Virus record (IMG/VR): IMGVR_UViG_3300013741_000003
DNA from: an uncultured virus (IMG/VR IMGVR_UViG_3300013741_000003)
Taxonomy: Duplodnaviria > Heunggongvirae > Uroviricota > Caudoviricetes
Length of the DNA: 64,000 nucleotides
Reading direction: 5' to 3' (one strand)
A program made the translations under genes and the position numbers. Below the pieces are notes generated by a model. That model had not been told where the DNA came from. It did not search any database and was given only the letters and a program-made list of their open reading frames with translations. Shown piece by piece: positions 1 to 64,000 of the stretch. Positions within the stretch are counted from its first letter, which is position 1. Each line of letters opens with the position of its first letter.

Positions 1-54
1 ACCTATCATCGTTTTTATTAGAGCCTAAAGGTTTATTATATTTTTTGTTGTTTT

Positions 55-942
55 TCATATATTATTTTCCATATCAGATTTTATTTTTCTAATCAGTTTT
101 ATACTTTCTAAAAATTCTGAACTATCATATTTCTTCATATAATTAATATTACTAAGAACCCCAATAAGATTATGTAAATCTTCTTTTAGTTCATAAAAAT
201 AAACTTTTTCATCAATAATAAATTGTAGAATTCTATTTAATAGTGAGTGATTTATATGTATATTATCATTATCATCTTCTTCACTTACCATTCTTTCCGA
301 TAAAATAAAACGCCTTCTACAATATTTATAGCACTCTTCTTCAAATTCATTAGGTTTTACAGAATATCTATCATTATAAAGACTTGGGAAATGCACATAC
401 CCATTTTTTAATAAAAACATTACAGCTTTATTATATTCTTTAATGATATGATTTACTAAATCTTCTTCTTTTATATCAGTTTCTTTAATATCTTTTATTA
501 ACTTTTTCATATTTTCTAGCATAGTACTTATATAAAGATCTGTATTATTACAAAAAAGTACGTTTTTATAATAATTATTAGTTAATGTATCATCATAACC
601 ATCCCAATAAGCGTTGAAGCTTAAAATTTGTTCGCATCCATCATATGTTAATAATCTTTTCGCTATAGCGTCTCTTTGATCTTGTGTAAGAAGCTCTGAT
701 TTTATTATTTTTTTAAAATCTTCAAAACCACTGAATGTTAGTTTATAAATAGCTAACTTTGCTATATTACTATCAGATTCCTCTAAATGTTTTATAGCAC
801 TAAATAAACCTGAATCTAACATCTGTTTTTGAAAAGATAAGTATTGATCAAGCTCTGTTCCTTTTATTATATTATATTTATCTAATATCTTTTTTATTTT
901 ATTCATCTCTTTGCTTTCCATTTTATAAGGGAGTATATTCAT
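55..942 (-). CDS. hypothetical protein
   Basis: 295-aa ORF, no recognised motif. Confidence 0.7.
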   Translation of the reverse strand: MNILPYKMESKEMNKIKKILDKYNIIKGTELDQYLSFQKQMLDSGLFSAIKHLEESDSNIAKLAIYKLTFSGFEDFKKIIKSELLTQDQRDAIAKRLLTYDGCEQILSFNAYWDGYDDTLTNNYYKNVLFCNNTDLYISTMLENMKKLIKDIKETDIKEEDLVNHIIKEYNKAVMFLLKNGYVHFPSLYNDRYSVKPNEFEEECYKYCRRRFILSERMVSEEDDNDNIHINHSLLNRILQFIIDEKVYFYELKEDLHNLIGVLSNINYMKKYDSSEFLESIKLIRKIKSDMENNI

Positions 943-1291
943 TATTTTTAATATCTTTAGCTCTTTCTGCTAAACCTTGATAATATCCACGCTTAAACCA
1001 TCTTGAACATTTACCCATTGAAATCGCATCTGCTCTTATTTCTTCTGGATATCCGCCATATTTTACTACTTTGAATTTTTTCTTTTCGTATCCATCTTCT
1101 CTACCACAGTCGATAATCTCATCTCTATAATAATCCAACCATGCTTTCTTATTACATTTTGGACAAGGAATATCACCACCATTATCGAGATAATTACCAT
1201 CTCCACTATCCGCATCCCATAGATAGCCATCGCTACATATACTGTCTAAATAATGCGCTCCAAATTCGTAACCTTGATAACCACAACTCAT
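923..1291 (-). CDS. Cys-rich phage hypothetical protein, possible Zn binding
   Basis: N-terminal CGY, C..GYLWDADS and PCPKC motifs. Confidence 0.7.
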   Translation of the reverse strand: MSCGYQGYEFGAHYLDSICSDGYLWDADSGDGNYLDNGGDIPCPKCNKKAWLDYYRDEIIDCGREDGYEKKKFKVVKYGGYPEEIRADAISMGKCSRWFKRGYYQGLAERAKDIKNNEYTPL

Positions 1292-1305
1292 ATCAACCGC
1301 CTTTT

Positions 1306-1626
1306 TTAATAATTTCTGAAAACTCTTCTAACAGCTCTATCAAGCTCTGGAAGAATACTTTTTTGATATTTTTCGCCGTTAAAATATACTTTTTCTAAAA
1401 ACTCATTTCCATTATTGAAAATAATGACATGCTCTTTCAATAAACCAAAATAATAAGAACTTGAAACAACTATTCCTGTTCCTATTGTTATGTCAAATAT
1501 AACATCTTTTTCTATGCTATTAAGACCAAAAAGAATTTGGCCTTGTTTGCCATTTTCTCTTCCAGCAAATAATCTTTTTCCTGTTTCTTCTGAAATCTTA
1601 TTAAAGTCTATAATTATTTTAAGCAT
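1306..1626 (-). CDS. STAS-like (DUF4325-like) protein
   Basis: FAGRENG...VSSSYYFGL pattern; 106 aa. Confidence 0.5.
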   Translation of the reverse strand: MLKIIIDFNKISEETGKRLFAGRENGKQGQILFGLNSIEKDVIFDITIGTGIVVSSSYYFGLLKEHVIIFNNGNEFLEKVYFNGEKYQKSILPELDRAVRRVFRNY

Positions 1627-1628
1627 CT

Positions 1629-2156
1629 TTATTCCAGTTCTCCAAAACTCTCAAGATCTTCTGGAGTAACTTTTTTCCAATTTAATATTTTTCTTGTTTT
1701 TAACTCAATATCTAACATCACATAGTCACCATAATGATTTCCGGGAAAAAATGAAGGAACATAACCACTATATTCTCCAATACTATGATAATCTTTATCA
1801 TAAATAATGCAGAAAAAAGAATCGGATACTTTTGCCGATATTTTCAAAACATCAACTTTATTAGCAAAATCCAATAATTCTTTATCTTCTCGTTCATCTT
1901 CGAACTCATCATAATTAATATCTTTAGTAATTAGTTCTATAAGATCAAGTTTAGTTATTTCTTCTCCCCAATTTAAAATTTGTCCCGTTTCTAAATCAAT
2001 TTTTAGTTCAAGATAATCACCATAATGATTTCCGGGGAAGAATGAAGGAACGTAACCTTCGTATTGTCCAATAATATCTCTATTATTGTCTAAAATAACA
2101 CAAGAAAATCTATCACGCACTTTTAAAGATGTTTTAATTGATGCTGGTATATTCAT
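1629..2156 (-). CDS. protein with tandemly duplicated domain
   Basis: GYVPSFFPGNHYGDY...ILNW occurs twice. Confidence 0.8.
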   Translation of the reverse strand: MNIPASIKTSLKVRDRFSCVILDNNRDIIGQYEGYVPSFFPGNHYGDYLELKIDLETGQILNWGEEITKLDLIELITKDINYDEFEDEREDKELLDFANKVDVLKISAKVSDSFFCIIYDKDYHSIGEYSGYVPSFFPGNHYGDYVMLDIELKTRKILNWKKVTPEDLESFGELE

Positions 2157-2169
2157 TTTATTTCCTCTA

Positions 2170-3090
2170 TTATTTAAATCGTGGCCTAGTTATTTTAGCA
2201 AGTTCGTTTTCTAATGTTGGATATGAGCTTAGTTGACCTACTTCATGCATTTTCTTCTGACAAAGTTCTCTTATCCTTTCCATTTCATCCAACTGCCATT
2301 GATATTTTGATTTATCCGTTATCTTAAAAGCTAAAATGTTTTTAGTTCCTTGATGGTAATAATAATGCTTTAAAGGCAACGTGCTTTTAATCAAATCTGT
2401 TAACAATTCTGGATTTTGTTTTATTTTAGCTCTTATAGCTCTTTTTATTTCTTCTTGGAAAGCTGGATCATCACTGTTTGTTACAGCACTTCCTTCTTCA
2501 CATAATACTAAGCCTTTTTTCTTTGCTTCGAACCCTATCATATTTTTGAAAGAATCATATCTTTCTCCAGTAATATTCCAATACCAAAAACCTTCTAGTG
2601 ATTGAAAGTGCTGTTCATCAATATCAAATCCAATATTCGCTAAATTACTTAATCCTTTCCCTAAAGAAAACTTCGACTTAGTATATACGTTTATATGTGT
2701 TATACCTTCAAGTAGTGGATCTAAATCTTCTTCTTTATTTTTAGCATTATCGAATATATTTTTATTTTGCTCATAATCCATTACTATTCCTAAAATAAAA
2801 AAATCTTTATATATATTCATAGTATTAAATTTTTCTATAGCTAACGTTTTTTCTATCCTTTCTTCAAAACGGCTAACTGTATATTTCTCTATTTCTTTTT
2901 TATTATGAGATATAAACTCATCTATAACATAGCTGTCATTCACTCTTATAAAGTTTTTCTTGAATATTAATAACTTTTCATCATTGTTATTTATAAACAA
3001 AAGTTGATTATCTAATATACTTTTAAATCTATCCCATCCACCTACTGATCTGATAAACCCAGCGTATAGTTCATCTGATGAATAATACAT
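2170..3090 (-). CDS. protein with C-terminal NADAR-like domain
   Basis: GITHINVYTK...LGKGLSN...FQSLEGFWYW...AIRAKIKQNPEL resembles NADAR/YbiA-like phage proteins. Confidence 0.55.
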   Translation of the reverse strand: MYYSSDELYAGFIRSVGGWDRFKSILDNQLLFINNNDEKLLIFKKNFIRVNDSYVIDEFISHNKKEIEKYTVSRFEERIEKTLAIEKFNTMNIYKDFFILGIVMDYEQNKNIFDNAKNKEEDLDPLLEGITHINVYTKSKFSLGKGLSNLANIGFDIDEQHFQSLEGFWYWNITGERYDSFKNMIGFEAKKKGLVLCEEGSAVTNSDDPAFQEEIKRAIRAKIKQNPELLTDLIKSTLPLKHYYYHQGTKNILAFKITDKSKYQWQLDEMERIRELCQKKMHEVGQLSSYPTLENELAKITRPRFK

Positions 3091-3190
3091 TTTTTATTCC
3101 CTATTATATTTTATATTAGTTATATTTTATAATATTTTTAGAACAAAAACAAAAAAGATAGCCTCTCGACTATCTTTTAAAATTTACTAT

Positions 3191-3562
3191 TTAATACTTT
3201 TCAAAATCATTATTCAACATATCAATCATGTTTTCGGCTAAAAATAAATTCAAAGGTTTACAACCTCCATCATAATCTATAAAAGATTTATTTACATCAT
3301 CATAAAGCTTAGGATTTAGAATTTTCATACATCCGATAGACTTACCTATGCCAAACTCTTGATTCAAAAATCCGTCTCTCCAGTCTTCATATTTACATCT
3401 GGTATAATCAGACATGAAATTTAACACATCTAAAAAATGCTTACTTATATAATTAGCAAGCAAAGGAGCTTTTCTATTTAATACCATTTCTTCTGTTCTG
3501 CTCAACATAGAAAAATATTGAGGAGAACAATTTTCAAAATAAAACTCTTTATATATTTTCAT
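3191..3562 (-). CDS. hypothetical protein
   Basis: 123-aa ORF with GAGG SD. Confidence 0.65.
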   Translation of the reverse strand: MKIYKEFYFENCSPQYFSMLSRTEEMVLNRKAPLLANYISKHFLDVLNFMSDYTRCKYEDWRDGFLNQEFGIGKSIGCMKILNPKLYDDVNKSFIDYDGGCKPLNLFLAENMIDMLNNDFEKY

Positions 3563-3572
3563 AATGCCTCTT

Positions 3573-3884
3573 TTAAGAAAGTTTAAAGTATTTCCACATT
3601 AGATTCACAAAGGAGTCAGCATATCCATCGCCAGCTCTGCTTAAATCTTCTTCGTCATCCCCTGTTGCTTCTTTTAACTTACTTTCAAAAAAGTCTCGCT
3701 CTTTACTATCTAGCCCCATTTGATAAAAAGAAAAACACATTTCTGTTGTAGTATCTTCATAACAATTGGTTAAATCTTCACTACCCCACATCGTACCGTC
3801 ATCAAATTTTTCAAGACCAAGTTCGTCTTCATCATTTTTCAATACAGTTTCTTCAAATGCTTGTTGAATTTTATTTATAGTCAT
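3573..3884 (-). CDS. acidic hypothetical protein
   Basis: 103-aa ORF in tight minus-strand run. Confidence 0.65.
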   Translation of the reverse strand: MTINKIQQAFEETVLKNDEDELGLEKFDDGTMWGSEDLTNCYEDTTTEMCFSFYQMGLDSKERDFFESKLKEATGDDEEDLSRAGDGYADSFVNLMWKYFKLS

Positions 3885-3901
3885 ATTCTCTTTCTCTTTT
3901 A

Positions 3902-4111
3902 TTAGTTAGGAACAAGTAAAAATTTAAAAGCCTCAACATAACGAGGATATTGCTCCTCAATTCCCTTATCAGTTTCTTTCAATCTTTTTTGATATAGTTC
4001 TCTTTCTGATAAGGATAACTTTCCTTTCCACATTCTGTCGGCTAATCTTTTTCTCTCTTTTTGGAGAGTCCTTCTTTCTCTTACAATCTTTAATGCTTCT
4101 GTTTTATTCAT
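3902..4111 (-). CDS. basic hypothetical protein
   Basis: 69-aa ORF, AGGTGAG SD, promoter at 4149-4177. Confidence 0.65.
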   Translation of the reverse strand: MNKTEALKIVRERRTLQKERKRLADRMWKGKLSLSERELYQKRLKETDKGIEEQYPRYVEAFKFLLVPN

Positions 4112-4505
4112 TTTCTCACCTTAGATTTAAAAAATAAATAACAATGTAAGTATATCAAAAATTGTCACACGGTACAATTTTTATTTTTCTGTTTTACATA
4201 TTTTTTTATATCAACTATAATATTATTGTCCTATTTACAATAAGGAAACTAAAATGGAAAACAAACAAAAACCTAATTATTCTACACCTGATGATCTTAC
4301 ATTGGCNNNNNNNNNNCATGACTTTCTCTTAAATTCATGGATTATAGATAGGATTATAACAAAAATCATTTTAACAGTACAGTTTTTTATTTGATTTTTT
4401 CTTTTCGTTATTTACGTGTATTGACAAAAAAGACTTGTATTACATCACGTAAAAGACTATACTTATCTTATTGAAACGACAAAGAACATTAACTTAAATA
4501 GGAAC

Positions 4506-4721
4506 TTGAAGATGAAAAAAATGATTGCTGCTACTCTTATTGCTCTGACTCTGGCTGGTTGTGCGTCTGGTCCAGAAAAAGGTTATTATGATCAGCAGGG
4601 TGTTTATCATCCGTCTGCAGAAGCTACCAATGCTGATCGTTGGACTACTGCTGGCGCTGTTGCGGCAGGTGCTGCTGCTGTAGCTGGTTTGACACTTGGT
4701 ATTATCGCAGTAACCAAGTAA
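4506..4721 (+). CDS. small lipoprotein
   Basis: signal peptide with LAGC lipobox, hydrophobic Gly/Ala-rich C-terminus, followed by terminator; start probably the ATG at 4512. Confidence 0.75.
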   Translation: MKMKKMIAATLIALTLAGCASGPEKGYYDQQGVYHPSAEATNADRWTTAGAVAAGAAAVAGLTLGIIAVTK

Positions 4722-4741
4722 GATTGTTTGTAAATAAAAAT

Positions 4742-4764
4742 AAGCCACCGCAAGGTGGCTTTTC
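4742..4764. terminator. intrinsic terminator
   Basis: AAGCCACC-GCAA-GGTGGCTT then T run. Confidence 0.8.
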
Positions 4765-4788
4765 TATTAATAACATAGGAGTATTTTT

Positions 4789-4977
4789 ATGATGATGAAA
4801 CTTCCGGGAAGCGAAAATGCTTCTTATAATGAAAAAGTTGATATCTATAACGATTTAGCTAAACGAATGGATGATTTTAAAAAGAAGAACTTTTTATATC
4901 GTTGGATTTTCTTTGGCAAATATCAATCAATGCGCATCCAACTTGCTTCAATGCTAACGCCGGGGGACTGGTACTGA
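4789..4977 (+). CDS. hypothetical protein
   Basis: 62-aa ORF with AGGAG SD. Confidence 0.6.
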   Translation: MMMKLPGSENASYNEKVDIYNDLAKRMDDFKKKNFLYRWIFFGKYQSMRIQLASMLTPGDWY

Positions 4978-5036
4978 TTATTTTTTGATTTTTTTCTATT
5001 ATTCTCTTATTATATCGCAAAATATAGGAGAATAAT

Positions 5037-5465
5037 ATGAAAAATAAAATTTTAGGCGTAATGTTTTTTTCTTTTTTTCTTGGTTCTTTATCTATCCCTT
5101 CCTTTGCTGCATCAAATAATTATAAATCTACTATATCTTTAGTTAATAATATTAGTTCATCTAGTTATTTATCGGACGATGGAAAGCTTGTAGAAAATTT
5201 AAGTTCATATCCGGTTTCAAGAAAATGTGAAGGTTTTGATGGTTCTTTTCAGGGAGATTCTTTGTTGCTACAAAGCTCATTGAAAAAAACTGAAACAGAC
5301 AATGTTTATAATTTTGAAGGTGTATATAAAGTATTAGATTGTAAAGAGTTAACCTTCAGAAATATCATTTTAAAGGATAAGGTTTTATTATCCGATAATG
5401 AAAACTTCTTTGGAGTATATCAACGTGATGGATATACATTTAATATTATATTGGATAAAATATAA
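5037..5465 (+). CDS. secreted hypothetical protein
   Basis: AGGAG SD, signal peptide ending SFA. Confidence 0.7.
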   Translation: MKNKILGVMFFSFFLGSLSIPSFAASNNYKSTISLVNNISSSSYLSDDGKLVENLSSYPVSRKCEGFDGSFQGDSLLLQSSLKKTETDNVYNFEGVYKVLDCKELTFRNIILKDKVLLSDNENFFGVYQRDGYTFNIILDKI

Positions 5466-5928
5466 ATGTTATTAAAAAAGCCCATCAGGGCTTTTTTTGT
5501 AATATTCCAATCTGTTTTTGTAGCTGTTTTCCAAATTCTTCAATCGTTGGACCACCTTTGGGATATGAGTCTAACTTTTTAGCTAGTTCTTCTGTCGTGT
5601 ATTCTGATAGTGCTTTTTTTAGAAGTGCTTTTCGTTCTTCAAAACTTAACATTTTTTTACCTCTTATTTTAGAAAGGTTTAAACCAAACAACATAGAAAA
5701 TGAAGCCAATATCTAATACACATAAGGTCAATAGAAGCATACCTGTTCGATTTAAAGAACTAATATACTTATTTGTTCTCTCATTTACAGCTTTTAAATA
5801 TGCATCACTTCTTTCATTAGCTTCTTTGAGGTATTGAGCACTTCTTTTATTTGCTTCAACACAGTAATCTTCTATTGATTTTCCCATACTGCACCTATTT
5901 TAAATAATAAAAAGGCCACATAGTGACC

Positions 5929-6255
5929 TTAATTATCCCATTCATTGATTTTGATATTCAAGATTTTTGTATCAGGAAAACTATTTCTACCAAAAGAGAA
6001 GTTATCTGGCATAAAAATACTTAGCTCAAGAGAGGCTAACTCACCAAGAGTGATACTTTTAGAAACTTTTTTGATACGTCCAGTTTTCGGACCAACTTTT
6101 AAATCGAGTTTCTTAATTAGTTCATCCCTAATAGTAATATAATCAGTATCCTTATCTGATTCCAGTTTTTTATAATTCCAGCTAACCCATCCACCGCTGA
6201 TTTTCTGACCAGATACTTGAATATCTAATTTCATGTTAACCTCGTTATTCAACAA
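5929..6255 (-). CDS. hypothetical protein
   Basis: ORF in run of short genes 5485-7995. Confidence 0.6.
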   Translation of the reverse strand: MLNNEVNMKLDIQVSGQKISGGWVSWNYKKLESDKDTDYITIRDELIKKLDLKVGPKTGRIKKVSKSITLGELASLELSIFMPDNFSFGRNSFPDTKILNIKINEWDN

Positions 6256-6523
6256 CTACGTTAAGAACAAGACTATTACGATCATCATCACAGCCCATAT
6301 ACATACTAAACTCTACATTTTTGCTTCTTTGAGCACCTTCGTTATGTAGTGCATAACGCTCCACATCGGTATCGTGATACAATTCAACTAACTCAATAGT
6401 TAAATCTTCAACATTTACTTTTTTAAAGTCTTTAAAATGCTCTGCGACTCTCTCAGCAACAGAACCATTTTCCAACTCATCTACATCACAAAAAATTTTT
6501 AAAACCATAGGATGAAGTTTCAT
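6245..6523 (-). CDS. hypothetical protein, weak paralog of 6544-6783
   Basis: NGSVAERVAEHF vs NGLVAQEASKYF; similar C-termini. Confidence 0.6.
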   Translation of the reverse strand: MKLHPMVLKIFCDVDELENGSVAERVAEHFKDFKKVNVEDLTIELVELYHDTDVERYALHNEGAQRSKNVEFSMYMGCDDDRNSLVLNVVVE

Positions 6524-6543
6524 AAGTCTCCTTAATTTTATCT

Positions 6544-6783
6544 TTAATAGCTGATAGCTAGATTCAGAGTGCGATCATTGTCAGATTTGTCAGTATCCAT
6601 AATCAAACTAAGTAAAACGATCCCATCATCATCATTACCGATATTATCAGCAAAACCATTTAAAATATTTTCTGTCAAATCGTGCTCTATATTGAAATAT
6701 TTAGAAGCTTCCTGAGCTACCAAACCATTTCGCACTTCTTCAATAGAACACTCGATAGTTACAAGATCATGCGATGTATTCAT
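6544..6783 (-). CDS. hypothetical protein
   Basis: GAGG SD, promoter at 6816-6844. Confidence 0.65.
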   Translation of the reverse strand: MNTSHDLVTIECSIEEVRNGLVAQEASKYFNIEHDLTENILNGFADNIGNDDDGIVLLSLIMDTDKSDNDRTLNLAISY

Positions 6784-6815
6784 TTTAAAATCCTCTCAAT
6801 CAAATTTATGAAGCT

Positions 6816-6844
6816 ATTATATCACTTACTGTTATCCTGCACAA
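6816..6844 (-). promoter_or_regulatory. TTGTGC-N17-TATAAT promoter (representative of a recurrent class)
   Basis: exact 17-bp spacing; same class found at 13 other sites. Confidence 0.75.
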
Positions 6845-6931
6845 GAACAACATCAATAAAAATAAAATAAAAATCACCTTACTTAACAATAAGATGATTC
6901 TCTTTTTAACTGACGAAAATGGACAAATATT

Positions 6932-7183
6932 TTATGATTCAGTTCCGTTTTCCGTTCTCATGCTCCATGATCCACGGTATTCGATACCTTCATCACCATC
7001 GCTATCATCAAAACGCACATTATCAACAAGACTACCTTCGGTCTTGCCTTTACCTAACATCTCAATGATATGATCTTCGGCTGTTTCTTTTAATGCCTCT
7101 TGGTGAGAGGATTTAATTTCAGCATTTGGATTTTGAGCGTTGAACCATTCATAGTTTAGTGTAATTTTACCTTTCATTGTCAT
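6932..7183 (-). CDS. hypothetical protein
   Basis: 83-aa ORF with GAGG SD. Confidence 0.65.
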   Translation of the reverse strand: MTMKGKITLNYEWFNAQNPNAEIKSSHQEALKETAEDHIIEMLGKGKTEGSLVDNVRFDDSDGDEGIEYRGSWSMRTENGTES

Positions 7184-7253
7184 TTTATAACCTCTTAATC
7201 ATTGATATAACATTACAATATTCTTTATTTGAACTACTTAATATTTCTTATTT

Positions 7254-7487
7254 TTAATTAGGCAGACTGGATAATACAACCAACGCTACAACAATAACGA
7301 TAGCCAATGTCCAATTAGCAATTTTCTTTTTTCGCTTTTCTTTGCTAATCCGATCTTGTTCTTCTTTTTCTTTCCGTTCTCGTTCAGCTTTCGTAATAAT
7401 ATTACCATTAATGATTACATGCGTATGATTTTTGCAATAATGCTCAAATTGTTCTTCTGTTACATCACCATGAATTTCGATAGACAT
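7254..7487 (-). CDS. C-terminally anchored membrane protein
   Basis: hydrophobic C-terminal helix. Confidence 0.65.
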   Translation of the reverse strand: MSIEIHGDVTEEQFEHYCKNHTHVIINGNIITKAERERKEKEEQDRISKEKRKKKIANWTLAIVIVVALVVLSSLPN

Positions 7488-7725
7488 TTTATCACCTTAA
7501 AAATTAAGTAGTGGTTGATTTTGGTATGGCTTATGTGGTCCTTCAACAACAAAAAGCATCCATTTATTTGGCTCCGTTCTTAAACCATGAATACTACCCA
7601 AATCAATATCGTTTTCTAATGCAAACTTATTCTTAAACCAATAAGAAGCACTATCACCATCAGGACATTCTCCTACCTTGAATAGCCCATGTTTTTCAAT
7701 ATCTTTTTCTTGATAACAAATCATA

Positions 7726-7995
7726 TTAGTTCACCAGTTGTAATTTTTTAATTTCATAGTCTTCCAGTTTCACACTACCATGACGGGGGGTTTTGAGACC
7801 AGAATCATACCAGTCTGGATCATGATTAATCACGCTATTCATTTCATCAATAGATGAACCAACAAAAGGTGTATCTGAATATTCGTCAAAAGAAACTTCA
7901 ATAGAATTGCAGAATTCAGCACCATCATTGCTCTGAACCTCAATGCCTAAGATTTTACCTGTTTTCTTGTTAACGAATACGAACATTTTTAACAC
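7726..7995 (-). CDS. hypothetical protein
   Basis: GAGG SD, promoter at 8020-8048. Confidence 0.6.
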   Translation of the reverse strand: MLKMFVFVNKKTGKILGIEVQSNDGAEFCNSIEVSFDEYSDTPFVGSSIDEMNSVINHDPDWYDSGLKTPRHGSVKLEDYEIKKLQLVN

Positions 7996-8054
7996 CTCGT
8001 CTTAATCAATAATGTCGCTATTATATACTTATTATTAATGATGCACAACTATTT

Positions 8055-8594
8055 TCATGATTTTAACCATTCATTTCTTTGCGTTAAAATCATTTTGTTT
8101 TGCTTTGAAACATTGATTATACCGGGGATTACCTGAAAATTTTCAGCACAATGTAAACCACTTACTTTTTTTGCTTGTAGTGGATACATATGATCAACAT
8201 GCCACTCAATACCTGTTTCATTTTCTCTAACTCTACACAAAACAATAGCCTCTTCCAAAACAAGCTCGTCAAATTCACCAAACCATTTCGGCGTTCTTTC
8301 TTTATTCACTTTTTTATAATTTCTTCTATGAAAAGCTCTTTTTTCCCTATTATTTTCTCTGTATTTACGATCTTTCTCCAAAATACTTGTATGATTCTTT
8401 TTGCGATAAGCCTGACGGCGAGCTGTCGTTCTTTCGGGATCAGATTTTTTATAACGTTTCTCATTGTCATAAGAACAAACAACACAACCTTTAGAACAAA
8501 CATAGCGTTCAGCAATATGACCATTCCTACATGGTTTACCTGTAAAATATTTCGATAATCCTTGTTCTTTTGCTTGCTCAAATAAAATAATCAT
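8055..8594 (-). CDS. HNH (homing-type) endonuclease
   Basis: N-terminal YFTGKPCRNGH..CVVC Zn motif; C-terminal HVDH.YPL...GLHCAEN...N..K.N. Confidence 0.85.
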   Translation of the reverse strand: MIILFEQAKEQGLSKYFTGKPCRNGHIAERYVCSKGCVVCSYDNEKRYKKSDPERTTARRQAYRKKNHTSILEKDRKYRENNREKRAFHRRNYKKVNKERTPKWFGEFDELVLEEAIVLCRVRENETGIEWHVDHMYPLQAKKVSGLHCAENFQVIPGIINVSKQNKMILTQRNEWLKS

Positions 8595-8738
8595 TTTTTA
8601 GCCTTTTTTAAATTTTTCTCATTTTAACCTTTTTTTATTAAATAGTCAATAAAAAGATGTCTTTATAATAATAAAAAAAGAGTAGATAACAAATAGACTA
8701 TATGATACTATACACTTATATTTTAATGGGGAAATTCT

Positions 8739-9497
8739 ATGATTATACATAAAAAAATAGTTGTTCCAGATGACGTTAATCTCTTTTTTATTGGAGATAT
8801 TCATGGAGACTATAAAAACTTTAATGACGCTATAGGAATTGCTGGAGTTGTGGAAGGCGATTACATTATTGCTGTTGGAGATCTTATTGACCGTGGCAAC
8901 GGGGTAGCTCCTTTGCTTTTTGATTTCCTTCATAAACCTAATTACCATGCTGTTATTGGTAATCATGAAGAAATGATGATTAATGTTCATGAACCTTATA
9001 ACAGAGATTTATGGCTTTACATGGGTAATGGTGGAGATAAAACACTTGAACAGTTGGGTTGGGAAGGCGTGAAATACTTTACTGACCTTATTGTTAAAAA
9101 ATTTCCTATTATTCTTGAAGTTCATCATCGTGGTAAGACGTTTGGTGTTATTCATGCTTGTGCTCCTCTTTTGTATGAGAATACGGAAAATTGGAATGAT
9201 ATTATTAAACTTGCTAAAAAAGATCCTGATTATAGAGAACAGCTATATCAAGATGTAGATCTGCATCGTAAGTTAAGAAATGCGCATAATGAAGGAGGAC
9301 AAGAAAAAGAAAATGTTCTTAATACATTTAAAGCTATTAAAGGGATTGACTATATTTTCCACGGTCATGTAGGTGTTACTGAACCTTTTATTCATCATAA
9401 TATGGTATGGATTGATACAATGTTCTTGGATGATACTTTTACTCTTGCTAATTTTGATGAAAAAACAAATAAATTAACATTCTTAAATACCAAATAA
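8739..9497 (+). CDS. metallophosphoesterase (lambda NinI/PPP-like phosphatase)
   Basis: GDIHG, GDLIDRG, GNHE, HA, GH and IDT motifs. Confidence 0.9.
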   Translation: MIIHKKIVVPDDVNLFFIGDIHGDYKNFNDAIGIAGVVEGDYIIAVGDLIDRGNGVAPLLFDFLHKPNYHAVIGNHEEMMINVHEPYNRDLWLYMGNGGDKTLEQLGWEGVKYFTDLIVKKFPIILEVHHRGKTFGVIHACAPLLYENTENWNDIIKLAKKDPDYREQLYQDVDLHRKLRNAHNEGGQEKENVLNTFKAIKGIDYIFHGHVGVTEPFIHHNMVWIDTMFLDDTFTLANFDEKTNKLTFLNTK

Positions 9498-9502
9498 CAA
9501 AA

Positions 9503-9522
9503 AAGCCTCGTCAGAGGCTTTC
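9503..9522. terminator. bidirectional terminator
   Basis: AAGCCTC-GTCA-GAGGCTT between convergent genes. Confidence 0.8.
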
Positions 9523-9524
9523 TT

Positions 9525-10187
9525 TTAATTATGATAATCTATAAGTTCTTCTAAATCCTTGCCCATTACGAACTGGTAAAACTTACGACTTGGCAATACG
9601 CCTTTTTCAATATAACTCATGTATCCACTAGGCCAAGACCAACCATTTTTACGATATTCGGCACTTCCATTAGGTTCTCCTGTTAATCTACAATTAGACC
9701 AACCTTTGAATTGAACTTTTGATGCATTTGACTCTTTTTTAGCTAGAGCTTTTAAAAACTCTTCTTTAGAATATTCGAGCACATTTACTTCATTTACCAC
9801 CGGGAAAGGTAATCCTGTTTCATCTTTTTTGGGATTGCTTCTCCAATATCCTTCTATTCCATCAGGAAAATAACATTGGCTATTATCTACACCAATCTTT
9901 TTAATATTCTCTATCTCGATTTCTTTTTGGATATTATAATCAAAATCCCCCATAGCATCACTCAATCTCATTAAAGCAAAGTTAAGATCCTGCTGTTCTT
10001 TTCTTGTTAATCTTAACTCTCCACGGAAAAACATATCCCATTCATGATTGTTATTTTCATTTGATGGATCGAATAACTTTGAGGCTGTAACAACATGCTC
10101 ATCTTTAAAGAAAAAAGATAGTTCTACATGTTTGCCACCAGCTCCTATAGATATATTTTCTTTTAATTCATAATTGGTTTTGGACAT
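9525..10187 (-). CDS. hypothetical protein
   Basis: 220-aa ORF with C-terminal KGWSNCRL..NGSAEY..W.WPSG motif. Confidence 0.7.
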   Translation of the reverse strand: MSKTNYELKENISIGAGGKHVELSFFFKDEHVVTASKLFDPSNENNNHEWDMFFRGELRLTRKEQQDLNFALMRLSDAMGDFDYNIQKEIEIENIKKIGVDNSQCYFPDGIEGYWRSNPKKDETGLPFPVVNEVNVLEYSKEEFLKALAKKESNASKVQFKGWSNCRLTGEPNGSAEYRKNGWSWPSGYMSYIEKGVLPSRKFYQFVMGKDLEELIDYHN

Positions 10188-10335
10188 TTTATCTCCTTCT
10201 TAATAGATGACAATATCGTATCACTTTTTCATATTATAGTGAAGAAAAATATTAGAACATCATAAAAAAACATAGCTTTATAGTTTCTATGTTGTTATAA
10301 TAGCCACTCATTCTTACATACGGTAAACGGGAAAA

Positions 10336-12669
10336 ATGAATAACATTATCAATCAAGAATCTTGGCTTCCAGCTTTCAAAGAAGAAAAAGACCATATCTA
10401 CATTCTTTTGACAAGCCTTAATCTTGGTGGCGCAGAGAAAATCGTATCTGACCAATTGTGGGCTAACTTTTATCAGAAAGCACCACATAAAGTCACACTT
10501 TTTGTTATCTATGATAAAAATCAAGAACATTCCATTCCTCCAAATGTGAATATTGTTCGCCTGAACAATAAAATTGAGAATGGTGAAATGTTATTAAAAC
10601 AGGTTGCTTTTGATGGCAAGCCTCTTGTTTGCCATTTAATCAATGATAAGATTTCTCATTATCTTTTTAGCTTAGGTCTAAACCTTCATATTGTTATTCA
10701 TAATGATAAAAAAGGCTGGAGTAATACAGAAGAAGTATTTAATCATCCTCAAGTTATTTCTTTGATTTCCGTTTGCAAATATGTAACAAAACAACTCAAA
10801 GAAGTAACTGATAAAACAATCTTCACTGTTCGTCATCAGATTAGTTATAAGCATTTTCAATTTAACCCTAAAACTCGTGATACTTATCGCCATCATTTTA
10901 AGTTTAAAAATGACGATATTATTATTGGTATGACAGGGCGCATTTGTTTACAAAAAAACTACTTCTTAGCTCTGGATGTTATTGCTCACTTATCAAGAAA
11001 AGATCCACGTTATAAACTGGTTATTCTTGGTGGATTTGAACAATCCAACATGCCTGTTTACTTTGATATCCTTAAAAAAGCAAACACTCTTAATGTTCAA
11101 AAAAATATTACATTACCGGGGTTCAAAGATAATGCTGTTGAATGGTTAAATATGTTTGATATTGGCCTTAATGTTAGCCATTTTGAAGGTCTATCTATGG
11201 CAACACAAGAGTTTATTATGAACGGATTACAAATGGTGGTATCAAATGTTTCTGGTCAGTCAGAAATTTTTGATAATAATAAACAACTTCACTTTTTTGA
11301 TATTCCAGAAGCTTTAAATAACATTGATACCAAAAATCTTAGTATTGATTTAACTTCTGATGATGTTGATTATGATAAATCTCAAGAACTTTACGAGTAT
11401 AAAAAACTTGTAGAGCATATTGCTACGCTTATTGAAGAAAATCATTCTAAACGTGTCACAATGAATGATGAAAATAAAAACCTTATCAATCACATTACAT
11501 ATGGTAGTCATAATGTTTGGTCTTTGTTTAACTTTATTCCAAATAAACCGAAAAATAAAGAAATCAAGCCCGCTTTTTTGACATCGAATTTAAACTTAGG
11601 TGGTGCTCAACGCTCTTTAGTTAACCTTCTTTCAGAAATGAAGGATAATGATATCCATATCCCATTAATCCTACTTAATCAGTCTAACTATACTGGTTTT
11701 TACAAGCAGATTATTGATAAAAAAATTGAGCATTATTTGTGTCATTCTCATATCGATGTTTTTACTATTGGCTCAAACCTTCTTAAATACATCTTTGAAA
11801 ATGAAATCAATCGTATTATTATTTGGAATGTCGATTCTAAAGTTAAACTCCTGTTAAGCAAACTGGCTGGACATTATGTAGATATTATCGATGTTAGTCC
11901 CGGTGATTATTGTTTTAATGAAATGGATAATCAAATTGCTTTCCAAGAAGCTATTTACTTCAATAAAGAAACGTATTTTGAAAACATTAAGACTTTTGTT
12001 TCTAAATTTGATAACTCTCATTTAGACCAAGATTATAAAAAACATCTTAAACAAGATACTGTTATTATTCCTAATGGTGTTCCTGTTATGCCTGAATATG
12101 TAAAAACACTCTCCGGTGTTGATGGCATATTTAAATTCTTAGTATGTGGACGTATTACTGAAAGCAAACATATTGAGACTATCCTACAAGCTTTTAGAAA
12201 GCTGTATGAGGTAAATAAAAATGTTTGTATTGATTTTTATGGTAGTGTTGAACCCTATAATATTTCTTATTACGAAAAGCTATGCTCTGATTATTCAGAT
12301 TTGATTAAAAATGAAGTTGTTAAATTTAAGGGGAATATTGATGATCCTCGCAGCATCATGAAAGATTACCACTCTATTATTATTTTAGGAACTCATCAAG
12401 GTTCTCCTAATATGGTTTTAGAAAGTGCTTCTTGTAAACTGCCATGTATTACAAATGACAGTGGTGGCACCAAAGAAGTAATCAATAATGAGACAGGTAT
12501 TCTGCTTCCTGAAAAGCCTGATGCGATGTTATTACATGAAGCCATGTCTTTTACTGTTTATAACTACAAAACAGTCTCAGAAAGAGCAGAGAGCGCATAT
12601 AAGCATATTATGGAAAACTTCTCTATGAAACTTATGCTTGAGCGTTATCTTAAAGTTATTTATTCTTAA
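10336..12669 (+). CDS. tandem GT-B (GT4-like) glycosyltransferase with two fused modules
   Basis: LNLGGAEK and LNLGGAQR N-terminal motifs; GRI...K twice; EGLSMATQE and QGSPNMVLE C-terminal motifs. Confidence 0.85.
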   Translation: MNNIINQESWLPAFKEEKDHIYILLTSLNLGGAEKIVSDQLWANFYQKAPHKVTLFVIYDKNQEHSIPPNVNIVRLNNKIENGEMLLKQVAFDGKPLVCHLINDKISHYLFSLGLNLHIVIHNDKKGWSNTEEVFNHPQVISLISVCKYVTKQLKEVTDKTIFTVRHQISYKHFQFNPKTRDTYRHHFKFKNDDIIIGMTGRICLQKNYFLALDVIAHLSRKDPRYKLVILGGFEQSNMPVYFDILKKANTLNVQKNITLPGFKDNAVEWLNMFDIGLNVSHFEGLSMATQEFIMNGLQMVVSNVSGQSEIFDNNKQLHFFDIPEALNNIDTKNLSIDLTSDDVDYDKSQELYEYKKLVEHIATLIEENHSKRVTMNDENKNLINHITYGSHNVWSLFNFIPNKPKNKEIKPAFLTSNLNLGGAQRSLVNLLSEMKDNDIHIPLILLNQSNYTGFYKQIIDKKIEHYLCHSHIDVFTIGSNLLKYIFENEINRIIIWNVDSKVKLLLSKLAGHYVDIIDVSPGDYCFNEMDNQIAFQEAIYFNKETYFENIKTFVSKFDNSHLDQDYKKHLKQDTVIIPNGVPVMPEYVKTLSGVDGIFKFLVCGRITESKHIETILQAFRKLYEVNKNVCIDFYGSVEPYNISYYEKLCSDYSDLIKNEVVKFKGNIDDPRSIMKDYHSIIILGTHQGSPNMVLESASCKLPCITNDSGGTKEVINNETGILLPEKPDAMLLHEAMSFTVYNYKTVSERAESAYKHIMENFSMKLMLERYLKVIYS

Positions 12670-12680
12670 TGTTATTTTCA

Positions 12681-12704
12681 AAGCCTGCTGAAGCAGGCTT
12701 TTTT
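12681..12704. terminator. intrinsic terminator
   Basis: AAGCCTGC-TGAA-GCAGGCTT plus T run. Confidence 0.8.
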
Positions 12705-12824
12705 ATTGCAACTCTTTCAGGCATTTTCCCATCCATTATCACAAAATAAAATATTGTTTTTTCTATTTTTGATTTAACTAAAACTTTTATTATAAAATGA
12801 TGAATTAAAATACAAGAGGTTATT

Positions 12825-13403
12825 ATGAATACAATATCATTAGAGCTGGCGCGTAAAAAATCTAAGTGGACTGAAGAAGATTTTATTAGAGAAATACTAT
12901 TAGATGCTGGATGCTCTTATCTTAACTGGAATTTGCTTGATCCAAATAAGCCTTTAACTGATTTAGGTAGCACCATTCTTCACTTACTTACTTTAAATCC
13001 ATATAATTATGACTTGTCTATATCAAATGATTTAATAGCTTATGTTTTAACGCATAAAAACATTAATGTTAATGTTCAAGACAAATATGGAAGAACTGCA
13101 TTAACTAATTTTATTTATTGTCCCGGTGTATGGCAAAGTCATTTAGAGTATGGAATATCAGGTCTGAAACTTTTATTGGAAAAAGGCTCTGATCCTAATA
13201 TTTTATTTACACCTCAGTTTGTTCATTTAGCTCGTTGTGAAAAATGGCCTTTAATACATCATTGCTATAATGCCCATAACTTATTCTCAGTCTATCCGTT
13301 GCCAGAAGAAATGATAAATATATTAGAACAATATTGGGACAAAGATATTTTGGATAGTGAGGTAAGAAAATATAATGAGGTTAAAGATAGGCATAACATA
13401 TAA
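12825..13403 (+). CDS. ankyrin-repeat protein
   Basis: GSTILHLL, NVNVQDKYGRTAL, LKLLLEKGSDPN. Confidence 0.75.
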   Translation: MNTISLELARKKSKWTEEDFIREILLDAGCSYLNWNLLDPNKPLTDLGSTILHLLTLNPYNYDLSISNDLIAYVLTHKNINVNVQDKYGRTALTNFIYCPGVWQSHLEYGISGLKLLLEKGSDPNILFTPQFVHLARCEKWPLIHHCYNAHNLFSVYPLPEEMINILEQYWDKDILDSEVRKYNEVKDRHNI

Positions 13404-13435
13404 CAAAAAAGGGAGCGTAGCTCCCTTTTCTTTTT

Positions 13436-14800
13436 TTAGTTTGAATATGGATCAGCACTTGCCCAAGAACTATTATCTGTTGCTGATGTTTGAACTGGAC
13501 TTTCGTATACAGGCTCATGGCTAGGGCTTACTGTCTGGTTGAATACATTATTATCTTCAACAACGCTTGCTTGATGATTAATAACTTCTTTTTCCACCTC
13601 TACAGGAGCTACAAAATTTTCTTGCTCTACTTCCTTATCAGGAACATATAGATAACCTGAAAGATCATTTGCTTTTCCTACATTAGAACAAAAATCAAAA
13701 GAGCTATCCAATGTAAATCCTGCTCCAAGAGCGGAGCCTACCTGATTTGTATGCCAGTTACCAATAAAGTTATCACCATCTTGAACCATTTCAAGGCTTG
13801 TAGAACTACCATTTTCAGACACAAATGAAACATTCAGTTTACCTAATTCATCAGGAACAATAATGTTTTTCTCACCTGTTTGTGTTCTTAACTCACATGA
13901 ATTAGTTGCTGTATCAAACTTCAATACACCGATTTCATTAGTTTTATCTACGTCATCAAAAAGTTTGACAGTGTAACCCTCTGGATTATGACGTACTTCA
14001 CTCGAAGCTACATTTTCAAAACCAGAAATATTATGGATATTATCATCAATGATACGTTGATTAATATTATCACCTAAATCATTAAAGTATAAGAACCACG
14101 CAAGAGTAGAATGTGGTCTAAACATTAATGCCAACTCTGGATTATAAAAAGCTAGTAGGTCATTTAGTGGATCAGTGTCAAAATTATTCCTCTGACTAAC
14201 TACATTTTTTTGAGAAACTTTAGTAATAATCTTCTGTTTTTGCTGTTCTTTTTCTTTCAGAACTTTAACTTTGTTTGAAAGATTTACTTCTTCTTGTTGC
14301 ATTTTGAAGTAAAAATCTTGTACATTTTTTACCTGATAATCAGAAACATCTTCCAAGAAGAACATAAACGATGAATGTTTAACTTCAACTTTAAAAGATT
14401 TACCACTTTGAGAAAGAATAGATACTAATGTTTTAAAATCTTTATCTTTAATAATGAAAGCTGTTTCATCATTTACCAATACTTGATCACAAGCAATAAC
14501 AATAGTATTAGCTACAATAAAGCTATTATTGATACCGTTTTCTGTAAAATCATTAAACGCATTCTTATATTGTGTTTTATCTTTTTCGATATCTTTAAAG
14601 GTTTCTTTAAGTAAGTCTCTATTAAGATTAAAAGACATTACCTTAGCCATACAGCTATATTCTAAAGAACTCTTGCTTAGTTTTAATGGGATTGCCACAG
14701 GAATTTTTGAAAGCAATGTTTTTCCTTGCTCATCAATAACACTTAACTTACCTGCTTTATTCACTTTACCATTATGTTTAATTACTACGGTTAGAGTCAT
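13436..14800 (-). CDS. hypothetical protein
   Basis: 454-aa ORF with low-complexity C-terminus. Confidence 0.75.
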   Translation of the reverse strand: MTLTVVIKHNGKVNKAGKLSVIDEQGKTLLSKIPVAIPLKLSKSSLEYSCMAKVMSFNLNRDLLKETFKDIEKDKTQYKNAFNDFTENGINNSFIVANTIVIACDQVLVNDETAFIIKDKDFKTLVSILSQSGKSFKVEVKHSSFMFFLEDVSDYQVKNVQDFYFKMQQEEVNLSNKVKVLKEKEQQKQKIITKVSQKNVVSQRNNFDTDPLNDLLAFYNPELALMFRPHSTLAWFLYFNDLGDNINQRIIDDNIHNISGFENVASSEVRHNPEGYTVKLFDDVDKTNEIGVLKFDTATNSCELRTQTGEKNIIVPDELGKLNVSFVSENGSSTSLEMVQDGDNFIGNWHTNQVGSALGAGFTLDSSFDFCSNVGKANDLSGYLYVPDKEVEQENFVAPVEVEKEVINHQASVVEDNNVFNQTVSPSHEPVYESPVQTSATDNSSWASADPYSN

Positions 14801-14887
14801 TATTTTTACCTTTTTAGATTAATGTTGAGCTATTATACATATTGTTGTTATCTCTTGCAATCTATTTATTTACGTAAAAAAGAGAGC

Positions 14888-15127
14888 CTAAGCTCTCTCT
14901 GTTTTAATATTTCCACATTTATTTATTTGCTCAATTATTCTTTCTTGAGTTAATGGATTGCTTAGATCAAGCTTAACAATACCATCTTTATTAATTGTAT
15001 AAGTCCCTTGATTTTCTTTTAAAGCTTTAAACAGTCGTTGTTCATTATAACTTCTTGGGGAATCTTTTTTTGATAAAAACTTTTTTATTCGATGTAGAGT
15101 GATTTTCTTCATTTTAAAACCTCTCAT
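14888..15127 (-). CDS. small hypothetical protein ending in TAG
   Basis: ORF directly downstream of the RNA island; start likely MKKITL. Confidence 0.55.
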   Translation of the reverse strand: MRGFKMKKITLHRIKKFLSKKDSPRSYNEQRLFKALKENQGTYTINKDGIVKLDLSNPLTQERIIEQINKCGNIKTERA

Positions 15128-15136
15128 AGTTTGAGG

Positions 15137-15237
15137 TGGTGGTTGCCGCAGGATTTGAACCTGCCCTTAACAGCCTACACAATAGGGTATTGCTACCTGT
15201 TTTATCGCCTGTCATAGTGTCCAGCTATCCAACAACC
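15137..15237 (-). ncRNA. anticodon-less tRNA-like RNA with encoded CCA
   Basis: GGTTGTT/GGCAACC-A-CCA acceptor; GCAGG-TTCAAAT-CCTGC T-arm; ATAG/CTAT D-like arm; extended arm capped by GGTA-GCAA-TACC. Confidence 0.75.
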
Positions 15238-15346
15238 AATGGTCCGGGTTATAGTCATCCCCGGTTTCGCTTGTTCCAGACTAATGCCCCATGTTGGCAG
15301 GAGCTACACAAACATTTTTAAACATTTTAAAAAATCCTATTAGTTT

Positions 15347-15461
15347 ATAAAATTTTACGATTCGTCGTAGAGTGTGCTTTTCTTTGTAATCTTTTGTTCG
15401 CTTTTGTGATTACCAAATACTTGCCTCAGTCATTTACGATAGCGCGTTAACGCCAACTTAT
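15347..15461 (-). ncRNA. unknown structured RNA, copy 1
   Basis: homologous to 15500-15630 with compensatory stem changes. Confidence 0.65.
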
Positions 15462-15499
15462 TTTTATCTAACTATTAATTTATTTAAATATTCAAATTA

Positions 15500-15630
15500 G
15501 AGGAAGCTTCACGATTCGTCGCAAAATCCGTCAGGGCCAGTCCCTTTTCTCAGTCATTTTTTGTTCGCTTTATAATGACCTGATACTAAATAAACAAGAT
15601 TTTTTACACGATGGTATAACCAACTTCCTC
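15500..15630 (-). ncRNA. unknown structured RNA, copy 2
   Basis: GAGGAAG/CTTCCTC closing stem; GTCATT-[ATAAAGCGAACAAAA]-AATGAC hairpin; CGA-CGAA-TCG hairpin. Confidence 0.65.
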
Positions 15631-15648
15631 TTTTCTACTTCATTTTTA

Positions 15649-16236
15649 CCTTAAAGTCGTAGATGTTCCTTTAAGATATTTCAAGTTACAAGTGGTAGGG
15701 GCTAATTCTCCTACTTAACTGCCGTTTATGGAGACGCTTACGAGTTGCAAATTCGTTTTGCGGATAACAATATCAACAGCATCATGTCTGCTCAACCATA
15801 CCGTATTAGCTTACGGATTCACTTGGCTCTGAGAGCTTATATCACATATACCAGAAATAGTTACATATAATAAAGCTAACAGAAATCGGGAACAAGGAAC
15901 CACCCTATACTTCCCTAATAAATTTTTCAACCACGGCTTGAAGTGGGCCTTTATCTTGTGGCTATAGCTTATAGCATCTGGTGGTTAGCCATAGCTACGT
16001 TCTTCTCTTAGTTTTAAGCATTTGGAGATTGCTCGACGGCACTCGAATAAACACTCTAAACTAACTGTAACCATCTGACTAAGTTAACGGTGAAGGTTGT
16101 CACCTACTGGTTCAAGCTGCCAGTCAACATTCGCATTCCTTCTCGTCTTCAGCGAACTTATACCCGTCTGTCTTTTTGGAACTCAAACCAGACAGAAAAA
16201 TGAAGATATAACAGCATCAGTCTCACCTGTTATTCT
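15649..16236 (-). ncRNA. large ornate ncRNA candidate (~590 nt; ROOL-like in size and context, family unverified)
   Basis: no credible ORF, many hairpins, two 7-bp loop-loop complementarities, directly 3' of tRNA-Leu. Confidence 0.55.
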
Positions 16237-16244
16237 TTTGAGTT

Positions 16245-16329
16245 TGGTACTCCGGGTCGGACTCGAACCGACAAACCTTGCGGCGTTAGGACCTAAACCT
16301 AATGCGGTTACCAATTTCGCCACCGGAGC
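16245..16329 (-). tRNA. tRNA-Leu(TAG)
   Basis: full cloverleaf, TTAGG-TT-TAG-GT-CCTAA, long variable arm, ACCA end. Confidence 0.95.
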
Positions 16330-16384
16330 ATTGCGGAAAACACTGCCTATCTCTGATAGGGATGTATATTAGTCTTTTCCTATG

Positions 16385-16448
16385 ATTAGTTTATGTAGGG
16401 ACTTGAACCCCAGCGCTACTTAAAGCACTCCGTCACGCCCTAACCAAT
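16385..16448 (-). ncRNA. minimal or degenerate tRNA-like element
   Basis: TGGGG-TTCAAGT-CCCTA T-arm within ATTGGTT/AACTAAT stem; begins at predicted transcription start. Confidence 0.4.
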
Positions 16449-16454
16449 GAAAAC

Positions 16455-16483
16455 ATTATAGCTAAAACTTTTATGAAAAACAA
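16455..16483 (-). promoter_or_regulatory. sigma70-like promoter for the left half of the RNA island
   Basis: TTGTTT-N17-TATAAT. Confidence 0.65.
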
Positions 16484-16559
16484 CTCTTTTTTCTTTCTTT
16501 TTTTAATTATTATCATGAATTTAGGTGTTACAATACTTGTTATAGCTGGATATTTTTAT

Positions 16560-16889
16560 TTAATATATTTCTAATGGTTTTATTACTCTTGGATACATCA
16601 AAACAGTTATATTTTTCTCTATCGTTTTATTTATAAAATCTCTAACATCTTTATTTGATAGACTTAAAAGATGGACATAATTATCATACTTTTCTATTTT
16701 ATCGTCTTTTAATGTTATTATTTTCATATCATGATATGTATCTACATTATATCCAGTGATCATAAAATAAAACGTATCCTCTTTCTCATTAAAAAATGAA
16801 AAAGTAATAATTTCGCCATTCTTTTTATTTAATTCTTTTTTTACAATCTCTTTTTTACTTTCAAGCTCTAAAATATTTAAAATAGTCAT
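16560..16889 (-). CDS. hypothetical protein inside the RNA island
   Basis: 109-aa AT-rich ORF with AGGAG SD. Confidence 0.6.
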   Translation of the reverse strand: MTILNILELESKKEIVKKELNKKNGEIITFSFFNEKEDTFYFMITGYNVDTYHDMKIITLKDDKIEKYDNYVHLLSLSNKDVRDFINKTIEKNITVLMYPRVIKPLEIY

Positions 16890-16993
16890 ACACTCACTCT
16901 CCTTTTTTAGAATAAAACACTATTCTTATTAAAAAGTAAAATCTATTTTAATTTATAATGAAGGGAATTTTAAGTGAAATAAAGGGTAGAGGT

Positions 16994-17086
16994 GATTGTA
17001 AAAGCGTTGGATTCGAACCATTAATGCCTGATCAAGGGCAACACTCCCGTAGGTCTGGACCATCTTAACTTACAACTTTTACAATC
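16994..17086 (-). ncRNA. tRNA-like RNA with 11-bp terminal stem
   Basis: GATTGTAAAAG/CTTTTACAATC perfect stem, TGG-TTCGAAT-CCA T-loop, followed by ACCT. Confidence 0.55.
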
Positions 17087-17161
17087 TTTTTAGTGGGAGC
17101 TTCTGATCAGAAGCAGCTACGGGCATCCCACAAAACAACTGATTAACGTCTATGTATTTGT

Positions 17162-17193
17162 AAAATAAAACTCCTTTCCAATTAGAAAAGGAG
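17162..17193 (-). terminator. intrinsic terminator of large ncRNA
   Basis: CTCCTTT..AAAGGAG hairpin then TTTTATTTT. Confidence 0.7.
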
Positions 17194-17945
17194 CCGATAT
17201 TGCCTTCTACACCGGTTTGAAGACAACCTGCCTTTTCCTACTTCGCAATCCAGCCCTAATAGGCTAACAGGCTGGCGCTAAGCCTTCAGTCCGGCTAAGA
17301 CATCCTCTTTTCTTGTTATTCCATAGCGAGTAACCTTTCTATGGCAAGAGTGTCGATTTAAAGAAGCAAGACACTATACCTCCTTTTGAAAAGATGGGGA
17401 GTCTCACCCCAACTTTGTTATTGATTACGTCAAGCGCTATAGCAATCAACCTGCATTCAGATAATATTCGCTTATAACCTTTTATGCTACAGTTATAAGC
17501 TATACTCATTAATTTACACTTATAGTGAGTACCCTATAAGCGAGTGCTAGTTTAAAGAACAGCACTAATTCTTGAATAACTCCCGTCGAAACGACAGTAT
17601 CCCTATCATTTGCCCATAATGAATGATTATCTTTAAACAAGAATCCTTTTGGATCGAGCAAAGCGTACACATTCGGGCTATCAAGTTGGACGGCTGAGAA
17701 ACTTCACTTTGGAAAAGCTATCCCGCAGATATTTCTAACGCAAGGACCACAACTTAAATTTTGTGGCGTTCGAGGAAGTTTGAGGCTTTAAATATCTCAA
17801 ACACTCAGCGATTTCTCTCGTTTTTATAAAAATGCCCCTGATCGCAACATCAGGTATTTTTGATTAGTAAATCCAATTACTTTGGAAGAAATCTGATTTA
17901 CCTACATGCCAGATTCTAAAACTGGCCCCATCTAGACATTAGCTT
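17194..17945 (-). ncRNA. large ornate ncRNA candidate (~750 nt; GOLLD-like in size and context, family unverified)
   Basis: ORF-free and hairpin-dense, GTGAGA-loop hairpin, two TTTAAA-core long-range pairings; 5' boundary approximate. Confidence 0.55.
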
Positions 17946-18082
17946 TAAGTTTCCCGTTCCCGTCTATTTTATTTAGAAACGTAACTTTTTGTTTGCTGTT
18001 CCACCAGCTACCAGAACATTTAACTGGCAATTAGGTTGGAGTCATCGCTCCTTAGTCAGAAACTGAACACGCGAACGCATTC

Positions 18083-18175
18083 TTGTATCAGCATCAGGAT
18101 TTGAACCTGACTGGTGTAAGGTTTACGCTCCTGATTACTCGGAGAACGCCTCACTGGTTCCAACAACTGCTGATA
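18083..18175 (-). ncRNA. anticodon-less tRNA-like RNA
   Basis: ATCAGCA/TGCTGAT-A-CAA acceptor; TCAGG-TTCAAAT-CCTGA T-arm; extended GTGAGG/CCTTAC + CTCC/GGAG arm. Confidence 0.65.
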
Positions 18176-18189
18176 TTTTTTAATTTAAA

Positions 18190-18399
18190 ACTATTCAAGC
18201 TTTGTTAACATATAGGTAGTTTAGTCATCGTATCACGCAATAATACTTATAATCTTCTCAGCAGAGGCGAATCCGCGTCAATGAAGGGCTACCAGTTAAC
18301 TCTATCTCACGTATTTCGACAGAACATGCTGCTCTGCTAATCGCTTGACTCTAATCAGTTTACGAGACTGATGTTAAAACGAGGGTGCTCTTGAATAGC
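18190..18399 (-). ncRNA. unknown ~210-nt structured RNA
   Basis: GCTATTCAAG/CTTGAATAGT closing stem; nested TTAACAT/ATGTTAA, AGCAGAG/CTCTGCT and ATCAGT/ACTGAT helices. Confidence 0.55.
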
Positions 18400-18447
18400 T
18401 TTTTAATACCTTACTTCTTTTTGATAATAGTATTAGCTACTAATATC

Positions 18448-18593
18448 TGGTGTCGTTTCAGGAATCGAACCTGAGACTTGAAGAACTACTATCCGCGCTA
18501 TAACACTCAGCCAACTCTCCTTTCGGGACAGTGCAGGAATTAAACCTACGTTTTCGGACTACGCCTTCTGTTTTACCACTAAACTAATACGAC
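18448..18593 (-). ncRNA. double-tRNA: tRNA body whose anticodon loop is replaced by a circularly permuted second tRNA body
   Basis: outer D, anticodon stem, T and ACCA intact; the insert has T-arm, loop-closed acceptor and D-arm in permuted order. Confidence 0.8.
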
Positions 18594-18797
18594 ATTGTTT
18601 TGAGAGCTTATGATTATTCCTCTCTCGCCTTTAAACAAAACACCCACGAAACGCAGTATGCCTTATCCTAATCACTCGCCCTACGGCATCGCAGAGCGGT
18701 CAGGTTTTCTATTTTATTAAAGGAGGCTTCAAAGTTCTGCTCTTTACAGACAATGTAGTGGAATTTCATTACTACTCATTGCCGCCTCAAGAACTAC

Positions 18798-18826
18798 ATC
18801 TTACCAAAACCCAAACTCATAATCAA
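18798..18826 (-). promoter_or_regulatory. internal promoter of the RNA island
   Basis: TTGATT-N17-TAAGAT with extended TG; GTAGTTCTTGA immediately downstream, also seen after the TG-n-TATATT at ~19102. Confidence 0.55.
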
Positions 18827-18855
18827 CTACTTTTTTACTATTTTCTTATTTTTTA

Positions 18856-19048
18856 GGATGGCTGGCACTGATCTCCAGCTTGTCTATAACACCTGCTAGT
18901 TAACACCGGAGTCTCACCGGGGCGAAGATTTCACAGGAGCTTTATTGGGACAGTGCTGGATTACAACGTGCTTACTTAACCGATTACATCCAGCGATATC
19001 TACTTCCCATCAGGTCTTACACTTTCCCGTCAGTCCGGGACTTCATCC
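18856..19048 (-). ncRNA. manA-like structured RNA (193 nt)
   Basis: GGATG/CATCC closing stem; 5' CCCG-GACTGA-CGGG loop complementary to 3' GCTGG-AGATCAGTG-CCAGC loop; CCGG-TGAGACT-CCGG hairpin; family call from recall. Confidence 0.55.
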
Positions 19049-19172
19049 ACTTAATAATAAAAAGCTAGAGTTTTAACCAGTCTTCTTTGCTTCAAGAACT
19101 ACAATATACCAACTTCACTGCTTAAACCCCGGAAGTCACCCTAGATGTACCCCGGAAGTTAAATACATAATT

Positions 19173-19257
19173 TGGTGCTCCAAGAGGGACTTGAACCCTC
19201 ACACCTTTCGGTAACAGATTTTGAGTCTGCCGCGTCTACCGATTCCACCATCAGAGC
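19173..19257 (-). tRNA. tRNA-Leu(CAA)
   Basis: full cloverleaf, GCAGA-CT-CAA-AA-TCTGT, long variable arm, ACCA end. Confidence 0.95.
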
Positions 19258-19261
19258 AATA

Positions 19262-19411
19262 TGGCAGGAGTAGAGGGATCGAACCTCACTTGATAAATAA
19301 CATTATTGAGAGCGACTCAACATTGTTCTTTATTCATAGACCAAAGGATACCTACCTTCCACATTAACTTCACCAGCGCTAGCTAAGAAAATGTGTGCCT
19401 ATGCTTCTCCT
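19262..19411 (-). ncRNA. 150-nt anticodon-less tRNA-like RNA with encoded CCA
   Basis: AGGAGAA/TACTCCT-G-CCA acceptor; GAGG-TTCGATC-CCTC T-arm; two large inserted helical domains. Confidence 0.7.
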
Positions 19412-19416
19412 ATTCT

Positions 19417-19490
19417 TGGTGTCAATGGAGGGAATCGAACCCACATCCAGAGTTTTAGAGACTCCTGCTCTACCGTTAAGCTACAAAGAC
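19417..19490 (-). tRNA. amber suppressor tRNA (anticodon CTA)
   Basis: cloverleaf with GGAGT-CT-CTA-AA-ACTCT, normal D-arm, TTCGATT loop and ACCA; two T-T mismatches in acceptor, one in T-stem. Confidence 0.8.
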
Positions 19491-19503
19491 ACGTTTTACT
19501 TGT

Positions 19504-19545
19504 CACTACAGAAATGATTCTAGCAAAACACTATCTGTAGTGCAA
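19504..19545 (-). promoter_or_regulatory. promoter of the RNA island with overlapping inverted repeat
   Basis: TTGCAC-N17-TAGAAT; CACTACAGA/TCTGTAGTG at 19504-19512 and 19534-19542. Confidence 0.65.
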
Positions 19546-19553
19546 GAACTTTT

Positions 19554-19964
19554 TCAATTATCCTTTTTATATACAGCAATTGTATTTTCTAAACTATAAT
19601 TTTCTTTATATTTTTTAGATAAATACTCCATAAAACCTTTATTAATTTCTCTATTGTCGTTACGGTTTTCAACGTTATACCAACAATTTTCTAAATTATT
19701 TTCGAAAAAAATCCATTCTGTTTCTTTTATCATTAATCCCAATAACATTTTATTTAAAGAACTTTCTGCTTTTTCCATAGTTACTGTACACAACATTGGA
19801 TCAGCAATATATAGGGTTTCTTCTTCTGAAGCTTTGAAAGCATTTAACTTGTCAATATTTAAAGAAAAATCATCAATGACAAAACCTTTTTTTATTTTTG
19901 ATAATAAAGTTGTTTTCCCTGATCCGGGTAAACCAACATAGAAAACAACTTTAATATTTCTCAT
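19554..19964 (-). CDS. small P-loop kinase (AAA_33/PNK kinase-like)
   Basis: GLPGSGKT Walker A, VIDD, lid-like NVENR. Confidence 0.7.
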   Translation of the reverse strand: MRNIKVVFYVGLPGSGKTTLLSKIKKGFVIDDFSLNIDKLNAFKASEEETLYIADPMLCTVTMEKAESSLNKMLLGLMIKETEWIFFENNLENCWYNVENRNDNREINKGFMEYLSKKYKENYSLENTIAVYKKDN

Positions 19965-19976
19965 ATTAAACCCTTT

Positions 19977-20354
19977 TTATTCTGGTATAATTTCTTTTAA
20001 ACCATCAAACAGATTTTGAGTATTCAACTTTTTAATCATATAATCAGTGGAGTTACCATAATATTCATAATTAGTTTTTTCACTGATATCCCATAATGAT
20101 TTCTGCTCAAGCTTTTTAAATTGTAAAAATGTTAAGTTTGGACAAACCATTTCAAGTAATTCAATAAATACCATTGGATCTTCTGGCTCTGGTTCGGCTG
20201 AAACTGAATGATGATGATCTGCATTCCAACAAGAACCTCCTTCTTGACCACCTACGACCCATTTTTTGGAAATTGGAAAGATTTTCTTTTTAAATTCTTT
20301 TTCTATAGCTTCTTCAAACTGTTTTACATTTTTAAACTCATGAATACTAATCAT
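19977..20354 (-). CDS. phage hypothetical protein
   Basis: W..GGQEGGSCW and EYYGN motifs. Confidence 0.7.
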   Translation of the reverse strand: MISIHEFKNVKQFEEAIEKEFKKKIFPISKKWVVGGQEGGSCWNADHHHSVSAEPEPEDPMVFIELLEMVCPNLTFLQFKKLEQKSLWDISEKTNYEYYGNSTDYMIKKLNTQNLFDGLKEIIPE

Positions 20355-20447
20355 TTATTTTTCCTCAAAATCAGATTTTATTAGCTATCTCTATAAAACC
20401 ACTATAGCTGATTCTATTATTATGCACAACTCTTTTTATGCTATTTC

Positions 20448-20765
20448 TTATTTCTCAATAAAATGCTTGCCATTAACAACAATTTCTTCTTTAGGTTTTA
20501 CTGGAGCTGTTTCTACTTTAGTTTTTTCTTCTGTTACTACTACCTGACTATTTACTTTACCTAACATCGTTGTAGTTGTAGTTGAAAGAGGGCAGCGGAT
20601 AGCATAGATTACAATACCACTTTCATTATTCATTTTATAAATAACACAATCTTTCATACCTTCGGGCAAAATGAAGTTACTGCTTGCTTCTTCGGTTCTC
20701 TTTTCACAACCAGATAAAGCAAAAATTGATGCACAGATAAGACAAGCCATAAATATTTTTTTCAT
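20448..20765 (-). CDS. lipoprotein
   Basis: LSGC lipobox; promoter at 20813-20841. Confidence 0.75.
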   Translation of the reverse strand: MKKIFMACLICASIFALSGCEKRTEEASSNFILPEGMKDCVIYKMNNESGIVIYAIRCPLSTTTTTMLGKVNSQVVVTEEKTKVETAPVKPKEEIVVNGKHFIEK

Positions 20766-20971
20766 AAAAACTCCTGATAAAAGTTATAGTTAGAAACATA
20801 AAATCAAAAAATAGTATAACAAGAATGTGTCAGATGTACAACAACTATTTGTTTTATTAAACTATAAAAATCTATTGACTCTCACACCTCATCTATTTTA
20901 TTATAGCTCTGATGTAAAAAATCATACTGAGCTAACGACTCTTTAATTAAACTTTAATTGGAGAATCGTGT

Positions 20972-21259
20972 ATGAAAAATGAAATTGAAATGAGTGTTTT
21001 TGAGATTTGTCGTAAAAATATTAAAATGCCATTAGAAGAACTTTTTCAATGGTTAGGTATTAGCGAAGAAGAACGTTATTCACTTGATTTTGGAAGTTGT
21101 TTGATTCGTTTTCTTGATAATGGTTCTGCTCAATTTAGTTGTTCAAAATCTGATTTTGATCGTTGGGCTAACTCACAAGAATACGAGTTTGATTTATATC
21201 GTCCTTCTGAACGTCGTGCCTTTTTAAATATTTTTGAGTCAAAAATGCAAGAAGTATAA
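20972..21259 (+). CDS. hypothetical protein
   Basis: GGAG SD; TTGACT-N17-TATTAT upstream. Confidence 0.65.
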   Translation: MKNEIEMSVFEICRKNIKMPLEELFQWLGISEEERYSLDFGSCLIRFLDNGSAQFSCSKSDFDRWANSQEYEFDLYRPSERRAFLNIFESKMQEV

Positions 21260-21323
21260 CTTAAAACGTTATATCTAACATAAAAGCCAATACACTAGTA
21301 TTGGCTTTTCTAATTTTATCATT

Positions 21324-21716
21324 TCATTTAAGAAAATAAGACTTTATTAAAGGTATTGTCAGCTTGTTAATCTGATATGGTGAAAGAGTTCCAAAACAAT
21401 CTCTTGTGCTCTTTTCGCATAGAAAGTCATAAGCATCTTCGATCAAATGATAAGTGTAATCATCTGGCTCACCATAGTCGTTGTAAATTTTTTCTATAGA
21501 TCTAAAACCATAAGCATCAAATCCTAACTTATCATTTACTTTGAGAAAAGCATGAATCAGTATAGGAAATCCTTCTCCTATATCGTCAATGGTCTCATCA
21601 CTATATCGAATAATAGCATGACATTCTAGCTTTTTGATTTTTGAAGCATAGATAGCAAAAATATTACAAAATCCATGAGCATGCATATATATATTATCTT
21701 GTCTGGTATTAGTCAT
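21324..21716 (-). CDS. hypothetical protein, possible Cys-His-Asp hydrolase fold
   Basis: GFCNIFA...HAF...FDAYG. Confidence 0.55.
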   Translation of the reverse strand: MTNTRQDNIYMHAHGFCNIFAIYASKIKKLECHAIIRYSDETIDDIGEGFPILIHAFLKVNDKLGFDAYGFRSIEKIYNDYGEPDDYTYHLIEDAYDFLCEKSTRDCFGTLSPYQINKLTIPLIKSYFLK

Positions 21717-21752
21717 GATAAACCTTATTATTATTATTATTATAGAAAAAAG

Positions 21753-22493
21753 TTAAATGCATCGGATATTTTTCATACCTAATACATCTTTCATTAAATC
21801 ACCAACTTTATTCTCATCATAATAATAACCAGCTTCTTCCTTATAAACTTCCTCAACAATCTCCCTGATTATTGGCATGTGTTCTTGGACTTTCATCAAG
21901 CGAAGGAATGGAGAATATTTATTTAATGTTCTTTCTACGTTTTCTTCAACAGCATCGATATACTGATTGACGTGTTCTGAAATCATTGAAAAAATCTTAA
22001 TCTTTAAAGGTTCTTCAATAATAATTTTCATTCCAAAACTTGTTGCTATTAAAGCTCCTTCTTCAAGCACCCATCCAGAATTTACTTTTGATTTATCTTC
22101 TGCTTCTACCCTTTCTTTTTGTTCAATAATACCAAAAGGCATCATCAATGCCACAGCTAACGCTTTATCTTTACCCTGCTTTTCTTTTTGGAAAGAAATG
22201 CTTAACACCCCATTATCTTCAAAATAAATATCATCTTTTGCAAAATTCTTTAATTCTCGCATAGCAGAGAAAGCAACTAAACAAGTTTTGTTGTTATCTA
22301 CAATTTTTTGCCATCTATCAAAATCAACTTGAATGTATTCTGGCTCTACTTCGTGAAAATTTTTAAGTTCAGTCAGACTGAACGAGAGGTTATTTAAAAA
22401 TGGAGAAATGCAAGAGACCTCTACATTTCCTTCAAGGATATGATTGGATATGTTTTCATCTGATCCTAAGTTATAGGTTTTATTGATTCGCAT
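21753..22493 (-). CDS. paralog family C member (start revised to MRINKT)
   Basis: AAGGA SD before ATG at 22493; G.VEVS.ISP and SEHVNQ motifs shared with 39823 and 40641. Confidence 0.75.
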   Translation of the reverse strand: MRINKTYNLGSDENISNHILEGNVEVSCISPFLNNLSFSLTELKNFHEVEPEYIQVDFDRWQKIVDNNKTCLVAFSAMRELKNFAKDDIYFEDNGVLSISFQKEKQGKDKALAVALMMPFGIIEQKERVEAEDKSKVNSGWVLEEGALIATSFGMKIIIEEPLKIKIFSMISEHVNQYIDAVEENVERTLNKYSPFLRLMKVQEHMPIIREIVEEVYKEEAGYYYDENKVGDLMKDVLGMKNIRCI

Positions 22494-22522
22494 TGGATAT
22501 CCTTTTAGGTTTTTTATGGATG

Positions 22523-22651
22523 AAAGCCGCTTCGGGTTTCTCAGGGATACTGGATTATGCGCTCTACTATTATCCCTTATTCGAATCATTCGCGCATCTA
22601 TCAGCTTGCCACGGCTTTTTTTGGTGTTTGTGAAAGAGTATCGAACTCCCT
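22523..22651 (-). ncRNA. pseudoknotted leader or small RNA
   Basis: AAAGCCG/CGGCTTT closing stem with interleaved ATGCGC/GCGCAT and AGGGATA/TATCCCT helices; 5' T-loop-like hairpin. Confidence 0.55.
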
Positions 22652-23082
22652 AACAAGAATAATAGCAAAGTATGCTATATTGTACAAGTTTTTTTACAAT
22701 AATAGATTTTTTATTTAATCAGGAAAAAATATTTTTAATATATTTAATGGTATACCTGATGTGTTAGATAAAACCTTTATTTTATTTTCATCCACTATCT
22801 TTTGTCTTCTTTTAATTTCATCATGAGATAATGGAACTCCAATATATTCTATTTTATTTATCTTTTTTCCTCTTAATGCGATTCTTTTATTCATATTTAA
22901 ACCTCATTTTTTATTTAATTTATATATTCTAACATCATAGAAATAAAAAAGTAAATTTATATTATCAATAAGCATTATTCAATATTACAATTTGTTTAAA
23001 ATTTAAATTTTATTTTTTGTGAAAAATAAAATACTATATCTATACAAAAATAACTCAAATAAAATAAATAGGAGAATAAAAT

Positions 23083-23472
23083 ATGGGACTTTGGACTAGT
23101 GCAACACTTAATCGTTTTGTTAATATTGGTGGTGGAGATGAAGAGGAAGATATATATGATTATGCCAAACATGTAAAAAAAACTTACATTGATGCACCAA
23201 AAAGTCGTGAAATAGCAAAAAAATATGGAGTTTATCTAACTACAGAAATTGTTGATGAATATAGTGCAGTTTTATTTTTAATTCATAACAAAAATAGTGA
23301 AGTTCGTGATCATTTTTATGAAGGGGAGCTTTGGGATGTTCCTGATGTCAAAGATGACGATACCTTTTTCCAACGCACTGAAGAGTTTGCTAAAGAATTT
23401 CTTCTTGCTTTTCCTGTTTGGGGAAAAATGAATTTTAGTCCAGTTGGGAAAAGATTTACCGCAATATCTTAA
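23083..23472 (+). CDS. hypothetical protein
   Basis: AGGAG SD, 129 aa, terminator after. Confidence 0.65.
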   Translation: MGLWTSATLNRFVNIGGGDEEEDIYDYAKHVKKTYIDAPKSREIAKKYGVYLTTEIVDEYSAVLFLIHNKNSEVRDHFYEGELWDVPDVKDDDTFFQRTEEFAKEFLLAFPVWGKMNFSPVGKRFTAIS

Positions 23473-23503
23473 ATAAAAAGCCTCCTAAGAGGCTTTTTTC
23501 ATT

Positions 23504-24040
23504 TTATTCTGCTGGAACTGACAAATCAATTCCATATTCATGAAGGTTTTCTTCTGTGATATGACCACTCTCAATACAACCAATCAGACAATCCCATTCA
23601 CGCATAGCTTTACGAGCGTTATCAGAACTTTTAATGTATTCATTTTCATAAGGCATTACACGATCAACAAGAGCACGGCGAGATTCATAAATAGCATGTT
23701 CTTTTTCTCTTTCTTTAATTTTTTCCAGAGAAGCTAAAGTATTTGCCATTCTTTCATTTTCAATATCAATTGTACGATCACATACTTTTACAATCGTTGC
23801 AATCAAATCCACTTTTTTACAGCTTTTCAGCATGTAACTACGAAAATCACGATATTTTTCAGACAATTCAGCAGCAATAGCTTTTACGAAATCACGAGTT
23901 TTGGCATTGTATTCAACATCCTTAACACGATCTTTTGTCATTTCACAATAAGCAATAACAGCATTATGACCATCAATAGCGCGAGCTGCTTCAGCACGTT
24001 TAAGAGCAATAGCATCTGACTCTGTTACTTTCATGTTCAT
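23504..24040 (-). CDS. helical hypothetical protein
   Basis: GAGG SD, promoter at 24070-24098. Confidence 0.7.
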   Translation of the reverse strand: MNMKVTESDAIALKRAEAARAIDGHNAVIAYCEMTKDRVKDVEYNAKTRDFVKAIAAELSEKYRDFRSYMLKSCKKVDLIATIVKVCDRTIDIENERMANTLASLEKIKEREKEHAIYESRRALVDRVMPYENEYIKSSDNARKAMREWDCLIGCIESGHITEENLHEYGIDLSVPAE

Positions 24041-24289
24041 TCGTTAATCCTCATTCGTTTAGATGACTTATTTTATCAAAAAACGTGGTCATGCACAAGC
24101 AAAAAATCATGAAAAAATAAACTAAAAGTTCTTATAAAACATAAAGGTAACGGGAGTCTCTTTCTTTTTTCTAGCTAATGCTTTTCTCATTGTTACTTGC
24201 TCAAAATAAATATTCATGTTCTTCATGTTTTTAAATGTTTCAATATCTTTGGTTGTATTACCATATACTTTTCTCATTATGACTCCTGA

Positions 24290-24655
24290 TTAATAATCTC
24301 TGCGATAAGGGGCAATAACTAAAGAAATATCCATTTCTTTAAATTCTTCTTCATGTTGCATTAAATCTTCAATAACATTGTCGTCACTGGAATGTAGATA
24401 GATAGTTTTCAGCAGAGGATATCCTTCTCGTCCACTGTATAAAACCTCGTAAACGAATTCAGAACCAAAAAGAAAGTTATCATCCATATAATAATCAAGA
24501 TATAATACTTCAATTTCTTTTGAATGCTCTGATACATACTGAATAGCTTGGCGAATATTTTTCAACCACAAAACATTTTCTGCTTCTGTTTTTGGCAAAA
24601 AATGATGAGGATTACGTGTATCATCAATCCAGATATTTTTATTATCCACGGCAAT
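24290..24655 (-). CDS. cyclic-phosphate-processing receiver-like protein, copy 2
   Basis: IWIDDTRNP...LYLDYYM..GSE...IYLHS; start uncertain. Confidence 0.65.
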   Translation of the reverse strand: MAVDNKNIWIDDTRNPHHFLPKTEAENVLWLKNIRQAIQYVSEHSKEIEVLYLDYYMDDNFLFGSEFVYEVLYSGREGYPLLKTIYLHSSDDNVIEDLMQHEEEFKEMDISLVIAPYRRDY

Positions 24656-25007
24656 TTCCTTTTTTATTACGATAAGGCGCAACTTCGAGACTAATCCCTT
24701 GATTTTCTAAATTTGGAGCTAATTCCATTAGTTCATCAATAGCATCATCATCGTTTGAATGAAGATAAATAGATTTTAGGTTAGGAAACATTTTCTTTCC
24801 ACCGCGTTTTGCATAGAAAACAAATTCAGAACCAAAAATAACAGGACTATCCATGTAATAATCTAGATACAAAACTTCAATTTCTTCTGATTTCTTTAGA
24901 AATAAATTCAATGCTTCACGAATTGCTTTAACCCAAATAACACCTTCAGATTCTTTTTCTGAAAGATAATCTTTAGGGTTGCGTTCATCATCGATCCAAA
25001 CTTTCAT
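24642..25007 (-). CDS. cyclic-phosphate-processing receiver-like protein, copy 1
   Basis: VWIDDERNP...LYLDYYM..GSE...IYLHSN. Confidence 0.7.
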   Translation of the reverse strand: MKVWIDDERNPKDYLSEKESEGVIWVKAIREALNLFLKKSEEIEVLYLDYYMDSPVIFGSEFVFYAKRGGKKMFPNLKSIYLHSNDDDAIDELMELAPNLENQGISLEVAPYRNKKGNCRG

Positions 25008-25150
25008 TTAATTATCCTTATTGGCTAATAATGTTATTGATTTTGTTTAAAAGTTTAATATATGAAGCATCATTACTTTTAGTTTTAATTTCGTTGAAAT
25101 CACCGCGCTCAATCTGAAACACTTCACCATTAAAATTTAAATTAAACTTT

Positions 25151-25669
25151 TCAACTGTTGCTATTTTTTGTTTCCTTATACTTTTTAAGGTCTTCAAAGA
25201 ATCCAGATGATTTAAGTTTTTCTCTCAGATATTCTTCACCACTGTATTCACCATATTTTTCATGTTCATATGACCAATCATGATTATGGTAAATCATAGA
25301 TCCAGCTTCAAATGGATTAAGCTTTAAAACAGCATTTAACAAGGTGTCACTATAATTATGAGCTGTAGACATAACTGTTAAATCTTTGCCAGTGATGTAA
25401 TCTTTAATCACTAATACACATGAAGATCCTATATCAAATGTATTAATACCAAATCCCACAACAGGATCATTCCATTCATTTGAAATATAGATAACTGGCT
25501 TACCCACCATCATTTCTATTTCTATACGTTTAATTTCAGAACGTCTTTTAAAACTTGTTTCTCTTTGTTCTTCCATACCTAAACGGAAAGACATAGATTT
25601 TTCAGCATTAATTTCTTCATTAAAGAAGGATTTTACTAAAGAAAAAAGTTTTGCTTTAAGCTTAGACAT
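25151..25669 (-). CDS. hypothetical protein
   Basis: 172-aa ORF. Confidence 0.7.
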   Translation of the reverse strand: MSKLKAKLFSLVKSFFNEEINAEKSMSFRLGMEEQRETSFKRRSEIKRIEIEMMVGKPVIYISNEWNDPVVGFGINTFDIGSSCVLVIKDYITGKDLTVMSTAHNYSDTLLNAVLKLNPFEAGSMIYHNHDWSYEHEKYGEYSGEEYLREKLKSSGFFEDLKKYKETKNSNS

Positions 25670-25931
25670 TTTGGTTTCTCGTCATCGTTAATATGTCAAC
25701 ATTGTAGCAAAAAACCTAGTCCTTAACAAGCAAAAAGACACATCGGAATGTGTCTTTTATACTGATTATTATGATAAACCTAATCTCTTCCTTTCCTCAA
25801 GCCTTTCTTTTAAAACTTTAGCTTCGAGCACTTTACCTCTTCCCGTTTTCCCTGTTTTTACAGCAATCCTTACATCAACTTTTGTTTCGTTGCTTACTAT
25901 TTTATCTTCTTTCATTATTTTTCCTCATTTT

Positions 25932-27026
25932 TTATCTGAATAAAATTTCAAAATAACCTTTATTATAATATTCTTCTTTCTCTTTTGTTAGATTGCCCCA
26001 ATTTTTTTCAACGTATTGAGCCTGAGAAATTACTTTATCCATAGGATCATTTTTATTTATAGCGTAGTCTAATATTGTATAAACAGGAAGTCCTATATTA
26101 TAATTATTTCCTACTTCATTGATTGGATCTATAGCTACTACATGCCTGAAGCTATTACCAATTTTAAACAATTCCCTTAGTTTATCATAATTTCCAGTCT
26201 CATAGTAATGTTTTATATCTGCATTTAGCGTATTAATTATTTCTATGTTTTCTTCATCTACTCTTTTTTCTTCTTTACTATTATATCCATATTGCTTATA
26301 TGCGTCATTCTTTTTCTTTAAATAATCTTTATCAGGGAAATAAATATCTTTATTAAATCCATTTTCAACTAATAACTTCCCTAAATTATCATATACATGC
26401 CTTTCAGTTTGTGCATTATAATCTGTTGAAATCATAAAGTAGGTAGACATTTGTTTTCTCATGTTAACATCATCGAATGTTTTTTTATATATTTTATCTT
26501 TTTCGTATACTTGAGATATTTTTTGATTCAATTCTGGATATTTATCATAATCAAACACTTCTTTTTCAGAATGATTTTTTGTAATGTTATTTAACTCACT
26601 ATATACTAATCCGGGATTGGCATACTGACTATTTAGAGATAGCATGGTTTTTAACATTATCCCACTATCTTTCTTAAAGTTTGAAGCTTTTTGAAAAGCT
26701 GGATTATCACCACCTTTATAGCCATACATATATTCGAATGTTAACAAATCTCTTTTGAAATCGGCATCAGAATAGGGAACCGTAGACATTTGCTCTTTAA
26801 AATAATTATAATTATCCAGTTTAGCATTATTTTCTACTTTATAGTTTATGGTCGAGTTGATATGGTGAATATTAGTCGCAGTAACAGCTACATCATATGC
26901 AGCAATAGAACTAATCACCATAGCAAAACCTATAGCCATTTTTTTTAGTTTGCTTCTTTTTCTTATATTTTGATTTAAAGTTTTAGATCGACTTTCAAAC
27001 TCTACTTTATTTTTGGTTTTTAGCAT
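25932..27026 (-). CDS. membrane-anchored paralog family A member
   Basis: basic N-terminus + TM helix; VPYSDADFKRDL and YYETGNYDKLRELFKIGN. Confidence 0.8.
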   Translation of the reverse strand: MLKTKNKVEFESRSKTLNQNIRKRSKLKKMAIGFAMVISSIAAYDVAVTATNIHHINSTINYKVENNAKLDNYNYFKEQMSTVPYSDADFKRDLLTFEYMYGYKGGDNPAFQKASNFKKDSGIMLKTMLSLNSQYANPGLVYSELNNITKNHSEKEVFDYDKYPELNQKISQVYEKDKIYKKTFDDVNMRKQMSTYFMISTDYNAQTERHVYDNLGKLLVENGFNKDIYFPDKDYLKKKNDAYKQYGYNSKEEKRVDEENIEIINTLNADIKHYYETGNYDKLRELFKIGNSFRHVVAIDPINEVGNNYNIGLPVYTILDYAINKNDPMDKVISQAQYVEKNWGNLTKEKEEYYNKGYFEILFR

Positions 27027-27081
27027 ATTATTTTACCTATTTTTTAAATAACTTAATATTCAATATTGCTATATTTTTTAC

Positions 27082-27091
27082 NNNNNNNNNN
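27082..27091. other. scaffold gap probably hiding another family A gene
   Basis: N run flanked by an MLKTK start and a duplicated intergenic spacer. Confidence 0.7.
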
Positions 27092-27161
27092 TTTTTTGTT
27101 TTTAACATATTATTTTACCTATTTTTTTAAATGATCTAAGATTTCAATATTGCTATATTTT

Positions 27162-28286
27162 TTACATAAACAATATATAATCATAACCCTCTTTGTAATA
27201 CTTTTCCTTTTCTGGTGTTAGATTTCCAAAATATTTTTCATAAAATTTTGCCTGATTTATTATTGGATTATCTTCTTCATTAACATCTTCTTCATCAACA
27301 TCTTTTTTATTCATCATATAATCTATAGTCATATAAATCGGAGTTCCTAAAACATAGTTACCTGCCATTTTTCTCACTGGATCTTCTACAGTAATATGAG
27401 CAAATGCATTTCCTATTTTAAATAACTCTTTTAGTTTATCATAATTTCCATTCTCATAATAAGTTTTTACTCTCTGATTTATTGAATTAACGACTTCATC
27501 ATTTTGCTTGTAAACTTTTTTTATTTCTGGACTATTATAATCATAATTCGTTTTCTTAATAACATCATTTATATTTTTTATATAACTCTTATCTATAAAA
27601 AAAGTTTGTCCATCAAATCCATTTTCAATTAATATTTGCTTTAAATTATCATACATCTTTTTGTCACTTTTATAATAAAAAGTATCATTTAAAATAAAAT
27701 TACTGTACACACTTTTCATTAATCTAACATCATTCAAATCTGCTTTATGTTTTGTATTTTTCTTATAAACTTCTTGGATTTTTTTATTAAACTCTGGATA
27801 CTTATTATTATCGAATACTTCTTTTTCAGAGTGATTTCTGGTTAATAATTCTAGTTCACTATAATATGCTATAGGATTATTTATCTTCATATTAACTGAC
27901 ATTATTCTATTTAAACTAACTCCAACCCCTTTATCAAACATAAATGCCTTTTGAAAAGCCGGATTATCACCCCCTTTATAACCATAAATATATTCAAAAG
28001 TTAACAGATCTCTTTTAAAATCAGCATCAGAATACGGAACAGCAGATATCATTTTTTTAAATGTGCTGTAATCATTTAATTTCGCATCATTTGCTACTTT
28101 ATAATCTACTATAAATGTTGTATGTTTTATATTGGCAGCAGTGATAGCTACATCATATGCAGCAATAGATCCAACAATCATAGCAAATCCCATAGCTATT
28201 GTTTTCAGTATACTTTTTTTCTTAAGTGTCTTATTCAAACTTCTAGATTTGGTTTCAAACTCTACTTTATTTTTTGTTTTTAACAT
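27162..28286 (-). CDS. membrane-anchored paralog family A member
   Basis: N-terminal half nearly identical to 25932-27026. Confidence 0.8.
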   Translation of the reverse strand: MLKTKNKVEFETKSRSLNKTLKKKSILKTIAMGFAMIVGSIAAYDVAITAANIKHTTFIVDYKVANDAKLNDYSTFKKMISAVPYSDADFKRDLLTFEYIYGYKGGDNPAFQKAFMFDKGVGVSLNRIMSVNMKINNPIAYYSELELLTRNHSEKEVFDNNKYPEFNKKIQEVYKKNTKHKADLNDVRLMKSVYSNFILNDTFYYKSDKKMYDNLKQILIENGFDGQTFFIDKSYIKNINDVIKKTNYDYNSPEIKKVYKQNDEVVNSINQRVKTYYENGNYDKLKELFKIGNAFAHITVEDPVRKMAGNYVLGTPIYMTIDYMMNKKDVDEEDVNEEDNPIINQAKFYEKYFGNLTPEKEKYYKEGYDYILFM

Positions 28287-28368
28287 ATTATCTCACCCAC
28301 TTATATTATTATATCAGTATAATATATGATTTATTTTTATACAATTATTTTAAAGCAGATTCACACTT

Positions 28369-29295
28369 TTACTTTATTCCGCTAATCTTAATAATATTTT
28401 TATATTGATCTTGCTCAACAAGAATAGTGTTAAATGATGTATCTATAATAATTTCGGCATCATCCTTTTTTGCCCTACCATTAAATACACATACCGTCCA
28501 AGCATCTGTTGTTATTCTACCTATTTTTTCATATCCTTCTGTAATCATTTTATTATTACTAGATTCATAATCATATTCTTTTTCATCCTCAAATAAATTA
28601 CCTATGATAATCTCTTCACCTTTTTTCCAAACAATCGGTGAACTATTACCTACATTAAAACGAGCAACATTCTTTTTAGCCCAACGTTTCATTTCGTTAT
28701 AATCACCAAGACTTGTCCCAAGCTGAGGTCCGTCAAAATTCATAGGGAGATTAATGCTTCTCATAAAGTTTGAAATACCTATTTTTCCATTAACTTTTAT
28801 TTTAACCTTAAACTCATTATCTAAATTAATACATTTATGATTATCTTTGTATACAACAAACTCTTTTTTCTCTAGGTCAAGAGCATAAAAATATCTTGAA
28901 GAGCATTCCCAGCAAAAATGTTCTTTATGAGAAGACTTCACTTGATTTTCATAAATAAAATCCATAATTTCATTTGAAATACCCATTATTAAACTATAGA
29001 ATATACTTATAATAATCATTTCGAAAAAATCTTCTTTAAAAAAAGAGGGATCTATCAACTCTTTTTTAATAGCATCATTTAAAGTAATATTTTGTTTTTC
29101 AAAAATAAGGTTATTATTTAATGTATTATCTACTTTATAATTAAGACCCTTAGCTATTTCTTTTATTTCATTTTTTATATTTGGATAATCATTAAATATA
29201 GCAGCAATGAATTGATGTTTACCAATGTATTCTTTTAAATCATGTTTTTCTATTAAAAATGTTAATCTATTTATAATTTCTTGCTTAATATTCAT
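28369..29295 (-). CDS. paralog family D member (CxxC)
   Basis: CWECS, VNGKIGISN.MRS and DAWT shared with 36587-37516. Confidence 0.75.
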   Translation of the reverse strand: MNIKQEIINRLTFLIEKHDLKEYIGKHQFIAAIFNDYPNIKNEIKEIAKGLNYKVDNTLNNNLIFEKQNITLNDAIKKELIDPSFFKEDFFEMIIISIFYSLIMGISNEIMDFIYENQVKSSHKEHFCWECSSRYFYALDLEKKEFVVYKDNHKCINLDNEFKVKIKVNGKIGISNFMRSINLPMNFDGPQLGTSLGDYNEMKRWAKKNVARFNVGNSSPIVWKKGEEIIIGNLFEDEKEYDYESSNNKMITEGYEKIGRITTDAWTVCVFNGRAKKDDAEIIIDTSFNTILVEQDQYKNIIKISGIK

Positions 29296-29306
29296 TTTAT
29301 ATCCTT

Positions 29307-29678
29307 TTATTTAAAGAAAAATGTATCTACTTGGAATAATAATTTAGCTTTATCTCTTTTAAAAATCAGTTGAGATAATCCTTGCCTTACATTTGAAGAA
29401 TCAATTTCATAAGTAGATAAAACAGCTCCAAGTTTTCCAAGCTGAATGCGCCAATAAGGATTGAACACCCATTTATGGTAATGTTCTACACTCTCAAATC
29501 CGAAAATATAGTGATAATCTGATAAATCATCAAAACGCAATTTAGGATCAAGATGAGGTAATGGATGAAGAGAGGTATCTTCAAAATCTTTTGTTACACG
29601 TTTCCATATGCTTTTTTCGGCATTCCTATAAATACCATCACCATTCGGCATTTCTAAGCGTAGAATTTGCATTAGCAT
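29307..29678 (-). CDS. phage hypothetical protein
   Basis: RLE...G.GIY, HPLP..D, FGFES. Confidence 0.65.
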   Translation of the reverse strand: MLMQILRLEMPNGDGIYRNAEKSIWKRVTKDFEDTSLHPLPHLDPKLRFDDLSDYHYIFGFESVEHYHKWVFNPYWRIQLGKLGAVLSTYEIDSSNVRQGLSQLIFKRDKAKLLFQVDTFFFK

Positions 29679-29687
29679 ACTATATCC

Positions 29688-29996
29688 TCAGACCCCATGA
29701 ATACTGATGATTCTATCTTTTGATACAGGCTCTAAACAAAATACCTCAAAACTAATAACAGAATGTAAAGTTAATCCAGAACCATTTACTGTTATCAACT
29801 GGATTTCTTCATCTTCCTCAAACAGTTCTCCAAGCCAGTTAGATAAACCTTCCTCTGCTTCTTCTATACTTGGAAAAAAATAAATTGCTGGTTGAGGCTC
29901 TCCTAATGCCATAGAATTTTTACCAATCAAAGGTTTAAAACCTTCTACAGCTATTTTGTCAGCATTCTTTTTACTGGTAATGTGATATAAGTTCAT
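29688..29996 (-). CDS. possible ADP-ribosyltransferase-fold protein
   Basis: LYHIT....I..EGFKP...AIYF. Confidence 0.45.
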   Translation of the reverse strand: MNLYHITSKKNADKIAVEGFKPLIGKNSMALGEPQPAIYFFPSIEEAEEGLSNWLGELFEEDEEIQLITVNGSGLTLHSVISFEVFCLEPVSKDRIISIHGV

Positions 29997-30058
29997 AACA
30001 CCCTCAAAATAAAAAAGCCCTTACTAATAAGAGCTAGTATAACAGCTTCTATTGTCAT

Positions 30059-31087
30059 TTAAAAGAAAATAGTGAGTTCAATATCGGGATCTTCAATATA
30101 GTCTTTCAAAAATGTAATACCTTTAATTTCATTGGATGTTAATTTAACTTTTTCTTTTCCAGTATGCTTTATTGCAAACTCTTCTATATCTTTCCTTTCA
30201 TCTTTATAACTTTCATATTCAAAAGCTTTTCTAATGTCTTTTAACGATATTTCTTGATGAATACTTACCTTATACTGCGTTTTAAAGAAACCTACCTCAC
30301 GTTTGTTATAGAGCGTTTCGTGGCTATTTTTGAATAACTCCCTCTTAAGTTTATTTGAAGAATGAACATCATTTAATGGCCTTTGACACAGTAAAATGGA
30401 ACACTCAAAGAAAATATTCATCATTATCATATCATCAAGTAAAACATTTAATGTCTCGCTATCATTTAGATTGTGGTTTAACTTAATATCAGCAAATGGA
30501 TGCCTTCCCGGTTCATTTATTAAATCTGTTGCGTATTCCTTTAATCCTCCGACATGAAGATCCATCATATATTCTTTAAATCTCTTTAACTCTTGAGCAC
30601 CTATTATACTTTTAGGTATATCTCTACTGTCTCTTAACTCTATGTAATGTTCAAAGCGTGGCATTATCGCCTTCAATGCCTTTTCTTTATGATAGTTAAC
30701 CATTTTATTATATAATTCAAAATGTATTAGACCTATTCTCAAATATCCAGTTTTCTTATGAGGGTATACCGTTATTGGTGTATTATCATGTAAAGATTCA
30801 AAAATATCACTAAATGTTAAGGCAGGATTATTTTGATTTTCACGAAGGACAGATAAAATATACTGAGATTTGATATCATCTTCAACCTCATATTCTCTAT
30901 GACTAATGTATCTTGCTGTTATGCTTAAGCCGCCTAGAATAGTTGAAATATCCCAAGGATAACAAATATTATCACTAAAAATAGGTGCCCCATATTTTCC
31001 TTCAGCAACTAAAAAGAATAACTTAACTTTACTACCTTCTGCTATTGGCGTGTTTGACAACATGCACATTTTATTAGAAAATCCCAT
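30059..31087 (-). CDS. hypothetical protein
   Basis: 342-aa ORF starting MGFSNKMCMLSNTPI. Confidence 0.75.
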   Translation of the reverse strand: MGFSNKMCMLSNTPIAEGSKVKLFFLVAEGKYGAPIFSDNICYPWDISTILGGLSITARYISHREYEVEDDIKSQYILSVLRENQNNPALTFSDIFESLHDNTPITVYPHKKTGYLRIGLIHFELYNKMVNYHKEKALKAIMPRFEHYIELRDSRDIPKSIIGAQELKRFKEYMMDLHVGGLKEYATDLINEPGRHPFADIKLNHNLNDSETLNVLLDDMIMMNIFFECSILLCQRPLNDVHSSNKLKRELFKNSHETLYNKREVGFFKTQYKVSIHQEISLKDIRKAFEYESYKDERKDIEEFAIKHTGKEKVKLTSNEIKGITFLKDYIEDPDIELTIFF

Positions 31088-31143
31088 ATATTTTCCTATA
31101 TATTAAGTTAATAAAAAGCTCTGCATCAGCAGAGCTTATATGA

Positions 31144-31413
31144 TTAGCGCCCTTTTAGAAAGCGCTTTGAGTTTTTCGTAAAATCTTTGTAATCTTTTCG
31201 AGTTCTACCGGGATAAAAAGGCGGCTCTATACTATATTTTCCTTTAATATTAAAGAAATTAACATCAGAAAGAGTTTCAAAATCAAAACCCATCATTTTT
31301 TCAACTTTTATATTTTTCTCTTGTAGTGATTTTATGAGATTTTTACCAATAATTCCATCTCTAGAACCACTTCCAATTACTAAAATCTTATTCATAGTAT
31401 TATTATCTGACAT
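31144..31413 (-). CDS. hypothetical protein
   Basis: 89-aa ORF with SD and terminator. Confidence 0.55.
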   Translation of the reverse strand: MSDNNTMNKILVIGSGSRDGIIGKNLIKSLQEKNIKVEKMMGFDFETLSDVNFFNIKGKYSIEPPFYPGRTRKDYKDFTKNSKRFLKGR

Positions 31414-31468
31414 AATATTTATCCTGATTGAATTTATGAAATATTATAACACCACTTTATAATGACAA

Positions 31469-32119
31469 TCAAACATTGCTCGCTTTTTCTTTTAATCTGA
31501 GTTCTCTCTCTTCTGTTATACAATCAACATCTCTTATTTCATTATCAACAATCCACGATAGCTTTATAAAAATAGGAATGGATTCTTTTTTAACATATAT
31601 CTCACTTTCCATATCACCATTGGTGTAATCCATACGAGAACGCATTGTTTCAATAAAATCAATATCATCTAAAGATACTTTAGCGTAAACAACCAAGTCA
31701 ACTGGATTGCTTTCTGATAACGATCCATTGTATGCCTCTGGCTGTAAAGTAGTCCAAAAACGACCAATATCAATATCTTTCTCCTGACATTGAGTTAATG
31801 TTTCATTACTGCAGAAAATCTTTCTTTTTATAATATATAATCCATCATCTGAACGACAACTCAACAGATCCTTTTCTAACCATTCTTTAGCATATCTGAA
31901 ACGAACAGGAAGCCATTCTCTAAAATGTTTCTGGAATGACTCACTCTTTAAAACATCAAAAAAATGAACATCATATTCTCTGAACTCTTCTGGAAAATCA
32001 TCATTTTCATGATTATCATCTATGTATTGCTCAATACAGGCTCCATGCTCACTCCATTGACCTGTTTTAAAAATTTCACTGATATACTCTTCGGTTAAAA
32101 ATTCTTCTTGTGTAATCAT
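31469..32119 (-). CDS. acidic hypothetical protein
   Basis: 216-aa ORF. Confidence 0.7.
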   Translation of the reverse strand: MITQEEFLTEEYISEIFKTGQWSEHGACIEQYIDDNHENDDFPEEFREYDVHFFDVLKSESFQKHFREWLPVRFRYAKEWLEKDLLSCRSDDGLYIIKRKIFCSNETLTQCQEKDIDIGRFWTTLQPEAYNGSLSESNPVDLVVYAKVSLDDIDFIETMRSRMDYTNGDMESEIYVKKESIPIFIKLSWIVDNEIRDVDCITEERELRLKEKASNV

Positions 32120-32174
32120 TTTTATTCTCTTTTTTATGAAAAAAAAAAGGCGACTCGCGCCGCCTTCTCATTCA

Positions 32175-32309
32175 TCACTCAAAGGACTTGCCTTTGTGCT
32201 TATCTTTACGCATAAGCTTTGCGTTTTTCTTACGGTCTACTTGTGTCTTAGAAGCAAACAGAGTCTGCATAACCATAGACTTAGCACCGTTCAGTTTTAC
32301 TTCGTTCAT
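32175..32309 (-). CDS. ArfA-like basic peptide (44 aa), absent from ORF track
   Basis: MNEVKLNGAKSMVMQTLFASKTQVDRKKNAKLMRKDKHKGKSFE; GGAG SD, TTGCAA-N17-TATATT promoter, own terminator. Confidence 0.6.
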   Translation of the reverse strand: MNEVKLNGAKSMVMQTLFASKTQVDRKKNAKLMRKDKHKGKSFE

Positions 32310-32484
32310 TTTATTCTCCAAAGAAAAGTTTAGTATATTGCTTCAATAAACATAATATAACATTCCATGTTGTCACTTGCAACTGTTTTTTTATTTATTT
32401 TATCTTTCGGAGAGAAACAAGCTAATGTGTAATATTTTATACATTAACTATGATTTTAAGAGATAATGAGTAATATTTTATACA

Positions 32485-32802
32485 TTATCCTACTTTATTT
32501 ACTTCACCTTCCCTCCATTCAGGCGAATGCATTTCAAGGTATTCAAACGGATCGTAACCACTAGAATGCATATCCATTTCAATCAGTGCGTTAACTTTTT
32601 CCTGTTCTTCTGTTTTTACCTCAAATGAAATTTCATTAAAATCACAATAAACTTCTGAATGTTTACCAAGAATCTCACCAAAATAGACTTGTGGATTCAG
32701 TTTTTTAGCAAGCTCAAAATCCTCTTTGCTTACAAGAAAAACACCTTTCACTTTACCACAACGACCATAATCCAAGCTCATCGAAACAATCATATTCGTC
32801 AT
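32485..32802 (-). CDS. phage hypothetical protein
   Basis: DYGRCG..GVF and YFGEILGKHSEV motifs. Confidence 0.7.
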   Translation of the reverse strand: MTNMIVSMSLDYGRCGKVKGVFLVSKEDFELAKKLNPQVYFGEILGKHSEVYCDFNEISFEVKTEEQEKVNALIEMDMHSSGYDPFEYLEMHSPEWREGEVNKVG

Positions 32803-33034
32803 TCATTCTTCCTCTTGTTTAAAGTAGTATTTTACCATTTATCATAGATTGGAATCAATCGTTTTATAGGTATAAAAATCCGTTTTCATGACTATTTTAT
32901 ATATTAAGTTTTACCTATATTTTATTTTATAAAAGATTGCACTAACTATATTTATTATAAAGGCATAAAACACCTTTGATTTTACCTGCATTTATAGTAT
33001 AATGAATCATCAAAAACATCATAGGAGTTAGATT

Positions 33035-33493
33035 ATGTTTGGATTTAAAATGAGATACGATATTAACCTCACCGTTAATCATGATAACGAAGAAAGCGCT
33101 ATTATCTTCTGTAATCTCTTAAAACAATCTTTTGGGCTTGCTGCAGCAGGTAAAGACCCAAATGAAAATACAAACAAAATCGCATTTTCTATGAGTAGTG
33201 ATGTAGAGCAAACAAATAAAAACCTGCAAAATATTCAGATTGTTATGCTTTTGTTGGCTAATAAAATGGATAAAGCTGAACAAGGATATCCTAAAGTTAG
33301 CGGTTTTATGACAGCTAAACCTATTTTTGAAATGGATTATGAAACTATTGGACTTTCAAGTATGATGGATAGTGAAACGAAAGATGATTTCAATGTAGTT
33401 ATTCGAGATAATATATTTTTTAGACCTTACGGTATTGAACCAATGTTTAAAAATGTTATTCAGTTAATCAAAGAGCAAAACGAAGTTCATTAA
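33035..33493 (+). CDS. hypothetical protein
   Basis: AGGAG SD; TTGATT-N17-TATAAT upstream. Confidence 0.65.
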   Translation: MFGFKMRYDINLTVNHDNEESAIIFCNLLKQSFGLAAAGKDPNENTNKIAFSMSSDVEQTNKNLQNIQIVMLLLANKMDKAEQGYPKVSGFMTAKPIFEMDYETIGLSSMMDSETKDDFNVVIRDNIFFRPYGIEPMFKNVIQLIKEQNEVH

Positions 33494-33508
33494 TGATAAA
33501 AAAGCCTC

Positions 33509-34207
33509 TCATGAGGCTTTTCTTTTTTTGAAAGAGTAGTTATCAAATCCTTTACTATCTCGTTTATCTTTATCTGAAATTTCTATCGTTTCTTTTTCTT
33601 GTGAACCAAGAACACCACCAATATACATTTCAATCTCTTGATAGATTCCATAAGCATCAAGCTTAAATGATTTCGTCAAGTTCTTTAATACAGGATAAGT
33701 AATAATGGAACAACCTTCTGTCATAAAGTAAGGCACACCAATTTCACTAAAAATATCCGCTTTAATTTCTACAGATAAACAATCTTTCACTAACTGTTCA
33801 TACTTTTTAATTTTATCTTCTGCATACTTGCCAGAACCAAATCTAATATCTCTTTTTTCTGCCTCATTAATAAGCTCTTGAATACTACTAAAATAAATAG
33901 CATCTGAACGATTCTCTATCCTAACACTTCCATTACCGACTTGTTTAAAATGATAGCTGGAGTTGAAAATAGAAAAAAGAGGATATACCTTACCACAAAA
34001 GTAAAGAAAATCTATGGCTGCAATACGATTCATTGAATCTACGACACTTCGACCATATGAAGCTGCCACTTGAATTGTTTTATAAGGAAGCTCGGTTTTT
34101 AAGCTCGATTGCTCAATAACCTCTGACTGTCTTTTTAATAAAATACTATCATCATAAAAAGCACTTGCTGAATCATAATGATCGTGAAATTTAGAAATAA
34201 TTTTCAT
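33509..34207 (-). CDS. phage hypothetical protein
   Basis: MKIISKFHDHYD...YQEIEMY...KGFDNYSF. Confidence 0.75.
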   Translation of the reverse strand: MKIISKFHDHYDSASAFYDDSILLKRQSEVIEQSSLKTELPYKTIQVAASYGRSVVDSMNRIAAIDFLYFCGKVYPLFSIFNSSYHFKQVGNGSVRIENRSDAIYFSSIQELINEAEKRDIRFGSGKYAEDKIKKYEQLVKDCLSVEIKADIFSEIGVPYFMTEGCSIITYPVLKNLTKSFKLDAYGIYQEIEMYIGGVLGSQEKETIEISDKDKRDSKGFDNYSFKKRKAS

Positions 34208-34225
34208 TTTTCCCTTCTTTTAAAT

Positions 34226-34429
34226 TTATTGTAGAGTTAGCTCATCTTCAAATGCATGTTCATCCTTACCATCTACAGTAGTAATAACATACATTGGGCC
34301 AACATCTTCTTTATCATAAAGATCTCTACTCAGTTCATCTTTTACAATAGCACTTACTACAGCACCATTTCTTTCAGAATCAGTAGATTTAAATAAAACA
34401 GAATCACCAGCTTTAAATTCGTTTTTCAT
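34226..34429 (-). CDS. small SH3/KOW-like hypothetical protein
   Basis: FKAGDSV...AFEDEL; GGAGG SD. Confidence 0.6.
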   Translation of the reverse strand: MKNEFKAGDSVLFKSTDSERNGAVVSAIVKDELSRDLYDKEDVGPMYVITTVDGKDEHAFEDELTLQ

Positions 34430-34606
34430 TAGTCCTCCTTATCTTCAATAATATGCTTAACTTCTTTGAAAGCAGATTGACGAGCAGTTTTACGATTGCT
34501 CTTGTCTACTACAGCACGGCAGTTCTTTTTAGGGCCAGATTTAGTTGTGCAGCAACCATATTTACATTCGATTTTATCTCGACGAGAATGACCATATGCT
34601 TTCATA

Positions 34607-35230
34607 TTATTTTATCCTCTTTTGGAATTTTAGCCATTCCTTTTCAATCACTGAATAAGGAATGTATAAAGAAACTTCAAACTCTTGCCCTGTTTTTGCT
34701 GATGTTAAAATAGTATTCCCAATAACCATACCTATAACATTACCATTATTTCCAAATACAGGACCTCCAGATTGCCCTTGTATAACTTTAGCATTAGAGG
34801 CATATACGAGAGCATTAACTTGTTCTTTTTTGTATGGCACACTTTCTATTTTATTGTTTGATACATAATACTTTAAATGTAAATCTTGCCCTTTAGAAAT
34901 AATCGTTTTACTTCCCGGACTATTTCCAACAATCGTGATATCTTCATAAGGAACACGTTCTCTCCATTTGGGAGTAAGGCTTTTACCTTTATATTTCACG
35001 AACTGTAAATCACAATTTTCAGAGCATTTATATTTGCTCCCTTGAACAAAATCAAGGTGCTTAGCTGTAACAATATAATCATCATTCCATCTTACAGCAC
35101 TTCCGTATTGATTAACAGTAATACTATTCCCATTTTCTTCAACTAAATGAGAAGCTTCTATTTTTAGATAATCATTATCTGCTAACACACCAAAAGAGAT
35201 AATCATTAAAAATAAAAAGATTTTACTCAA
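34607..35230 (-). CDS. secreted trypsin-like serine protease
   Basis: signal peptide, VTAKH, DL, GQSGGP; start revised to TTG at 35230 because a promoter overlaps the ATG at 35278. Confidence 0.85.
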   Translation of the reverse strand: MSKIFLFLMIISFGVLADNDYLKIEASHLVEENGNSITVNQYGSAVRWNDDYIVTAKHLDFVQGSKYKCSENCDLQFVKYKGKSLTPKWRERVPYEDITIVGNSPGSKTIISKGQDLHLKYYVSNNKIESVPYKKEQVNALVYASNAKVIQGQSGGPVFGNNGNVIGMVIGNTILTSAKTGQEFEVSLYIPYSVIEKEWLKFQKRIK

Positions 35231-35400
35231 TATCCTATTCCTTATAAAATAAGCTAATAAATTTATTAAGACAATCATTATACTTCATTTTTATATTATG
35301 CACAACTTTTTTTACTCTAGGGAAGATATAAAAGGGAACATAGATAATAGACTAACTATGGAATTTTGTTATTTTAAAGGGGCCTAAGCCCCTTTAATTA

Positions 35401-35895
35401 TTATGCAGCAATATTTTCTCTTTCCTTTGCTCTTTTTTCTTGAGCTAATACTTTTTCTAACTTAGATTTCTCGCAGTTACACTTAGTACACATCGTTGTT
35501 GTATTGGTACCATCATCCGCTCCACCCAGCACACGAGCAAGGGTATGATCATGAGTAAAAAGTATTTCTTCACCTTCTTCGTTTACTCCCCAAAGATTTA
35601 AGTGATAGCTTCCCTGTGCTGGCTTACCTTTTTTACCAGCATTTCGCTCAAAAGCAAAATAAGAAGCTTTCAGACCGCAACATGAGCAAGTAGTTCCTTT
35701 TTGGAAAAAGGTTAACAAACGAAGAGAGGTTAAGTGAACTTCCACACCATCTAAAATTTGTCTTTTGCTTTTATGCCCGTTTTTAAGAGCTTCAAAAAAC
35801 CCCCTTTCTTTCAGATAATCAACCTGAACACCGATTGCACTCATGGTTTCTTCAATGCTAATTTTTTTCAATCTGTCGTATGCTTGACCTGACAT
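35401..35895 (-). CDS. HNH endonuclease
   Basis: CSCCG and THDH..ARVLGG....N...MCTKCN. Confidence 0.8.
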   Translation of the reverse strand: MSGQAYDRLKKISIEETMSAIGVQVDYLKERGFFEALKNGHKSKRQILDGVEVHLTSLRLLTFFQKGTTCSCCGLKASYFAFERNAGKKGKPAQGSYHLNLWGVNEEGEEILFTHDHTLARVLGGADDGTNTTTMCTKCNCEKSKLEKVLAQEKRAKERENIAA

Positions 35896-35996
35896 TTTGC
35901 AATCCTCTTAACTTTTCGTGTTTAGTGATTATAGTATAAATCTTTGTTCTTGCATAGCATTATTATTTAAAAATAAAAACACCTCCGAAGAGGTGC

Positions 35997-36578
35997 TTAA
36001 AATTTTACTACGCTTTCATCAGTTGCTCGTAGACTGTTATGATAAACCTGAATCTCATTCCCATCGCTAGTCTTTATACTGTAAAGAGCTTCCTGTTTTA
36101 TAGCATTCCTGATTTTTCTGCTTATTACTTCTCCTGTTCCATGAACTACAGTATTATTATCCTTTATTGTGTATTTAACTTTATGACCTATATCAGGAAG
36201 GTTCCTTTTTGCTTCCTGCTCATGATACAGATTTGTGTAAATATGATTTCTTTTAATATTTCCCATATTGGCAATTTGAGCATTTTTACTCACTCTTTTA
36301 TTGTCTAAAAGAAAAATTGTATCTTCTGGTTTCTTTCCATAAAAACTATGAACCGGATAATACTCACCATTTTCACATTCTATAGCATAAAGCCTGTGGC
36401 TTCTAAATAAATTTTTTCCGGGTTCTACTATTTTTACATCCCTTACCTTACCAACACCCGCAACAATCAAATCGTCTTTTTTAGTAGTAAACTTAACCTT
36501 ATCCCCAATACGAGGAACAGTTTCTAACATTTCTTCATCAGTAATGTAAACAACTTCTTTTTTCAAAATATCTGTCAT
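35997..36578 (-). CDS. protein with two SH3/KOW-like repeats
   Basis: PRIGDKVKF..GVGKV and PDIGHKVKY..GTGEV. Confidence 0.65.
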   Translation of the reverse strand: MTDILKKEVVYITDEEMLETVPRIGDKVKFTTKKDDLIVAGVGKVRDVKIVEPGKNLFRSHRLYAIECENGEYYPVHSFYGKKPEDTIFLLDNKRVSKNAQIANMGNIKRNHIYTNLYHEQEAKRNLPDIGHKVKYTIKDNNTVVHGTGEVISRKIRNAIKQEALYSIKTSDGNEIQVYHNSLRATDESVVKF

Positions 36579-36586
36579 AATGACTC

Positions 36587-37516
36587 CTATTTTAATCCTG
36601 TAATTTTTATTGAGCCTGTTTTCAGATTGTGCTCAACCATAACCGTTTTATAGGGTGTATCAATAATAAGACTTGCCTCATCCTCTTTCGCCTTACCATT
36701 AAAAATATGGATAGTCCATGCATCAATAATAACATAACCCATATCACTATAACCATTATCTTTCATCATTTTTATTTCTTTTTCGTAATCATTATCTTTA
36801 TAAATATTTCCCACTACGATTTCATCATCCTTCATCCAAACATGAAGATCTTGATGTCCTACAAAACATCTGGATATATTATGTTTCGCCCATTGTTTTA
36901 TTTCTAATACCTTCCCAAGTTTAGAGCTTATGCTTGGAGCATTAACATCAACTTCTGGAGAAAAACTTCTCATAACATTAGAAAAACCAATTTTCCCATT
37001 TACTCTTACTTTTGTTTTTATAATTTCTGGAACTTCTACGCATTTATGCTTACCATTAAATGGAACTATTTTTGATTCTTTTAAATCCAAACCATAATAA
37101 TATACACTGCCACATTCCCGGCATGTTTTAGTTTTCATGCTACAAAGAATATCATTATTACCAATAAGTTTGATATACTCATCACTTTCATTATTTATAA
37201 TACTAAAAAGGCATTGAGTAACTTTAAAACGTATAATATCTAAAGAAAAAAGCTCTTTATTTAAAATACACATATTCTCAAGCTCTTCAAGAGTATAATA
37301 TCTATCATCGAAAAAGATATTATTTTTAGCTAATATGGATTCTATTTTCGATTTAAGCTCTAAGGAAATATCTTTAAGTTTTTCTATTACCCCTTCTTTT
37401 TCTGCAACTTCTTTTAAAGATATACCTTTTTGTAGATTATATTCTTTTATGAGTTCTTTAAGCTTTTCAATAAAATCAGATTTAATATTCATTTTTAACC
37501 TTATAAATAAGTGCAA
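36587..37516 (-). CDS. paralog family D member (TAG stop)
   Basis: CRECG, VNGKIGFSN.MRS, DAWT; start likely MNIKSD. Confidence 0.75.
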   Translation of the reverse strand: MHLFIRLKMNIKSDFIEKLKELIKEYNLQKGISLKEVAEKEGVIEKLKDISLELKSKIESILAKNNIFFDDRYYTLEELENMCILNKELFSLDIIRFKVTQCLFSIINNESDEYIKLIGNNDILCSMKTKTCRECGSVYYYGLDLKESKIVPFNGKHKCVEVPEIIKTKVRVNGKIGFSNVMRSFSPEVDVNAPSISSKLGKVLEIKQWAKHNISRCFVGHQDLHVWMKDDEIVVGNIYKDNDYEKEIKMMKDNGYSDMGYVIIDAWTIHIFNGKAKEDEASLIIDTPYKTVMVEHNLKTGSIKITGLK

Positions 37517-37785
37517 CCAGCTAAAGAACCATCACTTTTTTTCTGGCAATATCTGTAATATTGTGGATTATCTGATTTACTTCCTTCTGCTTGAGGAGTG
37601 TAACTCAATACATAATTGCCACAATCATAAAAAGTGGATTTATCGTTTGAAACAACCACCTCACACACTTTTCTTTTTTCTTCATTTGATGAAGAAGCAG
37701 CATCTGCAGCGGCACTTAAAATAATTGCTGAAGCCCAAGACTGAAAGGACATCATTAAAAAAACAATAGCAATAACTTTTTTCAT
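37501..37785 (-). CDS. small secreted Cys-containing protein
   Basis: signal peptide, four Cys. Confidence 0.6.
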   Translation of the reverse strand: MKKVIAIVFLMMSFQSWASAIILSAAADAASSSNEEKRKVCEVVVSNDKSTFYDCGNYVLSYTPQAEGSKSDNPQYYRYCQKKSDGSLAGCTYL

Positions 37786-38033
37786 TATTCAATTACCTCA
37801 ACATAAGGAACCTGTTCGAAATTGTAAGTATTATCACCTGCTCCAAAAGCTACAACATCTTCGAGAGACAGATGCTTAGTGTTATTATAACCATCAAGCA
37901 AAGAGTCAAGGTGCATTTCATCATCCTTACTCATATCATGAATAAGTTCTTTAATCATTTTTAACTGCATTTTACTAATACAGCCAAGCACTTTACCTGA
38001 TGTGATTTCAGTGATCTGGAATGCTGTTTTCAT
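37785..38033 (-). CDS. hypothetical protein
   Basis: GAGG SD, promoter at 38062-38090. Confidence 0.65.
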   Translation of the reverse strand: MKTAFQITEITSGKVLGCISKMQLKMIKELIHDMSKDDEMHLDSLLDGYNNTKHLSLEDVVAFGAGDNTYNFEQVPYVEVIE

Positions 38034-38164
38034 TTTTTATCCTCTATGTTAATTTTCAATCATTATAGCATTTAGCTTTATCTTGCACAATCTTTTTTTA
38101 CATTATTGAATTTATAGCCGGATATGTTTTAATAATAACATTAAATAAAATATAGGATGTAAAA

Positions 38165-38920
38165 ATGTTAATAAGAAAAAATATTCATGGACAAATATTG
38201 TCAAAAGAAGTTGTAGGTAATGAGTATGAATATAAAATAGCTCATAAAGATAGAATTTATACCGTATATTGCCCTCAAGAACCTCAATATGATTTCAACT
38301 ATAAAGATAACGTATATTTAGTTTATAAGCGTTCATCTATATTATGGGGTAAAAAAATTGTTGTATTAATGACTAACAATTTAACAGAAATAAAAATAAA
38401 ATCAGGTAAGTCTTCTAATATTTCTGCCTTGCTTGATACAGGAATATTATTGTCCCTATTGTATTTAGTATCTAAGTTATTTTCTGCTTATATAAATCAT
38501 GTAGTCTCAGATGAAATAGTTTCTAAATCAGAAGTTTTATTTTCTACTGTATTTATGTTATTTTTCTTTTGGTTTTTATTTCGTTCATTTATTCTCTTTT
38601 TTAAAATTGGAAAAGATGCATCCTTATTTGATACCTTATTTAATGAAGAGTGTATGAATAATAAAAAACTTAAAGTATACAACAAATATATTAAAGATAA
38701 CTTTTCATTAACAGAGAGAGTTATTAATAAAAAGTTAACAGAAGAAGAAAAAATACATCTTGAAAAAGCAATAGATACAATGGATTATTCATCTACTGAA
38801 AAAGTATTAATCAGTGATATTATTTCTAAACCTGTTATATCTATACGAGATATTAAGAATATAGAACTCAATAAAATGAAAAAAGAGTTTGAAGCCAAAG
38901 AAATTCTTTATAAAAAATAA
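38165..38920 (+). CDS. membrane protein with two TM helices
   Basis: two central hydrophobic segments. Confidence 0.7.
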   Translation: MLIRKNIHGQILSKEVVGNEYEYKIAHKDRIYTVYCPQEPQYDFNYKDNVYLVYKRSSILWGKKIVVLMTNNLTEIKIKSGKSSNISALLDTGILLSLLYLVSKLFSAYINHVVSDEIVSKSEVLFSTVFMLFFFWFLFRSFILFFKIGKDASLFDTLFNEECMNNKKLKVYNKYIKDNFSLTERVINKKLTEEEKIHLEKAIDTMDYSSTEKVLISDIISKPVISIRDIKNIELNKMKKEFEAKEILYKK

Positions 38921-38944
38921 AAGCCTCGCAAGAGGCTTTTTTAC

Positions 38945-39217
38945 TTAATCTAATTGTCCTGACAGACCTTTAATATTACATCGTTCCGCAGTAGAAAATC
39001 CATAAGCATCATTCATTTGTTTATATTTTACTATACCATCTTTAACCTCAACAATTTCTTTAACTGGCTCATTGGTAATATGCTGACCTCTTTCAGTCAG
39101 ACAGGTAATATAATAACGTGCTCCTTCATTGTAATATTTTACCTCAAATTTACTATCAGCATGAGACATTCCAACAAAAGAAAAGAATACTAGAAAAGCA
39201 ATAATATATTTTTTCAT
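38945..39217 (-). CDS. small secreted protein
   Basis: signal peptide ending SHA. Confidence 0.6.
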   Translation of the reverse strand: MKKYIIAFLVFFSFVGMSHADSKFEVKYYNEGARYYITCLTERGQHITNEPVKEIVEVKDGIVKYKQMNDAYGFSTAERCNIKGLSGQLD

Positions 39218-39238
39218 ATGATTTGATTCCTTTTTGAT

Positions 39239-39487
39239 TTAAAATTCAACTGTGATAACACCGTTATTTTGACTGATTTTGTAATTTTCTTTATTGCTGT
39301 TATTTTTTAAATCTTTGATAATTTTCTCTGGTTTAATAGCACAGTATTGCTGGCTACAGCCTTCTGATGGCAAAATAGTTAAACTTACTTGTATTTGACC
39401 ACTTGTGGTTTCAGCGGTGACATTAAAGCTAAAAATAACAAGCATCAGGGTAAGTAAAGTCATTAATCTTTTCATTTTATTCCTCAT
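39239..39487 (-). CDS. small secreted protein
   Basis: signal peptide then TSGQIQVSLTILP..GC. Confidence 0.55.
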   Translation of the reverse strand: MRNKMKRLMTLLTLMLVIFSFNVTAETTSGQIQVSLTILPSEGCSQQYCAIKPEKIIKDLKNNSNKENYKISQNNGVITVEF

Positions 39488-39490
39488 TCA

Positions 39491-39754
39491 TTAAATAAGA
39501 TTTTCTACTTCTTTTTTAAACGCTAATAATTGACTTTCCTTACCTCTTACTTTGAAAATCCCATACTCAAAAAACCAACCTTTTTTGATTTTTAAATCTA
39601 ACTCTAAATCAAAATGCTTTGCTACTTTTTCAATCAGTGATTGAAAACCTGAATTTTTTAAAACATTGTATTCCATACCCCATGTACCAATACGTTCCTG
39701 TTTTTGTACTTTTTGTTTTTCAAAAAGTTCGCCATCAAGTAATGTTGTATTCAT
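39491..39754 (-). CDS. hypothetical protein (start revised to MNTTLL)
   Basis: promoter at 39787-39815 lies inside the longer ORF call. Confidence 0.6.
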   Translation of the reverse strand: MNTTLLDGELFEKQKVQKQERIGTWGMEYNVLKNSGFQSLIEKVAKHFDLELDLKIKKGWFFEYGIFKVRGKESQLLAFKKEVENLI

Positions 39755-39822
39755 TTTATTTTCTCTTACTGTTTCAAAGTAAGGGTATTTTACCATACCC
39801 TTAACTTGTGCACAACAACTAT

Positions 39823-40554
39823 TTACCAAACCTTCACGGTTAAACCAAAGATTTCGCTAAGAGCTTCTGATGCTTCTTCTATGACTTCTTTTACGTTATC
39901 ACTATTACTTTCTTTTTCTTTGTTGAACAATTCAATAATCTTTTCTTGGTTCGCTTTTTTGTATAAAGCTGACCAGAATTTATTACGTTTTAAAGATTCT
40001 TCAACATTTTCGATAGCATTATCTAAATGCTGATTAACATGATCGGCAATCATTTTAAACAGTTCATCTTTTTTATCTTTAGAAATTTTAAGCTCCAAAC
40101 CTTCTACAGAAGTAACAAGTTCGTCATCCTTAACTTTCCATTCATTATTTTTATCAAACTTCATTGATTTAACTTCTTGTGATTTTCCTTTATTCAACAA
40201 AGAATAAAACTCTGCCACAGAATCTTTTTCTCCATCATGAAACTTAATATCAAAAGAAAAAACCAATTCATTATTATCATCAATATAAGCTTCGTAAGCT
40301 AATGAATTTTTTAAAGCTCGGACAGCAGCGAAAATATAACCAAGATCTTGCTCTTTTTTTAGCAGTGTTAACCATTTATCAAAATCAATATTGATTTCTT
40401 GCCCTCTTATCTCTTTCAATAAATGAAGATCCATCCAACTAAACTTAAGAGAATCAATAAAAGGAGCAACATCGGAAACAAGAATCAGACCTTCTGTCAC
40501 CTTTGTTGACACCTTCTTCGGATCACCAAAACCAAAAGATTCATAAATAATCAT
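39823..40554 (-). CDS. paralog family C member (start revised to MIIYES)
   Basis: G..LVSDVAPFIDSL, ADHVNQHLDNA; promoter at 40586-40614. Confidence 0.75.
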   Translation of the reverse strand: MIIYESFGFGDPKKVSTKVTEGLILVSDVAPFIDSLKFSWMDLHLLKEIRGQEINIDFDKWLTLLKKEQDLGYIFAAVRALKNSLAYEAYIDDNNELVFSFDIKFHDGEKDSVAEFYSLLNKGKSQEVKSMKFDKNNEWKVKDDELVTSVEGLELKISKDKKDELFKMIADHVNQHLDNAIENVEESLKRNKFWSALYKKANQEKIIELFNKEKESNSDNVKEVIEEASEALSEIFGLTVKVW

Positions 40555-40640
40555 ATTTTTACCATAGTAGTTAGTTTGTTGTCTCATTATAACTTATTCA
40601 CTAATGAAGTACAATGAAAAAGCTCCCGCAGGAGCTTAAA

Positions 40641-41399
40641 TCACCATACTTTGACTTTTTTCAACAGTAGATAGTCTTCAACTAGGTTTTCTAATTTCTT
40701 GAGATCATAACTTTCACTATCAGAATCACGTTCTAAAGTAAAAAGCTCATTTACAACATCTGTTAAGAATTTTTTAGTATCTTCGGTATTATAGAACTTT
40801 TTAAAACCTTCAATATTAGAAAGCACTTCATCAAGTTCTTTTTCAGCATTATCTAAATGCTCTTTAACATGATCTGAAATCACTTTGAAAATTTTAGAGG
40901 TAAAATCTTGAGTAATGATTACACTAACTTCACCTTCGATACTTACCAAGGAACCATCTATTAATGCCCAACCAGTCTTATAGCGTTGTTCACTAAAAGA
41001 ACGAAGCCTTTGTTCACCGCTTTTATTTAAATCTTTCAAATGATTATCAATTAAAGCAATATGCTCTTCTTTAGTTTTAGCCTTCCAAAATGTAAGATGT
41101 AAAAGGTCACATTTTTTATTATCAAAAAAACATTCACGATTAACAAAATTTGAAAATACTTTTATTGCTTCATTAATTAGTTCTAATTTTTCCTGTTTTT
41201 CAATTACACTCAACCATTTTTTAAAATTAATATTTAAACCGCATTCCTTATCCAAATAATAAATACTGATAAGATTTTTTGATGATAAGAAAAGAGAATC
41301 TATGCAGGGAGAAATATTCGATACTTCTACATAACCATTCAATACAAATGGTGATACATTGTTTTTACTTTGATGGTTTACAGGATTGTTAATCTTCAT
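40641..41399 (-). CDS. paralog family C member
   Basis: GYVEVSNISPCIDSL, SDHVKEHLDNA, C-terminal VKVW. Confidence 0.75.
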   Translation of the reverse strand: MKINNPVNHQSKNNVSPFVLNGYVEVSNISPCIDSLFLSSKNLISIYYLDKECGLNINFKKWLSVIEKQEKLELINEAIKVFSNFVNRECFFDNKKCDLLHLTFWKAKTKEEHIALIDNHLKDLNKSGEQRLRSFSEQRYKTGWALIDGSLVSIEGEVSVIITQDFTSKIFKVISDHVKEHLDNAEKELDEVLSNIEGFKKFYNTEDTKKFLTDVVNELFTLERDSDSESYDLKKLENLVEDYLLLKKVKVW

Positions 41400-41528
41400 T
41401 ATAGACTCCTTTAAATTATATGAGATAGTATATCAAAATTCTCTGTTTTGCACAAATACTTTATATATATTTTCGATTTTATCATAACTCTTATGATATC
41501 ATATTATAAAACAATTTAAGGATGCCTT

Positions 41529-42071
41529 ATGTCATATGAATTAAAACTTGAGCTTAAAGCAGATGCCCCAAAAGAAAAGATTTTAATAACATTAGAAGAA
41601 CAATTTAAAGATTTTGATTTCTGTATTCGATTTGATACTTTTGATTCAGGAATTATTGCAGTATATTCCTCTATGGCTAGTGAACAATACGCCTCTTTAT
41701 ATCAATGCCTATACTATGTCGCTTATCAATATGGCAAACGTATGATTGATTTATCTAGATTAGAATATCTTCCTTATTATTATCATGACGATTCCTTAAA
41801 TCTTATTGTAGATCAACTTTCTCGTATGTATTATGGCGATACAGAATTTGTTTATTTAATAGATAAGGATGGTTATGAAAAGGTTGATATCTCAGAATTT
41901 GCTAATAATGATTTTGATAACTTCATAAAACAACATGGCGAAGATAAGATTTATGACTATGCTTTAGATTGCACTGAAGTTGAAACTCACGATAATTTTA
42001 CTTTAATCCAAAATGTTGAATATGGATTTAAAATACTTAAAGAGTTTATGTTAAAATGTAAAGATTTTTAA
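41529..42071 (+). CDS. hypothetical protein
   Basis: 180-aa ORF with AAGGA SD. Confidence 0.65.
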   Translation: MSYELKLELKADAPKEKILITLEEQFKDFDFCIRFDTFDSGIIAVYSSMASEQYASLYQCLYYVAYQYGKRMIDLSRLEYLPYYYHDDSLNLIVDQLSRMYYGDTEFVYLIDKDGYEKVDISEFANNDFDNFIKQHGEDKIYDYALDCTEVETHDNFTLIQNVEYGFKILKEFMLKCKDF

Positions 42072-42101
42072 TAAATAAAAAGGCTCCCGGAGGAGCCTTT
42101 A

Positions 42102-43076
42102 TTATGCTTTTGCTTGTTCTACTTCATCTTCCATTTCTTCATCTTCGTATTCATGAACTTCTTTATTTCGGTCAGGCTCAAAATAAATATACTTAATATC
42201 AGGGAATGCTGCTTTTAGACTATCCTCTACGCGGTTTGTTGCATCAACAAGTCCAATTTCACTACCTGTTTTATGCATTTCTGCCTGAACTAAAACAATG
42301 ATTTTTTCACCCCACTGTAGAGAAACTAAACGATATAATGTTTTAATTTCTGGTCGGGATTTAACAAACTCTTCCATAGCTTCATTTTTTTCAGGACTTG
42401 CTGATTCACCAACAATTAAGCTTTTAATTTCACTAATAACAAAGATAGCTACCATAATAAGTAAACCACCTACCATCATGCTACCTACAGCATCCCATCT
42501 TGAATCACCCGTCACATAGGCAAGGCAAAGGGATAACAACGCTAATAAAAGACCACTAATTGCCGCAATATCTTCACCCGTTACAATCAACATTTCTGAA
42601 GATCTCGTTTCTTTAAACCACTTAAATAAACTTTTACCTGCTCTTTCCTTTTGAATATGCTTTAACGCACCTCTAAGAGCATAACCTTCCAAAGCAATAG
42701 ATGCCAATAATACTAAAATAGCATAACCGACATATTCAAGTGGCTCTGGATGAATAAAGTGCTCAAATCCTTTATATACAGAAAACGCACCACCTACAAG
42801 AAGTAGCATCATACCTACAAGCAATGAATAGAAATACATTACTCTTCCATGACCCAATGGATGTTCTTCGCTCTCTGGAGCTTTAGCTTCTCTTAAACCT
42901 AACAAAAGTAGTAATTGGTTGGCACAGTCAGCAAATGAGTGAATAGATTCTGCTAACATCGCTCCCGAACCTGTCATTACTGCAGTGATTGTTTTGATAA
43001 TCGCAATACTAAAGTTTGCGAATAATGCTCTTAAAATTGAACCTACTGGACTACCACTAGCTGAATCAGCTTTCAT
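42102..43076 (-). CDS. cation diffusion facilitator (CDF) transporter
   Basis: six TM helices; AESIHSFAD, HPLGHGR, ED.AA, WDAVGS, YFEPD. Confidence 0.9.
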   Translation of the reverse strand: MKADSASGSPVGSILRALFANFSIAIIKTITAVMTGSGAMLAESIHSFADCANQLLLLLGLREAKAPESEEHPLGHGRVMYFYSLLVGMMLLLVGGAFSVYKGFEHFIHPEPLEYVGYAILVLLASIALEGYALRGALKHIQKERAGKSLFKWFKETRSSEMLIVTGEDIAAISGLLLALLSLCLAYVTGDSRWDAVGSMMVGGLLIMVAIFVISEIKSLIVGESASPEKNEAMEEFVKSRPEIKTLYRLVSLQWGEKIIVLVQAEMHKTGSEIGLVDATNRVEDSLKAAFPDIKYIYFEPDRNKEVHEYEDEEMEDEVEQAKA

Positions 43077-43221
43077 TTTTTCCTCTTTAAAGTTACGTCA
43101 ATGTTTGACAAGATATATAATACCAATATAATAGCTCCTTTACAATGATTTTTTTCATTATTTTTAGATAATGCTTTTAACAAAAATGACCCCGAAGGGC
43201 CATTTTTTATTAACAGACTGT

Positions 43222-44238
43222 TTATTTTTCAATCTTTTTAAGATACCTATACATTGATTGTAAAGCTACATCCATTGTCATAGAAAGAACGTACATCATA
43301 CTTCCTCCATCTGCATAGACAACATCTCCATTTTTAATAGTTAATACCTTATTCCTCAACGATAGTTGATTATTTTTTAATTTTAAATCGAAATCTTCCC
43401 TACTTTTTATACTTCCGTTTATTTCTTTATCAATAAAATAAATGGATAGATTATTATTATCTTCATTAAAAAGGAATGTACAGTTTTGATCGTCAATTAC
43501 TAAATTGTCATTCTCAATCCATACATAGTTATCCGCATCATTGAAATCAAAAGGATGTTCTTTTGTATAACCCATTTTTTCACAGAACAATTTTATGGTT
43601 CTTTTTTTCCTGATAAAGTCTTCTTTTTTACCTTCAAAAAAGATATTACTATCTTGTCCTAAACTTTGATAAAACTCATCCGAATATTTTTCAATTTCAA
43701 TATAATTATGTAAGAAATGAACATAATCCTGTATAAGCCAAAGATTAGGGCTAGGCCAAATTTCATTACAGTCAACTTCTTTTGTGTCTATCTCAATTAA
43801 ATCCTTCTCTAAAGATTTTATAAATTTTTCATCCGCATGATTATTATTATTTTTTATCACATCAATAAAACTTTTTAATTCTGCTTTCATTTCAGCACGA
43901 CTTTTTTGATATGTTTTTTTAAATACTGACTTTAAAGAAATATCACGATTCATTTCTGTTGCATCAACTATACGTGATTTTATATAGGATATGTCATCTT
44001 TTATATTATTGGGATTAACTTCCTCTACAAACACATCAATATTACCATATTGATTTTTTATAAAAATATAACATAAATTTGAATCTTCATTAATGATGTA
44101 TTTCACCTCTATATCTTTAATTTTTAATAGAGGAAATAAGGCTGAATGAGAAAAAAACTCATCACTTTTATTTATTATTACGCTACGAAAATCATTTTGT
44201 TTATTTATCGCATCATATAGGAAGTTAGTATTTTGCAT
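43222..44238 (-). CDS. paralog family B member (C-terminally short)
   Basis: FNDADNYVWIEND.LVIDDQNCT, NGDVVYADGG. Confidence 0.75.
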   Translation of the reverse strand: MQNTNFLYDAINKQNDFRSVIINKSDEFFSHSALFPLLKIKDIEVKYIINEDSNLCYIFIKNQYGNIDVFVEEVNPNNIKDDISYIKSRIVDATEMNRDISLKSVFKKTYQKSRAEMKAELKSFIDVIKNNNNHADEKFIKSLEKDLIEIDTKEVDCNEIWPSPNLWLIQDYVHFLHNYIEIEKYSDEFYQSLGQDSNIFFEGKKEDFIRKKRTIKLFCEKMGYTKEHPFDFNDADNYVWIENDNLVIDDQNCTFLFNEDNNNLSIYFIDKEINGSIKSREDFDLKLKNNQLSLRNKVLTIKNGDVVYADGGSMMYVLSMTMDVALQSMYRYLKKIEK

Positions 44239-44345
44239 TAGGTTAATATTCCTTAAATATTTTCATCAGTATATCATGAAATTTGTATATCAATTAAAAC
44301 AATAAAAACAGCCTCGCGGGAGACTGTTTTTATTATCTATATTTT

Positions 44346-45713
44346 TTAAACTTTATTAAATAACAATAAATCTTCACAGAAATCTATTGCATTATTAAGA
44401 GCTTTCTCTCGCGTATCTCCTCCATCACAACTAAGTGGTAGCGGTTTTTTATCTTTCAATACATTAATAAAGTACTCAAGAGCTTCTATCCATTCTTTAT
44501 TTAAAATCCAGTCTCTTTGCTGTTTATAGAATGATACTATCAATAACTTCTCTTCTTTGTCTGATACTTCAGGAAGATCTTCAATATAAAGATTAGTTTG
44601 ATGGTAAACAAACCCTTTTTCTCTTTCATCATAATCAAAACCACCACCATTTCTTAATAAAGCTGCTGATATCATTTCAAATTTAGAGCAAGAGCATAAC
44701 GTATTCTGATAACGTAGCTGATAATCAAAAGATTTTATATTTTCAGGATAAATGATTTCATCCATTAAACCTTCTTTTTCCAAAATATAAGCAACAGTGC
44801 TCAAAATAACTACAAAACCATTCATTAAACCTTTTTTATCTGCATAAACAGCTTTACCATTTACACATTTTAAAAGCATATTTTCAAATGGTCGCTCTTT
44901 CAAAGCACCTGATTTTATTTGTTCTATAAATTTCTTCTTACTCAATTTATTACTGTCTGAATAAATATTAACACCATCTTTATCTAAAGTGATCCCATAT
45001 CTCCAATCAAAATCTTGAATAAATAAAACATCATCTTTTACAAATGTTTCATAATGAAAAAACTGCGACTTTGACGTTAAGACGGAAGATACTTTTTCCA
45101 ATTTAATAGATAATCCCTTTAATGCTTTTTGAATAAAACCTAAATCTTCGGATATAGATTCTTCATATAATGGCTCAATATAAAGTTCTTCTCCTGAAAA
45201 TATACTTAACTCTTTATAAAAATTAGATGTCTTATCAATATAGTTAGAGCAATTAAATAAACATTTTTTTAATCCATCTTTCAATAAAGCTGTTTTATTT
45301 GCTTCTCCATTTTCATTATCTTCGCATTTATGTTTTTTATCAATTTCTTTTAATAGTACTTTTGGAGAAATTCCAATATTAAAATCAGCTTCAAAGATAG
45401 AAAATATAAAATCATGGTTGGATTCATATGAATCTAGTGGATTATCTAAAGAACCTTTTAATGTTTTAATATTAGGATTCTTATTAGCTTTCGTAGAGAA
45501 AATAGAAACCTTTCTTTTTTCTCTTTCTAAGATGATGATATATTTTTCTGAACCATTTCCTTTAAAGGATTTAATATTTTCTTCAATATCAATAACTTTA
45601 TCGCTTGACCATAATTTAATAACAGCTCGACCAAGACTATTGTAATAATCTTCATTATTTAATACTGTATTACGTAATAAGCTTTTTTCATTTAACCAAG
45701 ATTCAATATTCAT
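44346..45713 (-). CDS. divergent paralog family B member
   Basis: NGKAVYAD, YQLRY, GGGFDYDE, YIEDL, LNKEW. Confidence 0.7.
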   Translation of the reverse strand: MNIESWLNEKSLLRNTVLNNEDYYNSLGRAVIKLWSSDKVIDIEENIKSFKGNGSEKYIIILEREKRKVSIFSTKANKNPNIKTLKGSLDNPLDSYESNHDFIFSIFEADFNIGISPKVLLKEIDKKHKCEDNENGEANKTALLKDGLKKCLFNCSNYIDKTSNFYKELSIFSGEELYIEPLYEESISEDLGFIQKALKGLSIKLEKVSSVLTSKSQFFHYETFVKDDVLFIQDFDWRYGITLDKDGVNIYSDSNKLSKKKFIEQIKSGALKERPFENMLLKCVNGKAVYADKKGLMNGFVVILSTVAYILEKEGLMDEIIYPENIKSFDYQLRYQNTLCSCSKFEMISAALLRNGGGFDYDEREKGFVYHQTNLYIEDLPEVSDKEEKLLIVSFYKQQRDWILNKEWIEALEYFINVLKDKKPLPLSCDGGDTREKALNNAIDFCEDLLLFNKV

Positions 45714-45750
45714 TTTTATCCTCTGTTCCGTGAACCCAATTTATACCATT

Positions 45751-47193
45751 TTATTTTTTAAGAGATTTTAATTTCTTATTTAAGTATTTTACCATTGAGG
45801 TATATTCATTTTTCTGCCTTTCTTTATCATTATTAAAAGCTTGAGATAATACTTCATTCTCATTAAATATTTTAACTAATTTCTCAAAAGCATTTAACCA
45901 TTCAGTGTTTAAATATGTTATTTTATCTAACATAAATTTTGCTCCAGATAGAGTATAAATCTTATCGTCCAATTTATTATCTGTTTCTGTTTCTGTTTCT
46001 AAATCTTCAATATAGGAAACATCTCTATAACAAATATTACCTGTTTCCTCATTATAACTTTGACCTGCACCAATGAGTAAAAATGTATGGAATATAAAAT
46101 CGATTTCTTTCTTTTTATACTTTGTGAAAAAGTATTTTCGCTGATAATCATAATCTGTTATATCGGTTTTATAATCAGGTGAGCCAAGACCTTCTGAAAC
46201 CATAACGTAAGATGAACTTTCGATATCTGAAAGGAATACGTTCATAGGCAGACCACCATCGGCATACTCAACCTCGCCATTTTTAACAACAAGAATAGCG
46301 TGCTTGAAAAAATCTACACTGTTATTTTTTAATGCTGCTTTAAATCTTTCTTCTTCTTTACTCTCTTCAATATGAATAGTTTCAAGATAATAAACGGTAA
46401 AATTATCTTTATCACCTACAAAGAATAATGTGCAGCCTTGATCGTCTAATACTAATACATCATCTTCCATCCAAACATGATTATCTAGATCATTAAAAGT
46501 AAATGGTTGTTCTCTTGTAAACTTCTCTTTTTTACAAATAGATTGGAAGAACTCTCTTTTTACTTTTATATCTTCTAAATGTTTGGATGCTTCATTTTTT
46601 GCTTCAACCATTAATTCTTTGAAGAAATCATCACTATACAATTTCATTCCAGTCATAGTATTTAGGAATTTATTAAGACATACAATTTTATAAAGGTAAT
46701 AACAGGTCTCAACATCTTTTGATGTTTCCTGTTTTTTCATTTCTGTAAAGTTTTCAAGCATTTTTTCTACATCTGCTGAATCTTTACCTTCTTGTTCAAG
46801 TTTGTTAACGAAAGCCTCCATGAGGTTTATCATTTCATCAGAGAAAAAATTGTGAGTTGTTCTCTGATTGCTGATTACCAATGGGAAACCATAAATTTTA
46901 TTTTCCTTAGCTTTCAGATTACTCAATCCATAACTTAACAAGTATTCTACAGTCTCGTCTTTATCATCTTGTTTATGACGAACCATATAAGCTTTAATAG
47001 CATTGCCTTTATTTAACTTTTCCAGAACATAGATAAAGTCAGTAGTATCAAAATATTTAACTTCTCTGATTTCGTCAGAATAAAGATTTGTCATGAGAGT
47101 TTTGTCAAAAAGAGTATAGAGAGAACTAATCATATCATCTCTGAATGATTTTTCTTTATTGATAGCATTTTGAATAAAATGAGTTTCTGACAT
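45751..47193 (-). CDS. paralog family B member (start revised to MSETHF)
   Basis: FNDLDNHVW..DDQGCT, HTFL.IGAG; AAGGA SD. Confidence 0.75.
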   Translation of the reverse strand: MSETHFIQNAINKEKSFRDDMISSLYTLFDKTLMTNLYSDEIREVKYFDTTDFIYVLEKLNKGNAIKAYMVRHKQDDKDETVEYLLSYGLSNLKAKENKIYGFPLVISNQRTTHNFFSDEMINLMEAFVNKLEQEGKDSADVEKMLENFTEMKKQETSKDVETCYYLYKIVCLNKFLNTMTGMKLYSDDFFKELMVEAKNEASKHLEDIKVKREFFQSICKKEKFTREQPFTFNDLDNHVWMEDDVLVLDDQGCTLFFVGDKDNFTVYYLETIHIEESKEEERFKAALKNNSVDFFKHAILVVKNGEVEYADGGLPMNVFLSDIESSSYVMVSEGLGSPDYKTDITDYDYQRKYFFTKYKKKEIDFIFHTFLLIGAGQSYNEETGNICYRDVSYIEDLETETETDNKLDDKIYTLSGAKFMLDKITYLNTEWLNAFEKLVKIFNENEVLSQAFNNDKERQKNEYTSMVKYLNKKLKSLKK

Positions 47194-47454
47194 TATAAGT
47201 TCCTTAAAGTTTATATTTTTTCTATTATATCTTAGACCTTTATGAGTAACAACAAAAACCACCCGGAGGTGGCTTTAATCTTTATATTTCCATTTATCTG
47301 GAGTATAATACACGTAGCTTGTACCAGCAAACCACAAATTACCAATTCGGTATAGTTCTGCTTCTTCTCCGTGAGGAGAAATCGTTTTTACTATTACATT
47401 TTCTTCTGGTAGTTCTTGATGTGGAGATTTCCAATTAGCCATACAAACCTCTTT

Positions 47455-47904
47455 TCAGTTTACTTGTTTTTTATCCTTAAAAATCACTTTAGAGTATTTT
47501 TTTGATTCGGATGAAAAAATAGGTTCAATATATTTAATACCATCCTCACTATATGAAGATTGGCAAATACCAGAGATATTATTTTCATCACAAAAAGAGA
47601 ACATTTTTTCAATCAATACTCTTGCAATTCCACGACCTCTAAATGATGGATCGACACCAATATTCATCATTGCCCATTGGCAATCAGGATATCCACTCCA
47701 TCCTTTTTCGTAATATGAAAGGCAGAGTAGCCCAATAGCTTTTTCGCCATCAATGACAGCAAAATACAAGTTTTCACCATTAAACGAAGCATCAAAGTAA
47801 GGAACATTTTCGTTAAATAAATCATCATATAACTCATATGCTTCTTTTACTTCGCCTTTAAATGTCATTTTTAATGATTTAGAAAAAACTTGTACATTTA
47901 ACAT
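47455..47904 (-). CDS. GNAT acetyltransferase
   Basis: IGVDPSFRGRGIARVLI acetyl-CoA binding motif. Confidence 0.85.
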   Translation of the reverse strand: MLNVQVFSKSLKMTFKGEVKEAYELYDDLFNENVPYFDASFNGENLYFAVIDGEKAIGLLCLSYYEKGWSGYPDCQWAMMNIGVDPSFRGRGIARVLIEKMFSFCDENNISGICQSSYSEDGIKYIEPIFSSESKKYSKVIFKDKKQVN

Positions 47905-47992
47905 GTTTTTAAGCTCTCTTGTTTACAGTAGAGCTATTATAACAAACATACACATCATGCACAAGTTTTAAAATCCATCCTTGGATTATTTT

Positions 47993-49453
47993 TTATCCTA
48001 TCATCTGTATGTTATTTTCAATCATTTTCAATTTATCTAATGCTAATTGTCTAGATGATATAGCTTTATCTTTGTCTTCATAAAATACTGAATAATATTC
48101 ATTTTCTTTAAACATTTTAACAAAATACTTAAAGGCATCGAACCAATCTTTATTCAATTTCTCAACTTTTTCAATACTAATAAATTCTGGCTGATAAACT
48201 ATTTTATGTGATGGTTTTTTATTTATACGACTATTTTCTTCTTTCCTTAAAGTTTCTAAATATCCAATATCACTATATTCAAAACAACCTTTTTCGCTAT
48301 TATAATCGGCACCCCCACCTAAAGTGAGGAAGGTATGCATAAGAAAACTTAATTCATTCATACCATATTGAGTATAGAAATAGTCTCTTTGATATTCATA
48401 GCTATAAATATCTTTATCATATTTTACCTCTTCTAACCCTTTATTTCTCATAGCTTCTACTGAATATCTGATATCTAATTTAAATACATACATCAATGAA
48501 CTATCAGAGGCATAAATTACTTTTCCGTCTTTAACAACAAGAACAGTATGTTCGAAAAATACATCTTTTTTATCATTCAAATGATTATTTAACTTAGCCA
48601 TTTCATCTTCAACAGAACTATATTCAGTATGAAGGAAATAAACAGTGAAGTTGTTATCATCATTTCCTTCAAAATAAAAAGTACAGTTTTGATCATCAAG
48701 AAATAAATTACCATCCTGAACCCACACATGATTATCTAAATCATTAAACTCAAACCTATTCTCTTTTGTAAACCCATGAGCATCGCACATTTTTTTCAAA
48801 TAATTTTTCTTTACAATCCAATCACTCAGATATTTAGCACTAATCTTTGTTGGCTCATCAGCTAAGGATAAATAAAAATCATGAGAATATTCTTTCATAC
48901 CCACATATTTAGATAACAATTTGTTATAATTTAAGATAGCATCAATACTCGAACTTGTAAGTAAAGCATTAGAGAGAAAATCTTCACTATTCGTTTTTGT
49001 ATACTCAATGACTTGTTTTACTTTTTTTATCATTTCTTGATTATTTTCTTCTTCAAATTTAGTCAACATAATATTAAATTGTTCAAGAATATCTTCAACA
49101 CTATGTTCTTGTTCAAAAAGATTAATCGTCATCACTTTTTCAAAAGAATAAATCTCATCCTTCTTTTCTTTCATACATTGAATACCATAATAAAGATGGT
49201 CAAGATCTTTTTTATCTTTTTCAAAATCATGAATCATTTCCCAATATACATTGATCACTTTTCCTTTTTTCTCAAAAATATAAAAATAGTCATTTTCAGG
49301 TAAGCGAATATATTTTACTTCCCTAATCTCATCTTTATGAAGGGGGAATAATAGATGATCCGATTCAAAAAATTTAATCGTCGCTTTTTTTACATCTTCA
49401 CAGAAATCTTTATTTTTATTAATAGCTATTTCTGTATAGTTAACTTTATTCAT
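47993..49453 (-). CDS. paralog family B member
   Basis: FNDLDNHVW..DDQNCT, HTFLTLGGGADYN. Confidence 0.78.
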   Translation of the reverse strand: MNKVNYTEIAINKNKDFCEDVKKATIKFFESDHLLFPLHKDEIREVKYIRLPENDYFYIFEKKGKVINVYWEMIHDFEKDKKDLDHLYYGIQCMKEKKDEIYSFEKVMTINLFEQEHSVEDILEQFNIMLTKFEEENNQEMIKKVKQVIEYTKTNSEDFLSNALLTSSSIDAILNYNKLLSKYVGMKEYSHDFYLSLADEPTKISAKYLSDWIVKKNYLKKMCDAHGFTKENRFEFNDLDNHVWVQDGNLFLDDQNCTFYFEGNDDNNFTVYFLHTEYSSVEDEMAKLNNHLNDKKDVFFEHTVLVVKDGKVIYASDSSLMYVFKLDIRYSVEAMRNKGLEEVKYDKDIYSYEYQRDYFYTQYGMNELSFLMHTFLTLGGGADYNSEKGCFEYSDIGYLETLRKEENSRINKKPSHKIVYQPEFISIEKVEKLNKDWFDAFKYFVKMFKENEYYSVFYEDKDKAISSRQLALDKLKMIENNIQMIG

Positions 49454-49638
49454 CTGGATTCCTTATTATTGTCTATAAAATATTGAAACATTATAGCAGT
49501 TTTTAAAATGCTTTACTATACTTTTTTATCGTATTAACTCTTTGTTTTTAGTGATAATTTAAATTAATGAAAAGTAGTATAAAACTAGCTTTTTTATATA
49601 AAAATATGGTAAAATACTTAAAACAATAGGAGAAAAAG

Positions 49639-50190
49639 ATGACAAATATTAAACTAATTTGCACTCATTTAATTACGGTTGGCACAGTAGAAATGTTTGA
49701 AAAAGCACCTGATTGGGCAACTCATCTTGTTAGCTTTAATGGAAGTAAATATTTTACAGATACAGCAAATCCTGAACCTCTTACTCGTTATTCTAAAGCG
49801 GCTCATCCATATAATGAAGGAAACTTTAATGAGCATATGTTTAAGTCAAAACATAAGTTTATCGTTGAAGCAGCTAGGATTAATCAAAAACAAAATTCTT
49901 GGGATGGTGAAGGAAGACCTCAAGTTGGTCAAGTTTGTGCTTTAGATTCTGATATTAATGTTGTCATTCTTGGGAAAACTAAAGATATTTTCAATAAAAC
50001 AGTTTACACTGTTCAGGATGTAGATAGTCATGAAATTTTCATCGCTCGTTCCGATGAGTTTATGCCTTATTATTCTGATCGTGATTTAAAAGATCGTGAA
50101 GTTCTTATGGAAATATCAAATATTCTTAGAAAAAGTGTTGATGATGAACAAGTTTTGAAAATGTTCAGGCTTTTTAAGGAAAAGTCTTAA
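49639..50190 (+). CDS. phage hypothetical protein
   Basis: APDWATH and WDGEGRPQVG..C motifs. Confidence 0.7.
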   Translation: MTNIKLICTHLITVGTVEMFEKAPDWATHLVSFNGSKYFTDTANPEPLTRYSKAAHPYNEGNFNEHMFKSKHKFIVEAARINQKQNSWDGEGRPQVGQVCALDSDINVVILGKTKDIFNKTVYTVQDVDSHEIFIARSDEFMPYYSDRDLKDREVLMEISNILRKSVDDEQVLKMFRLFKEKS

Positions 50191-50520
50191 TGACGGCTCC
50201 ATGAGCCTGTTACTATGATTAATATTTTTTACTTAAATATAAAAAAGCGGCATTGCCGCTTTTTATTTATACAGTAAAACTTTTTTATAAAGTATCTGCA
50301 CTAGATACTAATATATCGACTAATGCTATTAATGCTTTATCTTGACCAGATTTATCTATATTATCTGTCAGCTTTTCTAATATCCAATGCATTATTTATC
50401 TCCACATTTTTACTATTTTTCTCTAAAAGATGATCATAGACACCAGAATAATCTTCATTTCTTTGAGAATGTAAACCAATCATAGGAAAATCCTCATCTT
50501 CTACTTTTTCATTATCATCT

Positions 50521-51276
50521 TTAAAGTGTCGCATTTTTCTGCTCCTTTTTTATTGGATCTGTTTGAGATACTATTTGCTTAAACCTTTCTAAATCAACCT
50601 TATCATTCATTAGGTAACGATTTATATTAAATATATTAGCTGTTTTAACATTAACTGGATAACTATAAACACCGAATCCAGCAATATAACCATTTTTCTT
50701 TAAAGCTTCAATTAACTCTTTATTCTTTTTCCCATACGGATAAACATAAATAGGAACGAATTTTCCAGTAGTTCTTATTATTTGAGCTTTACTTGTTTCT
50801 ACATCATGTTCCGGGAACCCAAGAAAATCTTTAACAAAATGGGTGTGCGAATGATTAACAAACGTAAAGTTATCTGCTCCATATTTCTCTATATCATCCC
50901 TTTGCAAATATGTCCTATTTTTAAACGTCTGATATTCTGTTATTAAGGCAAACATTGCTGGATAATTATATTTTTTTAATACTTCCATCGCTGCTTTTTG
51001 TGTAGCCCAACCATCATCAAATGTAATTATTACACTTTTAGGTGGCAAAGCTTTCTTTTTTGTTATTGCTTCTACTAAATCCATCGCAGGAACAACATTA
51101 TAATTATTTTCGTAAAGATACTCCATTTGCTGCTTAAACAACTCAGGTGTTGTATTCATGTCATTTTTATAATGTGCAATTTGATGATACATTAAAACAA
51201 CCGATACATCTTTAGCCTGAGAAAACATTGTAAAACTTGCCAAACATCCAACTAACATCCATTTTAAAATTTTCAT
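50521..51276 (-). CDS. secreted polysaccharide deacetylase (CE4/NodB)
   Basis: signal peptide; LMYH, TFDDG, HSHTH, YPYG; start revised to MKILKW. Confidence 0.88.
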   Translation of the reverse strand: MKILKWMLVGCLASFTMFSQAKDVSVVLMYHQIAHYKNDMNTTPELFKQQMEYLYENNYNVVPAMDLVEAITKKKALPPKSVIITFDDGWATQKAAMEVLKKYNYPAMFALITEYQTFKNRTYLQRDDIEKYGADNFTFVNHSHTHFVKDFLGFPEHDVETSKAQIIRTTGKFVPIYVYPYGKKNKELIEALKKNGYIAGFGVYSYPVNVKTANIFNINRYLMNDKVDLERFKQIVSQTDPIKKEQKNATL

Positions 51277-51298
51277 TCTTACCCTTATTTTTTTATAT

Positions 51299-52435
51299 TT
51301 ATTTATAATAACCAATGCCGTTTTCACGACACCAAATTGAGAGAATATTTGCTTCATGAGGTTTTAAAGATCTGTTAGCAAAACCTCTTGCTTGCACTAT
51401 AGTATAAGAACTCCCCACTTCAATAGTGGCAACTCTTTTTTCTTCCGCATACCCCCAAGGAGTATTAGGACGTACTTTTAATGACCAAATAGAACAACTA
51501 TTATTGATACATTTGGCACGATAGCTATAAACACAATGGTGCATTTTATTACCTTCTTCTGCTAAGGCTTTACCTTGCAGAATTTGAGTAATAGTCCAAA
51601 CCACCTCATTTCCTTTTTCATCTTTACGAATATATTCTCCATTAGGAATATCAAACCCCTTCCAAGAATAACCAGAATGCTCCTTGATGCGACGAAGCTC
51701 ATAGTGCCAATCTTTAACCCTTTCCAATAGAGTCTTAATAGTGAAACCTTGACCAAAAATAGAAAAGTCTCTATTTTCATTTTTCTTACTTTCCAAAAAA
51801 TCTAAAATATCATCGAGCTGCTCAATACTTTCTGGAATATTCGTTGAGAAGAAACGAGCACAATCACGCCAGAATACGTTATCTTTTGGCTTTTTACCAA
51901 GCTTAGAACGAGCAATACGGAAAGCAATACCATCACTAGCACCAGCACATATAGCTGTAGCATAGTAAATAGCTTCATTAATAGTCAATGGTTTTATACA
52001 TGCCATGAAAACATGCGTTTCTTTTTTAGTCATAAATTCTTTTAGGTATTCTTTATGAAGAGAACCACCTGTTCCTGCACAAATATACCAATCATGACAT
52101 TCTGTTCTGATGATTTTGTTATTATTCCTATTACCACCATATGGACGATTATTTTCTTGTTTATACCAAACCTGCTCTAAAATTTTAGGAACTGGATATT
52201 TTACAAACAAATGCTTAACCATTTCAAGACGTTGCTTGATACGGTCAGATGAGCGGGTTTTTAACTTAAAATCACATACAGGACGTATGCATTTTACCAA
52301 AATTTCATTAGGGAAATCATGCTCTATAGGAGATACTTCTTTTTCTTTTTCCTTAAGTTTTTTTCCATGATGAGAAAGCATTGCAAGCTCTTGCTCTGCC
52401 TTAATGATTTTTTCAGCTTTTGTTAGCTTAGACAT
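51299..52435 (-). CDS. PcfJ-like domain protein
   Basis: WH...LAEEGNKMHHCVYSY...TIEV...VQARGFAN. Confidence 0.8.
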   Translation of the reverse strand: MSKLTKAEKIIKAEQELAMLSHHGKKLKEKEKEVSPIEHDFPNEILVKCIRPVCDFKLKTRSSDRIKQRLEMVKHLFVKYPVPKILEQVWYKQENNRPYGGNRNNNKIIRTECHDWYICAGTGGSLHKEYLKEFMTKKETHVFMACIKPLTINEAIYYATAICAGASDGIAFRIARSKLGKKPKDNVFWRDCARFFSTNIPESIEQLDDILDFLESKKNENRDFSIFGQGFTIKTLLERVKDWHYELRRIKEHSGYSWKGFDIPNGEYIRKDEKGNEVVWTITQILQGKALAEEGNKMHHCVYSYRAKCINNSCSIWSLKVRPNTPWGYAEEKRVATIEVGSSYTIVQARGFANRSLKPHEANILSIWCRENGIGYYK

Positions 52436-52511
52436 TTCTTTTCCTCGAAAATTTTATGCCTTCATCATAACCTTTATCTATATAAAAAACAATCAATTTT
52501 ATATAAAATTC

Positions 52512-52793
52512 TTAACTTGCTGTGAAATCATGCTCAACCTCACCTACACATGTATAGTGTTCATAGTAAGATGTAACATAATCGCACACTACTGGAGCAC
52601 CACATTCCTCACAAATCCAATCAGGGTTATTTCTTGAGAAATCTTTAGCTAATGATTTTTTTATCTGCTCTGCTTTATCCCTTAAATCTTTATCAGATAA
52701 ATGAGCCTCATTTTTTAATAAAATTTTAACACCATTATCCAAAAATGCTTTATTTTTAGGATTCTCATTACAATAAATTTCTACAATGTTCAT
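52512..52793 (-). CDS. small Zn-ribbon-like protein
   Basis: CEECG...C...H. Confidence 0.55.
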   Translation of the reverse strand: MNIVEIYCNENPKNKAFLDNGVKILLKNEAHLSDKDLRDKAEQIKKSLAKDFSRNNPDWICEECGAPVVCDYVTSYYEHYTCVGEVEHDFTAS

Positions 52794-52919
52794 TTTATCT
52801 CCTTTTATTTTTCAAAAATATTAACTTATTTTTTTATGGAAAACAAAGTTATTTTATTGTGTTATTTAGTGTCTTTGTTATCATTGATTTATAATAAATA
52901 TATAATAAGGAACCTGTAA

Positions 52920-53657
52920 TTGAAAACTGTAAAACTATATCATGATGATTGCTTAAAAATCATGGAAACTATTCCAACAGCAAGCATTGATCTTATTTTA
53001 TGTGATTTACCCTATGGAACAACTCAGAATGAATGGGACACTATAATTCCTTTTGATTTATTATGGGAACAATATATGCGTATTAGTAAAGGCGCTATCG
53101 TTCTCTTTGCTGCGCAACCTTTCACATCGCTTCTTATCAGCTCTAACTTAAAATACTTTAAATATGATTGGGTATGGGAAAAAACAAAAGCTACGGGCCA
53201 TTTAAATGCTAAAAAACAGCCATTACGAAATAAGGAAGATATTCTTGTATTTTATAAAAAACAACCTACCTATAATCCTCAAATGAGTAAAGGTGAGCCT
53301 TATAAAAATAAAACAGGAAAAGATATTAATGGTTCGTCATCTATGACAGCATCTTATGGTAAGTATACCAATAAAAGAAATGAAAATACGGGTTTTAGAT
53401 ATCCAAAACAAATACTTAAATTTAACACTGTACAAAGAAATACATTACATCCTACTGAAAAACCTGTTCCATTATTAGAATACCTTATTAAAACTTATAC
53501 TAATAAAGGAGACGTGGTTCTTGATAACTGCATGGGGTCTGGTAGTACTGGTGAAGCAGCTATTAATCTTGATAGACAATTTATTGGAATAGAACAAGAA
53601 CTTAAGTTTTTTACTAAAGCTTTAATAAGAATAGATAATGCAAGATTAAAAAAATAA
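52920..53657 (+). CDS. orphan DNA methyltransferase (N6A/N4C, beta class)
   Basis: DLPY catalytic motif precedes HPTEKP and DNCMGSGST SAM-binding motif. Confidence 0.9.
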   Translation: MKTVKLYHDDCLKIMETIPTASIDLILCDLPYGTTQNEWDTIIPFDLLWEQYMRISKGAIVLFAAQPFTSLLISSNLKYFKYDWVWEKTKATGHLNAKKQPLRNKEDILVFYKKQPTYNPQMSKGEPYKNKTGKDINGSSSMTASYGKYTNKRNENTGFRYPKQILKFNTVQRNTLHPTEKPVPLLEYLIKTYTNKGDVVLDNCMGSGSTGEAAINLDRQFIGIEQELKFFTKALIRIDNARLKK

Positions 53658-53676
53658 AGCCCCGAAGGGCTTTATT

Positions 53677-53901
53677 TCATTTACTTGACAATTTATTTCT
53701 AATAAACGCTTGCAGATTTAATCCTGCTTTATCCGCTTCATCTATTAGATATTGATATGTTTCTTCTGGCAATCTAACACTTATGTTCACCATACCTAAA
53801 GCTTTATCAATCTCTTTTTTTTCTTTTTGCGATACTACTTCAACATATCTTTCATCACATCCTAACTCTCTACTTTCCCAAGGGCATAATTCTTTTTTCA
53901 T
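53677..53901 (-). CDS. CopG/RHH-like DNA-binding protein (start revised)
   Basis: WESRELG...IDKALGM..ISVRLP...GL..QAFIR; GAGGAG SD. Confidence 0.65.
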   Translation of the reverse strand: MKKELCPWESRELGCDERYVEVVSQKEKKEIDKALGMVNISVRLPEETYQYLIDEADKAGLNLQAFIRNKLSSK

Positions 53902-54138
53902 AAATAACTCCTCTGTTATTGAGTATGTAAAGCTTTTAAAACTAACAGATTTTATGAACGCCCTTAAAATCACTTCAAAACCTACTATACCACCTTCTTT
54001 TATTGAATACAATCAAAATATGACAAAATAATATACTAACCCTTTTGATAAATACAAACACGAGATATCTTTTTAAATTTTAATATATTTAATTCTTACC
54101 ACGTTACTTCTTTAAATGCAGATGTTATTTAAAAATAA

Positions 54139-55146
54139 TCAAAACTTAATTCCCAAATGATCATTATAATATTTATCTTTTTCTTTAGTTTCTGCTCCCC
54201 TTAAACCATCATATTTTTGACTTAACTGAACGATTTGATCAAAAGTGATATAGTTATTATATGTAGATATACTATCACCTCCAGAATATATATCACGATT
54301 TCTGTTTTCTAAAGGAATATCAATGAGTAATTGGCTAAAACTATGACCAATTTTAAATATTTCTCTTAGCTTTTTAGTTTCTCCATTTCTATAATATACT
54401 TTCATCTGCTCTATTTGCTTATTGTAATTACCAATAATTTTATTTTCGTAAAAGTCATTAGCTTGAGTACGATTTTTTATTTGTCTGTATTCTTTCCATA
54501 CGTTTTGATCTATAAAATACGTGCTTGGATCATATCCTTTTTCAGTTAATAGTTTTCCTAAATTATTAAAAATAACATTTCCAGCATATACACTACCAAA
54601 CTCTGAAGCATTAGAACTTAACATTAATACTGAATTTCTAAACTTATCTAAATCTTTTTTATCGTTTATTTTTAGATCTTCGTACAAATCTATTACTGAT
54701 TTCTTTTTCACTGCCTCACTTGCTGATAACCCCCTTGCATTATAAGCAATGCTTTCTAATGTTTTATTAGCATCAGCATATCTATATTTCATTTGTAGCA
54801 TACTATTTAATCCTTTATCCTCGCCAAACAAATGATTAAAAGTGACATTTTCATCTTGCATATACATATTTCCAAATAGTCTTAAATCTTCTTTAAATTG
54901 ACTATCTGTATACGGAACTTCATCTATTTTAGCCTTAAATGTTTTATAGTTTTCTAATTGACTATAATAGTTTGTTTTATATTCTATTGTGTTATTTACT
55001 TGTACTACTTGGCTTGAAACGACGGAAAGTTCCCATCCAGTAGTGAAAATAAAAGGAATCATAAAAGCTAATAGGATACTTTTCTTCAATCCTCTATTTA
55101 TTTTATGATTAGTTTTTGTTTTTATTTTATCTTTAGTTAGTATCAT
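54139..55146 (-). CDS. membrane-anchored paralog family A member
   Basis: VPYTDSQFKEDL, YYRNGETKKLREIFKIG. Confidence 0.78.
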   Translation of the reverse strand: MILTKDKIKTKTNHKINRGLKKSILLAFMIPFIFTTGWELSVVSSQVVQVNNTIEYKTNYYSQLENYKTFKAKIDEVPYTDSQFKEDLRLFGNMYMQDENVTFNHLFGEDKGLNSMLQMKYRYADANKTLESIAYNARGLSASEAVKKKSVIDLYEDLKINDKKDLDKFRNSVLMLSSNASEFGSVYAGNVIFNNLGKLLTEKGYDPSTYFIDQNVWKEYRQIKNRTQANDFYENKIIGNYNKQIEQMKVYYRNGETKKLREIFKIGHSFSQLLIDIPLENRNRDIYSGGDSISTYNNYITFDQIVQLSQKYDGLRGAETKEKDKYYNDHLGIKF

Positions 55147-55177
55147 TATGCTTTCTCTTTTATCTTTTATATTTTAT

Positions 55178-56260
55178 TTAAAACCAATAGAATAAATTCA
55201 TGTTTTCATAGTATTGTCTATTTTCTTTGTTTACTAAGCCTTGCATTTCACTGTATTTTAAAACAAGAGGGCTTAGATTTATATATCCACTTATGTGTCC
55301 AGAAAGACCTTTATTCATATTATTAAAATATAACCCTTTTCTTTCGAGCGTAGGAGCGTTTTCTATCATTACTTTACTGTAAGCATTACCTATTTTAAAA
55401 ACTTCTCTAAGTTTGTCATAATCTTTATTCTTGTAATAACTTAATAGGGTTTTCATGTTAGCTTCACCTATTCTCTTTTTTTCTTCATAAAATCTTTCCC
55501 TTGATTCTTTAGATTTTTCGAAATCCCTATTTTGATCATATATTTTTTCTTCCTCAAGGTTTTTACTTATTAAATTTGTTGGAACTGAATATAAATCAGC
55601 AGAAAATCCTTTACTTAGAGTATATTCTCTAATATTATTTAACTCATCTTTTATTAAAGGATAATTTATAACATGATTATTACTTCCCATCATAAATGTA
55701 GAAGATAATATTCTATTAAACTTTACCACGCCCCCATTTTTATCATTTAATAGTTCTTTATATATTCCTGCTTTTTTATAGGGGTTATAACCATTATTAT
55801 CATTTGGATTATTATCCGAATAATTCATAGAACTTGTTTCTTTTAAAAATTGTGGGAAAAACTCGTGCCTATCTAAATATTTTAATTTCATTTCAGTAAA
55901 ATTATAAAATCCTACTTCTTTTGTAGAAAATACCTTATCTGAAACTGCATTATTATTAACATATAAATATTCAAATAATGATAAATCTTTTTTGAAATCA
56001 TCTTCGGTATAAGGAACAGCTTCCATAGCTTTATAAAAGTTATTATAACTGTTTAAATTGTTATAATATTCTATTTTTTCTTTTACTAAATTCGATGTTT
56101 TAACAACATCAGAAGAAAGTATTACTGTATTACCCGCAACAAATAATCCACTAAAAATAGCAACGGCAAATAAAGCTTTCTTCATTTTTTTTAATGGTCT
56201 TTTATTATACAGCTTTTTTATTTTTGAACTATTTATTGTTTTATCTTTTGTTAATATCAT
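55178..56260 (-). CDS. membrane-anchored paralog family A member
   Basis: VPYTEDDFKKDL, YYKNKDYDKLREVFKIGN. Confidence 0.78.
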   Translation of the reverse strand: MILTKDKTINSSKIKKLYNKRPLKKMKKALFAVAIFSGLFVAGNTVILSSDVVKTSNLVKEKIEYYNNLNSYNNFYKAMEAVPYTEDDFKKDLSLFEYLYVNNNAVSDKVFSTKEVGFYNFTEMKLKYLDRHEFFPQFLKETSSMNYSDNNPNDNNGYNPYKKAGIYKELLNDKNGGVVKFNRILSSTFMMGSNNHVINYPLIKDELNNIREYTLSKGFSADLYSVPTNLISKNLEEEKIYDQNRDFEKSKESRERFYEEKKRIGEANMKTLLSYYKNKDYDKLREVFKIGNAYSKVMIENAPTLERKGLYFNNMNKGLSGHISGYINLSPLVLKYSEMQGLVNKENRQYYENMNLFYWF

Positions 56261-56374
56261 CTCAGCCTCTAATATTTTAGTAAATCATAAGATTTTCTTT
56301 TATAGTATTTTACTATAATTTCCTTTCATTCCTAAATAAACTTCTTTAGTTATATTTAGTATCATAATTATCCT

Positions 56375-57514
56375 TTAATAGTTTAACATTAACCATTTTT
56401 CCCCATCATAATATTTTTTTGATTCTTGGTTATAAGTTCCTTTTATTTTTGCCACCTTTCTGGCATCATCTATATAATATTTTTTAAATGATTCGCTATC
56501 TTCATCATATTTATCTTTTTCTATTAAACCTAAATCTTTCATTTTCTCTTCAACTATATATGATGGCCTTACTCCATATGTTTCAAAATTATTTTTATTT
56601 ACAATATCATCAAAAATAAGTACAGAAAATCCATTTAATACTTTAAATATTCTTCTAATTTTTTCATAATTTCCATTTTTATAATATTCCTTTATTTTGT
56701 TTAAAGACTCTGTTTTTTCTTTATAAAAATCATAGTCAAGCTTATCTAGAGCTTTCATATATTCACCTTCATTTTTATAAGATTCTTTTCCACCCATTAC
56801 TTTAGCAAGAGCCTTCATATATTCCTTTCGTTTATCTTTTCCTATATACAATGCATCTTCTGATAATCCCTCTTCTTTTATTAATTTTCTTATATTCTCA
56901 TAGATTGTATTATCAATTAAAACAGCATCTCCCATAGACGGGTGATCACCATTAAATCTAAATAAAGCTGACCTATAAGTGGATTTTATTTTTTCATTTT
57001 CAGAGGAATAAAACGAAGTAGGTTTAAAAAAATTAGAATATTTTTTATTGCCAAAAGCTGTAATGTCAATATTTTCATTTTTAAATTTATTTGATTCATT
57101 AATCATTGATAAAAACGTTTTATCAATATTTTCATTTTTTAGAACCATTCTATCTATCATAAAATTATATAATTCATATTTCCCATATTTTACTTGCATC
57201 AGTGGAGTATTATTGTTTTCAAATATGTATCCAAATAGCTTCAAATCTCTTTGAAACTGCTGTTCTGTGTAAGGAGTATTATTTATTCTTGTTTTAAAAT
57301 TATCATAGTTGTTCATTCCTGCGAAGTTATCTATACTAGCATCTATTCTGTTAGAAATATTTATACTATTGGTTAATGTAACAGAAACTTCCCAACTAAA
57401 TATAGCGCTAAATAAAATAGCCCCACCAATTATACTTTTTTTGATAAAACTGCTTTTTTTAAATTTGGTTTTATGCTTTTCGTTGAGCACTGTTTTATTT
57501 TTAGTTAGTATCAT
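56375..57514 (-). CDS. membrane-anchored paralog family A member
   Basis: TPYTEQQFQRDL, YYKNGNYEKIRRIFK. Confidence 0.78.
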   Translation of the reverse strand: MILTKNKTVLNEKHKTKFKKSSFIKKSIIGGAILFSAIFSWEVSVTLTNSINISNRIDASIDNFAGMNNYDNFKTRINNTPYTEQQFQRDLKLFGYIFENNNTPLMQVKYGKYELYNFMIDRMVLKNENIDKTFLSMINESNKFKNENIDITAFGNKKYSNFFKPTSFYSSENEKIKSTYRSALFRFNGDHPSMGDAVLIDNTIYENIRKLIKEEGLSEDALYIGKDKRKEYMKALAKVMGGKESYKNEGEYMKALDKLDYDFYKEKTESLNKIKEYYKNGNYEKIRRIFKVLNGFSVLIFDDIVNKNNFETYGVRPSYIVEEKMKDLGLIEKDKYDEDSESFKKYYIDDARKVAKIKGTYNQESKKYYDGEKWLMLNY

Positions 57515-57620
57515 ACTCTACCCTCATCTTATTAAGATATGATACCTTATCTTATCTTTTAACTACAAATTTTTGATTACTTTAAATACAAAAAAAGACT
57601 GCAGGGCAGTCTTTAAATAT

Positions 57621-57911
57621 TTAGCAATATTGAGATATTTTATAGCCCGATTCGGTTAATCCATACGAATACGGATTGGAGCTTTTATCAACTTTTAATA
57701 ACTCTTTACTTTGTAAAAGATTGAGAGCAATATTAAGCTCATCACAAGTTAAGTTACACGAATGAGAAAACTTCTTTTTGTTTCCAACATTAAAGCAAAC
57801 ACCTACAGGTAATGGACGAGAAGATCCTTTTTCAAAATCGTATTTTTTATTGTCTAAAAATCTTACTACCGATTTTTCACCAAAACTTAACTCAATTTTT
57901 GCTTTTTTCAT
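57621..57911 (-). CDS. possible winged-helix protein
   Basis: L..LQSKELL......YGLTESG; promoter at 57942-57970. Confidence 0.5.
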   Translation of the reverse strand: MKKAKIELSFGEKSVVRFLDNKKYDFEKGSSRPLPVGVCFNVGNKKKFSHSCNLTCDELNIALNLLQSKELLKVDKSSNPYSYGLTESGYKISQYC

Positions 57912-58166
57912 CTTCTTTATCCATCATATTTTGTTGAAGTCATTATATAATAGATAGTAGTCAAGCACAAGAAAATGTTTATTTTTTGATAAATACTGAT
58001 TGTTCTGGAACAACTTTATTATCAATGGACTCAATTTCTCCAGAGGTTAAAAGACCATTTACAAAGCGCCAAGCATCACGATATTTTTTACATGTATGTT
58101 TACTTTCTCCATCTCTTTTTACATGATACTCTTGAGTCGTTTCGTTATATTCAAGTAGAGCTTGTT

Positions 58167-58379
58167 TCATACTGCTTCCTTTTTATTTACTTTTATTTTG
58201 TTTAAAACAATAGATACGAAAGCCATTATTGCTAATCCAGCTACTAATGATAGAGGATAATTATAAGAGTTTTTATCAACTTGTTGACTTACAAACAACG
58301 CTATTAATAAGATAGGAGCATAGATGAAAAACTTCTGCATCTCTCCAAGTTTTTTACTTAATGAAATTTTATTATCCAT
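58167..58379 (-). CDS. small two-TM membrane protein
   Basis: two hydrophobic helices. Confidence 0.6.
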   Translation of the reverse strand: MDNKISLSKKLGEMQKFFIYAPILLIALFVSQQVDKNSYNYPLSLVAGLAIMAFVSIVLNKIKVNKKEAV

Positions 58380-58556
58380 ATTTTATCCTCTAATAAAAAG
58401 CTACCGGAGTAGCTTATTTAAATGTTAACAGTAAACTCATAGCAACGACCATTGCAGAACAAAAGCCAAATAGTACACCTAAAGCAAAATATACCTCTGA
58501 TTTTGTTGCTGTTCGATTAGCTTCTTTCAGGAATTTTTGAAATGTAGCATTCATAC

Positions 58557-59327
58557 TTATTCTCCATCCTCTGTATCATGATAACCCTTAATATGTGCTA
58601 CATCATAAAGATCATCTTCTTTCTTGAAAAGATAAACATATTCATCTACTGGACGTTGAAGGTTTAATTCCGAAATAATATGCTCCAACATTTCTTTCCA
58701 TTTATTTAAATCATGGGTGTAATAAACATAAGTGTCCATCCATTTTCCACCACGATTGAAATGTCCGATTACTTCACCTTTATAAGAAATTCTGGAAGTA
58801 ATATCCCCATATTTGAAATCACTATCAGTTTTTTCATAAATTCGTTCTATTTTTACATTATCAAGATGCTTATCATAAAGTTCACTTAACTCATACTTAT
58901 CTATCCCTGTATATTGGCAAATAGCATCTTTCAATTCTTCTAAAGATTCTACTTCTAATACTTCAGCATCTAATAGTTCTTGATAAGAACCAATCTTAAA
59001 ATTCCAATCAGGGATTTCTGATACAGGGATTTTATAAATATTATCTTTGAAGATAGCTTTTATTTCATCATTTAAGCTTTTATATCGAAATGTATCATCA
59101 AAGGCAGCACGAAACTCATCAAGTGATTTTATTTCTGTAGTGTCTACATCTTTATTAGAAAAAAGATATAACAAACAAGAATAAGGTTTATCTTGAGAAT
59201 TATTACTTATGATACCGGCATAGAAAAATGAATTATTGTTTTTCCATCTATTGAAAGATTTTCGACGCTGATCATTAGATGTATTAATATCATTCCATAG
59301 ATAATCAATCACTTTCTGCTTATTCAT
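58557..59327 (-). CDS. hypothetical protein
   Basis: 256-aa ORF, GGAG SD. Confidence 0.7.
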   Translation of the reverse strand: MNKQKVIDYLWNDINTSNDQRRKSFNRWKNNNSFFYAGIISNNSQDKPYSCLLYLFSNKDVDTTEIKSLDEFRAAFDDTFRYKSLNDEIKAIFKDNIYKIPVSEIPDWNFKIGSYQELLDAEVLEVESLEELKDAICQYTGIDKYELSELYDKHLDNVKIERIYEKTDSDFKYGDITSRISYKGEVIGHFNRGGKWMDTYVYYTHDLNKWKEMLEHIISELNLQRPVDEYVYLFKKEDDLYDVAHIKGYHDTEDGE

Positions 59328-59422
59328 TTTATTCTCCAGTTTTAAATTAAGAATGATTATACCAGTTGTTAAAGTAAAAAACCAGCATTCTGATACTGGT
59401 TTTTCCTTTATTTTCCTAATAG

Positions 59423-59773
59423 TTAAGCTACTTTCTCAACTTCTTTATACTTAATTTTTGGAACATTTTCTGGTTTAGCAATCGCATATCTTAAAAAATC
59501 TTTCCAGCTATCTTTTGAGTGAAGAATAATGGAACCATTTAAACCTGATTTGATATCAGGACGAGTTTTCATGCTATCTACTACATCACATGGTACAGCA
59601 ATCGTTTCTCGACCATTGTTATAATATTCCAAGCTTTCTAACACTTTTTGTTCACTATATCGACCTGCTTCTTCTACAATAAAAGTATAACCTTTATTGT
59701 TATCAGCCCATAAAAGGATGTGGCTATCTACCTTATAAGTATGCGAAACACTTAAAATATAATATTCTTTCAT
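59423..59773 (-). CDS. phage hypothetical protein
   Basis: YYILSVSHT...W..NNKGYT....AGRY. Confidence 0.7.
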   Translation of the reverse strand: MKEYYILSVSHTYKVDSHILLWADNNKGYTFIVEEAGRYSEQKVLESLEYYNNGRETIAVPCDVVDSMKTRPDIKSGLNGSIILHSKDSWKDFLRYAIAKPENVPKIKYKEVEKVA

Positions 59774-59784
59774 ATTGTTTTCTC

Positions 59785-60498
59785 TTATTTTTTAGCGTGC
59801 TTTTCGATATATTCACGCAATGTAATTTTATTTACCAGATTTTTAGCATTAGATGGTTCTTCTTTATTCTTAAAGAAATCTTCAATAATACCAGATTTAA
59901 CTTCGTCTTTAAGTTCTACACTCTTTTCTAGAGACTCAAGCGTTAGTAGAAGATTTTTATAATCCTGTAGAGCGTTATTCCATTCCTTAAAATAGCTATT
60001 TAACACACTAACAATACGATCTGTTCTTTGTTTTTCTGTTTCAAGAACTTCTTCTTCTGGTAGCTTCTGTTTAATCACAAATGAAGAACTTGTATTTTGA
60101 CATTCCACAGTGAATGGTGAATTTGGATCAAAGTTTGCCCCATCCTTTGTATTTTTAACCAGCTCAACAATTACTTCACTAATGCTTTTTTGAAGTGGAG
60201 TGCTTAACTCTTTTACACCATTAAAGTTCTTAGAATGTACTTCATGCGAGGTGAATGAATGGAAATCTAATGATGAATATACTTTTTTATCAAAGATATT
60301 TGATAAAATATATTCTTTTACATCATCAAATCTAATGAAAAAACTTAATTTGTTTGTCTTTTTAAATACTTTTCTTGTGAACGCAGCAGTCCCGGCAAGA
60401 GATACTAACATAGAAGCTTTTTCAATAGATTCTGCATCATATTTAGGCATAGGGCCAATATGATTGATTAAGCACAACTCCATTTCATGTAAACGCAT
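59785..60498 (-). CDS. hypothetical protein
   Basis: 237-aa ORF, GAGG SD. Confidence 0.7.
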   Translation of the reverse strand: MRLHEMELCLINHIGPMPKYDAESIEKASMLVSLAGTAAFTRKVFKKTNKLSFFIRFDDVKEYILSNIFDKKVYSSLDFHSFTSHEVHSKNFNGVKELSTPLQKSISEVIVELVKNTKDGANFDPNSPFTVECQNTSSSFVIKQKLPEEEVLETEKQRTDRIVSVLNSYFKEWNNALQDYKNLLLTLESLEKSVELKDEVKSGIIEDFFKNKEEPSNAKNLVNKITLREYIEKHAKK

Positions 60499-60570
60499 AA
60501 CTACCTCGTTTTAGATTAACATTCATTATTTTGTTGATTGTAACAGAAAAAAACGTTCGTAACAAGAAAT

Positions 60571-61161
60571 TTATACTTTTAGTTTTACAATCAAGTTTTC
60601 TTTGTCATGAATACCTAAACAAAAATCGACTTTTTTAAATCCTTGACGTATATATTTTTTAATAATTTTATAACTTGTTTCAAAATTTAAACGAACATTC
60701 CAAATCTCGGTGGAAATATCTTCTTTTTTATTGTTATTTTCGATCTTGTCATCAATAACATCGATGATATGCTCACAAGAAGTCTTTAAATCTAAAGCCA
60801 TAATCTCATTATTTATTTTTACTATTTCTTCTAATGAAGAAAAATGGCTAAAATATTCCAAATCCTCATTTATTTTTTGGATCTTAGGATCAACTAATAA
60901 GGTAATATCCTGCCCCTTAAATTTAATATCAACGAAACCTACATTTTGATAAATCTTACGAATAACATCTTCACAATATTTATCAGCGATTAAAATGTAG
61001 TTTAATATGTACTCAATTTCGAATTGGCCTTTTTCATTCAAAGCATAATATGACTCTTTTTTCTTTAGATTAGATAATGTTTTTTCTAGACAAGCATCTA
61101 TGTACTCAATATGTTCTTTGATACACTCAATCTGCATTTCTGTCGCACCAGATATGTTCAT
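60571..61161 (-). CDS. hypothetical protein
   Basis: 196-aa ORF. Confidence 0.65.
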   Translation of the reverse strand: MNISGATEMQIECIKEHIEYIDACLEKTLSNLKKKESYYALNEKGQFEIEYILNYILIADKYCEDVIRKIYQNVGFVDIKFKGQDITLLVDPKIQKINEDLEYFSHFSSLEEIVKINNEIMALDLKTSCEHIIDVIDDKIENNNKKEDISTEIWNVRLNFETSYKIIKKYIRQGFKKVDFCLGIHDKENLIVKLKV

Positions 61162-61245
61162 TTACAACACCTTTCTGTTTTGGGTTATTTAATGTATTTT
61201 ATCAGTTGTCATTATCTAGTGCAATGAAAAAGGCTTCGAAGAGCC

Positions 61246-62412
61246 TTACATTTTCAACTTTAAACTTTCATATTTTTTAATAGATTCCTGAATTTCTTCT
61301 TTCGAAACTGGAATAAGATTGTAGCTATCACCTTTATCATGATTGATAAAAATATATTCCCTGATATCTATTATTACCTTATCTTTTATAAATAGCTCAT
61401 AATCATTGTAAAATAAGTTTTGATTAGGTCTAAAGTTTTGCCTTTGACTTCTATTTCTTTCAATACCTCCTACGACACCATTTCTCACCCTAAAATAGTC
61501 ATAAAGCTCTCCTTTTTTAGGATATTCATCAATTACTTCTTTTTTCTTGATTATAAGCTTTTCTTTTAATCTACTTCTAATAAATAGCTTAACCAAATTA
61601 ATAAAGGTTTCTTTATCCACTTCTTTACTTTGTTTCCATACAGCAAGTTCTGTTGCCAATAAACCCATTTTTTTATGATCATTAATAATAACACTATCTG
61701 CAGATAACACTTCTTCGATATAGGGTTTTATAAATTCAAACCCTTTACGATTACTATACATCACTAAAGTTCGGAAAAAAACATCCCCAACATTTGCTTT
61801 ATTTTTTACCAAGAAAACAATAGCATCTAAATAAGATACACATGAAACGATATGTTTTTGAATTTGTTCTTTACTTTCTTCCCTATTATAATATTTATCA
61901 AGAACTGCCATTTCATTTTTCAAATAATTAGATAAATTTGAAACGTATTCAGATACAGTTTTGATGGAGTAATCAACCCCGAAATTATATGCCTTATCAC
62001 AACTTAATGTTTTACTTATGATAAAAATAAGCTCTTTGATTGTTTTTTCCTTAATCCCCTTTGATTTAATCTCATTAAAGGTTTTAATAACTGACCATTC
62101 TCTTACATTTGGAAAATAATCTCTTCCATCTTTTTTAGGGAAAAGACTTGTTTCACACTTTGATAGCACATATTCAAGAATTTTTTCTTTTTCTACCCAT
62201 TCTGAATTATAAACTAATTCTATTACATTAGGATTATCTTTATAAATAGCAAAATGAACGGCTTCATTAGCCAGTCTTTGATGTGGCCTACCATTTTCTA
62301 ACCAATGAGAAATTTTTTCTAAATCATTTTCTGAAACCCATTGTTCCACCACTTTACGATTAAAATGAGGAACATTTGTTTCATATTGTGGATCATACTG
62401 TTTTATGCTCAT
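61246..62412 (-). CDS. hypothetical protein
   Basis: 388-aa ORF, GAGG SD. Confidence 0.7.
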   Translation of the reverse strand: MSIKQYDPQYETNVPHFNRKVVEQWVSENDLEKISHWLENGRPHQRLANEAVHFAIYKDNPNVIELVYNSEWVEKEKILEYVLSKCETSLFPKKDGRDYFPNVREWSVIKTFNEIKSKGIKEKTIKELIFIISKTLSCDKAYNFGVDYSIKTVSEYVSNLSNYLKNEMAVLDKYYNREESKEQIQKHIVSCVSYLDAIVFLVKNKANVGDVFFRTLVMYSNRKGFEFIKPYIEEVLSADSVIINDHKKMGLLATELAVWKQSKEVDKETFINLVKLFIRSRLKEKLIIKKKEVIDEYPKKGELYDYFRVRNGVVGGIERNRSQRQNFRPNQNLFYNDYELFIKDKVIIDIREYIFINHDKGDSYNLIPVSKEEIQESIKKYESLKLKM

Positions 62413-62470
62413 ACAACCTCATGATTGGTTTATTTTATGACGCCATTATACCACATTCATCTTATAATAA

Positions 62471-63052
62471 TCAATCAATGGTAGTTTTTTGAGCACTATT
62501 CATTATCTTATAAGCTAATACATACATGTATTTTTTTACTCCGGTATATCCATATGAATATTTACTTAGTATGTCTAACATATCTTTTTTATCTTGAAGT
62601 CTATCATCAGGTATTGCTTCCAACAATTTATTAAAAAACTGTTTATCCATCACAGATCTATCGAATGCTACATTTATACTTAATAACATCAGTCTTTTAA
62701 GCCTAAAACTCATAAAAAAATGAAGGATAGCTCCGTTTAGAACGGTAGCAAGACCATAATATTGTTTTAAATCTGGAAAGTTAGAAACAGTATATAATGG
62801 CATTATTAACAAATGAGCTATAAAACACCATAATGCAAAATTAAGCACACTATTAAACAGTCTTTTATCTAAATAAATAAAAGGCTTCTGTCTTATTTCC
62901 ATGAATAATTTATTATTTGATAACCAACGATATTTTTCTTCTTTTAGCATTTTTTCTATTTTTAGGAATAATAAAAAATATTTTTGAGATTCACTGTTAG
63001 TTTTTGAATTCTTTAAAAGCACTTCTTTGAAGTTATTACTATTATCTGACAT
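62471..63052 (-). CDS. two-TM membrane protein
   Basis: central hydrophobic hairpin. Confidence 0.65.
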   Translation of the reverse strand: MSDNSNNFKEVLLKNSKTNSESQKYFLLFLKIEKMLKEEKYRWLSNNKLFMEIRQKPFIYLDKRLFNSVLNFALWCFIAHLLIMPLYTVSNFPDLKQYYGLATVLNGAILHFFMSFRLKRLMLLSINVAFDRSVMDKQFFNKLLEAIPDDRLQDKKDMLDILSKYSYGYTGVKKYMYVLAYKIMNSAQKTTID

Positions 63053-63197
63053 ATCTACCTCATTTACTCAACATCATACATTTAACATTACTCTTNNNNN
63101 NNNNNTCTTTTTTTGTAGTCTAGTAAAACTTATTTTAAATTTGCATAAAATATAGTTAAAAACATATAATTCATTAAATAATAAATGAGGATTAACA

Positions 63198-63779
63198 ATG
63201 AAAAACATTATATTTTTTACCATTAAAGATTCATACGTAAAACATCTTAAAAGTATTTTTGTTAGTGACTTTTGGAAGCTTTTTTCAGATAAAAATCATT
63301 ATATGAAAGATACAATAAAGGTTTCAGAGAAATTAGATTCAAAACAAACATATGATTTTGTTGTTAATAACTCTGGTTATACTTATTTTAAACCACATGA
63401 AAACGGCAAGTTCTTTGATTTATTCAAAGAAGGAGAAGTATCGGCAGAACAGGCTATATCAGATATGATTAGAGCGCCCTATTCTTCTTTTGAGAAGATT
63501 AAAAATGAAGATGGTGTTCATCTATTTGCTATGTATGAAGATGATATAGAGGCTTTTAGAGACGATGATTTATTATTTAAAAAACTTTCTAAATTAATAT
63601 CATCTAATAAAAAAGATAATAAAATAATTGATGGTGATATTATTAGTGCAAGACTTTTTAAAGAAAATGAATTACCTTTCACTTATTTAGCTTATATTCC
63701 TAAAGATAAAGCATTATGGATTGATGTGTCTAATAATCTTATAACCTTCTTTGGACAGAAAAATATTGACTATAAATAA
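63198..63779 (+). CDS. hypothetical protein
   Basis: GAGG SD, 193 aa. Confidence 0.65.
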   Translation: MKNIIFFTIKDSYVKHLKSIFVSDFWKLFSDKNHYMKDTIKVSEKLDSKQTYDFVVNNSGYTYFKPHENGKFFDLFKEGEVSAEQAISDMIRAPYSSFEKIKNEDGVHLFAMYEDDIEAFRDDDLLFKKLSKLISSNKKDNKIIDGDIISARLFKENELPFTYLAYIPKDKALWIDVSNNLITFFGQKNIDYK

Positions 63780-63791
63780 GAGGAATAATTA

Positions 63792-64000
63792 ATGTCATTA
63801 AAAGATTTTATTCTAGATAAGGCGGATTCTTTTGGTTCGGTTTTATCTGACCCACAAAATAAAATAGCAGATAATAATATTATAAAGAATCTTCATGCCT
63901 TTTTATACTCATATGGTTCTACAATTAATAATGATAATATAAAGTTGTATTATAAACATTTTCCTAAACATATTTCTTTATTATTAGACCGTTATGTAGA
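63792..64000 (+). CDS. partial hypothetical protein (runs off window)
   Basis: GAGG SD and ATG at 63792, frame open to the window end. Confidence 0.5.
   Translation, partial: MSLKDFILDKADSFGSVLSDPQNKIADNNIIKNLHAFLYSYGSTINNDNIKLYYKHFPKHISLLLDRYV

What the first reader, a model, noticed from the sequence alone, without database searches (positions are those of the whole stretch)
15137..19545. A 4.4-kb phage RNA island dominated by anticodon-less tRNA mimics and unknown ncRNAs
Seen: in a genome otherwise packed with ORFs, this more GC-rich stretch has one small credible CDS and only three conventional tRNAs. It holds at least six elements that keep a T-arm and acceptor-like stem but have no normal anticodon loop (15137, 16385, 16994, 18083, 18448, 19262; three encode CCA), and at least six other closed structured RNAs. 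All are co-oriented behind their own promoters and separated by short AT spacers. Each mimic replaces the anticodon arm with a different well-paired domain, which looks like remodelling rather than decay. Inference: the tRNA acceptor/T-arm serves as a processing and stability chassis carrying RNA cargo, or the set is a decoy arsenal against host anticodon nucleases (PrrC, RloC, PARIS AriB) or other tRNA-sensing defences.
Basis: partly seen in the sequence, partly recalled or inferred. Interest (0 to 1): 0.9.

Follow-up and report, generated by a model that had tools for sequence, protein, structure and literature searches.

The report
Jumbo-phage island of tRNA look-alikes
A gene-poor 4.4-kb stretch of a very large phage genome holds three normal tRNA genes, several tRNA-shaped genes with no usable anticodon and some other folded RNAs; similar odd phage tRNA genes have been reported before, and their role is still unknown.

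Summary
Window 15137-19545 is ORF-poor and richer in G+C than its flanks. All its features lie on the minus strand. It holds three canonical tRNAs: Leu-UAG, Leu-CAA and an amber suppressor with anticodon CUA.

It also holds four convincing tRNA-derived elements (M1, M4, M5, M6) and two weak ones (M2, M3). These keep an acceptor stem and a T arm, and three end in an encoded NCCA. None passes as a tRNA.

T-arm signals are far above chance. However, only three or four promoters serve about 15 units. Evidence for folding is moderate. No expression data could be obtained.

The window belongs to a roughly 340-kb, 30% G+C jumbo phage. Its close relative G001 carries 17 such orphan T arms, a Ro60/TROVE gene and a T4-type RNA ligase 1.

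Four near-identical genomes gain and lose whole cassettes here, including an IscB/HEARO insertion.

The closest precedent is the "enigmatic introns" in Lak megaphage tRNAs. Earlier notes of this scan describe insert-bearing tRNA genes in Patescibacteria.

My best reading is non-decoding RNAs with tRNA-like ends that are cut out alongside the real tRNAs. Their function is unknown. The decoy and Ro60-partner ideas remain untested.

The parts
19517..19545 (-). Promoter P1 (-35 TTGCAC, 17-nt spacer, TG-extended -10 TAGAAT), upstream of the suppressor tRNA
   Evidence: Read. Aligns with a promoter family that has 6 further copies in G001.
19417..19490 (-). tRNA with anticodon CUA (amber suppressor; ARAGORN labels it 'Pyl' from the anticodon alone)
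   Evidence: ARAGORN. Rfam RF00005, 59 bits.
19262..19411 (-). M6: tRNA-like RNA with an acceptor-like helix of 8 pairs (one A.A mismatch), a 4-bp T stem with a 7-nt UUCGAUC loop (not the usual T-loop consensus) and an encoded GCCA end. About 110 nt of branched cargo replaces the D and anticodon arms.
   Evidence: Sequence and MFE fold. Fold z = -2.0. 5-nt and 4-nt spacers to the flanking tRNAs. Locus L030 carries a second, paralogous copy, M6b. No Rfam match at E <= 10.
19173..19257 (-). tRNA-Leu (CAA)
19103..19108 (-). -10 box of promoter P2. Its -35 box is missing in the window. In G001 and L029 an IscB/HEARO insertion splits this promoter.
18850..19105 (-). RNA A, about 255 nt. It starts with the same 13 nt as RNA B and contains a CCGG-UGAGACU-CCGG hairpin. 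The whole cassette is absent from L030.
   Evidence: Fold z = -1.64 on minus against -0.31 on plus.
18798..18826 (-). Promoter P3 (-35 TTGATT, 17-nt spacer, TG-extended -10 TAAGAT)
18596..18796 (-). RNA B, about 200 nt
   Evidence: Fold z = -1.96 on minus against -0.67 on plus. 3 of 4 varying predicted pairs stay paired.
18448..18593 (-). M5: a tRNA scaffold with an acceptor stem (6 of 7 pairs), a canonical D arm, a 5-bp anticodon-like stem, a 5-nt variable loop, a T arm and an encoded ACCA. About 80 nt replaces the anticodon loop, and this insert contains a second T-arm-like hairpin.
   Evidence: ARAGORN -i at default threshold reports 'tRNA-Stop(tta) with a 72-nt intron'. Rfam tRNA gives a partial match of 23.7 bits, below the 29-bit cut-off. 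Two perfect T arms. No U33 can be recovered at either edge of the insert (read).
18172..18447 (-). RNA C, about 275 nt. It is invariant in three of the four genomes and differs at one base in G001.
   Evidence: Fold z = -1.99 on minus against -0.31 on plus..
18086..18174 (-). M4: tRNA-like RNA with a perfect 7-bp acceptor stem, a perfect T arm and no CCA. A 4-bp stem with a 9-nt loop stands in place of the anticodon arm. It is identical in all four genomes.
   Evidence: No Rfam match at E <= 10.
17582..18082 (-). RNA D, about 500 nt
   Evidence: Fold z = -3.12 on minus against -1.51 on plus. Of 146 predicted pairs, 14 vary: 9 on one side and still paired, 4 on both sides and still paired, 1 broken. 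Slid controls show 0 pairs changed on both sides.
17383..17581 (-). 199-bp hairpin-rich element. It is present in the window and G001 and absent from L029 and L030. It is bounded by an 18-nt direct repeat and contains a GGGG-UGAGACU-CCCC hairpin.
   Evidence: (repeat D14). Fold z = -3.4 on minus and -3.0 on plus.
17076..17382 (-). RNA E, about 300 nt, ending in a strong terminator-like hairpin at 17195-17169
   Evidence: Fold z = -3.02 on minus against -1.36 on plus..
16994..17075 (-). M3: weak tRNA-like element with a T-loop sequence on a 3-bp stem, 7 possible acceptor pairs and no CCA
   Evidence: Fold z = +0.4.
16560..16889 (-). The island's single CDS, 109 aa, with a ribosome-binding site. 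It matches no family.
16455..16483 (-). Promoter P4 (-35 TTGTTT, 17-nt spacer, -10 TATAAT, with an A tract upstream)
   Evidence: Paralogous copies elsewhere in G001.
16385..16450 (-). M2: a perfect T arm inside a 66-nt hairpin RNA, with an offset acceptor-like pairing and no CCA
   Evidence: Fold z = -1.9.
16245..16329 (-). tRNA-Leu (UAG). In L029 and L030 it is replaced by an allele that differs at 12 of 85 positions and carries compensatory stem changes.
15641..16244 (-). RNA F, about 600 nt
   Evidence: Fold z = -2.45 on minus against -1.26 on plus.
15330..15640 (-). Two tandem, partly repeated AT-rich units, with no sign of folding
   Evidence: Repeats D5, D15 and D18. Fold z about 0.
15137..15320 (-). 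RNA H (15238-15320) followed by M1 (15137-15237). M1 has a 7-bp acceptor stem (two G.U pairs), a D arm, a perfect T arm and an encoded ACCA. A 43-nt domain stands in place of the 17-nt anticodon arm.
   Evidence: ARAGORN finds M1 only at a relaxed threshold, as 'Tyr(gta) with a 28-nt intron'. Rfam matches only the tmRNA 3' end, at 8.7 bits.

Best explanation
This is the stable-RNA (tRNA) region of an AT-rich jumbo phage of about 340 kb. It is read leftward from a few sigma-70-like promoters as multi-gene precursors.

Besides three decoding tRNAs, it encodes tRNA-derived RNAs that keep the part of a tRNA recognised by the processing enzymes: an acceptor stem stacked on a T arm, often with an encoded CCA. 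Their anticodon region is replaced by, or swollen with, a 25-110-nt domain, so they cannot decode.

The tRNA-like ends most likely let RNase P and the 3'-trimming enzymes cut these RNAs, and the folded RNAs between them, out of the precursor. They would then persist as stable small RNAs, in the way the T4 tRNA cluster yields extra stable RNAs.

What is shown: the anatomy, the enrichment over chance, the promoters, the genome context and the turnover of cassettes. What is inferred: transcription, processing and stability.

The downstream function is unknown. My leading guess is that these are tRNA-shaped RNAs that engage tRNA-binding factors, either the phage's own Ro60/TROVE protein and RNA ligase 1 or a host tRNA-sensing defence. 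They belong to the same phenomenon as the 'enigmatic introns' reported in Lak megaphage tRNAs.
For: - T-arm and acceptor signals are confined to the island and far above chance: 7 of 7 strict T arms; relaxed ARAGORN gives 9 models against 1 elsewhere, and 0 in 20 shuffles.
- M1, M4 and M5 have intact acceptor stems and T arms, and M1, M5 and M6 carry an encoded NCCA like all three real tRNAs here.
- M6 lies between two tRNAs with 4-5-nt spacers.
- G+C is 0.37-0.41 in a genome of about 0.30, with no ORFs.
- Eight larger segments (seven between the tRNA-like elements, plus M6) fold better than shuffles. For five of them (A-E) the minus strand is better than the plus strand by 1.3 or more z units; for F the difference is 1.2, and for the indel element and M6 the strands score alike.
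- Unit D shows 4 pairs changed on both sides that still pair, against 0 in the slid controls.
- Three promoters match a family found across G001.
- The pattern is genome-wide. In G001, 17 of 50 strict T arms lie outside called tRNAs, all on the minus strand and nearly all in tRNA arrays.
- G001 encodes a TROVE/Ro60 protein with no Y RNA beside it and a T4-type Rnl1.
- Precedent: Lak phage tRNAs carry 23-141-nt insertions in the anticodon loop, some holding a tRNA-like fold (passages and Table S6 read).
Against: - No expression, end-mapping or processing data could be obtained.
- Only four genomes at 96-99% identity were available, so there is almost no covariation to test the tRNA-like elements themselves. 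M4 has 0 variable sites, and M1's 5 variable sites are all unpaired.
- The island is not consistently better conserved than the neighbouring CDSs. Differences are 0.82% against 1.59% (G001), 2.26% against 0.45% (L029) and 2.75% against 3.79% (L030).
- Blind sliding windows show no excess of folding.
- M1, M3, M4 and M5 fold no better than shuffles.
- None of the six reaches the Rfam tRNA cut-off.
- Cassettes come and go between near-identical genomes, as expected of dispensable DNA.
- The TROVE and Rnl1 genes were seen only in G001, outside the window and 55 kb or more from the island.
Confidence: 0.42

Rival explanations
1. Debris of cassette turnover. The look-alikes are dead tRNA genes, or tRNA genes hit by small insertion modules and recombination in a hyper-dynamic tRNA region. 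They may be transcribed by read-through but have no function of their own.
For: - Four near-identical genomes differ by whole cassettes: a 1.7-kb IscB/HEARO insertion, loss of RNA A, an extra M6b copy, a 199-bp indel bounded by direct repeats, and a swapped tRNA-Leu allele.
- M5 looks like a tRNA with a partial tRNA-like piece nested in its anticodon loop.
- G001's tRNA arrays are highly repetitive.
- There is no consistent excess of conservation.
- Earlier notes of this scan describe insert-bearing and nested tRNA genes in Patescibacteria as insertion modules (unchecked AI notes).
Against: - The stems that matter for processing are intact, while the middle is replaced rather than eroded.
- High G+C is kept in a 30% G+C genome.
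- No look-alike is a recent copy of any of the 34 tRNAs in G001.
- No paralogues of the cargo exist elsewhere in G001, so these are not copies of one mobile insert.
- M4, M5 and RNA C are invariant or nearly so across the four genomes.
Confidence: 0.27
2. Intron-bearing functional tRNAs. The extra domains are intervening sequences that are removed to give decoding tRNAs, as was proposed for Lak phage tRNAs.
For:
- Two elements elsewhere in G001 score 46 and 43 bits as tRNAs with a large insertion.
- At least 117 IMG/VR stretches match a pattern for a D arm, 55-85 nt, then a T loop. All 20 that were scanned score 41.8-55.9 bits as tRNAs.
Against: - In M5 neither edge of the insert gives a loop with U33. 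In M1 the modelled anticodon stem has a mismatch and the intron position is not canonical.
- M4 and M6 give no model at all.
- The six elements in the window fall below the tRNA cut-off even with the insertion allowed.
- G001 has no RtcB, Rnl2 or PNK3P match, and no known bacterial enzyme removes such short introns (own knowledge).
Confidence: 0.08
3. Y-RNA-like partners of the phage Ro60. One or more look-alikes bind the phage's TROVE/Ro60 protein and tether it to a nuclease or to the repair ligase, as bacterial YrlA RNAs do.
For: - G001 encodes a TROVE protein: Pfam 26.9 bits against a cut-off of 23; best solved relative is the Thermus phage Ro60 at E 5.7e-17.
- The 350-nt gap upstream of it shows no folded RNA (fold z = -0.29) and no Rfam hit, so its partner RNA would lie elsewhere.
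- Bacterial Y RNAs mimic tRNA with T and D arms and an acceptor-like stem (passages read).
- Jumbo phages with TROVE are expected to have a tRNA-like partner (passage read).
Against: - The Rfam YrlA model finds nothing in the island at E <= 10.
- The arm order here is that of a tRNA (D then T) with free ends, not YrlA's T arm, closed acceptor hairpin, then D arm.
- I did not find the GNCGAAN0-1G motif by eye.
- The TROVE gene is about 55 kb away and was seen only in the relative G001.
Confidence: 0.1
4. Decoys against tRNA-targeting immunity. The look-alikes soak up or mislead host anticodon nucleases or tRNA-sensing defence proteins.
For: - The phage invests heavily in tRNAs: 34 in G001.
- It carries a T4-type Rnl1, whose classic role is repair of nuclease-cut tRNA (the role is own knowledge).
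- Phage tRNAs are known to counter such defences (listing and abstracts only).
Against: - The anticodon loop, which is the usual recognition and cleavage site of these nucleases, is exactly the part that is missing.
- The host is unknown and no defence gene is known.
Confidence: 0.08

Closest known systems
'Enigmatic introns' in tRNAs of Lak megaphages (Devoto et al. 2019, PMC6784885; abstract, passages and Table S6 read)
   Same: Both are huge AT-rich phages with a CUA suppressor tRNA. Both have tRNA genes carrying 23-141-nt insertions in the anticodon loop, some of which hold a T-arm-like or tRNA-like fold, as M5 does. Both have large non-coding regions. Insert presence or absence varies between close genomes in both.
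   Different: The Lak cases are scored as tRNAs with a defined anticodon. The six elements here fail the tRNA models, three lack CCA, and they are concentrated in one island together with other folded RNAs. This phage shows no sign of TAG recoding. There is no sequence similarity to GenBank phages beyond the tRNA-Leu genes.
T4 tRNA-cluster stable RNAs, species 1 and 2 (recalled from my own knowledge; not checked in a paper here)
   Same: Extra small stable RNAs of unknown function are encoded among phage tRNA genes and are released from the same precursors.
   Different: T4 has two such RNAs. Here there are about six tRNA-like RNAs and seven larger ones. Homology could not be tested.
Bacterial Y RNAs of the YrlA type (Chen et al. 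2014, PMC4201824; passages read)
   Same: They are non-decoding RNAs that mimic the T arm, D arm and acceptor stem of tRNA. One of them is cut by RNase P and receives CCA. They are found in phages that encode Ro60, and the relative G001 encodes Ro60.
   Different: The arm order is permuted, the acceptor-like stem is closed, and a Ro-binding stem is formed by the two ends. YrlA genes lie next to the Ro60 gene. The Rfam YrlA model does not match the island.
tmRNA
   Same: It has an acceptor stem, a T arm and CCA, with the anticodon arm replaced by a large domain.
   Different: There is no tag reading frame and no pseudoknot array, and the sizes here are 90-150 nt. ARAGORN finds no tmRNA at its default threshold. 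Rfam matches only 17 nt of the 3' end, at 8.7 bits.
GOLLD and ROOL large phage RNAs found beside tRNA genes (location habit recalled from my own knowledge)
   Same: They are large, G+C-rich, structured phage RNAs next to tRNAs.
   Different: No Rfam match of any kind at E <= 10.
Engineered 'tRNA scaffold' for RNA expression, and the cellular mascRNA that is cut from MALAT1 (recalled; mascRNA papers seen only in the listing)
   Same: A tRNA-like module is used purely as a processing and stability signal for another RNA.
   Different: Those are a laboratory device and a eukaryotic case. No phage example turned up in my searches.

Membership tests
tRNA (Rfam RF00005 / ARAGORN) | Covariance-model score at or above 29 bits | tested here: not met
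   Of the six look-alikes, only M5 gives any match: 23.7 bits, partial, model positions 7-64. The other five give nothing at E <= 10. The three real tRNAs score 51-59 bits.
tRNA (Rfam RF00005 / ARAGORN) | A 7-nt anticodon loop with U33 on a 5-bp stem | tested here: not met
   M4 has a 9-nt loop on a 4-bp stem. M5's stem encloses about 80 nt, with no U33 at either edge. M6 has no such arm. M1 allows a 7-nt loop only with a mismatched stem.
tRNA (Rfam RF00005 / ARAGORN) | A 7-bp acceptor stem stacked on a 5-bp T stem with a T loop | tested here: met
   Met for M1, M4 and M5. M6 has an 8/4 arrangement with one mismatch. M2 and M3 are poor.
Intron-bearing phage tRNA (Lak type) | Recognised as a tRNA once an insertion in the anticodon loop is allowed | tested here: inconclusive
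   ARAGORN -i at default threshold calls M5 only. M1 and four long-range models appear only at -ps90. Two elements elsewhere in G001 do pass RF00005, at 46 and 43 bits.
YrlA / bacterial Y RNA | Match to the Rfam YrlA model | tested here: not met
   No hit at E <= 10 in 14000-21000. The model did fire weakly on IMG/VR tRNA pairs, so it was active.
YrlA / bacterial Y RNA | Gene lies beside a Ro60/TROVE gene | tested here: not met
   In G001 the TROVE gene is at 28032-29690 and the island is at 84-90 kb.
YrlA / bacterial Y RNA | Binds Ro60 | not testable with these tools
   Needs immunoprecipitation.
tmRNA | Tag reading frame plus a tRNA-like domain, detected by ARAGORN or Rfam | tested here: not met
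   None at default threshold. Only a 17-nt match to the 3' end, at 8.7 bits. The relaxed ARAGORN 'permuted tmRNA' calls were not taken as evidence.
IscB omega RNA (HEARO) | Match to Rfam HEARO next to an IscB ORF | tested here: not met
   Absent from the window. Present in G001 at the site that splits promoter P2, at 137 bits, beside a 431-aa RRXRR+HNH protein.
GOLLD / ROOL | Match to the Rfam models | tested here: not met
   No hit at E <= 10.

The most novel reading that the evidence does not exclude
Jumbo phages use the top half of a tRNA (acceptor stem, T arm and CCA) as a natural expression scaffold. A family of CCA-ended RNAs is cut out by the tRNA-processing enzymes. Their interchangeable middle domains are the working parts, for example partner RNAs for the phage's own Ro60 and RNA ligase, or baits for host factors that recognise tRNA shape. 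The cassettes are swapped between close genomes as the host changes.
Probability: 0.15. Interest if true: 0.85.

Novelty: new variant of a known kind. Interest (0 to 1): 0.55.

Why it matters
Phage tRNA genes are now seen as weapons in the contest over the host's translation machinery. What the non-decoding tRNA look-alikes do has been left open since they were noted in Lak megaphages.

This island packs four to six of them, plus other folded RNAs, into 4.4 kb. The phage also carries Ro60 and RNA ligase 1, and four near-identical genomes already show cassette gain and loss. That makes it a compact test bed.

A simple pattern search found at least 117 insertion-bearing tRNA-like genes in public viral contigs, so the phenomenon is widespread and under-annotated.

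If the look-alikes prove to be processed, stable RNAs with a role, they would be a new class of phage small RNA. If not, they document how quickly phage tRNA regions churn.

Tried and rejected
- **Alternative genetic code.** TAG or TGA read as sense opens no long frame in the island. Neither raises coding cover specifically in the window or in G001.
- **Known RNA families.** Rfam finds only the three tRNAs at gathering thresholds, and noise at E <= 10.
- **Relatives.**
  - GenBank phages: only tRNA-Leu similarity, no megablast match, and no tblastn match for the neighbouring 454-aa protein.
  - IMG/VR holds only G001.
  - The metagenome scan gave two loci at 96-98% identity.
  - GTDB genomes gave none.
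  - Homologues of the neighbouring protein at 75% and 41-45% identity exist only in collections whose DNA I could not fetch, so real covariation tests were impossible.
- **Paralogues of the cargo in G001.** None.
- **Recent descent from a G001 tRNA.** None.
- **Blind sliding-window fold scores.** No signal. An earlier version of that script timed out.
- **ARAGORN 'intron' models for the two insertion-bearing elements in G001.** Forced, with mismatched stems.
- **A hairpin 15-mer from the island in IMG/VR.** 25 loci with no shared context.
- **M5's D-arm 18-mer in IMG/VR.** A generic tRNA D arm found in His, Gly, Ala and other tRNAs, so it says nothing about M5's origin.
- **Resemblance to a CRISPR repeat.** A hairpin in one G001 element resembles a CRISPR repeat hairpin as I recall it. 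The pattern occurs at 3 loci in 341 kb, about what I estimate chance would give (my own rough estimate; no shuffle was run), so I dropped it.
- **Phage hallmark and RNA-repair genes in G001.** No match to Terminase_6N, RtcB, the CCA-adding enzyme family, PNK3P or Rnl2.
- **The 109-aa ORF.** No Pfam or PHROG match. The protein atlas was unreachable twice.

Full report
**What is at the coordinates**

Window 15137-19545 holds no ORF of 100 aa or more under table 11 except 16560-16889, which is 109 aa. Reading TAG or TGA as sense does not open long frames.

G+C is 0.37-0.41 in three of the five 1-kb bins that span the island. The adjoining bins are 0.28-0.29, and most of the window lies between 0.22 and 0.35.

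ARAGORN and Rfam agree on three tRNAs, all on the minus strand:
- Leu(UAG) at 16245-16329
- Leu(CAA) at 19173-19257
- a CUA-anticodon suppressor at 19417-19490

**Are the tRNA-like signals more than chance?**

Yes.
- A strict T-arm scan (5 paired bases, G-C closing pair, TTYRANY loop) finds 7 sites in 64 kb on both strands. All 7 lie in the island on the minus strand, and 5 of them lie outside the three tRNAs.
- ARAGORN with introns allowed and a relaxed threshold gives 9 models in the island against 1 in the remaining 59.6 kb. It gives none in 20 block-shuffled islands.
- A 9-nt motif (GGTGAGACT, a GC stem closing a T-loop-like UGAGACU loop) occurs three times, all in the island. Only 0.2 are expected, and 0 of 100 shuffles reach three. 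It occurs nowhere else in the 341-kb relative.

**Anatomy of the six 'mimics'**

- **M1 (15137-15237).** A 7-bp acceptor stem, a D arm, a perfect T arm and an encoded ACCA. A 43-nt domain stands where the 17-nt anticodon arm should be.
- **M4 (18086-18174).** A perfect 7-bp acceptor stem and T arm, no CCA, and a 9-nt loop on a 4-bp stem in the middle.
- **M5 (18448-18593).** The most tRNA-like. It has 6 of 7 acceptor pairs, a textbook D arm, a 5-bp anticodon-type stem, a 5-nt variable loop, a T arm and ACCA. About 80 nt replaces the anticodon loop, and that insert contains a second T-arm-like hairpin. ARAGORN -i calls M5 at its default threshold. Rfam gives a partial 23.7 bits. Neither edge of the insert supplies a U33.
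- **M6 (19262-19411).** An 8-pair acceptor-like helix with one mismatch, a 4-bp T stem and GCCA. It sits between two real tRNAs with 5-nt and 4-nt spacers.
- **M2 and M3.** These are weak: a T-loop hairpin with poor acceptor pairing.

None of the six reaches the tRNA cut-off.

The three CCA ends are correct.

**The other RNAs**

I cut the rest of the island into units at promoters and tRNA-like ends. The larger segments fold better than dinucleotide shuffles on the minus strand:

| Unit | z, minus strand |
|---|---|
| A | -1.6 |
| B | -2.0 |
| C | -2.0 |
| D | -3.1 |
| E | -3.0 |
| F | -2.45 |
| 199-bp element | -3.4 |

- The plus strand scores worse by 1.2 or more z units for units A to F. 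The 199-bp element scores alike on both strands (-3.4 and -3.0).
- Five CDS controls give -1.1 to +0.8.
- Blind 120-nt windows show no difference between island and flanks.
- The real tRNAs and M1, M3, M4 and M5 have z near 0, so this measure is insensitive to tRNA-like folds.
- In unit D, 14 of 146 predicted pairs vary among four genomes: 9 on one side and still paired, 4 on both sides and still paired, and 1 broken. Slid controls give 0 pairs changed on both sides. The structure was derived from the same alignment, which favours it.
- Over all units on the window's own MFE folds, 30 of 41 varying pairs stay paired. That is only mildly above what transitions alone would give.

**Promoters**

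The generic scan is not enriched: 20 found against 14.0 +/- 4.1 expected.

However, P1, P3 and P4 align with six further copies in G001 of a family with an A tract, a TTGnnn -35 box, a 17-nt spacer and an often TG-extended TAnnAT -10 box. P2 keeps only its -10 box in the window.

So the island has three or four transcription units, not one promoter per RNA.

**Whose genome is this?**

The window's own assembly is not held. The window is collinear at 88-98.7% identity with G001, a 341,648-bp virus record of 30.6% G+C.

Many window ORFs match phage protein families of unknown function. I did not find structural hallmark genes.

G001 has 34 ARAGORN tRNAs. Most are repeated Met(CAU), Leu(UAA) and Arg(UCU) modules, and two are CUA suppressors.

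In G001, 17 of 50 strict T arms lie outside called tRNAs. All are on the minus strand and nearly all are in tRNA arrays. Two of these elements pass Rfam's tRNA model at 46 and 43 bits as 131-nt and 119-nt genes with a large internal insertion.

G001 also encodes:
- A TROVE/Ro60 protein. Pfam scores 26.9 bits against a cut-off of 23. PHROG 'RNA-binding protein' scores 2e-38. The best solved relative is the Ro60 of a Thermus phage at E 5.7e-17. No folded RNA lies beside it.
- A T4-type RNA ligase 1.
- Two IscB genes, each with a HEARO RNA.

G001 has no match to RtcB, Rnl2, PNK3P or the CCA-adding enzyme family.

**Variation among close relatives**

A metagenome scan gave two further loci, L029 and L030, at 96-98% identity. 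The four genomes differ by whole cassettes:
- G001 and L029 carry a 1.7-kb IscB/HEARO insertion that splits promoter P2.
- L030 lacks RNA A.
- L030 has a second M6-like gene, M6b, which also ends in UGCCA.
- L029 and L030 lack a 199-bp hairpin-rich element that is bounded by direct repeats.
- L029 and L030 carry a tRNA-Leu(UAG) allele that differs at 12 of 85 positions and has compensatory stem changes.

The island is not consistently better conserved than nearby genes. M4 is identical in all four genomes. M5 and RNA C differ only in G001, by two bases and one base.

**Comparison with what is known**

The nearest precedent is the Lak megaphage report (abstract, passages and Table S6 read). [quoted passage not shown] One insert is itself predicted to fold as a tRNA. 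It also describes large, highly expressed intergenic regions. M5 is the same kind of object.

- All 20 loci that I scanned score 41.8-55.9 bits as tRNAs with an insertion.
- About 19 distinct genes share an insert made of a covarying hairpin followed by an invariant ACAGCAA.
- Only 14 of the 80 loci examined show an ordinary anticodon arm just before the variable loop, so the set is mixed. It also includes giant-virus tRNA-Tyr genes with introns, and tRNA genes followed by a tRNA fragment.

Bacterial YrlA Y RNAs mimic tRNA and occur in phages that encode Ro60. Their arm order, closed acceptor hairpin and position beside the Ro60 gene are not met here, and the Rfam model is silent.

The tmRNA, GOLLD/ROOL and HEARO models do not match the window.

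My literature searches found no description of an island of non-decoding tRNA look-alikes in a phage. Those searches cover open-access papers and bioRxiv preprints only.

Earlier notes of this scan report insert-bearing and nested tRNA genes in Patescibacteria, read there as insertion modules. Those are unchecked AI notes.

**Reading**

The most economical account is a phage stable-RNA region in which tRNA-like ends act as processing and stability signals for non-decoding RNAs that are cut out together with the real tRNAs.

The anatomy, the enrichment and the context are shown. Transcription, processing and any function are inferred.

The main rival is that these are by-products of rapid cassette turnover and of insertions into tRNA genes. 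The present data cannot separate the two, because there is no expression evidence and the relatives are too close.

The decoy and Ro60-partner ideas are sub-hypotheses about function and remain untested.

**Verdict**

This is a real and unusual feature, and a new variant of something already noticed but never explained. Interest is moderate to high (0.55).

Noticed in passing
window about 19118-19126; G001 88343-90083 (L013:8343-10083): G001 and L029 carry a 1.7-kb insertion that the window lacks. It holds a 431-aa IscB-type protein (RRXRR + HNH) with a HEARO/omega RNA upstream (137 bits). The insertion splits promoter P2. G001 has a second IscB+HEARO copy at about 15.5-17.2 kb.
   Followed up: partly
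window 19417-19490; G001 174814-174888: There are two CUA (amber-suppressor) tRNAs in a phage that shows no sign of TAG recoding. TAG ends 19 of 276 long ORFs in G001, and reading TAG as sense raises ORF cover no more than reading TGA as sense does. The island copy has two U.U mismatches in its acceptor stem.
   Followed up: partly
G001 170-190 kb and 298-300 kb: The tRNA set is dominated by repeated Met/Ile-type(CAU), Leu(UAA) and Arg(UCU) modules, with six or more copies of each. It also includes Leu(UAG), Pro(GGG) and Arg(CCU). These serve AT-rich or rare codons, which suggests codon supply for a host of different composition.
   Followed up: no
window 16245-16329 compared with L029/L030: The tRNA-Leu(UAG) gene differs at 12 of 85 positions between otherwise 98-100% identical flanks. 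D-stem and anticodon-stem changes are compensatory. This looks like a swapped tRNA allele.
   Followed up: partly
IMG/VR loci L032, L043, L047, L048, L060, L062, L068-L070, L078, L084, L090, L099 and others; G001 298296-298428: A recurrent insert in phage tRNA genes, not found in Rfam. It lies after the D arm and consists of an A-rich run, a 6-8-bp hairpin whose sequence covaries between genes, and then an invariant ACAGCAA. In several genes a normal-looking anticodon arm follows. About 19 distinct genes among the 80 loci examined carry it.
   Followed up: partly
G001 28032-29690 and 52819-53955 (outside the window): The relative encodes a Ro60/TROVE protein with no Y RNA beside it, and a T4-type RNA ligase 1. 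It also encodes a five-domain MutS, a methyl-accepting chemotaxis signalling domain protein and an M49 peptidase, all unusual for a phage.
   Followed up: partly
G001 8997-9136 (L009): A match to the enterobacterial sroH RNA family above its gathering score (90.6 bits against 80).
   Followed up: no
window 17383-17581: A 199-bp hairpin-rich element bounded by an 18-nt direct repeat. It is present in the window and G001 and absent from L029 and L030. It folds well on both strands, in the manner of a small mobile or deletion-prone palindromic element.
   Followed up: partly
window 19127-19172: A short direct repeat (ACTTCCGGGG) occurs twice just downstream of tRNA-Leu(CAA). L030 carries a third, slightly different copy.
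   Followed up: no
window 4307-4316, 27082-27091, 63096-63105: Three runs of 10 N, which are assembly gaps or masked stretches.
   Followed up: no

What the first reader, a model, noticed from the sequence alone, without database searches (positions are those of the whole stretch)
15347..15630. Tandem pair of an unknown ncRNA with covarying stems and an invariant AAAGCGAACAAAA loop
Seen: two diverged copies share the blocks AAGTTGG, ATCGT, AGTAT, AAAGCGAACAAAA, AGAAAAG and CGACGAATCGT. Stems change compensatorily: GTAATC/GATTAC vs GTCATT/AATGAC around the conserved loop, TGGCG/CGCTA vs TGGT/ACCA, and TACGA/TCGTA vs TGCGA/TCGTG. The layout (closing stem, small 5' hairpin, long middle arm, 3' hairpin abutting the closing stem) is loosely cloverleaf-like. 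Inference: the displayed 13-mer is a protein-binding or antisense seed, e.g. a sponge or antitoxin-like decoy.
Basis: partly seen in the sequence, partly recalled or inferred. Interest (0 to 1): 0.8.

Follow-up and report, generated by a model that had tools for sequence, protein, structure and literature searches.

The report
Twin small RNAs in phage tRNA-island
Two diverged, neighbouring copies of a folded small RNA of unknown job sit among the tRNA-like genes of a giant bacterial virus; the pair is real and matches no described RNA family, but it was found in only one virus lineage.

Summary
On the minus strand, copy A (15630..15500, 131 nt) and copy B (15462..15347, 116 nt) share collinear invariant blocks. 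The central hairpin (9 bp plus a conserved bulged G) keeps pairing through 4 double changes. Six G.U pairs fit only the minus strand.

No Rfam 15 family matches, including tRNA, YrlA and c4. ARAGORN calls no tRNA there. A covariance model finds exactly two copies in the window and in the 341,648-bp relative G001. Pattern scans added only two more contigs of the same lineage.

The pair lies in a 4.4-kb ORF-poor island of tRNAs and aberrant tRNA-like genes of a ~30% GC jumbo phage. This placement parallels T4 RNAC/RNAD, whose roles are unknown.

The blocks AGUA and GAA flanking the hairpin fit a sarcin-ricin (bulged-G) module. Each copy shows CGAA twice in loops.

The relative encodes a Ro60/TROVE protein, but 55 kb away, and a different conserved RNA lies directly upstream of TROVE genes. 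A Y-RNA role is therefore possible but not favoured. No antisense target was found in the phage.

Best reading: paralogous stable small RNAs acting as protein-binding scaffolds or decoys. Function is untested.

The parts
15500..15630 (-). Copy A of the RNA (131 nt): closing stem P1 15630-15622/15508-15500, small hairpin P2, long middle arm, 3' hairpin P4
   Evidence: CM R1 87.7 bits over 15498-15590
15347..15462 (-). Copy B of the RNA (116 nt): weak A/U-rich closing stem 15459-15455/15354-15350, P2 15455-15450/15445-15440, middle arm, P4
   Evidence: CM R1 106.2 bits over 15344-15424; the two substitutions in the 3' strand of P1 in G001 (T15352C, T15349A) both improve pairing
15550..15583 (-). 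Copy A hairpin P3: 5' strand 15583-15574 (bulged G 15579), loop 15573-15559 holding the invariant 13-mer 15571-15559, 3' strand 15558-15550
15383..15417 (-). Copy B hairpin P3: 5' strand 15417-15408 (bulged G 15413), loop 15407-15392 holding the 13-mer 15404-15392, 3' strand 15391-15383
15584..15587 (-). Copy A AGUA block directly 5' of P3; with GAA at 15549-15547 directly 3' of P3 it gives the AGUA/GAA signature of a sarcin-ricin (bulged-G) module
   Evidence: sequence; signature as quoted in PMC5737476 (passage); inference, not probed
15418..15421 (-). Copy B AGUA block directly 5' of P3; partner GAA at 15382-15380
   Evidence: sequence; inference
15510..15523 (-). Copy A P4: UGCGA / CGAA loop / UCGUG; the invariant 11-mer CGACGAAUCGU is 15521-15511
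15356..15369 (-). Copy B P4: UACGA / CGAA loop / UCGUA; the 11-mer is 15367-15357
   Evidence: T15357C in L016/L020 breaks one pair
15608..15612 (-). Copy A 5' AUCGU(G) block, able to pair with UGCGA (15523-15519) as an alternative to P4
   Evidence: energies within 1.7 kcal/mol of the MFE
15436..15440 (-). Copy B 5' AUCGU(A) block, able to pair with UACGA (15369-15365) as an alternative to P4
   Evidence: favoured in the L020 variant (-16.1 against -14.1 kcal/mol)
15463..15499 (-). A/T-rich 37-nt spacer between the copies
   Evidence: invariant in the 4 lineage genomes except one inserted G at 15462
15137..19550 (-). Context: ORF-poor island holding the pair, 3 canonical tRNAs (16245-16329, 19173-19257, 19417-19490) and several T-arm-bearing tRNA-like modules

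Best explanation
The two elements are paralogous genes for a structured small RNA of about 115-130 nt, read from the minus strand as part of a tRNA/tRNA-like RNA island of a jumbo phage.

Each copy folds into:
- a terminal 5'/3' stem;
- a small 5' hairpin;
- a long middle arm, whose 9-bp helix (bulged G) sits on an AGUA/GAA sarcin-ricin-type module and displays an invariant 13-nt A-rich loop (AAAGCGAACAAAA);
- a 3' block (CGACGAAUCGU) that forms either a small CGAA-loop hairpin abutting the terminal stem or a long-range helix with the 5' AUCGU.

I infer that the RNAs are cut out of a polycistronic tRNA-type precursor and accumulate as stable RNAs, as T4 RNAC/RNAD do. I also infer that they work in trans as protein-binding scaffolds or decoys, with the invariant loop, the S-turn and the CGAA loop as contact surfaces.

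Shown: sequence conservation, covarying helices, strand, copy number, absence from Rfam. Inferred: transcription, processing, stability and protein binding. The partner is unknown; the phage's own Ro60-like TROVE protein is one candidate.

Rough odds: real structured RNA genes 0.85; protein-binding mode of action 0.4-0.5.
For: Structure:
- P3 has 4 of 9 pairs with changes on both sides, 98% of cells paired and the bulged G conserved. Slid controls pair 31-45%. RNAalifold gives the same helices independently.
- The cloverleaf-like four-way fold lies within 0.5-0.9 kcal/mol of the MFE in the window's own two copies, A_win and B_win.

Strand:
- Six G.U pairs in the window's two copies, and C15582T giving U.G in L016/L020, would be A.C mismatches on the plus strand.
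- All tRNAs of the island are on the minus strand.

Constraint:
- Blocks of 13/13, 11/11, 7/7, 7/7 and 5/5 nt are invariant although the stems have diverged.

Non-coding status:
- No ORF of 30 aa or more overlaps the pair.
- The island stays ORF-poor under TAG=Q and under code 4.

Boundary:
- The only hypervariable stretch between the window and G001 (18 differences, 15319-15352) starts right after copy B.

Precedent:
- T4 carries two tandem stable RNAs of 139 and 119 nt inside its tRNA cluster. Their roles are unknown (PMC3014915 and PMC9697503, passages).

Against antisense action:
- No complementary site was found in the window or in G001 beyond control level.
Against:
- Single-sequence folding energies are no better than shuffles.
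- Only four genomes of one lineage (96.8-98.4% identical) carry the pair. Structure support therefore comes almost wholly from one paralogue comparison.
- Within that lineage the elements are not more conserved than the flanking genes.
- P1 of copy B is only 5 A/U-rich pairs. P2 of copy A has a competing fold.
- P4 has no double change and is weakened in L016/L020.
- No promoter or terminator was found that frames the pair.
- No partner protein is identified, and the flanking proteins have no informative families.
Confidence: 0.45

Rival explanations
1. Y RNA-like partners of the phage's Ro60/TROVE protein. The terminal stem and the CGAA-bearing loops would bind the TROVE ring and tether it to a host nuclease such as PNPase, as shown in vitro for Yrl1/Yrl2 of Thermus phage phiLo.
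For: - G001, 98% identical to the window, encodes a TROVE protein (Pfam 26.8 bits against a cut-off of 23). Its best solved relative is phiRo60 (9KOP/9L5Y, E 6e-17).
- G001 has no YrlA (RF02553) hit over the cut-off (best 23.7 against 69 bits), so its Ro60 partner RNA is unassigned.
- Bacterial Y RNAs carry GNCGAAN0-1G (PMC4201824, section 6). The phiLo Yrls were defined by a CGAA motif, and mutating it lowers affinity 3-4 fold (PMC12135203, passages).
- Each copy here has CGAA twice in invariant blocks (GACGAAUCG and AAAGCGAACAAAA), a 5'/3' stem and large internal loops.
- Y RNAs typically come in pairs.
Against: - The pair lies about 55 kb from the TROVE gene. Known Y RNAs are almost all within 4 kb of it and on the same strand (PMC4201824, section 5).
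- The GNCGAA match sits near the 3' end, not the 5' end, and has two bases before the next G rather than 0-1.
- CGAA is only a 4-mer. Neither GNCGAA nor CGAA-loop hairpins are enriched near 73-74 phage TROVE genes.
- The model R1 and nhmmer find nothing in 79 TROVE loci, 1.43 Mb.
- A different conserved element (AGNTACTTC) lies within 1.5 kb upstream of TROVE in 26 of 76 loci. G001 has one copy and Bacillus phage G has five tandem units. This is the more likely cognate RNA.
Confidence: 0.12
2. Trans-acting antisense regulators or sponges. The 13-nt loop would be a seed that kisses a complementary U-rich site (UUUUGUUCGCUUU) in a host or phage RNA, like the loops of P1 c4 RNA.
For: - The 13-mer is invariant and displayed in a 15-16-nt hairpin loop in both copies.
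- Two copies share one seed.
- The c4 RNA of P1 is a precedent for a processed, cloverleaf-like phage antisense RNA (recalled, not from a call).
Against: - No site with 0-1 mismatch exists in G001 other than the antisense strand of the genes themselves. At 2 mismatches there are 38 sites against 47 for the reversed control pattern.
- In the window a G.U-tolerant pattern gives 5 matches against 2.9 expected; 15 of 100 shuffles do as well.
- The best duplex energy elsewhere is -13 kcal/mol and is not an outlier.
- Rfam's c4 family does not match.
- The host genome is unknown, so host targets were not examined.
Confidence: 0.13
3. Cis-acting parts of the polycistronic precursor: processing, stability or anti-termination signals for the neighbouring tRNA-like genes, rather than free-standing RNAs.
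For: - The pair sits between tRNA-Leu(tag) and a tRNA-like gene on the same strand, with no terminator or convincing promoter of its own.
- Near-isoenergetic alternative helices (5' AUCGUR or 3' AUCGUR with YRCGA) would suit a switch.
Against: - A terminal 5'/3' stem closing each unit, two complete units in tandem and a displayed invariant loop look like discrete RNAs.
- No other tRNA or tRNA-like gene in the island, or in the 38-tRNA relative, is accompanied by such an element.
Confidence: 0.12
4. Decayed tRNA genes (relics) with no present function.
For: - The topology is cloverleaf-like.
- CGAAUC in the 3' hairpin equals the 3' part of a canonical T-loop/stem (UUCGAAUCC; consensus recalled, though T-arm repeats of this type are listed).
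- The setting is among tRNAs and aberrant tRNA-like genes.
Against: - The tRNA model and ARAGORN fail at the pair, the former at E up to 10 and the latter with introns allowed at an 80% threshold.
- Double compensatory changes and long invariant blocks between paralogues show continuing selection on a non-tRNA structure.
Confidence: 0.06
5. DNA-level element, for example hairpins of an origin, packaging or recombination site.
For: Watson-Crick compensations are strand-symmetric, and the region is A/T-rich with repeats.
Against: - G.U pairs occur on one strand only.
- There is no array of iterons.
- The elements share orientation with an RNA-gene island.
- No replication or recombination gene lies next to them.
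Confidence: 0.03

Closest known systems
Bacteriophage T4 RNAC (species 1, 139 nt) and RNAD (species 2, 119 nt)
   Same: Two tandem small RNAs of 119-139 nt inside a phage tRNA gene cluster, on the tRNA strand, and not tRNAs themselves (NC_000866 70908-71171, next to tRNA-Arg). Their function is still unknown (PMC3014915 and PMC9697503, passages).
   Different: There is no detectable sequence similarity. T4 RNAC carries a canonical T-arm at its 3' end, and the pair here has none. Expression of the T4 RNAs is proven; here it is not.
Bacterial and phage Y RNAs (YrlA/YrlB, Rfam RF02553; Yrl1/Yrl2 of Thermus phage phiLo), partners of Ro60/TROVE
   Same: Size of 80-130 nt, a 5'/3' stem with large internal loops, occurrence in pairs, a CGAA/GNCGAA motif, a tRNA-like flavour, and a TROVE gene in the same phage.
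   Different: - No match to RF02553.
- No T or D arms.
- The motif is at the 3' side with different spacing.
- The pair lies 55 kb from the TROVE gene.
- Another conserved RNA occupies the canonical upstream position.
tRNA (Rfam RF00005)
   Same: Four-way, cloverleaf-like topology in which the 3' hairpin abuts the terminal stem. The genomic setting is among tRNAs.
   Different: No T-loop, no D-loop and no 7-nt anticodon loop; the middle arm ends in a 15-16-nt loop. The Rfam tRNA model and ARAGORN both fail.
P1/P7 c4 antisense RNA (Rfam C4 family)
   Same: A small, processed, multi-hairpin phage RNA that acts through exposed loops (recalled, not from a call).
   Different: No Rfam match and no complementary target sites in the phage.

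Membership tests
tRNA (RF00005) | Match to the tRNA covariance model or an ARAGORN call (acceptor, D, anticodon and T arms with conserved loops) | tested here: not met
   No tRNA hit on 15347-15630 at E<=10. ARAGORN with introns allowed and an 80% threshold, and in mitochondrial mode, gives no call there.
YrlA / Y RNA (RF02553) | Match to the YrlA covariance model (permuted T and D arms) | tested here: not met
   No YrlA hit in 14800-20000 or in 15320-15660 at E<=10. In G001 the best hit is 23.7 bits against a gathering score of 69, and none lies at the pair.
YrlA / Y RNA (RF02553) | Encoded within about 4 kb of, and on the same strand as, the Ro60/TROVE gene (PMC4201824, section 5) | tested here: not met
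   The strand is the same, but the pair is at G001 84567-84813 and the TROVE ORF at 28032-29711, about 55 kb apart.
YrlA / Y RNA (RF02553) | GNCGAAN0-1G motif near the 5' end (PMC4201824, section 6); CGAA motif in a bulge or hairpin (PMC12135203) | tested here: inconclusive
   GACGAA is present in both copies, but near the 3' end and followed by UC before the next G. CGAA is also in the 13-mer loop. The motif is too short to be decisive, and it shows no enrichment near TROVE genes.
YrlA / Y RNA (RF02553) | Binding to Ro60/Rsr | not testable with these tools
   Needs EMSA or RIP. The complex predictor takes no RNA.
T4 RNAC/RNAD-type stable RNAs | Tandem small non-tRNA RNAs within a phage tRNA cluster | tested here: met
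   (position and sizes 131/116 nt against 139/119 nt).
T4 RNAC/RNAD-type stable RNAs | Sequence or structure homology to T4 rnaC/rnaD | tested here: not met
   A MAFFT alignment shows no shared blocks. T4 rnaC has a T-arm and the pair here has none.
T4 RNAC/RNAD-type stable RNAs | Accumulation as discrete stable RNA in infection | not testable with these tools
   Only two copies, of 116-131 nt, identical in 81 of 148 alignment columns. The flanking proteins have no toxin or defence family apart from a weak P-loop match.
Sarcin-ricin (bulged-G) module | AGUA opposite GAA next to a Watson-Crick pair | tested here: met
   Met at the sequence level: AGUA lies directly 5' and GAA directly 3' of P3 in both copies. 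The signature is as quoted in PMC5737476. The three-dimensional fold was not tested.

The most novel reading that the evidence does not exclude
The pair would be tRNA-derived cloverleaf scaffolds that a jumbo phage uses as decoys. They would present an invariant CGAA-containing loop and a sarcin-ricin-type S-turn to capture an RNA-binding protein. The captured protein could be the phage's own Ro60-like TROVE ring (a second, unlinked class of Y-like RNA) or a host nuclease that targets tRNA or rRNA. Together with the neighbouring tRNA-like genes that have over-long anticodon arms, they would form a dedicated 'RNA decoy island'.
Probability: 0.15. Interest if true: 0.8.

Novelty: new variant of a known kind. 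Interest (0 to 1): 0.45.

Why it matters
Small stable RNAs embedded in phage tRNA clusters have been known since T4 RNAC/RNAD, and their roles remain unexplained. This is a second, unrelated example, with clean paralogue covariation, a recognisable protein-docking module and an invariant displayed loop. It gives concrete mutations to test.

It lies in a 4.4-kb RNA-only island of a largely uncharacterised jumbo phage that also carries suppressor-type tRNAs, aberrant tRNA-like genes and, elsewhere, a Ro60-like protein. The locus is therefore a good entry point to how large phages use non-coding RNA against or alongside host RNA metabolism.

As it stands, it is a lineage-restricted candidate RNA family without expression data.

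Tried and rejected
Searches for homologues:
- Exact two-block pattern scans were run on IMG/VR and on JGI metagenomes.
- The only true hits were G001 and two contigs of the same lineage (L016, L020). All other loci were chance matches on inspection and under the model R1 (26 loci, best 22.7 bits, no structure).
- The flanking 454-aa protein finds only G001 in IMG/VR.
- Two large window proteins (503 and 486 aa) find nothing among 50,697 phage records.
- blastn of 15100-16400 against those phage records hits only tRNA-Leu.

Possible third copy at 17981-17999 (ACAGCAAACAAAA): R1 does not support it.

Y-RNA link:
- R1 on 79 TROVE loci gave 0 matches at E<=10.
- nhmmer gave nothing below E 7.
- There was no GNCGAA or CGAA-hairpin enrichment.
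- R1 on the Bacillus phage G locus scored 10.5 bits at best.
- A k-mer look at TROVE 5' leaders was not conclusive, and the start codons were partly mis-set.

Other ideas rejected:
- Similarity to T4 rnaC/rnaD: none.
- Self-cleaving ribozyme cores (hammerhead and others) and a 5S-like reading were considered by eye and dropped. Rfam gives nothing.
- Pairing between copy B's 5' AAUGACUGA and copy A's P3 strand: not kept in L016/L020.
- A pseudoknot between the loop and the U-rich 5' region exists in copy A only, so it is not conserved.

Neighbouring proteins:
- Pfam, PHROGs, NCBIfam, PADLOC and the ESM Atlas gave no RNA-binding or nuclease lead next to the pair.
- The search of earlier findings by place and by sequence returned nothing.

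Not done:
- No structure prediction, complex prediction or genome-contig scan was run.
- Supplements of PMC4201824 (covariance models, tables S1 and S2) and the figures of PMC12135203 were not seen. They may define Y-RNA features more sharply than the text used here.

Full report
**What is there**

The finding reads correctly only on the minus strand.
- Copy A runs 15630..15500 (131 nt) and copy B 15462..15347 (116 nt). A 37-nt A/T-rich spacer separates them.
- Both hold, in the same order, AAGTTGG, ATCGT, AGTAT, AAAGCGAACAAAA, AGAAAAG and CGACGAATCGT (81 of 148 alignment columns identical).
- The 13-mer occurs exactly twice in the 64-kb window. The 11-mer occurs twice against 0.16 expected.
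- With copy B as an nhmmer query, copy A is the only other hit in the window (E 0.0041; the reverse search gives E 0.21).
- No ORF of 30 aa or more overlaps the pair.

**Structure**

The central hairpin P3 is the well-supported helix.
- It has nine pairs interrupted by a conserved bulged G.
- Four pairs are changed on both sides between the copies, and 98% of cells are paired on a six-row alignment. Slid registers pair 31-45%.
- RNAalifold predicts the same helix without being told.

The other helices are weaker.
- P2 (UGGU/ACCA against UGGCGU/GCGCUA) has one double change and two G.U pairs.
- The 5' block AUCGUR carries the same R as the 3' block in each copy (G in A, A in B). An alternative long-range helix AUCGUR/YRCGA is therefore equally possible.
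- Constrained folds put the two conformations within about 2 kcal/mol of each other.
- The lineage variant T15357C breaks a P4 pair but leaves the long-range helix intact.
- P1 is a solid 9-bp stem in copy A and only 5 A/U-rich pairs in copy B. Both substitutions in its 3' strand in G001 (T15352C, T15349A) improve pairing.

Other points on structure:
- Single-sequence energies are not better than shuffles (z -0.70 and -0.28).
- Six G.U pairs in the window's copies, plus C15582T giving U.G in L016/L020, fit only the minus strand. This is also the strand of all tRNAs nearby.
- The invariant AGUA immediately 5' and GAA immediately 3' of P3 reproduce the GAA-AGUA signature of the sarcin-ricin (bulged-G) motif, a common docking site for proteins and RNAs (PMC5737476, passage).

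**Is it a known family?**

No.
- Rfam 15 at gathering thresholds finds only three tRNAs in the window.
- At E<=10 nothing meaningful falls on the pair, whether 5.2 kb or only 341 nt is searched. That library includes tRNA, YrlA, c4, 5S and the small ribozymes.
- ARAGORN makes no call there, even with introns allowed and a relaxed threshold.

**Distribution**

- The window is a ~30% GC phage-like genome. Its nearest held record, G001, is a 341,648-bp IMG/VR virus, 98% identical over the locus.
- A covariance model of the 3' two-thirds (R1) scores the two copies at 106 and 88 bits, with the next best at 19 bits in the window. In the whole of G001 it finds two copies at 105 and 88 bits, then 17 bits.
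- Four two-block pattern scans added only two more contigs of the same lineage, L016 and L020 (96.8% and 98.4% identical). The scans were three of IMG/VR and one of the metagenome collection.
- Every other hit was a chance match.
- The family is so far confined to one phage lineage. Within that lineage the elements are no more conserved than their surroundings. The one hypervariable stretch between the window and G001 begins right after copy B (18 differences at 15319-15352).

**Context**

- The pair lies in a 4.4-kb stretch (about 15137-19550) that is ORF-poor under table 11, under TAG=Q and under code 4.
- On the minus strand that stretch carries tRNA-Leu(tag), tRNA-Leu(caa), a CTA-anticodon suppressor-type tRNA, and at least seven further T-arm motifs that standard tools do not call as tRNAs.
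- With introns allowed, ARAGORN calls a UUA-anticodon tRNA with a 72-nt insert at 18449-18594. At a relaxed threshold it calls a tRNA-like gene with a 28-nt insert at 15137-15237, directly downstream of copy B.
- The placement parallels phage T4, whose tRNA cluster ends with the tandem stable RNAs rnaD (119 nt) and rnaC (139 nt). There is no sequence similarity. The T4 RNAs' roles are still unknown (PMC3014915 and PMC9697503, passages).

**The Ro60 lead**

Evidence that raised it:
- G001 encodes a TROVE-domain protein. Its closest solved relative is the Ro60 homologue of Thermus phage phiLo (E 6e-17). The family is large (3395 proteins at E<=1e-5).
- Ro60 proteins bind Y RNAs of 80-130 nt that usually come in pairs.
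- Bacterial Y RNAs carry GNCGAAN0-1G (PMC4201824, section 6).
- The phiLo Yrl RNAs were picked by a CGAA motif whose mutation lowers binding 3-4 fold (PMC12135203, passages).
- The pair shows CGAA twice per copy inside its invariant blocks. G001 has no YrlA above threshold.

Evidence against it:
- The pair is about 55 kb from the TROVE gene.
- The motif is on the 3' side and has the wrong spacing.
- Neither GNCGAA nor CGAA-loop hairpins are enriched near 73-74 phage TROVE genes.
- R1 and nhmmer find nothing in 79 TROVE loci.
- A different element occupies the canonical upstream position. The motif AGNTACTTC occurs within 1.5 kb upstream, on the same strand, in 26 of 76 loci (33 hits in 114 kb against 92 in about 1.3 Mb elsewhere). 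Bacillus phage G has five tandem units, and G001 has one copy.
- I therefore rate the Y-RNA reading at about 0.12.

**Antisense reading**

- The complement of the 13-mer has no 0-1-mismatch site in G001 other than the genes' own opposite strand. At two mismatches it is no commoner than a reversed control.
- In the window, a G.U-tolerant pattern and a duplex-energy scan give nothing above background.
- Host targets cannot be examined because the host is unknown.

**Verdict**

These are real, undescribed paralogous structured RNA genes. They are best compared with the unexplained stable RNAs of phage tRNA clusters.

I commit to protein-binding scaffold or decoy as the most likely mode of action. 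The reasons are the displayed invariant loop, the S-turn module, the CGAA loop and the lack of an antisense target.

Noticed in passing
window 15137-19550 (minus strand): A 4.4-kb ORF-poor RNA island. It holds 3 canonical tRNAs plus at least seven extra T-arm motifs (GGTTCRAnTCC at about 15150, 16397, 17020, 18096, 18460, 18535 and 19274) that Rfam and default ARAGORN do not call as tRNAs. Several look like tRNA bodies with 28-75-nt inserts in the anticodon arm.
   Followed up: partly
window 18449-18594 (-) and 19417-19490 (-): Two suppressor-type tRNAs. One has anticodon CTA (ARAGORN labels it tRNA-Pyl; Rfam tRNA 59 bits). The other is a candidate with anticodon TTA and a 72-nt insert, called only with introns allowed. 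Table 11 still gives long ORFs over most of the window, so recoding was not shown. Bacillus phage G also has a tRNA-other (tta) near its TROVE gene.
   Followed up: partly
G001:C1:28032-29711 (-), outside the window; L045 9712-10064: The 98%-identical relative encodes a Ro60/TROVE protein (552-559 aa), with a 350-nt non-coding leader. The leader holds CAGTTACTTCATA, a hairpin CCAUACGAAAUGG and, next to the ribosome-binding site, ACGAACAUAAAAGG. The last resembles the pair's loop GCGAACAAAA, which may be chance.
   Followed up: partly
L135 3195-3760 (Bacillus phage G, NC_023719.1 about 406671-407236); 26 of 76 IMG/VR TROVE loci: A conserved, apparently undescribed RNA element upstream of phage TROVE genes. 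The units begin TGAWGCGG..AACAGYTACTTC and end ..ACTGTT..ATCTCAA. Phage G has five in tandem. The core AGNTACTTC is 4-9 fold enriched within 1.5 kb upstream on the same strand. It is a likely Y-RNA-like family for this TROVE clade, and Rfam YrlA does not match at gathering score in the six loci scanned.
   Followed up: partly
L047, L048, L080 (IMG/VR loci): In 3 of 6 scanned TROVE loci the TROVE gene follows, on the same strand, tRNA arrays. L047 also has a tmRNA and L080 a ROOL RNA of 284 bits.
   Followed up: no
window 24290-24682 (-) and 24642-25007 (-): Two adjacent small proteins with the cREC_REC domain (PF20274, 'cyclic-phosphate processing receiver'; E 1.7e-8 and 3.4e-9). By its Pfam description the domain concerns cyclic-phosphate processing; its link to RNA-repair systems is recalled, not from a call. 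The two proteins lie 5 kb from the RNA island.
   Followed up: no
window 19554-19964 (-): A 136-aa P-loop protein bordering the RNA island. It has weak matches to AriA of the PARIS defence system (PADLOC E 7e-6, 23.8 bits) and to AAA/dNK kinases. This may be no more than Walker-A similarity.
   Followed up: no
window 19118/19126; window 17382-17582; window 16245-16329: Indels and variation inside the island between lineage members. G001 has a 1740-bp insertion at 19118/19126. L016 and L020 lack about 200 bp at 17382-17582. tRNA-Leu(tag) differs at 12 positions between window/G001 and L016/L020.
   Followed up: no
window 15631-16244 (-): About 600 nt without ORFs or Rfam hits between tRNA-Leu(tag) and copy A. 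It may be another unknown RNA.
   Followed up: no

What the first reader, a model, noticed from the sequence alone, without database searches (positions are those of the whole stretch)
17194..17945. ~750-nt ornate RNA with two matched TTTAAA-core long-range pairings
Seen (minus-strand RNA): hairpin loop CTTTAAAT (17356-17363) is complementary to hairpin loop ATTTAAAG (17786-17793). Hairpin loop TCTTTAAAC (17550-17558) is complementary to GTTTAAAGA (17630-17638). The region is ORF-free, hairpin-dense and ends at a terminator. Established: GOLLD and ROOL are giant RNAs found beside phage tRNA clusters and can form multimers via kissing loops. Inference: a GOLLD-class or new giant RNA; the palindromic TTTAAA core could also mediate intermolecular assembly. 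AT-rich matches have a non-trivial chance background.
Basis: partly seen in the sequence, partly recalled or inferred. Interest (0 to 1): 0.72.

Follow-up and report, generated by a model that had tools for sequence, protein, structure and literature searches.

The report
Pseudoknot-chain giant RNA on a megaplasmid
This is very probably the gene for a large, uncatalogued, heavily knotted non-coding RNA sitting among tRNA genes of a giant gut-bacterial plasmid; it resembles the cage-forming RNAs GOLLD and ROOL in size and setting but is not one of them, and the two loop-to-loop contacts first proposed are not kept in a relative.

Summary
The four TTTAAA motifs and both complementarities are real, but only loop A is a cleanly exposed hairpin loop, and such 8-nt matches are common by chance (914 of 1000 shuffles hold two or more). 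The RNA itself looks real: about 790 nt, minus strand, folding z -4.1, ending at a terminator. A second, 190-nt shorter allele from two metagenome contigs keeps 11 of 11 changed pairs in hand-chosen helices, three by two-sided change (an unbiased test was not significant). That allele lacks loop C, alters B and mismatches A-D, so the 8-9 bp kisses are not conserved. Instead C and D are duplicated H-type pseudoknots whose two helices covary, and the 3' half is a chain of up to six pseudoknot candidates (0 of 300 shuffles). At most 6-bp AU-rich contacts remain possible. No Rfam family matches; GOLLD, ROOL and tmRNA models fail. The DNA is probably a clade-2 pMEGA Enterobacteriaceae megaplasmid, not a phage (inferred). 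Expression, 5' end and function are untested; only two alleles were found.

The parts
17170..17960 (-). Large structured non-coding RNA, long allele (5' end uncertain; may start as far up as about 18084, behind a tRNA-like element)
   Evidence: folding z -4.14; allele differences confined to 17959-17203, 0 of 220 upstream and 0 of 40 downstream; terminator
17944..17951 (-). Segment E, complementary to the loop of hairpin F; the only long-range 8-nt complement kept in both alleles (invariant, so no covariation)
17837..17926 (-). Three 5' hairpins (17926-17908, 17902-17866, 17854-17837)
   Evidence: one-sided pair-keeping changes at 17866 (G002) and 17842 (short allele)
17778..17802 (-).
17746..17767 (-).
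17612..17678 (-). Long irregular stem-loop with two two-sided changes (17676/17614, 17651/17646); motif B (17638-17630) lies in its internal loop and pairs locally with 17663-17659
17573..17604 (-). UUCG-capped hairpin, rebuilt with different sequence in the short allele
   Evidence: -8.5 and -14.7 kcal/mol
17543..17573 (-).
17502..17542 (-). Pseudoknot C2 (9 bp + 7 bp, loops 1/0/8); absent from the short allele
17381..17570 (-). 190-nt optional block present in the window and G002, absent in L123/L124; starts with a diverged duplicate of the D module
   Evidence: alignment score 43, 0 of 1000 shuffles; repeat D14, spacing 194
17349..17385 (-).
17321..17344 (-). Hairpin after D, counterpart of the first stem of C2
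17237..17275 (-). Pseudoknot E (7 bp + 6 bp); all four allele changes keep pairs, one two-sided
17194..17226 (-). Pseudoknot F (8 bp + 5 bp); its loop holds the palindrome ACCGGT (17216-17211)
17169..17195 (-). Intrinsic terminator-like hairpin with U tract
18085..18173 (-). Upstream tRNA-like element (acceptor stem, T arm, long central stem), not called as tRNA; possible processing site
   Evidence: z -3.03; not listed by ARAGORN or Rfam
16998..17082 (-). Downstream tRNA-like element with long closing stem and T loop
   Evidence: (17 bits, below cut-off)

Best explanation
The stretch is a stand-alone gene for a 600-800 nt non-coding RNA of an uncatalogued family, in a tRNA island of a giant, AT-rich extrachromosomal element that is probably a clade-2 pMEGA megaplasmid of Enterobacteriaceae. 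It is made from the minus strand, probably cut out of the island's long tRNA transcript and ended by its own terminator. The 5' half is a multi-hairpin domain; the 3' half is a chain of H-type pseudoknots that grows or shrinks by whole modules (C + C2 duplicate D + its hairpin). In C and D the 5' half of the 'loop' pairs with the purine run just before the stem; the TTAAAY remainder is the third pseudoknot loop, free to dock in a minor groove or to make a 6-bp contact with an RTTTAA loop (A, B or F). Most likely way of working: a compact, nuclease-resistant, abundant structural RNA that folds, and perhaps self-assembles, without coding, as GOLLD and ROOL do, serving the element's translation-support and counter-defence island as scaffold or decoy. 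Shown here: sequence, strand bias, two alleles, pair-keeping changes, module duplication, no family match. Inferred: transcription, processing, pseudoknot formation, host element, assembly and role.
For: Folding z -4.14 long, -3.58 short. Six non-overlapping H-type candidates at -17 kcal/mol or better against a shuffle mean of 0.36, 0 of 300; short allele 3, 0 of 300; D, E and F are found in each allele separately. Helix S2 of C against D: 2 two-sided changes, 18 of 18 cells paired. Helix S1 of C, D, short D: 15 of 15 pairs with different sequences; shuffled flanks do so in 3.8%, 43% and 3.5%. 16 helices: 11 of 11 changed pairs kept, 3 two-sided; random placement of the 30 substitutions breaks none in 0.14%. 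Changed pairs kept on the minus strand 12 of 15 and 14 of 23, on the plus strand 5 of 10 and 2 of 13. Element: flank-protein cluster on contigs up to 1.37 Mb; shufflon pilin, chemotaxis, MutS, ankyrin, RNA-ligase and TROVE genes and only one tail-collar domain among 90 scanned proteins; 34 tRNAs in 340 kb; the pMEGA preprint describes these traits and says the strongest RNA peaks are intergenic, two over 1 kb in clade 2. ROOL occurs on a Lactobacillus megaplasmid.
Against: Only two independent alleles; no distant relatives found. The 16 helices were chosen after seeing both alleles and the -17 cut-off, so those P values are optimistic. The unbiased test is not significant (12 kept against 9.9 expected; 14 against 14.0); the count of structure pairs on two sequences cannot beat its shuffles (251 of 500; 48 of 500). 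The plus strand also gives 2 pseudoknot candidates (2 of 300). Competing helices exist around D and E. Sliding 120-nt z-scores are weak between 17800 and 17620. No expression data. No promoter-like site near the 5' end. Identity with pMEGA was not checked by alignment. No evidence at all for multimers.
Confidence: 0.58

Rival explanations
1. One reading: in the long allele A-D (8 bp) and B-C (9 bp) are true kissing helices, within one chain or between chains through the palindromic TTTAAA core, and they outcompete the local S1 helices.
For: B-C duplex -9.0 kcal/mol against -6.7 for S1 of C. The last base of the third loops (TTAAAT in D, TTAAAC in C) matches the first base of the partners (ATTTAA in A, GTTTAA in B), which looks like covariation between duplicated modules. 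B is altered exactly in the allele that lacks C. The 6-bp A-D core is invariant.
Against: B lies in a segment with 25 changes in 89 nt, so its change says little. B prefers D (-7.0) over A's claim on D (-4.5), and A pairs better with 17664-17659 in both alleles (-5.5, -5.8). S1 covaries in three copies.
Confidence: 0.18
2. Not one RNA: several smaller RNAs or processed spacers of the tRNA-island transcript (a 5' hairpin cluster, a pseudoknot cassette, a 3' stabilising end).
For: No helix joins the 5' and 3' halves in both alleles; 190 nt can be dropped; the island holds many tRNA-like pieces.
Against: No tRNA-like ends or internal terminator inside 17960-17195 that coincide with a domain border; divergence rises and falls across the whole unit while flanks are identical.
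Confidence: 0.12
3. A tmRNA-like or tmRNA-derived RNA: pseudoknot D plays PK1, a short frame ending ...VLAGLKA-stop (stop 17280-17278) plays the tag, E and F play the later pseudoknots, with a tRNA-like partner acting in trans.
For: E. coli PK1 has the same 5+6 bp layout with an A-rich third loop; the frame after D is open to the same stop in both alleles and its one change (17320) is silent; a 10-nt match to the tmRNA 5' region lies upstream.
Against: No T arm, no CCA acceptor end in the RNA; ARAGORN and RF00023 find nothing at the locus; alignment to E. coli tmRNA no better than shuffles (72 and 135 of 300); a 22-codon open frame is common by chance.
Confidence: 0.07
4. A decayed or neutral intergenic stretch whose folding is a by-product of local duplications and composition.
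For: Unbiased pair test not significant; neighbouring island segments also have raised GC.
Against: z -4.1 and -3.6; two-sided changes; pseudoknot excess; neighbouring 19170-18180 has z -1.1 and no pseudoknot candidate.
Confidence: 0.05

Closest known systems
GOLLD RNA (Rfam RF02032; cryo-EM 14-mer, PMC12286853)
   Same: Size (about 800 nt), no coding, place in a tRNA island of a mobile element, modular length variation, candidate loop contacts.
   Different: No match to the universally conserved 3' domain model; architecture dominated by tandem H-type pseudoknots; probably plasmid-borne in Enterobacteriaceae; multimers untested.
ROOL RNA (Rfam RF03087; cryo-EM hexamer/octamer)
   Same: Size of the short allele (about 600 nt); ROOL also occurs on a megaplasmid (pMP118); pseudoknots.
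   Different: No model match where a true ROOL scores 130 bits; pairwise alignment to that ROOL at shuffle level (221 and 263 of 300).
tmRNA (RF00023)
   Same: A row of H-type pseudoknots; pseudoknot D has the layout of PK1; short open frame behind it.
   Different: No tRNA-like domain, no model or ARAGORN hit, no sequence similarity.
ARRPOF RNA (plasmid RNA with four pseudoknots, dimer; as described in PMC12990946)
   Same: Plasmid-borne structured RNA with several pseudoknots.
   Different: 255 nt, tied to replication in Fusobacterium; no Rfam match here; not compared by sequence.
pMEGA megaplasmids of Enterobacteriaceae, clade 2 (10.1101/2025.09.30.679422)
   Same: Size class 1.33-1.37 Mb, low GC, tRNA blocks, shufflon pilins, mostly unknown genes, provirus calls inside.
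   Different: The preprint's main text names no non-coding RNA (0 hits for six terms); identity not checked by alignment.

Membership tests
GOLLD | Universally conserved 3' domain (RF02032, 416 positions) | tested here: not met
   No hit at E<=10 on either allele; best in all of G002 8.1 bits elsewhere. No GOLLD positive control was at hand.
GOLLD | Lies beside tRNA genes in a phage or prophage | tested here: inconclusive
   tRNA island yes; element probably a megaplasmid.
GOLLD | Variable 5' domain P1-P12 with its bridges | not tested
   Not covered by the Rfam model; the GOLLD alignment in the paper's archive was not held; compared by eye with env-38 only.
GOLLD / ROOL | RNA-only multimeric cage | not testable with these tools
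   Needs mass photometry or cryo-EM.
ROOL | Match to RF03087 (P1-P19, pseudoknot P10) | tested here: not met
   No hit; positive control 130.4 bits; pairwise alignment at shuffle level.
tmRNA | tRNA-like domain with T arm and CCA end | tested here: not met
tmRNA | Tag reading frame behind PK1 | tested here: inconclusive
   Open frame to 17278 in both alleles, one silent change; chance level not excluded.
tmRNA | Series of pseudoknots | tested here: met
   (predicted, not probed); the finder recovers PK1 only in E. coli tmRNA.
pMEGA clade 2 (host element) | Megabase size, low GC, tRNA blocks, shufflon pilins, no virion core | tested here: met
   90 proteins of 210 aa or more from 13 of 17 G002 stretches plus 21 window proteins were scanned.
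pMEGA clade 2 (host element) | Nucleotide identity to curated pMEGA genomes; T4SS, relaxase, Rep | not testable with these tools
   No pMEGA record answered in plasmids or E. coli genomes; only 340 kb of the element is held.

The most novel reading that the evidence does not exclude
A new class of giant ornate RNA, the first from Enterobacteriaceae megaplasmids, built from duplicable pseudoknot modules whose exposed TTAAAY loops dock on RTTTAA loops of the same or another chain, so that adding a module (C with its matched B) adds a binding valency and changes the size of an RNA-only assembly; being carried by E. coli-hosted plasmids it would make the function of such RNAs testable in a tractable host.
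Probability: 0.25. Interest if true: 0.85.

Novelty: new variant of a known kind. Interest (0 to 1): 0.62.

Why it matters
The function of giant ornate RNAs (GOLLD, ROOL) is an open question, partly because their hosts are awkward. A separate family on megaplasmids of E. coli and its kin, with natural long and short alleles that differ by one duplicated pseudoknot block, would offer a direct genetic and structural test, and would name one of the unexplained highly expressed intergenic regions reported for these plasmids. A 600-800 nt RNA with five or six tandem pseudoknots outside tmRNA is itself unusual.

Tried and rejected
Homologue searches that found nothing beyond near-copies: blastn in phages, plasmids, complete E. 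coli genomes; four motif scans of viral contigs (1 locus, the near-copy; 95 loci, 80 listed and examined, none similar by nhmmer, all held loci again by blastn; 2 loci, 1 near-copy, 1 chance; 13 loci, 1 near-copy, 12 chance, the best look-alike L129 lies inside a coding gene); flank-protein scans of viral contigs and species genomes; tblastn in plasmids and phages. A model of the C/D module found no further copy in 442,560 bases held (best other hit E 0.2). Moco riboswitch hit on the short allele (26 bits, cut-off 36) rejected: below cut-off, overlaps the terminator, no downstream operon logic. Group I intron, RNase P and permuted tmRNA considered by eye from recalled motifs and rejected; none scored in Rfam. 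The CAAAAG hairpin seen in GOLLD and ROOL occurs twice in the long allele but neither copy is kept in the short allele. The MFE hairpin 17609-17591 rejected in favour of the UUCG hairpin. Stop-codon recoding: coding cover hardly changes with TAG or TGA read through. Script slips: three helices mis-indexed, the C row, three UUCG rows (the fold energies there stand); the sliding scan used 30 shuffles although its header says 40. Expression could not be examined.

Full report
Observation. The stretch 17960-17170 folds at z -4.14 on the minus strand and -2.19 on the plus strand (20 shuffles each) and ends at the best terminator-like hairpin of the island. No reading frame is conserved. But only A is a plainly open loop; B, C and D are partly paired locally in the nested ensemble. 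Long-range perfect 8-mers are common in this composition: 8 found, mean 4.2 in shuffles, 914 of 1000 shuffles hold two or more.

Setting. The window is 30% G+C and full of unknown genes; 14950-19500 is a GC-raised, nearly ORF-free island with tRNA-Leu(TAG), tRNA-Leu(CAA), a CTA-anticodon tRNA and several tRNA-like pieces. It is a near-copy of a 341,648-bp record classed as provirus (G002). The 454-aa protein 2.4 kb downstream belongs to a cluster of 95 members on contigs up to 1.37 Mb. G002 bears 34 tRNAs, shufflon pilin, chemotaxis, MutS, ankyrin, RNA-ligase and TROVE genes and one tail-collar domain, no capsid or terminase among the 90 proteins scanned. This fits the clade-2 pMEGA megaplasmids of Enterobacteriaceae (10.1101/2025.09.30.679422; I read the abstract, parts 1-2 of 3 of the results, sections 12 and 28 and term passages; supplements not seen, they may locate the intergenic peaks). 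That text says geNomad calls proviruses inside these plasmids, names no non-coding RNA and reports that the most extreme RNA peaks are intergenic, two over 1 kb in clade 2. That the window is pMEGA, and that this locus is one of those peaks, are inferences.

Relatives. Only two alleles were found. G002 differs from the window at 1 of 831 bases. Two metagenome contigs, L123 and L124, carry a short allele, 641 against 831 nt, lacking 17570-17381. Differences are confined to the RNA: 0 of 220 upstream, 11 of 300, 25 of 89, 10 of 191, 0 of 40 downstream. All other searches were empty (listed under Tried and rejected).

Is structure kept? In 16 helices taken from folds of the window but chosen after I had seen both alleles, 11 of 11 changed pairs are kept, 3 by change on both sides; random placement of the 30 substitutions in the aligned segments breaks none in 0.14% of 20,000 trials (the indel-rich segment 17611-17571 and B were left out of that count). 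The unbiased version, all pairs above 0.5 probability in one allele tested on the other, gives 12 of 15 kept (9.9 expected) and 14 of 23 (14.0 expected), against 5 of 10 and 2 of 13 on the plus strand. So the strand is supported and selection on structure is likely but not proven.

The short allele lacks C, reads GTTAAAAGA at B and CATTAAAT at D with A unchanged; the A-D duplex falls from -4.5 to -1.3 kcal/mol. The only long-range 8-mer kept in both alleles is another one, 17951-17944 with 17758-17751. C and D are duplicated modules (score 43, 0 of 1000 shuffles). A pseudoknot finder of my own, run on each allele alone, reads both as H-type pseudoknots: the purine run before the stem pairs with the 5' half of the loop. 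The stem differs by two two-sided changes between C and D, and the new helix is fully paired in C, D and short D with three different sequences. What is left of the loops is TTAAAC(T) in C and TTAAAT(C) in D. These could still pair over 6 bp with GTTTAA of B and ATTTAA of A or F; the C/T against G/A match is suggestive, but whether a short third loop can hold a helix is doubtful, and A has a better partner in both alleles at 17664-17659.

Pseudoknot chain. The same finder gives six non-overlapping candidates in the long allele (C, C2, 17450-17405, D, E, F; 0 of 300 shuffles reach six), three in the short allele (0 of 300), two on the plus strand (2 of 300); the cut-off was set after seeing the list. 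In E all four allele changes keep pairs, in F the one change does. As a control the finder recovers PK1 of E. coli tmRNA and no other. Competing helices exist for D and E.

Comparison. Rfam 15 gives no family on either allele at E up to 10 beyond sub-threshold noise. GOLLD, ROOL and tmRNA models fail on G002 at this locus; a ROOL from plasmid pMP118 scores 130 bits and does not align to this RNA. From PMC12286853 I read the abstract, sections 6-8, all of supplement 1 and part 1 of 79 of supplement 4: GOLLD is defined by a conserved 3' region, both RNAs lie near tRNA islands and form cages through kissing loops and A-minor contacts. From PMC12990946 and 10.64898/2026.07.01.735769 I saw term passages. 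It works like these RNAs in setting and size, and fails membership of both. tmRNA likeness is partial (rival 3).

Novelty. Nine literature searches found no description; three motifs were absent from the searchable supplements of PMC10690425 and PMC8040213, whose largest files could not be read, so a listing among those candidates is not excluded. The library lacks most subscription papers. The scan's own index has nothing on this DNA or element; other genomes hold unrelated large RNAs with loop contacts (unchecked).

Verdict. A probably real, uncatalogued giant RNA (about 0.85 that it is a structured RNA gene; 0.58 for the whole best explanation). The striking TTTAAA symmetry is mostly explained by module duplication plus local pseudoknots; the full 8-9 bp kisses are unlikely to be conserved architecture. 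Interest 0.62: a new ornate-RNA family in a tractable host group, held back by two alleles and no expression data.

Noticed in passing
window 15330-16240 (-): A second ORF-poor stretch behind tRNA-Leu(TAG), folding z -2.55, one 120-nt window at z -5.1 and two pseudoknot candidates; possibly another large RNA; 15 allele differences not analysed.
   Followed up: partly
window 18085-18173, 16998-17082, 18532-18587, about 18455-18510, 15135-15200, 16390-16450, 19262-19395 (-): Several tRNA-like elements with T loops that ARAGORN and Rfam do not call; with a TROVE (Ro60) gene on the element they may include Y-RNA-like molecules (recalled analogy).
   Followed up: partly
L011:8035-9690 (-), L012:12822-13955 (-): TROVE-domain protein and T4 Rnl1-type RNA ligase on the same element: an RNA repair set.
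   Followed up: no
window 19417-19490 (-); L018:14814-14888: tRNAs with CTA anticodon (possible amber suppressors) although the element reads table 11 and TAG is a rare stop.
   Followed up: partly
L001:5896-7634 (window 19119-19126); L010:15521-17185: IscB gene with HEARO RNA inserted in the island of G002 but not in the window; a second copy elsewhere; L124 has a few extra bases near 19155.
   Followed up: no
window 16248-16329 against L123/L124: tRNA-Leu(TAG) differs at about 12 positions between alleles while the flanks are near-identical, in line with the reported tRNA body diversification.
   Followed up: no
window 13436-14800 (-): 454-aa protein of no Pfam family with 58 relatives at the 50% cluster level, ending in a conserved DPYSN motif; a possible marker of related giant elements.
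   Followed up: partly
L010:8997-9136 (-): sroH RNA above cut-off (90.6 bits), an enterobacterial small RNA family, supporting the host guess.
   Followed up: no
window 17720-17714 and 17921-17913 (-): Hairpin loops with short palindromes (AGCT in both alleles; TTTTAAAA in the short allele) that could self-pair between chains.
   Followed up: no
window 25932-28286, 54139-57514 (-): Tandem paralogue families of 335-379 aa unknown proteins with N-terminal hydrophobic stretches.
   Followed up: no

Follow-up and report, generated by a model that had tools for sequence, protein, structure and literature searches.

Does the 146-nt locus at 18593-18448 on the minus strand of the window (the whole stretch of viral DNA analysed, 64,000 nucleotides) encode one RNA made of two nested tRNA bodies, and if so, what might a phage do with it? 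The original prediction described a double tRNA, and every segment it listed could be located at these positions. The gene (18448..18593, minus strand, as are all features of the RNA given below) encodes its own CCA end, and its product is a CCA-ended tRNA shell in which a circularly permuted, loop-closed tRNA body replaces the anticodon loop. In the shell, the 5′ acceptor strand (18587..18593) pairs with 18457-18452, the D arm (18570..18584) has 4 bp and a canonical loop with G18 and G19, the 5′ strand of the anticodon-type stem (18564..18568) forms five of five pairs with 18484-18480, and the T arm (18458..18474) has 5 bp and a canonical loop. The 3′ acceptor strand, the discriminator A and CCA occupy 18448..18457. 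The description of this outer part as a near-normal tRNA stood for its D and T loops and its CCA end, whereas the acceptor, taken to be one nucleotide short on its 3′ side, is better represented by 6 bp and a single bulged A. The 69-nt inner body (18491..18559) runs in the order anticodon-type stem, variable loop, T arm, loop-closed acceptor stem and D arm, which is that of the YrlA effector domain. Its T arm (18533..18549) has 5 bp, its acceptor stem (18514..18532) forms six of seven pairs and is closed by a 5-nt loop, and its D arm (18497..18511) has 4 bp; the two T-arm loops of the element begin at 18544 and 18469. Both anticodon loops give way to one internal loop with a 4-nt side (18560..18563) and a purine-rich 6-nt side (18485..18490), which contains no U33; the RNA has no anticodon, as had been proposed. 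The outer elbow is canonical, while the inner elbow has U in place of both G19 and C56; only the nested reading makes these two altered loops partners of each other.

The minimum free energy structure, computed without constraints, was exactly the nested double cloverleaf (−35.5 kcal/mol), although this energy is ordinary for the composition (z −0.67; 48 of 200 shuffles were as stable). The same linear sequence also reads as two tRNA-like units, and the locus could accordingly be two decayed tandem tRNA genes that cross-pair by accident, a view with which the z-score, the loss of G19 and C56 from the inner body and a lineage of one relative with two changes would agree. Nested and tandem registers differ in the two acceptor stems and the two anticodon-type stems, 24 pairs in all. 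With equal freedom to shift, the nested register gave the window RNA 21 of these 24 pairs, and the tandem register 12. Strand shuffles gave a mean of 13.4 pairs, which the tandem register does not exceed, and reached 21 in 5 of 200,000 cases. Together with the covariation and recurrence of the nested design described below, and with the scores of ordinary tandem tRNAs of T4 on model R1 (46-52 bits, against 84 for the nested RNA of Xanthomonas phage RTH11), this largely refutes decayed tandem genes, which we consider very unlikely. The nested fold at the window element is confirmed.

Compared with the tRNA family (RF00005), the RNA has an acceptor stem, discriminator and CCA (6 bp with the bulge, then A and CCA) and D and T loops capable of forming elbows, canonical in the outer body and missing G19 and C56 in the inner one; it has no 7-nt anticodon loop with U33. 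The outer body resembles a canonical class I tRNA in its acceptor, D arm, 5-nt variable loop, T arm, Levitt pair, discriminator and CCA, and the RNA departs from such a tRNA in its missing anticodon loop, its 69-nt inserted second body and its bulged 6-bp acceptor. ARAGORN run on the window did not call the element as a tRNA, the Rfam scan gave a partial tRNA match of 23.7 bits (cut-off 29), and neither a tmRNA call nor a tag frame was obtained at the element. On model R1, which was built partly from this RNA, it scored 97 bits.

The original prediction had allowed that the insert might be spliced out to leave an ordinary tRNA. Excision in the style of a bulge-helix-bulge intron or of a permuted gene could yield one or two ordinary tRNAs, and the inner body has a permuted tRNA order; in algae and Thermofilum, tRNA genes of this kind, whose 3′ half likewise precedes the 5′ half and is joined to it across the acceptor stem, mature through a circular intermediate (PMC3978253). 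However, the junction here is a 4 × 6 internal loop rather than the two 3-nt bulges around a 4-bp helix given in that text (PMC3978253), and positions 32-33 are not pyrimidine-U in either body. Ten unpaired bases are present where two loops need 14, and fewer than seven are spare in 21 of 30 members of the class. RtcB was found in none of five records, and no Rfam intron family matched at the element. The nested RNA also differs from the algal and Thermofilum genes in having no recoverable anticodon, in being embedded in a second tRNA and in its bacterial-virus setting. With no U33, no bulge-helix-bulge and too few spare bases, a splicing precursor appears extremely unlikely.

The window has a G+C content of 29.7% and most of its genes belong to no known family. 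The element lies in a 4.3-kb cluster of structured non-coding elements on the minus strand (15136..19490) that contains tRNA-Leu(UAG), tRNA-Leu(CAA), a suppressor tRNA with a CUA anticodon and five or more further tRNA-like elements with a T arm. Five such elements, at 19260-19407, 18085-18175, 16998-17082, 16395-16445 and 15136-15240 on the minus strand, have non-standard bodies; two have a CCA end, and none was called by ARAGORN or by Rfam at its cut-off. Suppressor-type tRNAs with a CUA anticodon were observed at 19417-19490 of the window and at L165 8815-8889, whereas TAG closes only one of 46 long stop-free runs in the window; recoding is a candidate reading only. A loose, weak sigma-70-like promoter candidate (18798..18826, minus strand) may lie about 200 nt upstream of the element; it is one of five loose matches in 14.5-20 kb and 27 on the whole minus strand, and a stricter promoter scan did not recover it. 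Placement within this cluster would suit an RNA that serves as a processing signal only, its two tRNA-shaped folds directing RNase P and 3′ nucleases and thereby freeing neighbouring RNAs from the cluster transcript, and tRNA-like processing signals are known (10.1101/312249). A single tRNA body would suffice for this, however, which leaves the kept inner body and the long connecting helix unexplained, and some phages keep two or three nested RNAs in a row beside ordinary tRNAs. We regard a role confined to processing as distinctly improbable.

Exact and blastn searches with the window RNA recovered record G001/G002 as its sole relative. G002 is a virus record of 341,648 bases that is 99% identical to the window over 14800-20400. 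Its RNA differs at 2 of 146 bases, both compatible with the structure: a G.U pair of the inner T stem becomes A-U, and one base changes in the closing loop of the inner acceptor. Rfam gave 37 tRNA matches in G002 (E up to 0.001), and many repeats of tRNA-Met(CAU), tRNA-Leu(UAA) and tRNA-Arg(UCU), not a full set, were observed (L162, L165, L502, L503). The record also holds two further tRNA shells (L502 4299-4429 and L162 5007-5125), one with a multi-hairpin insert replacing the anticodon loop and one with a very long variable arm, as well as a HEARO RNA (136 bits) and an sroH match (91 bits) at L504 16926-17185 and 8997-9136. A 1.74-kb insertion with an RRXRR-HNH (IscB-like) gene (L156 5810-7310) is present in G002 and absent from the window at ~19118-19160, where a short direct repeat marks the site.

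Recurrence of the architecture was examined by a pattern scan (a D-loop motif, a shortened distance to the T loop and a second T loop) of viral, GTDB and metagenome collections. Viral contigs, metagenome contigs and RTH11 together yielded at least 35 nested RNAs, three of them doubtful (L099, L436 and L190:2795-2921), which fall into about 19 sequence clusters. The curated set comprises 32 hand-picked members, which with the RTH11 RNA and a degenerate copy make 34 in 19 clusters at 70% identity, and L612 in addition. Among the 370 distinct matches listed, 23 had a 7-bp acceptor without mismatch, formed by the first strand with the one that follows the second T arm, and these were distributed, among the matches listed, as 12 of 149 viral, 11 of 103 metagenome and none of 118 GTDB matches; the window RNA is outside the 23 because its acceptor is bulged. 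A perfect 5-bp anticodon-type cross stem, a helix outside the selection, occurred in 15 of these 23 and in 3 of 117 tandem-acceptor matches among those listed, a difference that kinship among matches inflates. The nested register beat the tandem register in all 30 parsable sequences of the 32 members (mean 21.2 against 13.4), a comparison in which the inner D arm was set by hand in five and the outer acceptor had also served as a selection filter. The outer acceptor, itself a selection filter, formed seven of seven pairs in 24 of the 30 scored members, whereas the inner acceptor was highly variable and frequently had fewer than 7 bp, a contrast that processing of the outer end alone would be expected to produce. 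Other loci that passed the filter, among them L004, L014, L041, L059, L092, L115, L174, L339, L379, L447, L471 and L561, were judged by eye to be tandem or chance matches and dropped, and a match in Gordonia phage Sixama proved to be a tandem tRNA array.

The nested RNAs of the carriers sit in clusters of tRNAs or tRNA-like elements, and their connector strands are similar in length throughout the class (15-20 and 17-26 nt). Pfam searches of neighbouring genes revealed no common family (6 of 44 proteins scored above cut-off, all different), and the discriminator and first acceptor pairs vary freely, with no acceptor identity in common. These results indicate that it is the shape that is kept, rather than a partner gene or an amino acid. 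Since there are 19 clusters and none of the others exceeds 62% identity with the window RNA, the class may represent several independent inventions with differing jobs. Two clear nested double tRNAs lie side by side in one phage (L190 1344-1477, 1484-1628, 1651-1806 and 2795-2921; L180), which also has a degenerate third copy and a tRNA shell with a three-hairpin insert. In the L188, L461 and L476 family, one half of the nested RNA nearly duplicates the other, and this suggests an origin by tandem duplication followed by strand swapping. Head-to-tail chains of anticodon-less tRNA-like units were observed in Bacteroidota (L268, L277, L255, L257, L265, L318 and L341); each unit has a D arm, a T arm and a loop-closed acceptor hairpin, and those scanned gave no YrlA match at the cut-off.

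The original prediction had proposed covariation in homologs as a check. Nested helices do covary, in other families of the same design, the window family having one relative with two compatible changes. In a family of nine members (alignment A3), RNAalifold predicted the nested helices unaided. Over the 43 nested pairs of the structure, 96.6% of cells paired, against 41-59% in slid controls, and two-sided changes occurred in 25 of the 43 pairs, a level reached in none of 500 shuffles; every nested helix of the family covaried. Such changes affected seven of seven pairs of the outer acceptor, 7 of 11 of the connector and seven of nine of the inner acceptor, whereas the tandem acceptors of the same family showed 47.6% and 57.1% pairing and zero two-sided changes. 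In the trio L180, L190 and L612, two-sided changes were present in the outer acceptor, the outer connector and the inner acceptor; RNAalifold mispaired the inner D arm of this trio, and for the pair L020 and L202 it recovered the outer acceptor and not the inner body. In addition, among 13 sequences whose bodies differ at position 15 or 48, the Levitt pair was better in the nested register in nine, better in the tandem register in one and tied in three, with an automatic parse that is unreliable for some sequences. L218, L392, L180, L190, L203 and L455 have two canonical Levitt pairs when nested and zero in tandem. That the Levitt pairs follow the nested register supports two real elbows. Folding energies of the whole against the halves were left unused because the whole is never less stable. 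On the evidence of these alignments, the nested architecture is under structural selection in phages.

The class is also present in a cultured phage. RTH11 (OQ790161.1 75849-75998) carries an unannotated, CCA-ended nested RNA of 150 nt, which surfaced through a partial blastn match of a fifth member used as query; four other members, compared by blastn with 50,697 annotated phages, had produced no match over their full length. The RTH11 RNA, which lies outside model R1, scored 83.8 bits on it, compared with 46-56 bits for tandem tRNA pairs. Directly upstream, a second unannotated CCA-ended tRNA shell (L510 1396-1533) contains an inner T arm and a long hairpin. The inner body of the RTH11 nested RNA shares ~80% identity with YrlA-like RNAs from phages Tabio and Gurke, which score 52.1 and 31.4 bits (YrlA cut-off 69) and lie ~0.5 kb upstream of Ro60 genes, so that one lineage at least resembles a YrlA-type domain transferred to a tRNA shell. 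Unannotated YrlA-like RNAs of Tabio and Gurke were observed at L514 2481-2583 and 2947-3055 and at L515 1996-2065 and 2453-2551. The inner body of the window RNA does not particularly resemble the RNAs of either Tabio or Gurke.

The comparison of the insert with the tRNA-like module of YrlA was thus supported, as both have a T arm, a loop-closed acceptor and a D arm in the same order. In PMC4201824 and 10.1101/312249, YrlA (RF02553) is likewise a permuted body on an anticodon-type stem without an anticodon loop, and is found in phages. It differs in its Ro60-binding stem and 5′ motif, in place of which the nested RNA has a complete second tRNA body and a free CCA end. The GNCGAAN0-1G motif is absent from the window RNA, and the 32 members yielded two chance matches, both in the 3′ part and none near the 5′ end; the long Ro60-binding end stem is also absent, as the ends of the window RNA form a tRNA acceptor with CCA. 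YrlA genes are expected to have a Ro60 gene within ~4 kb on the same strand, and the TROVE gene of G002 lies 58 kb from the RNA. The Rfam YrlA model did not match the G002 copy of the element at E values of 0.1 or less (gathering score 69 bits). Membership in YrlA was rejected on four counts: 5′ motif, Ro60 stem, gene neighbourhood and Rfam score.

A looser kinship would make the RNA a tether of YrlA type, holding one protein on each tRNA body, with the outer tRNA replacing the Ro60-binding handle or with the RNA partnering a phage Ro60. The YrlA order and closed acceptor of the inner body, the likeness of the RTH11 inner body to RNAs upstream of Ro60 genes and the similar connector lengths across the class would all fit, and the near-identical phage G002 encodes a 559-aa TROVE/Ro60 protein (L160 820-2499; 42% identical to Bacillus phage G gp540). 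However, TROVE was found in one of 11 carrier records, and in neither RTH11 nor any of the five IMG/VR records that are at least 92% complete. Beside the TROVE gene of G002, no Y RNA or T arm was detected. The distance of that gene, the lack of the 5′ motif in all 32 members and the dissimilarity of the window inner body from the Tabio and Gurke RNAs also count against a tether, which we consider rather unlikely.

Other known RNAs share parts of the design. In engineered tRNA-scaffold chimeras, a cargo RNA replaces the anticodon loop and the tRNA provides processing and stability; the nested RNA differs in being natural and conserved, with a cargo that is itself a tRNA body. T4 species 1 RNA (rnaC, 139 nt) and tmRNA resemble it as stable RNAs with a T arm, a tRNA-like end and no anticodon. 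Identity with species 1 RNA was rejected because rnaC, with its single T arm, reaches 14.9 bits on model R1, and neither rnaC nor rnaD is nested. The architecture is undescribed in the literature searched, which did not extend to subscription journals, and the tables of PMC4201824 may list some of the loci as YrlA candidates; within this scope, the original statement that no described family has this design holds. The architecture is therefore real and structurally selected, made of known parts and fitting no known family.

The CCA end raises the question of a role in carrying amino acids away from the ribosome. A charged CCA end might feed a transferase of the Fem or MprF type, and RNase P might open the inner loop to give a two-piece RNA with two ends; in PMC4201824, RNase P cleaves M. 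smegmatis YrlA, which has a closed acceptor of 7 bp, and the RNA acquires CCA. Five of 33 members, the window RNA among them, encode their CCA. Nevertheless, the window RNA has no G3.U70 and has a bulged 6-bp acceptor, and the inner acceptors of the class often fall short of 7 bp. A FemAB/Acetyltransf_6 protein was found in one of 11 records, 137 kb from its RNA, and not in G002, and LPG synthase was found in none of the 11. The CCA-adding enzyme was present in two of five records, G002 not being one of them. Aminoacylation as a general property is doubtful, given the free variation of the discriminator and first pairs and the few encoded CCA ends, and a general carrier role, as judged from these sequences, is unlikely.

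Since the RNA has no codon pairing and no anticodon loop to cut, its most likely function is, we tentatively suggest, to serve, once processed, as a stable decoy with two elbows for host proteins that hold on to the body of a tRNA. The nested RNA would be transcribed together with the rest of the phage tRNA cluster; its outer body would act as a natural tRNA scaffold from which host RNase P and 3′ trimming release a stable, CCA-ended RNA, and the inner body would provide a sealed second elbow of YrlA type, whose 7-position stem might also be cut, as described for M. smegmatis YrlA in PMC4201824. The product could then act as a two-site competitive ligand that occupies host proteins gripping the tRNA elbow, the T arm or the CCA end, probable targets being stress and defence factors that sense or attack tRNA. 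Several observations count against a decoy. G19-C56 is missing from the inner elbow of the window RNA, so that a two-site action is less convincing in this lineage, and the fold energy is unexceptional. In PMC12445682 and PMC11555353, phage tRNAs defeat tRNA nucleases by replacing the cut tRNA and not by protecting host tRNA; replacement needs an anticodon, and this mode of action speaks against the decoy reading. No precedent for an RNA decoy was found in the literature searched. A broader proposal, which we hold to be possible but doubtful, is that a widespread class, formed by repeated grafting of a YrlA-type domain or a duplicated tRNA into an anticodon loop, acts as an uncleavable two-site inhibitor of host tRNA-directed defence or stress sensing.

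Since these genes are overlooked or wrongly divided by tRNA finders and by Rfam, a conserved class of phage RNA has been invisible inside annotated tRNA clusters. The class shows that anticodon-less tRNA look-alikes in phages are structurally selected and not all pseudogenes. The copy in RTH11, a cultured and deposited phage (OQ790161.1), makes the class testable. The partner of the YrlA effector domain is an open question according to 10.1101/312249, and its link to an RNA that needs no Ro60 offers a simpler bait. If the decoy function is true, it would represent a new mode of counter-defence, as known phage tRNAs act by replacement, and the broader class, if it acts as proposed, would be the RNA counterpart of the DNA-mimic anti-restriction proteins.
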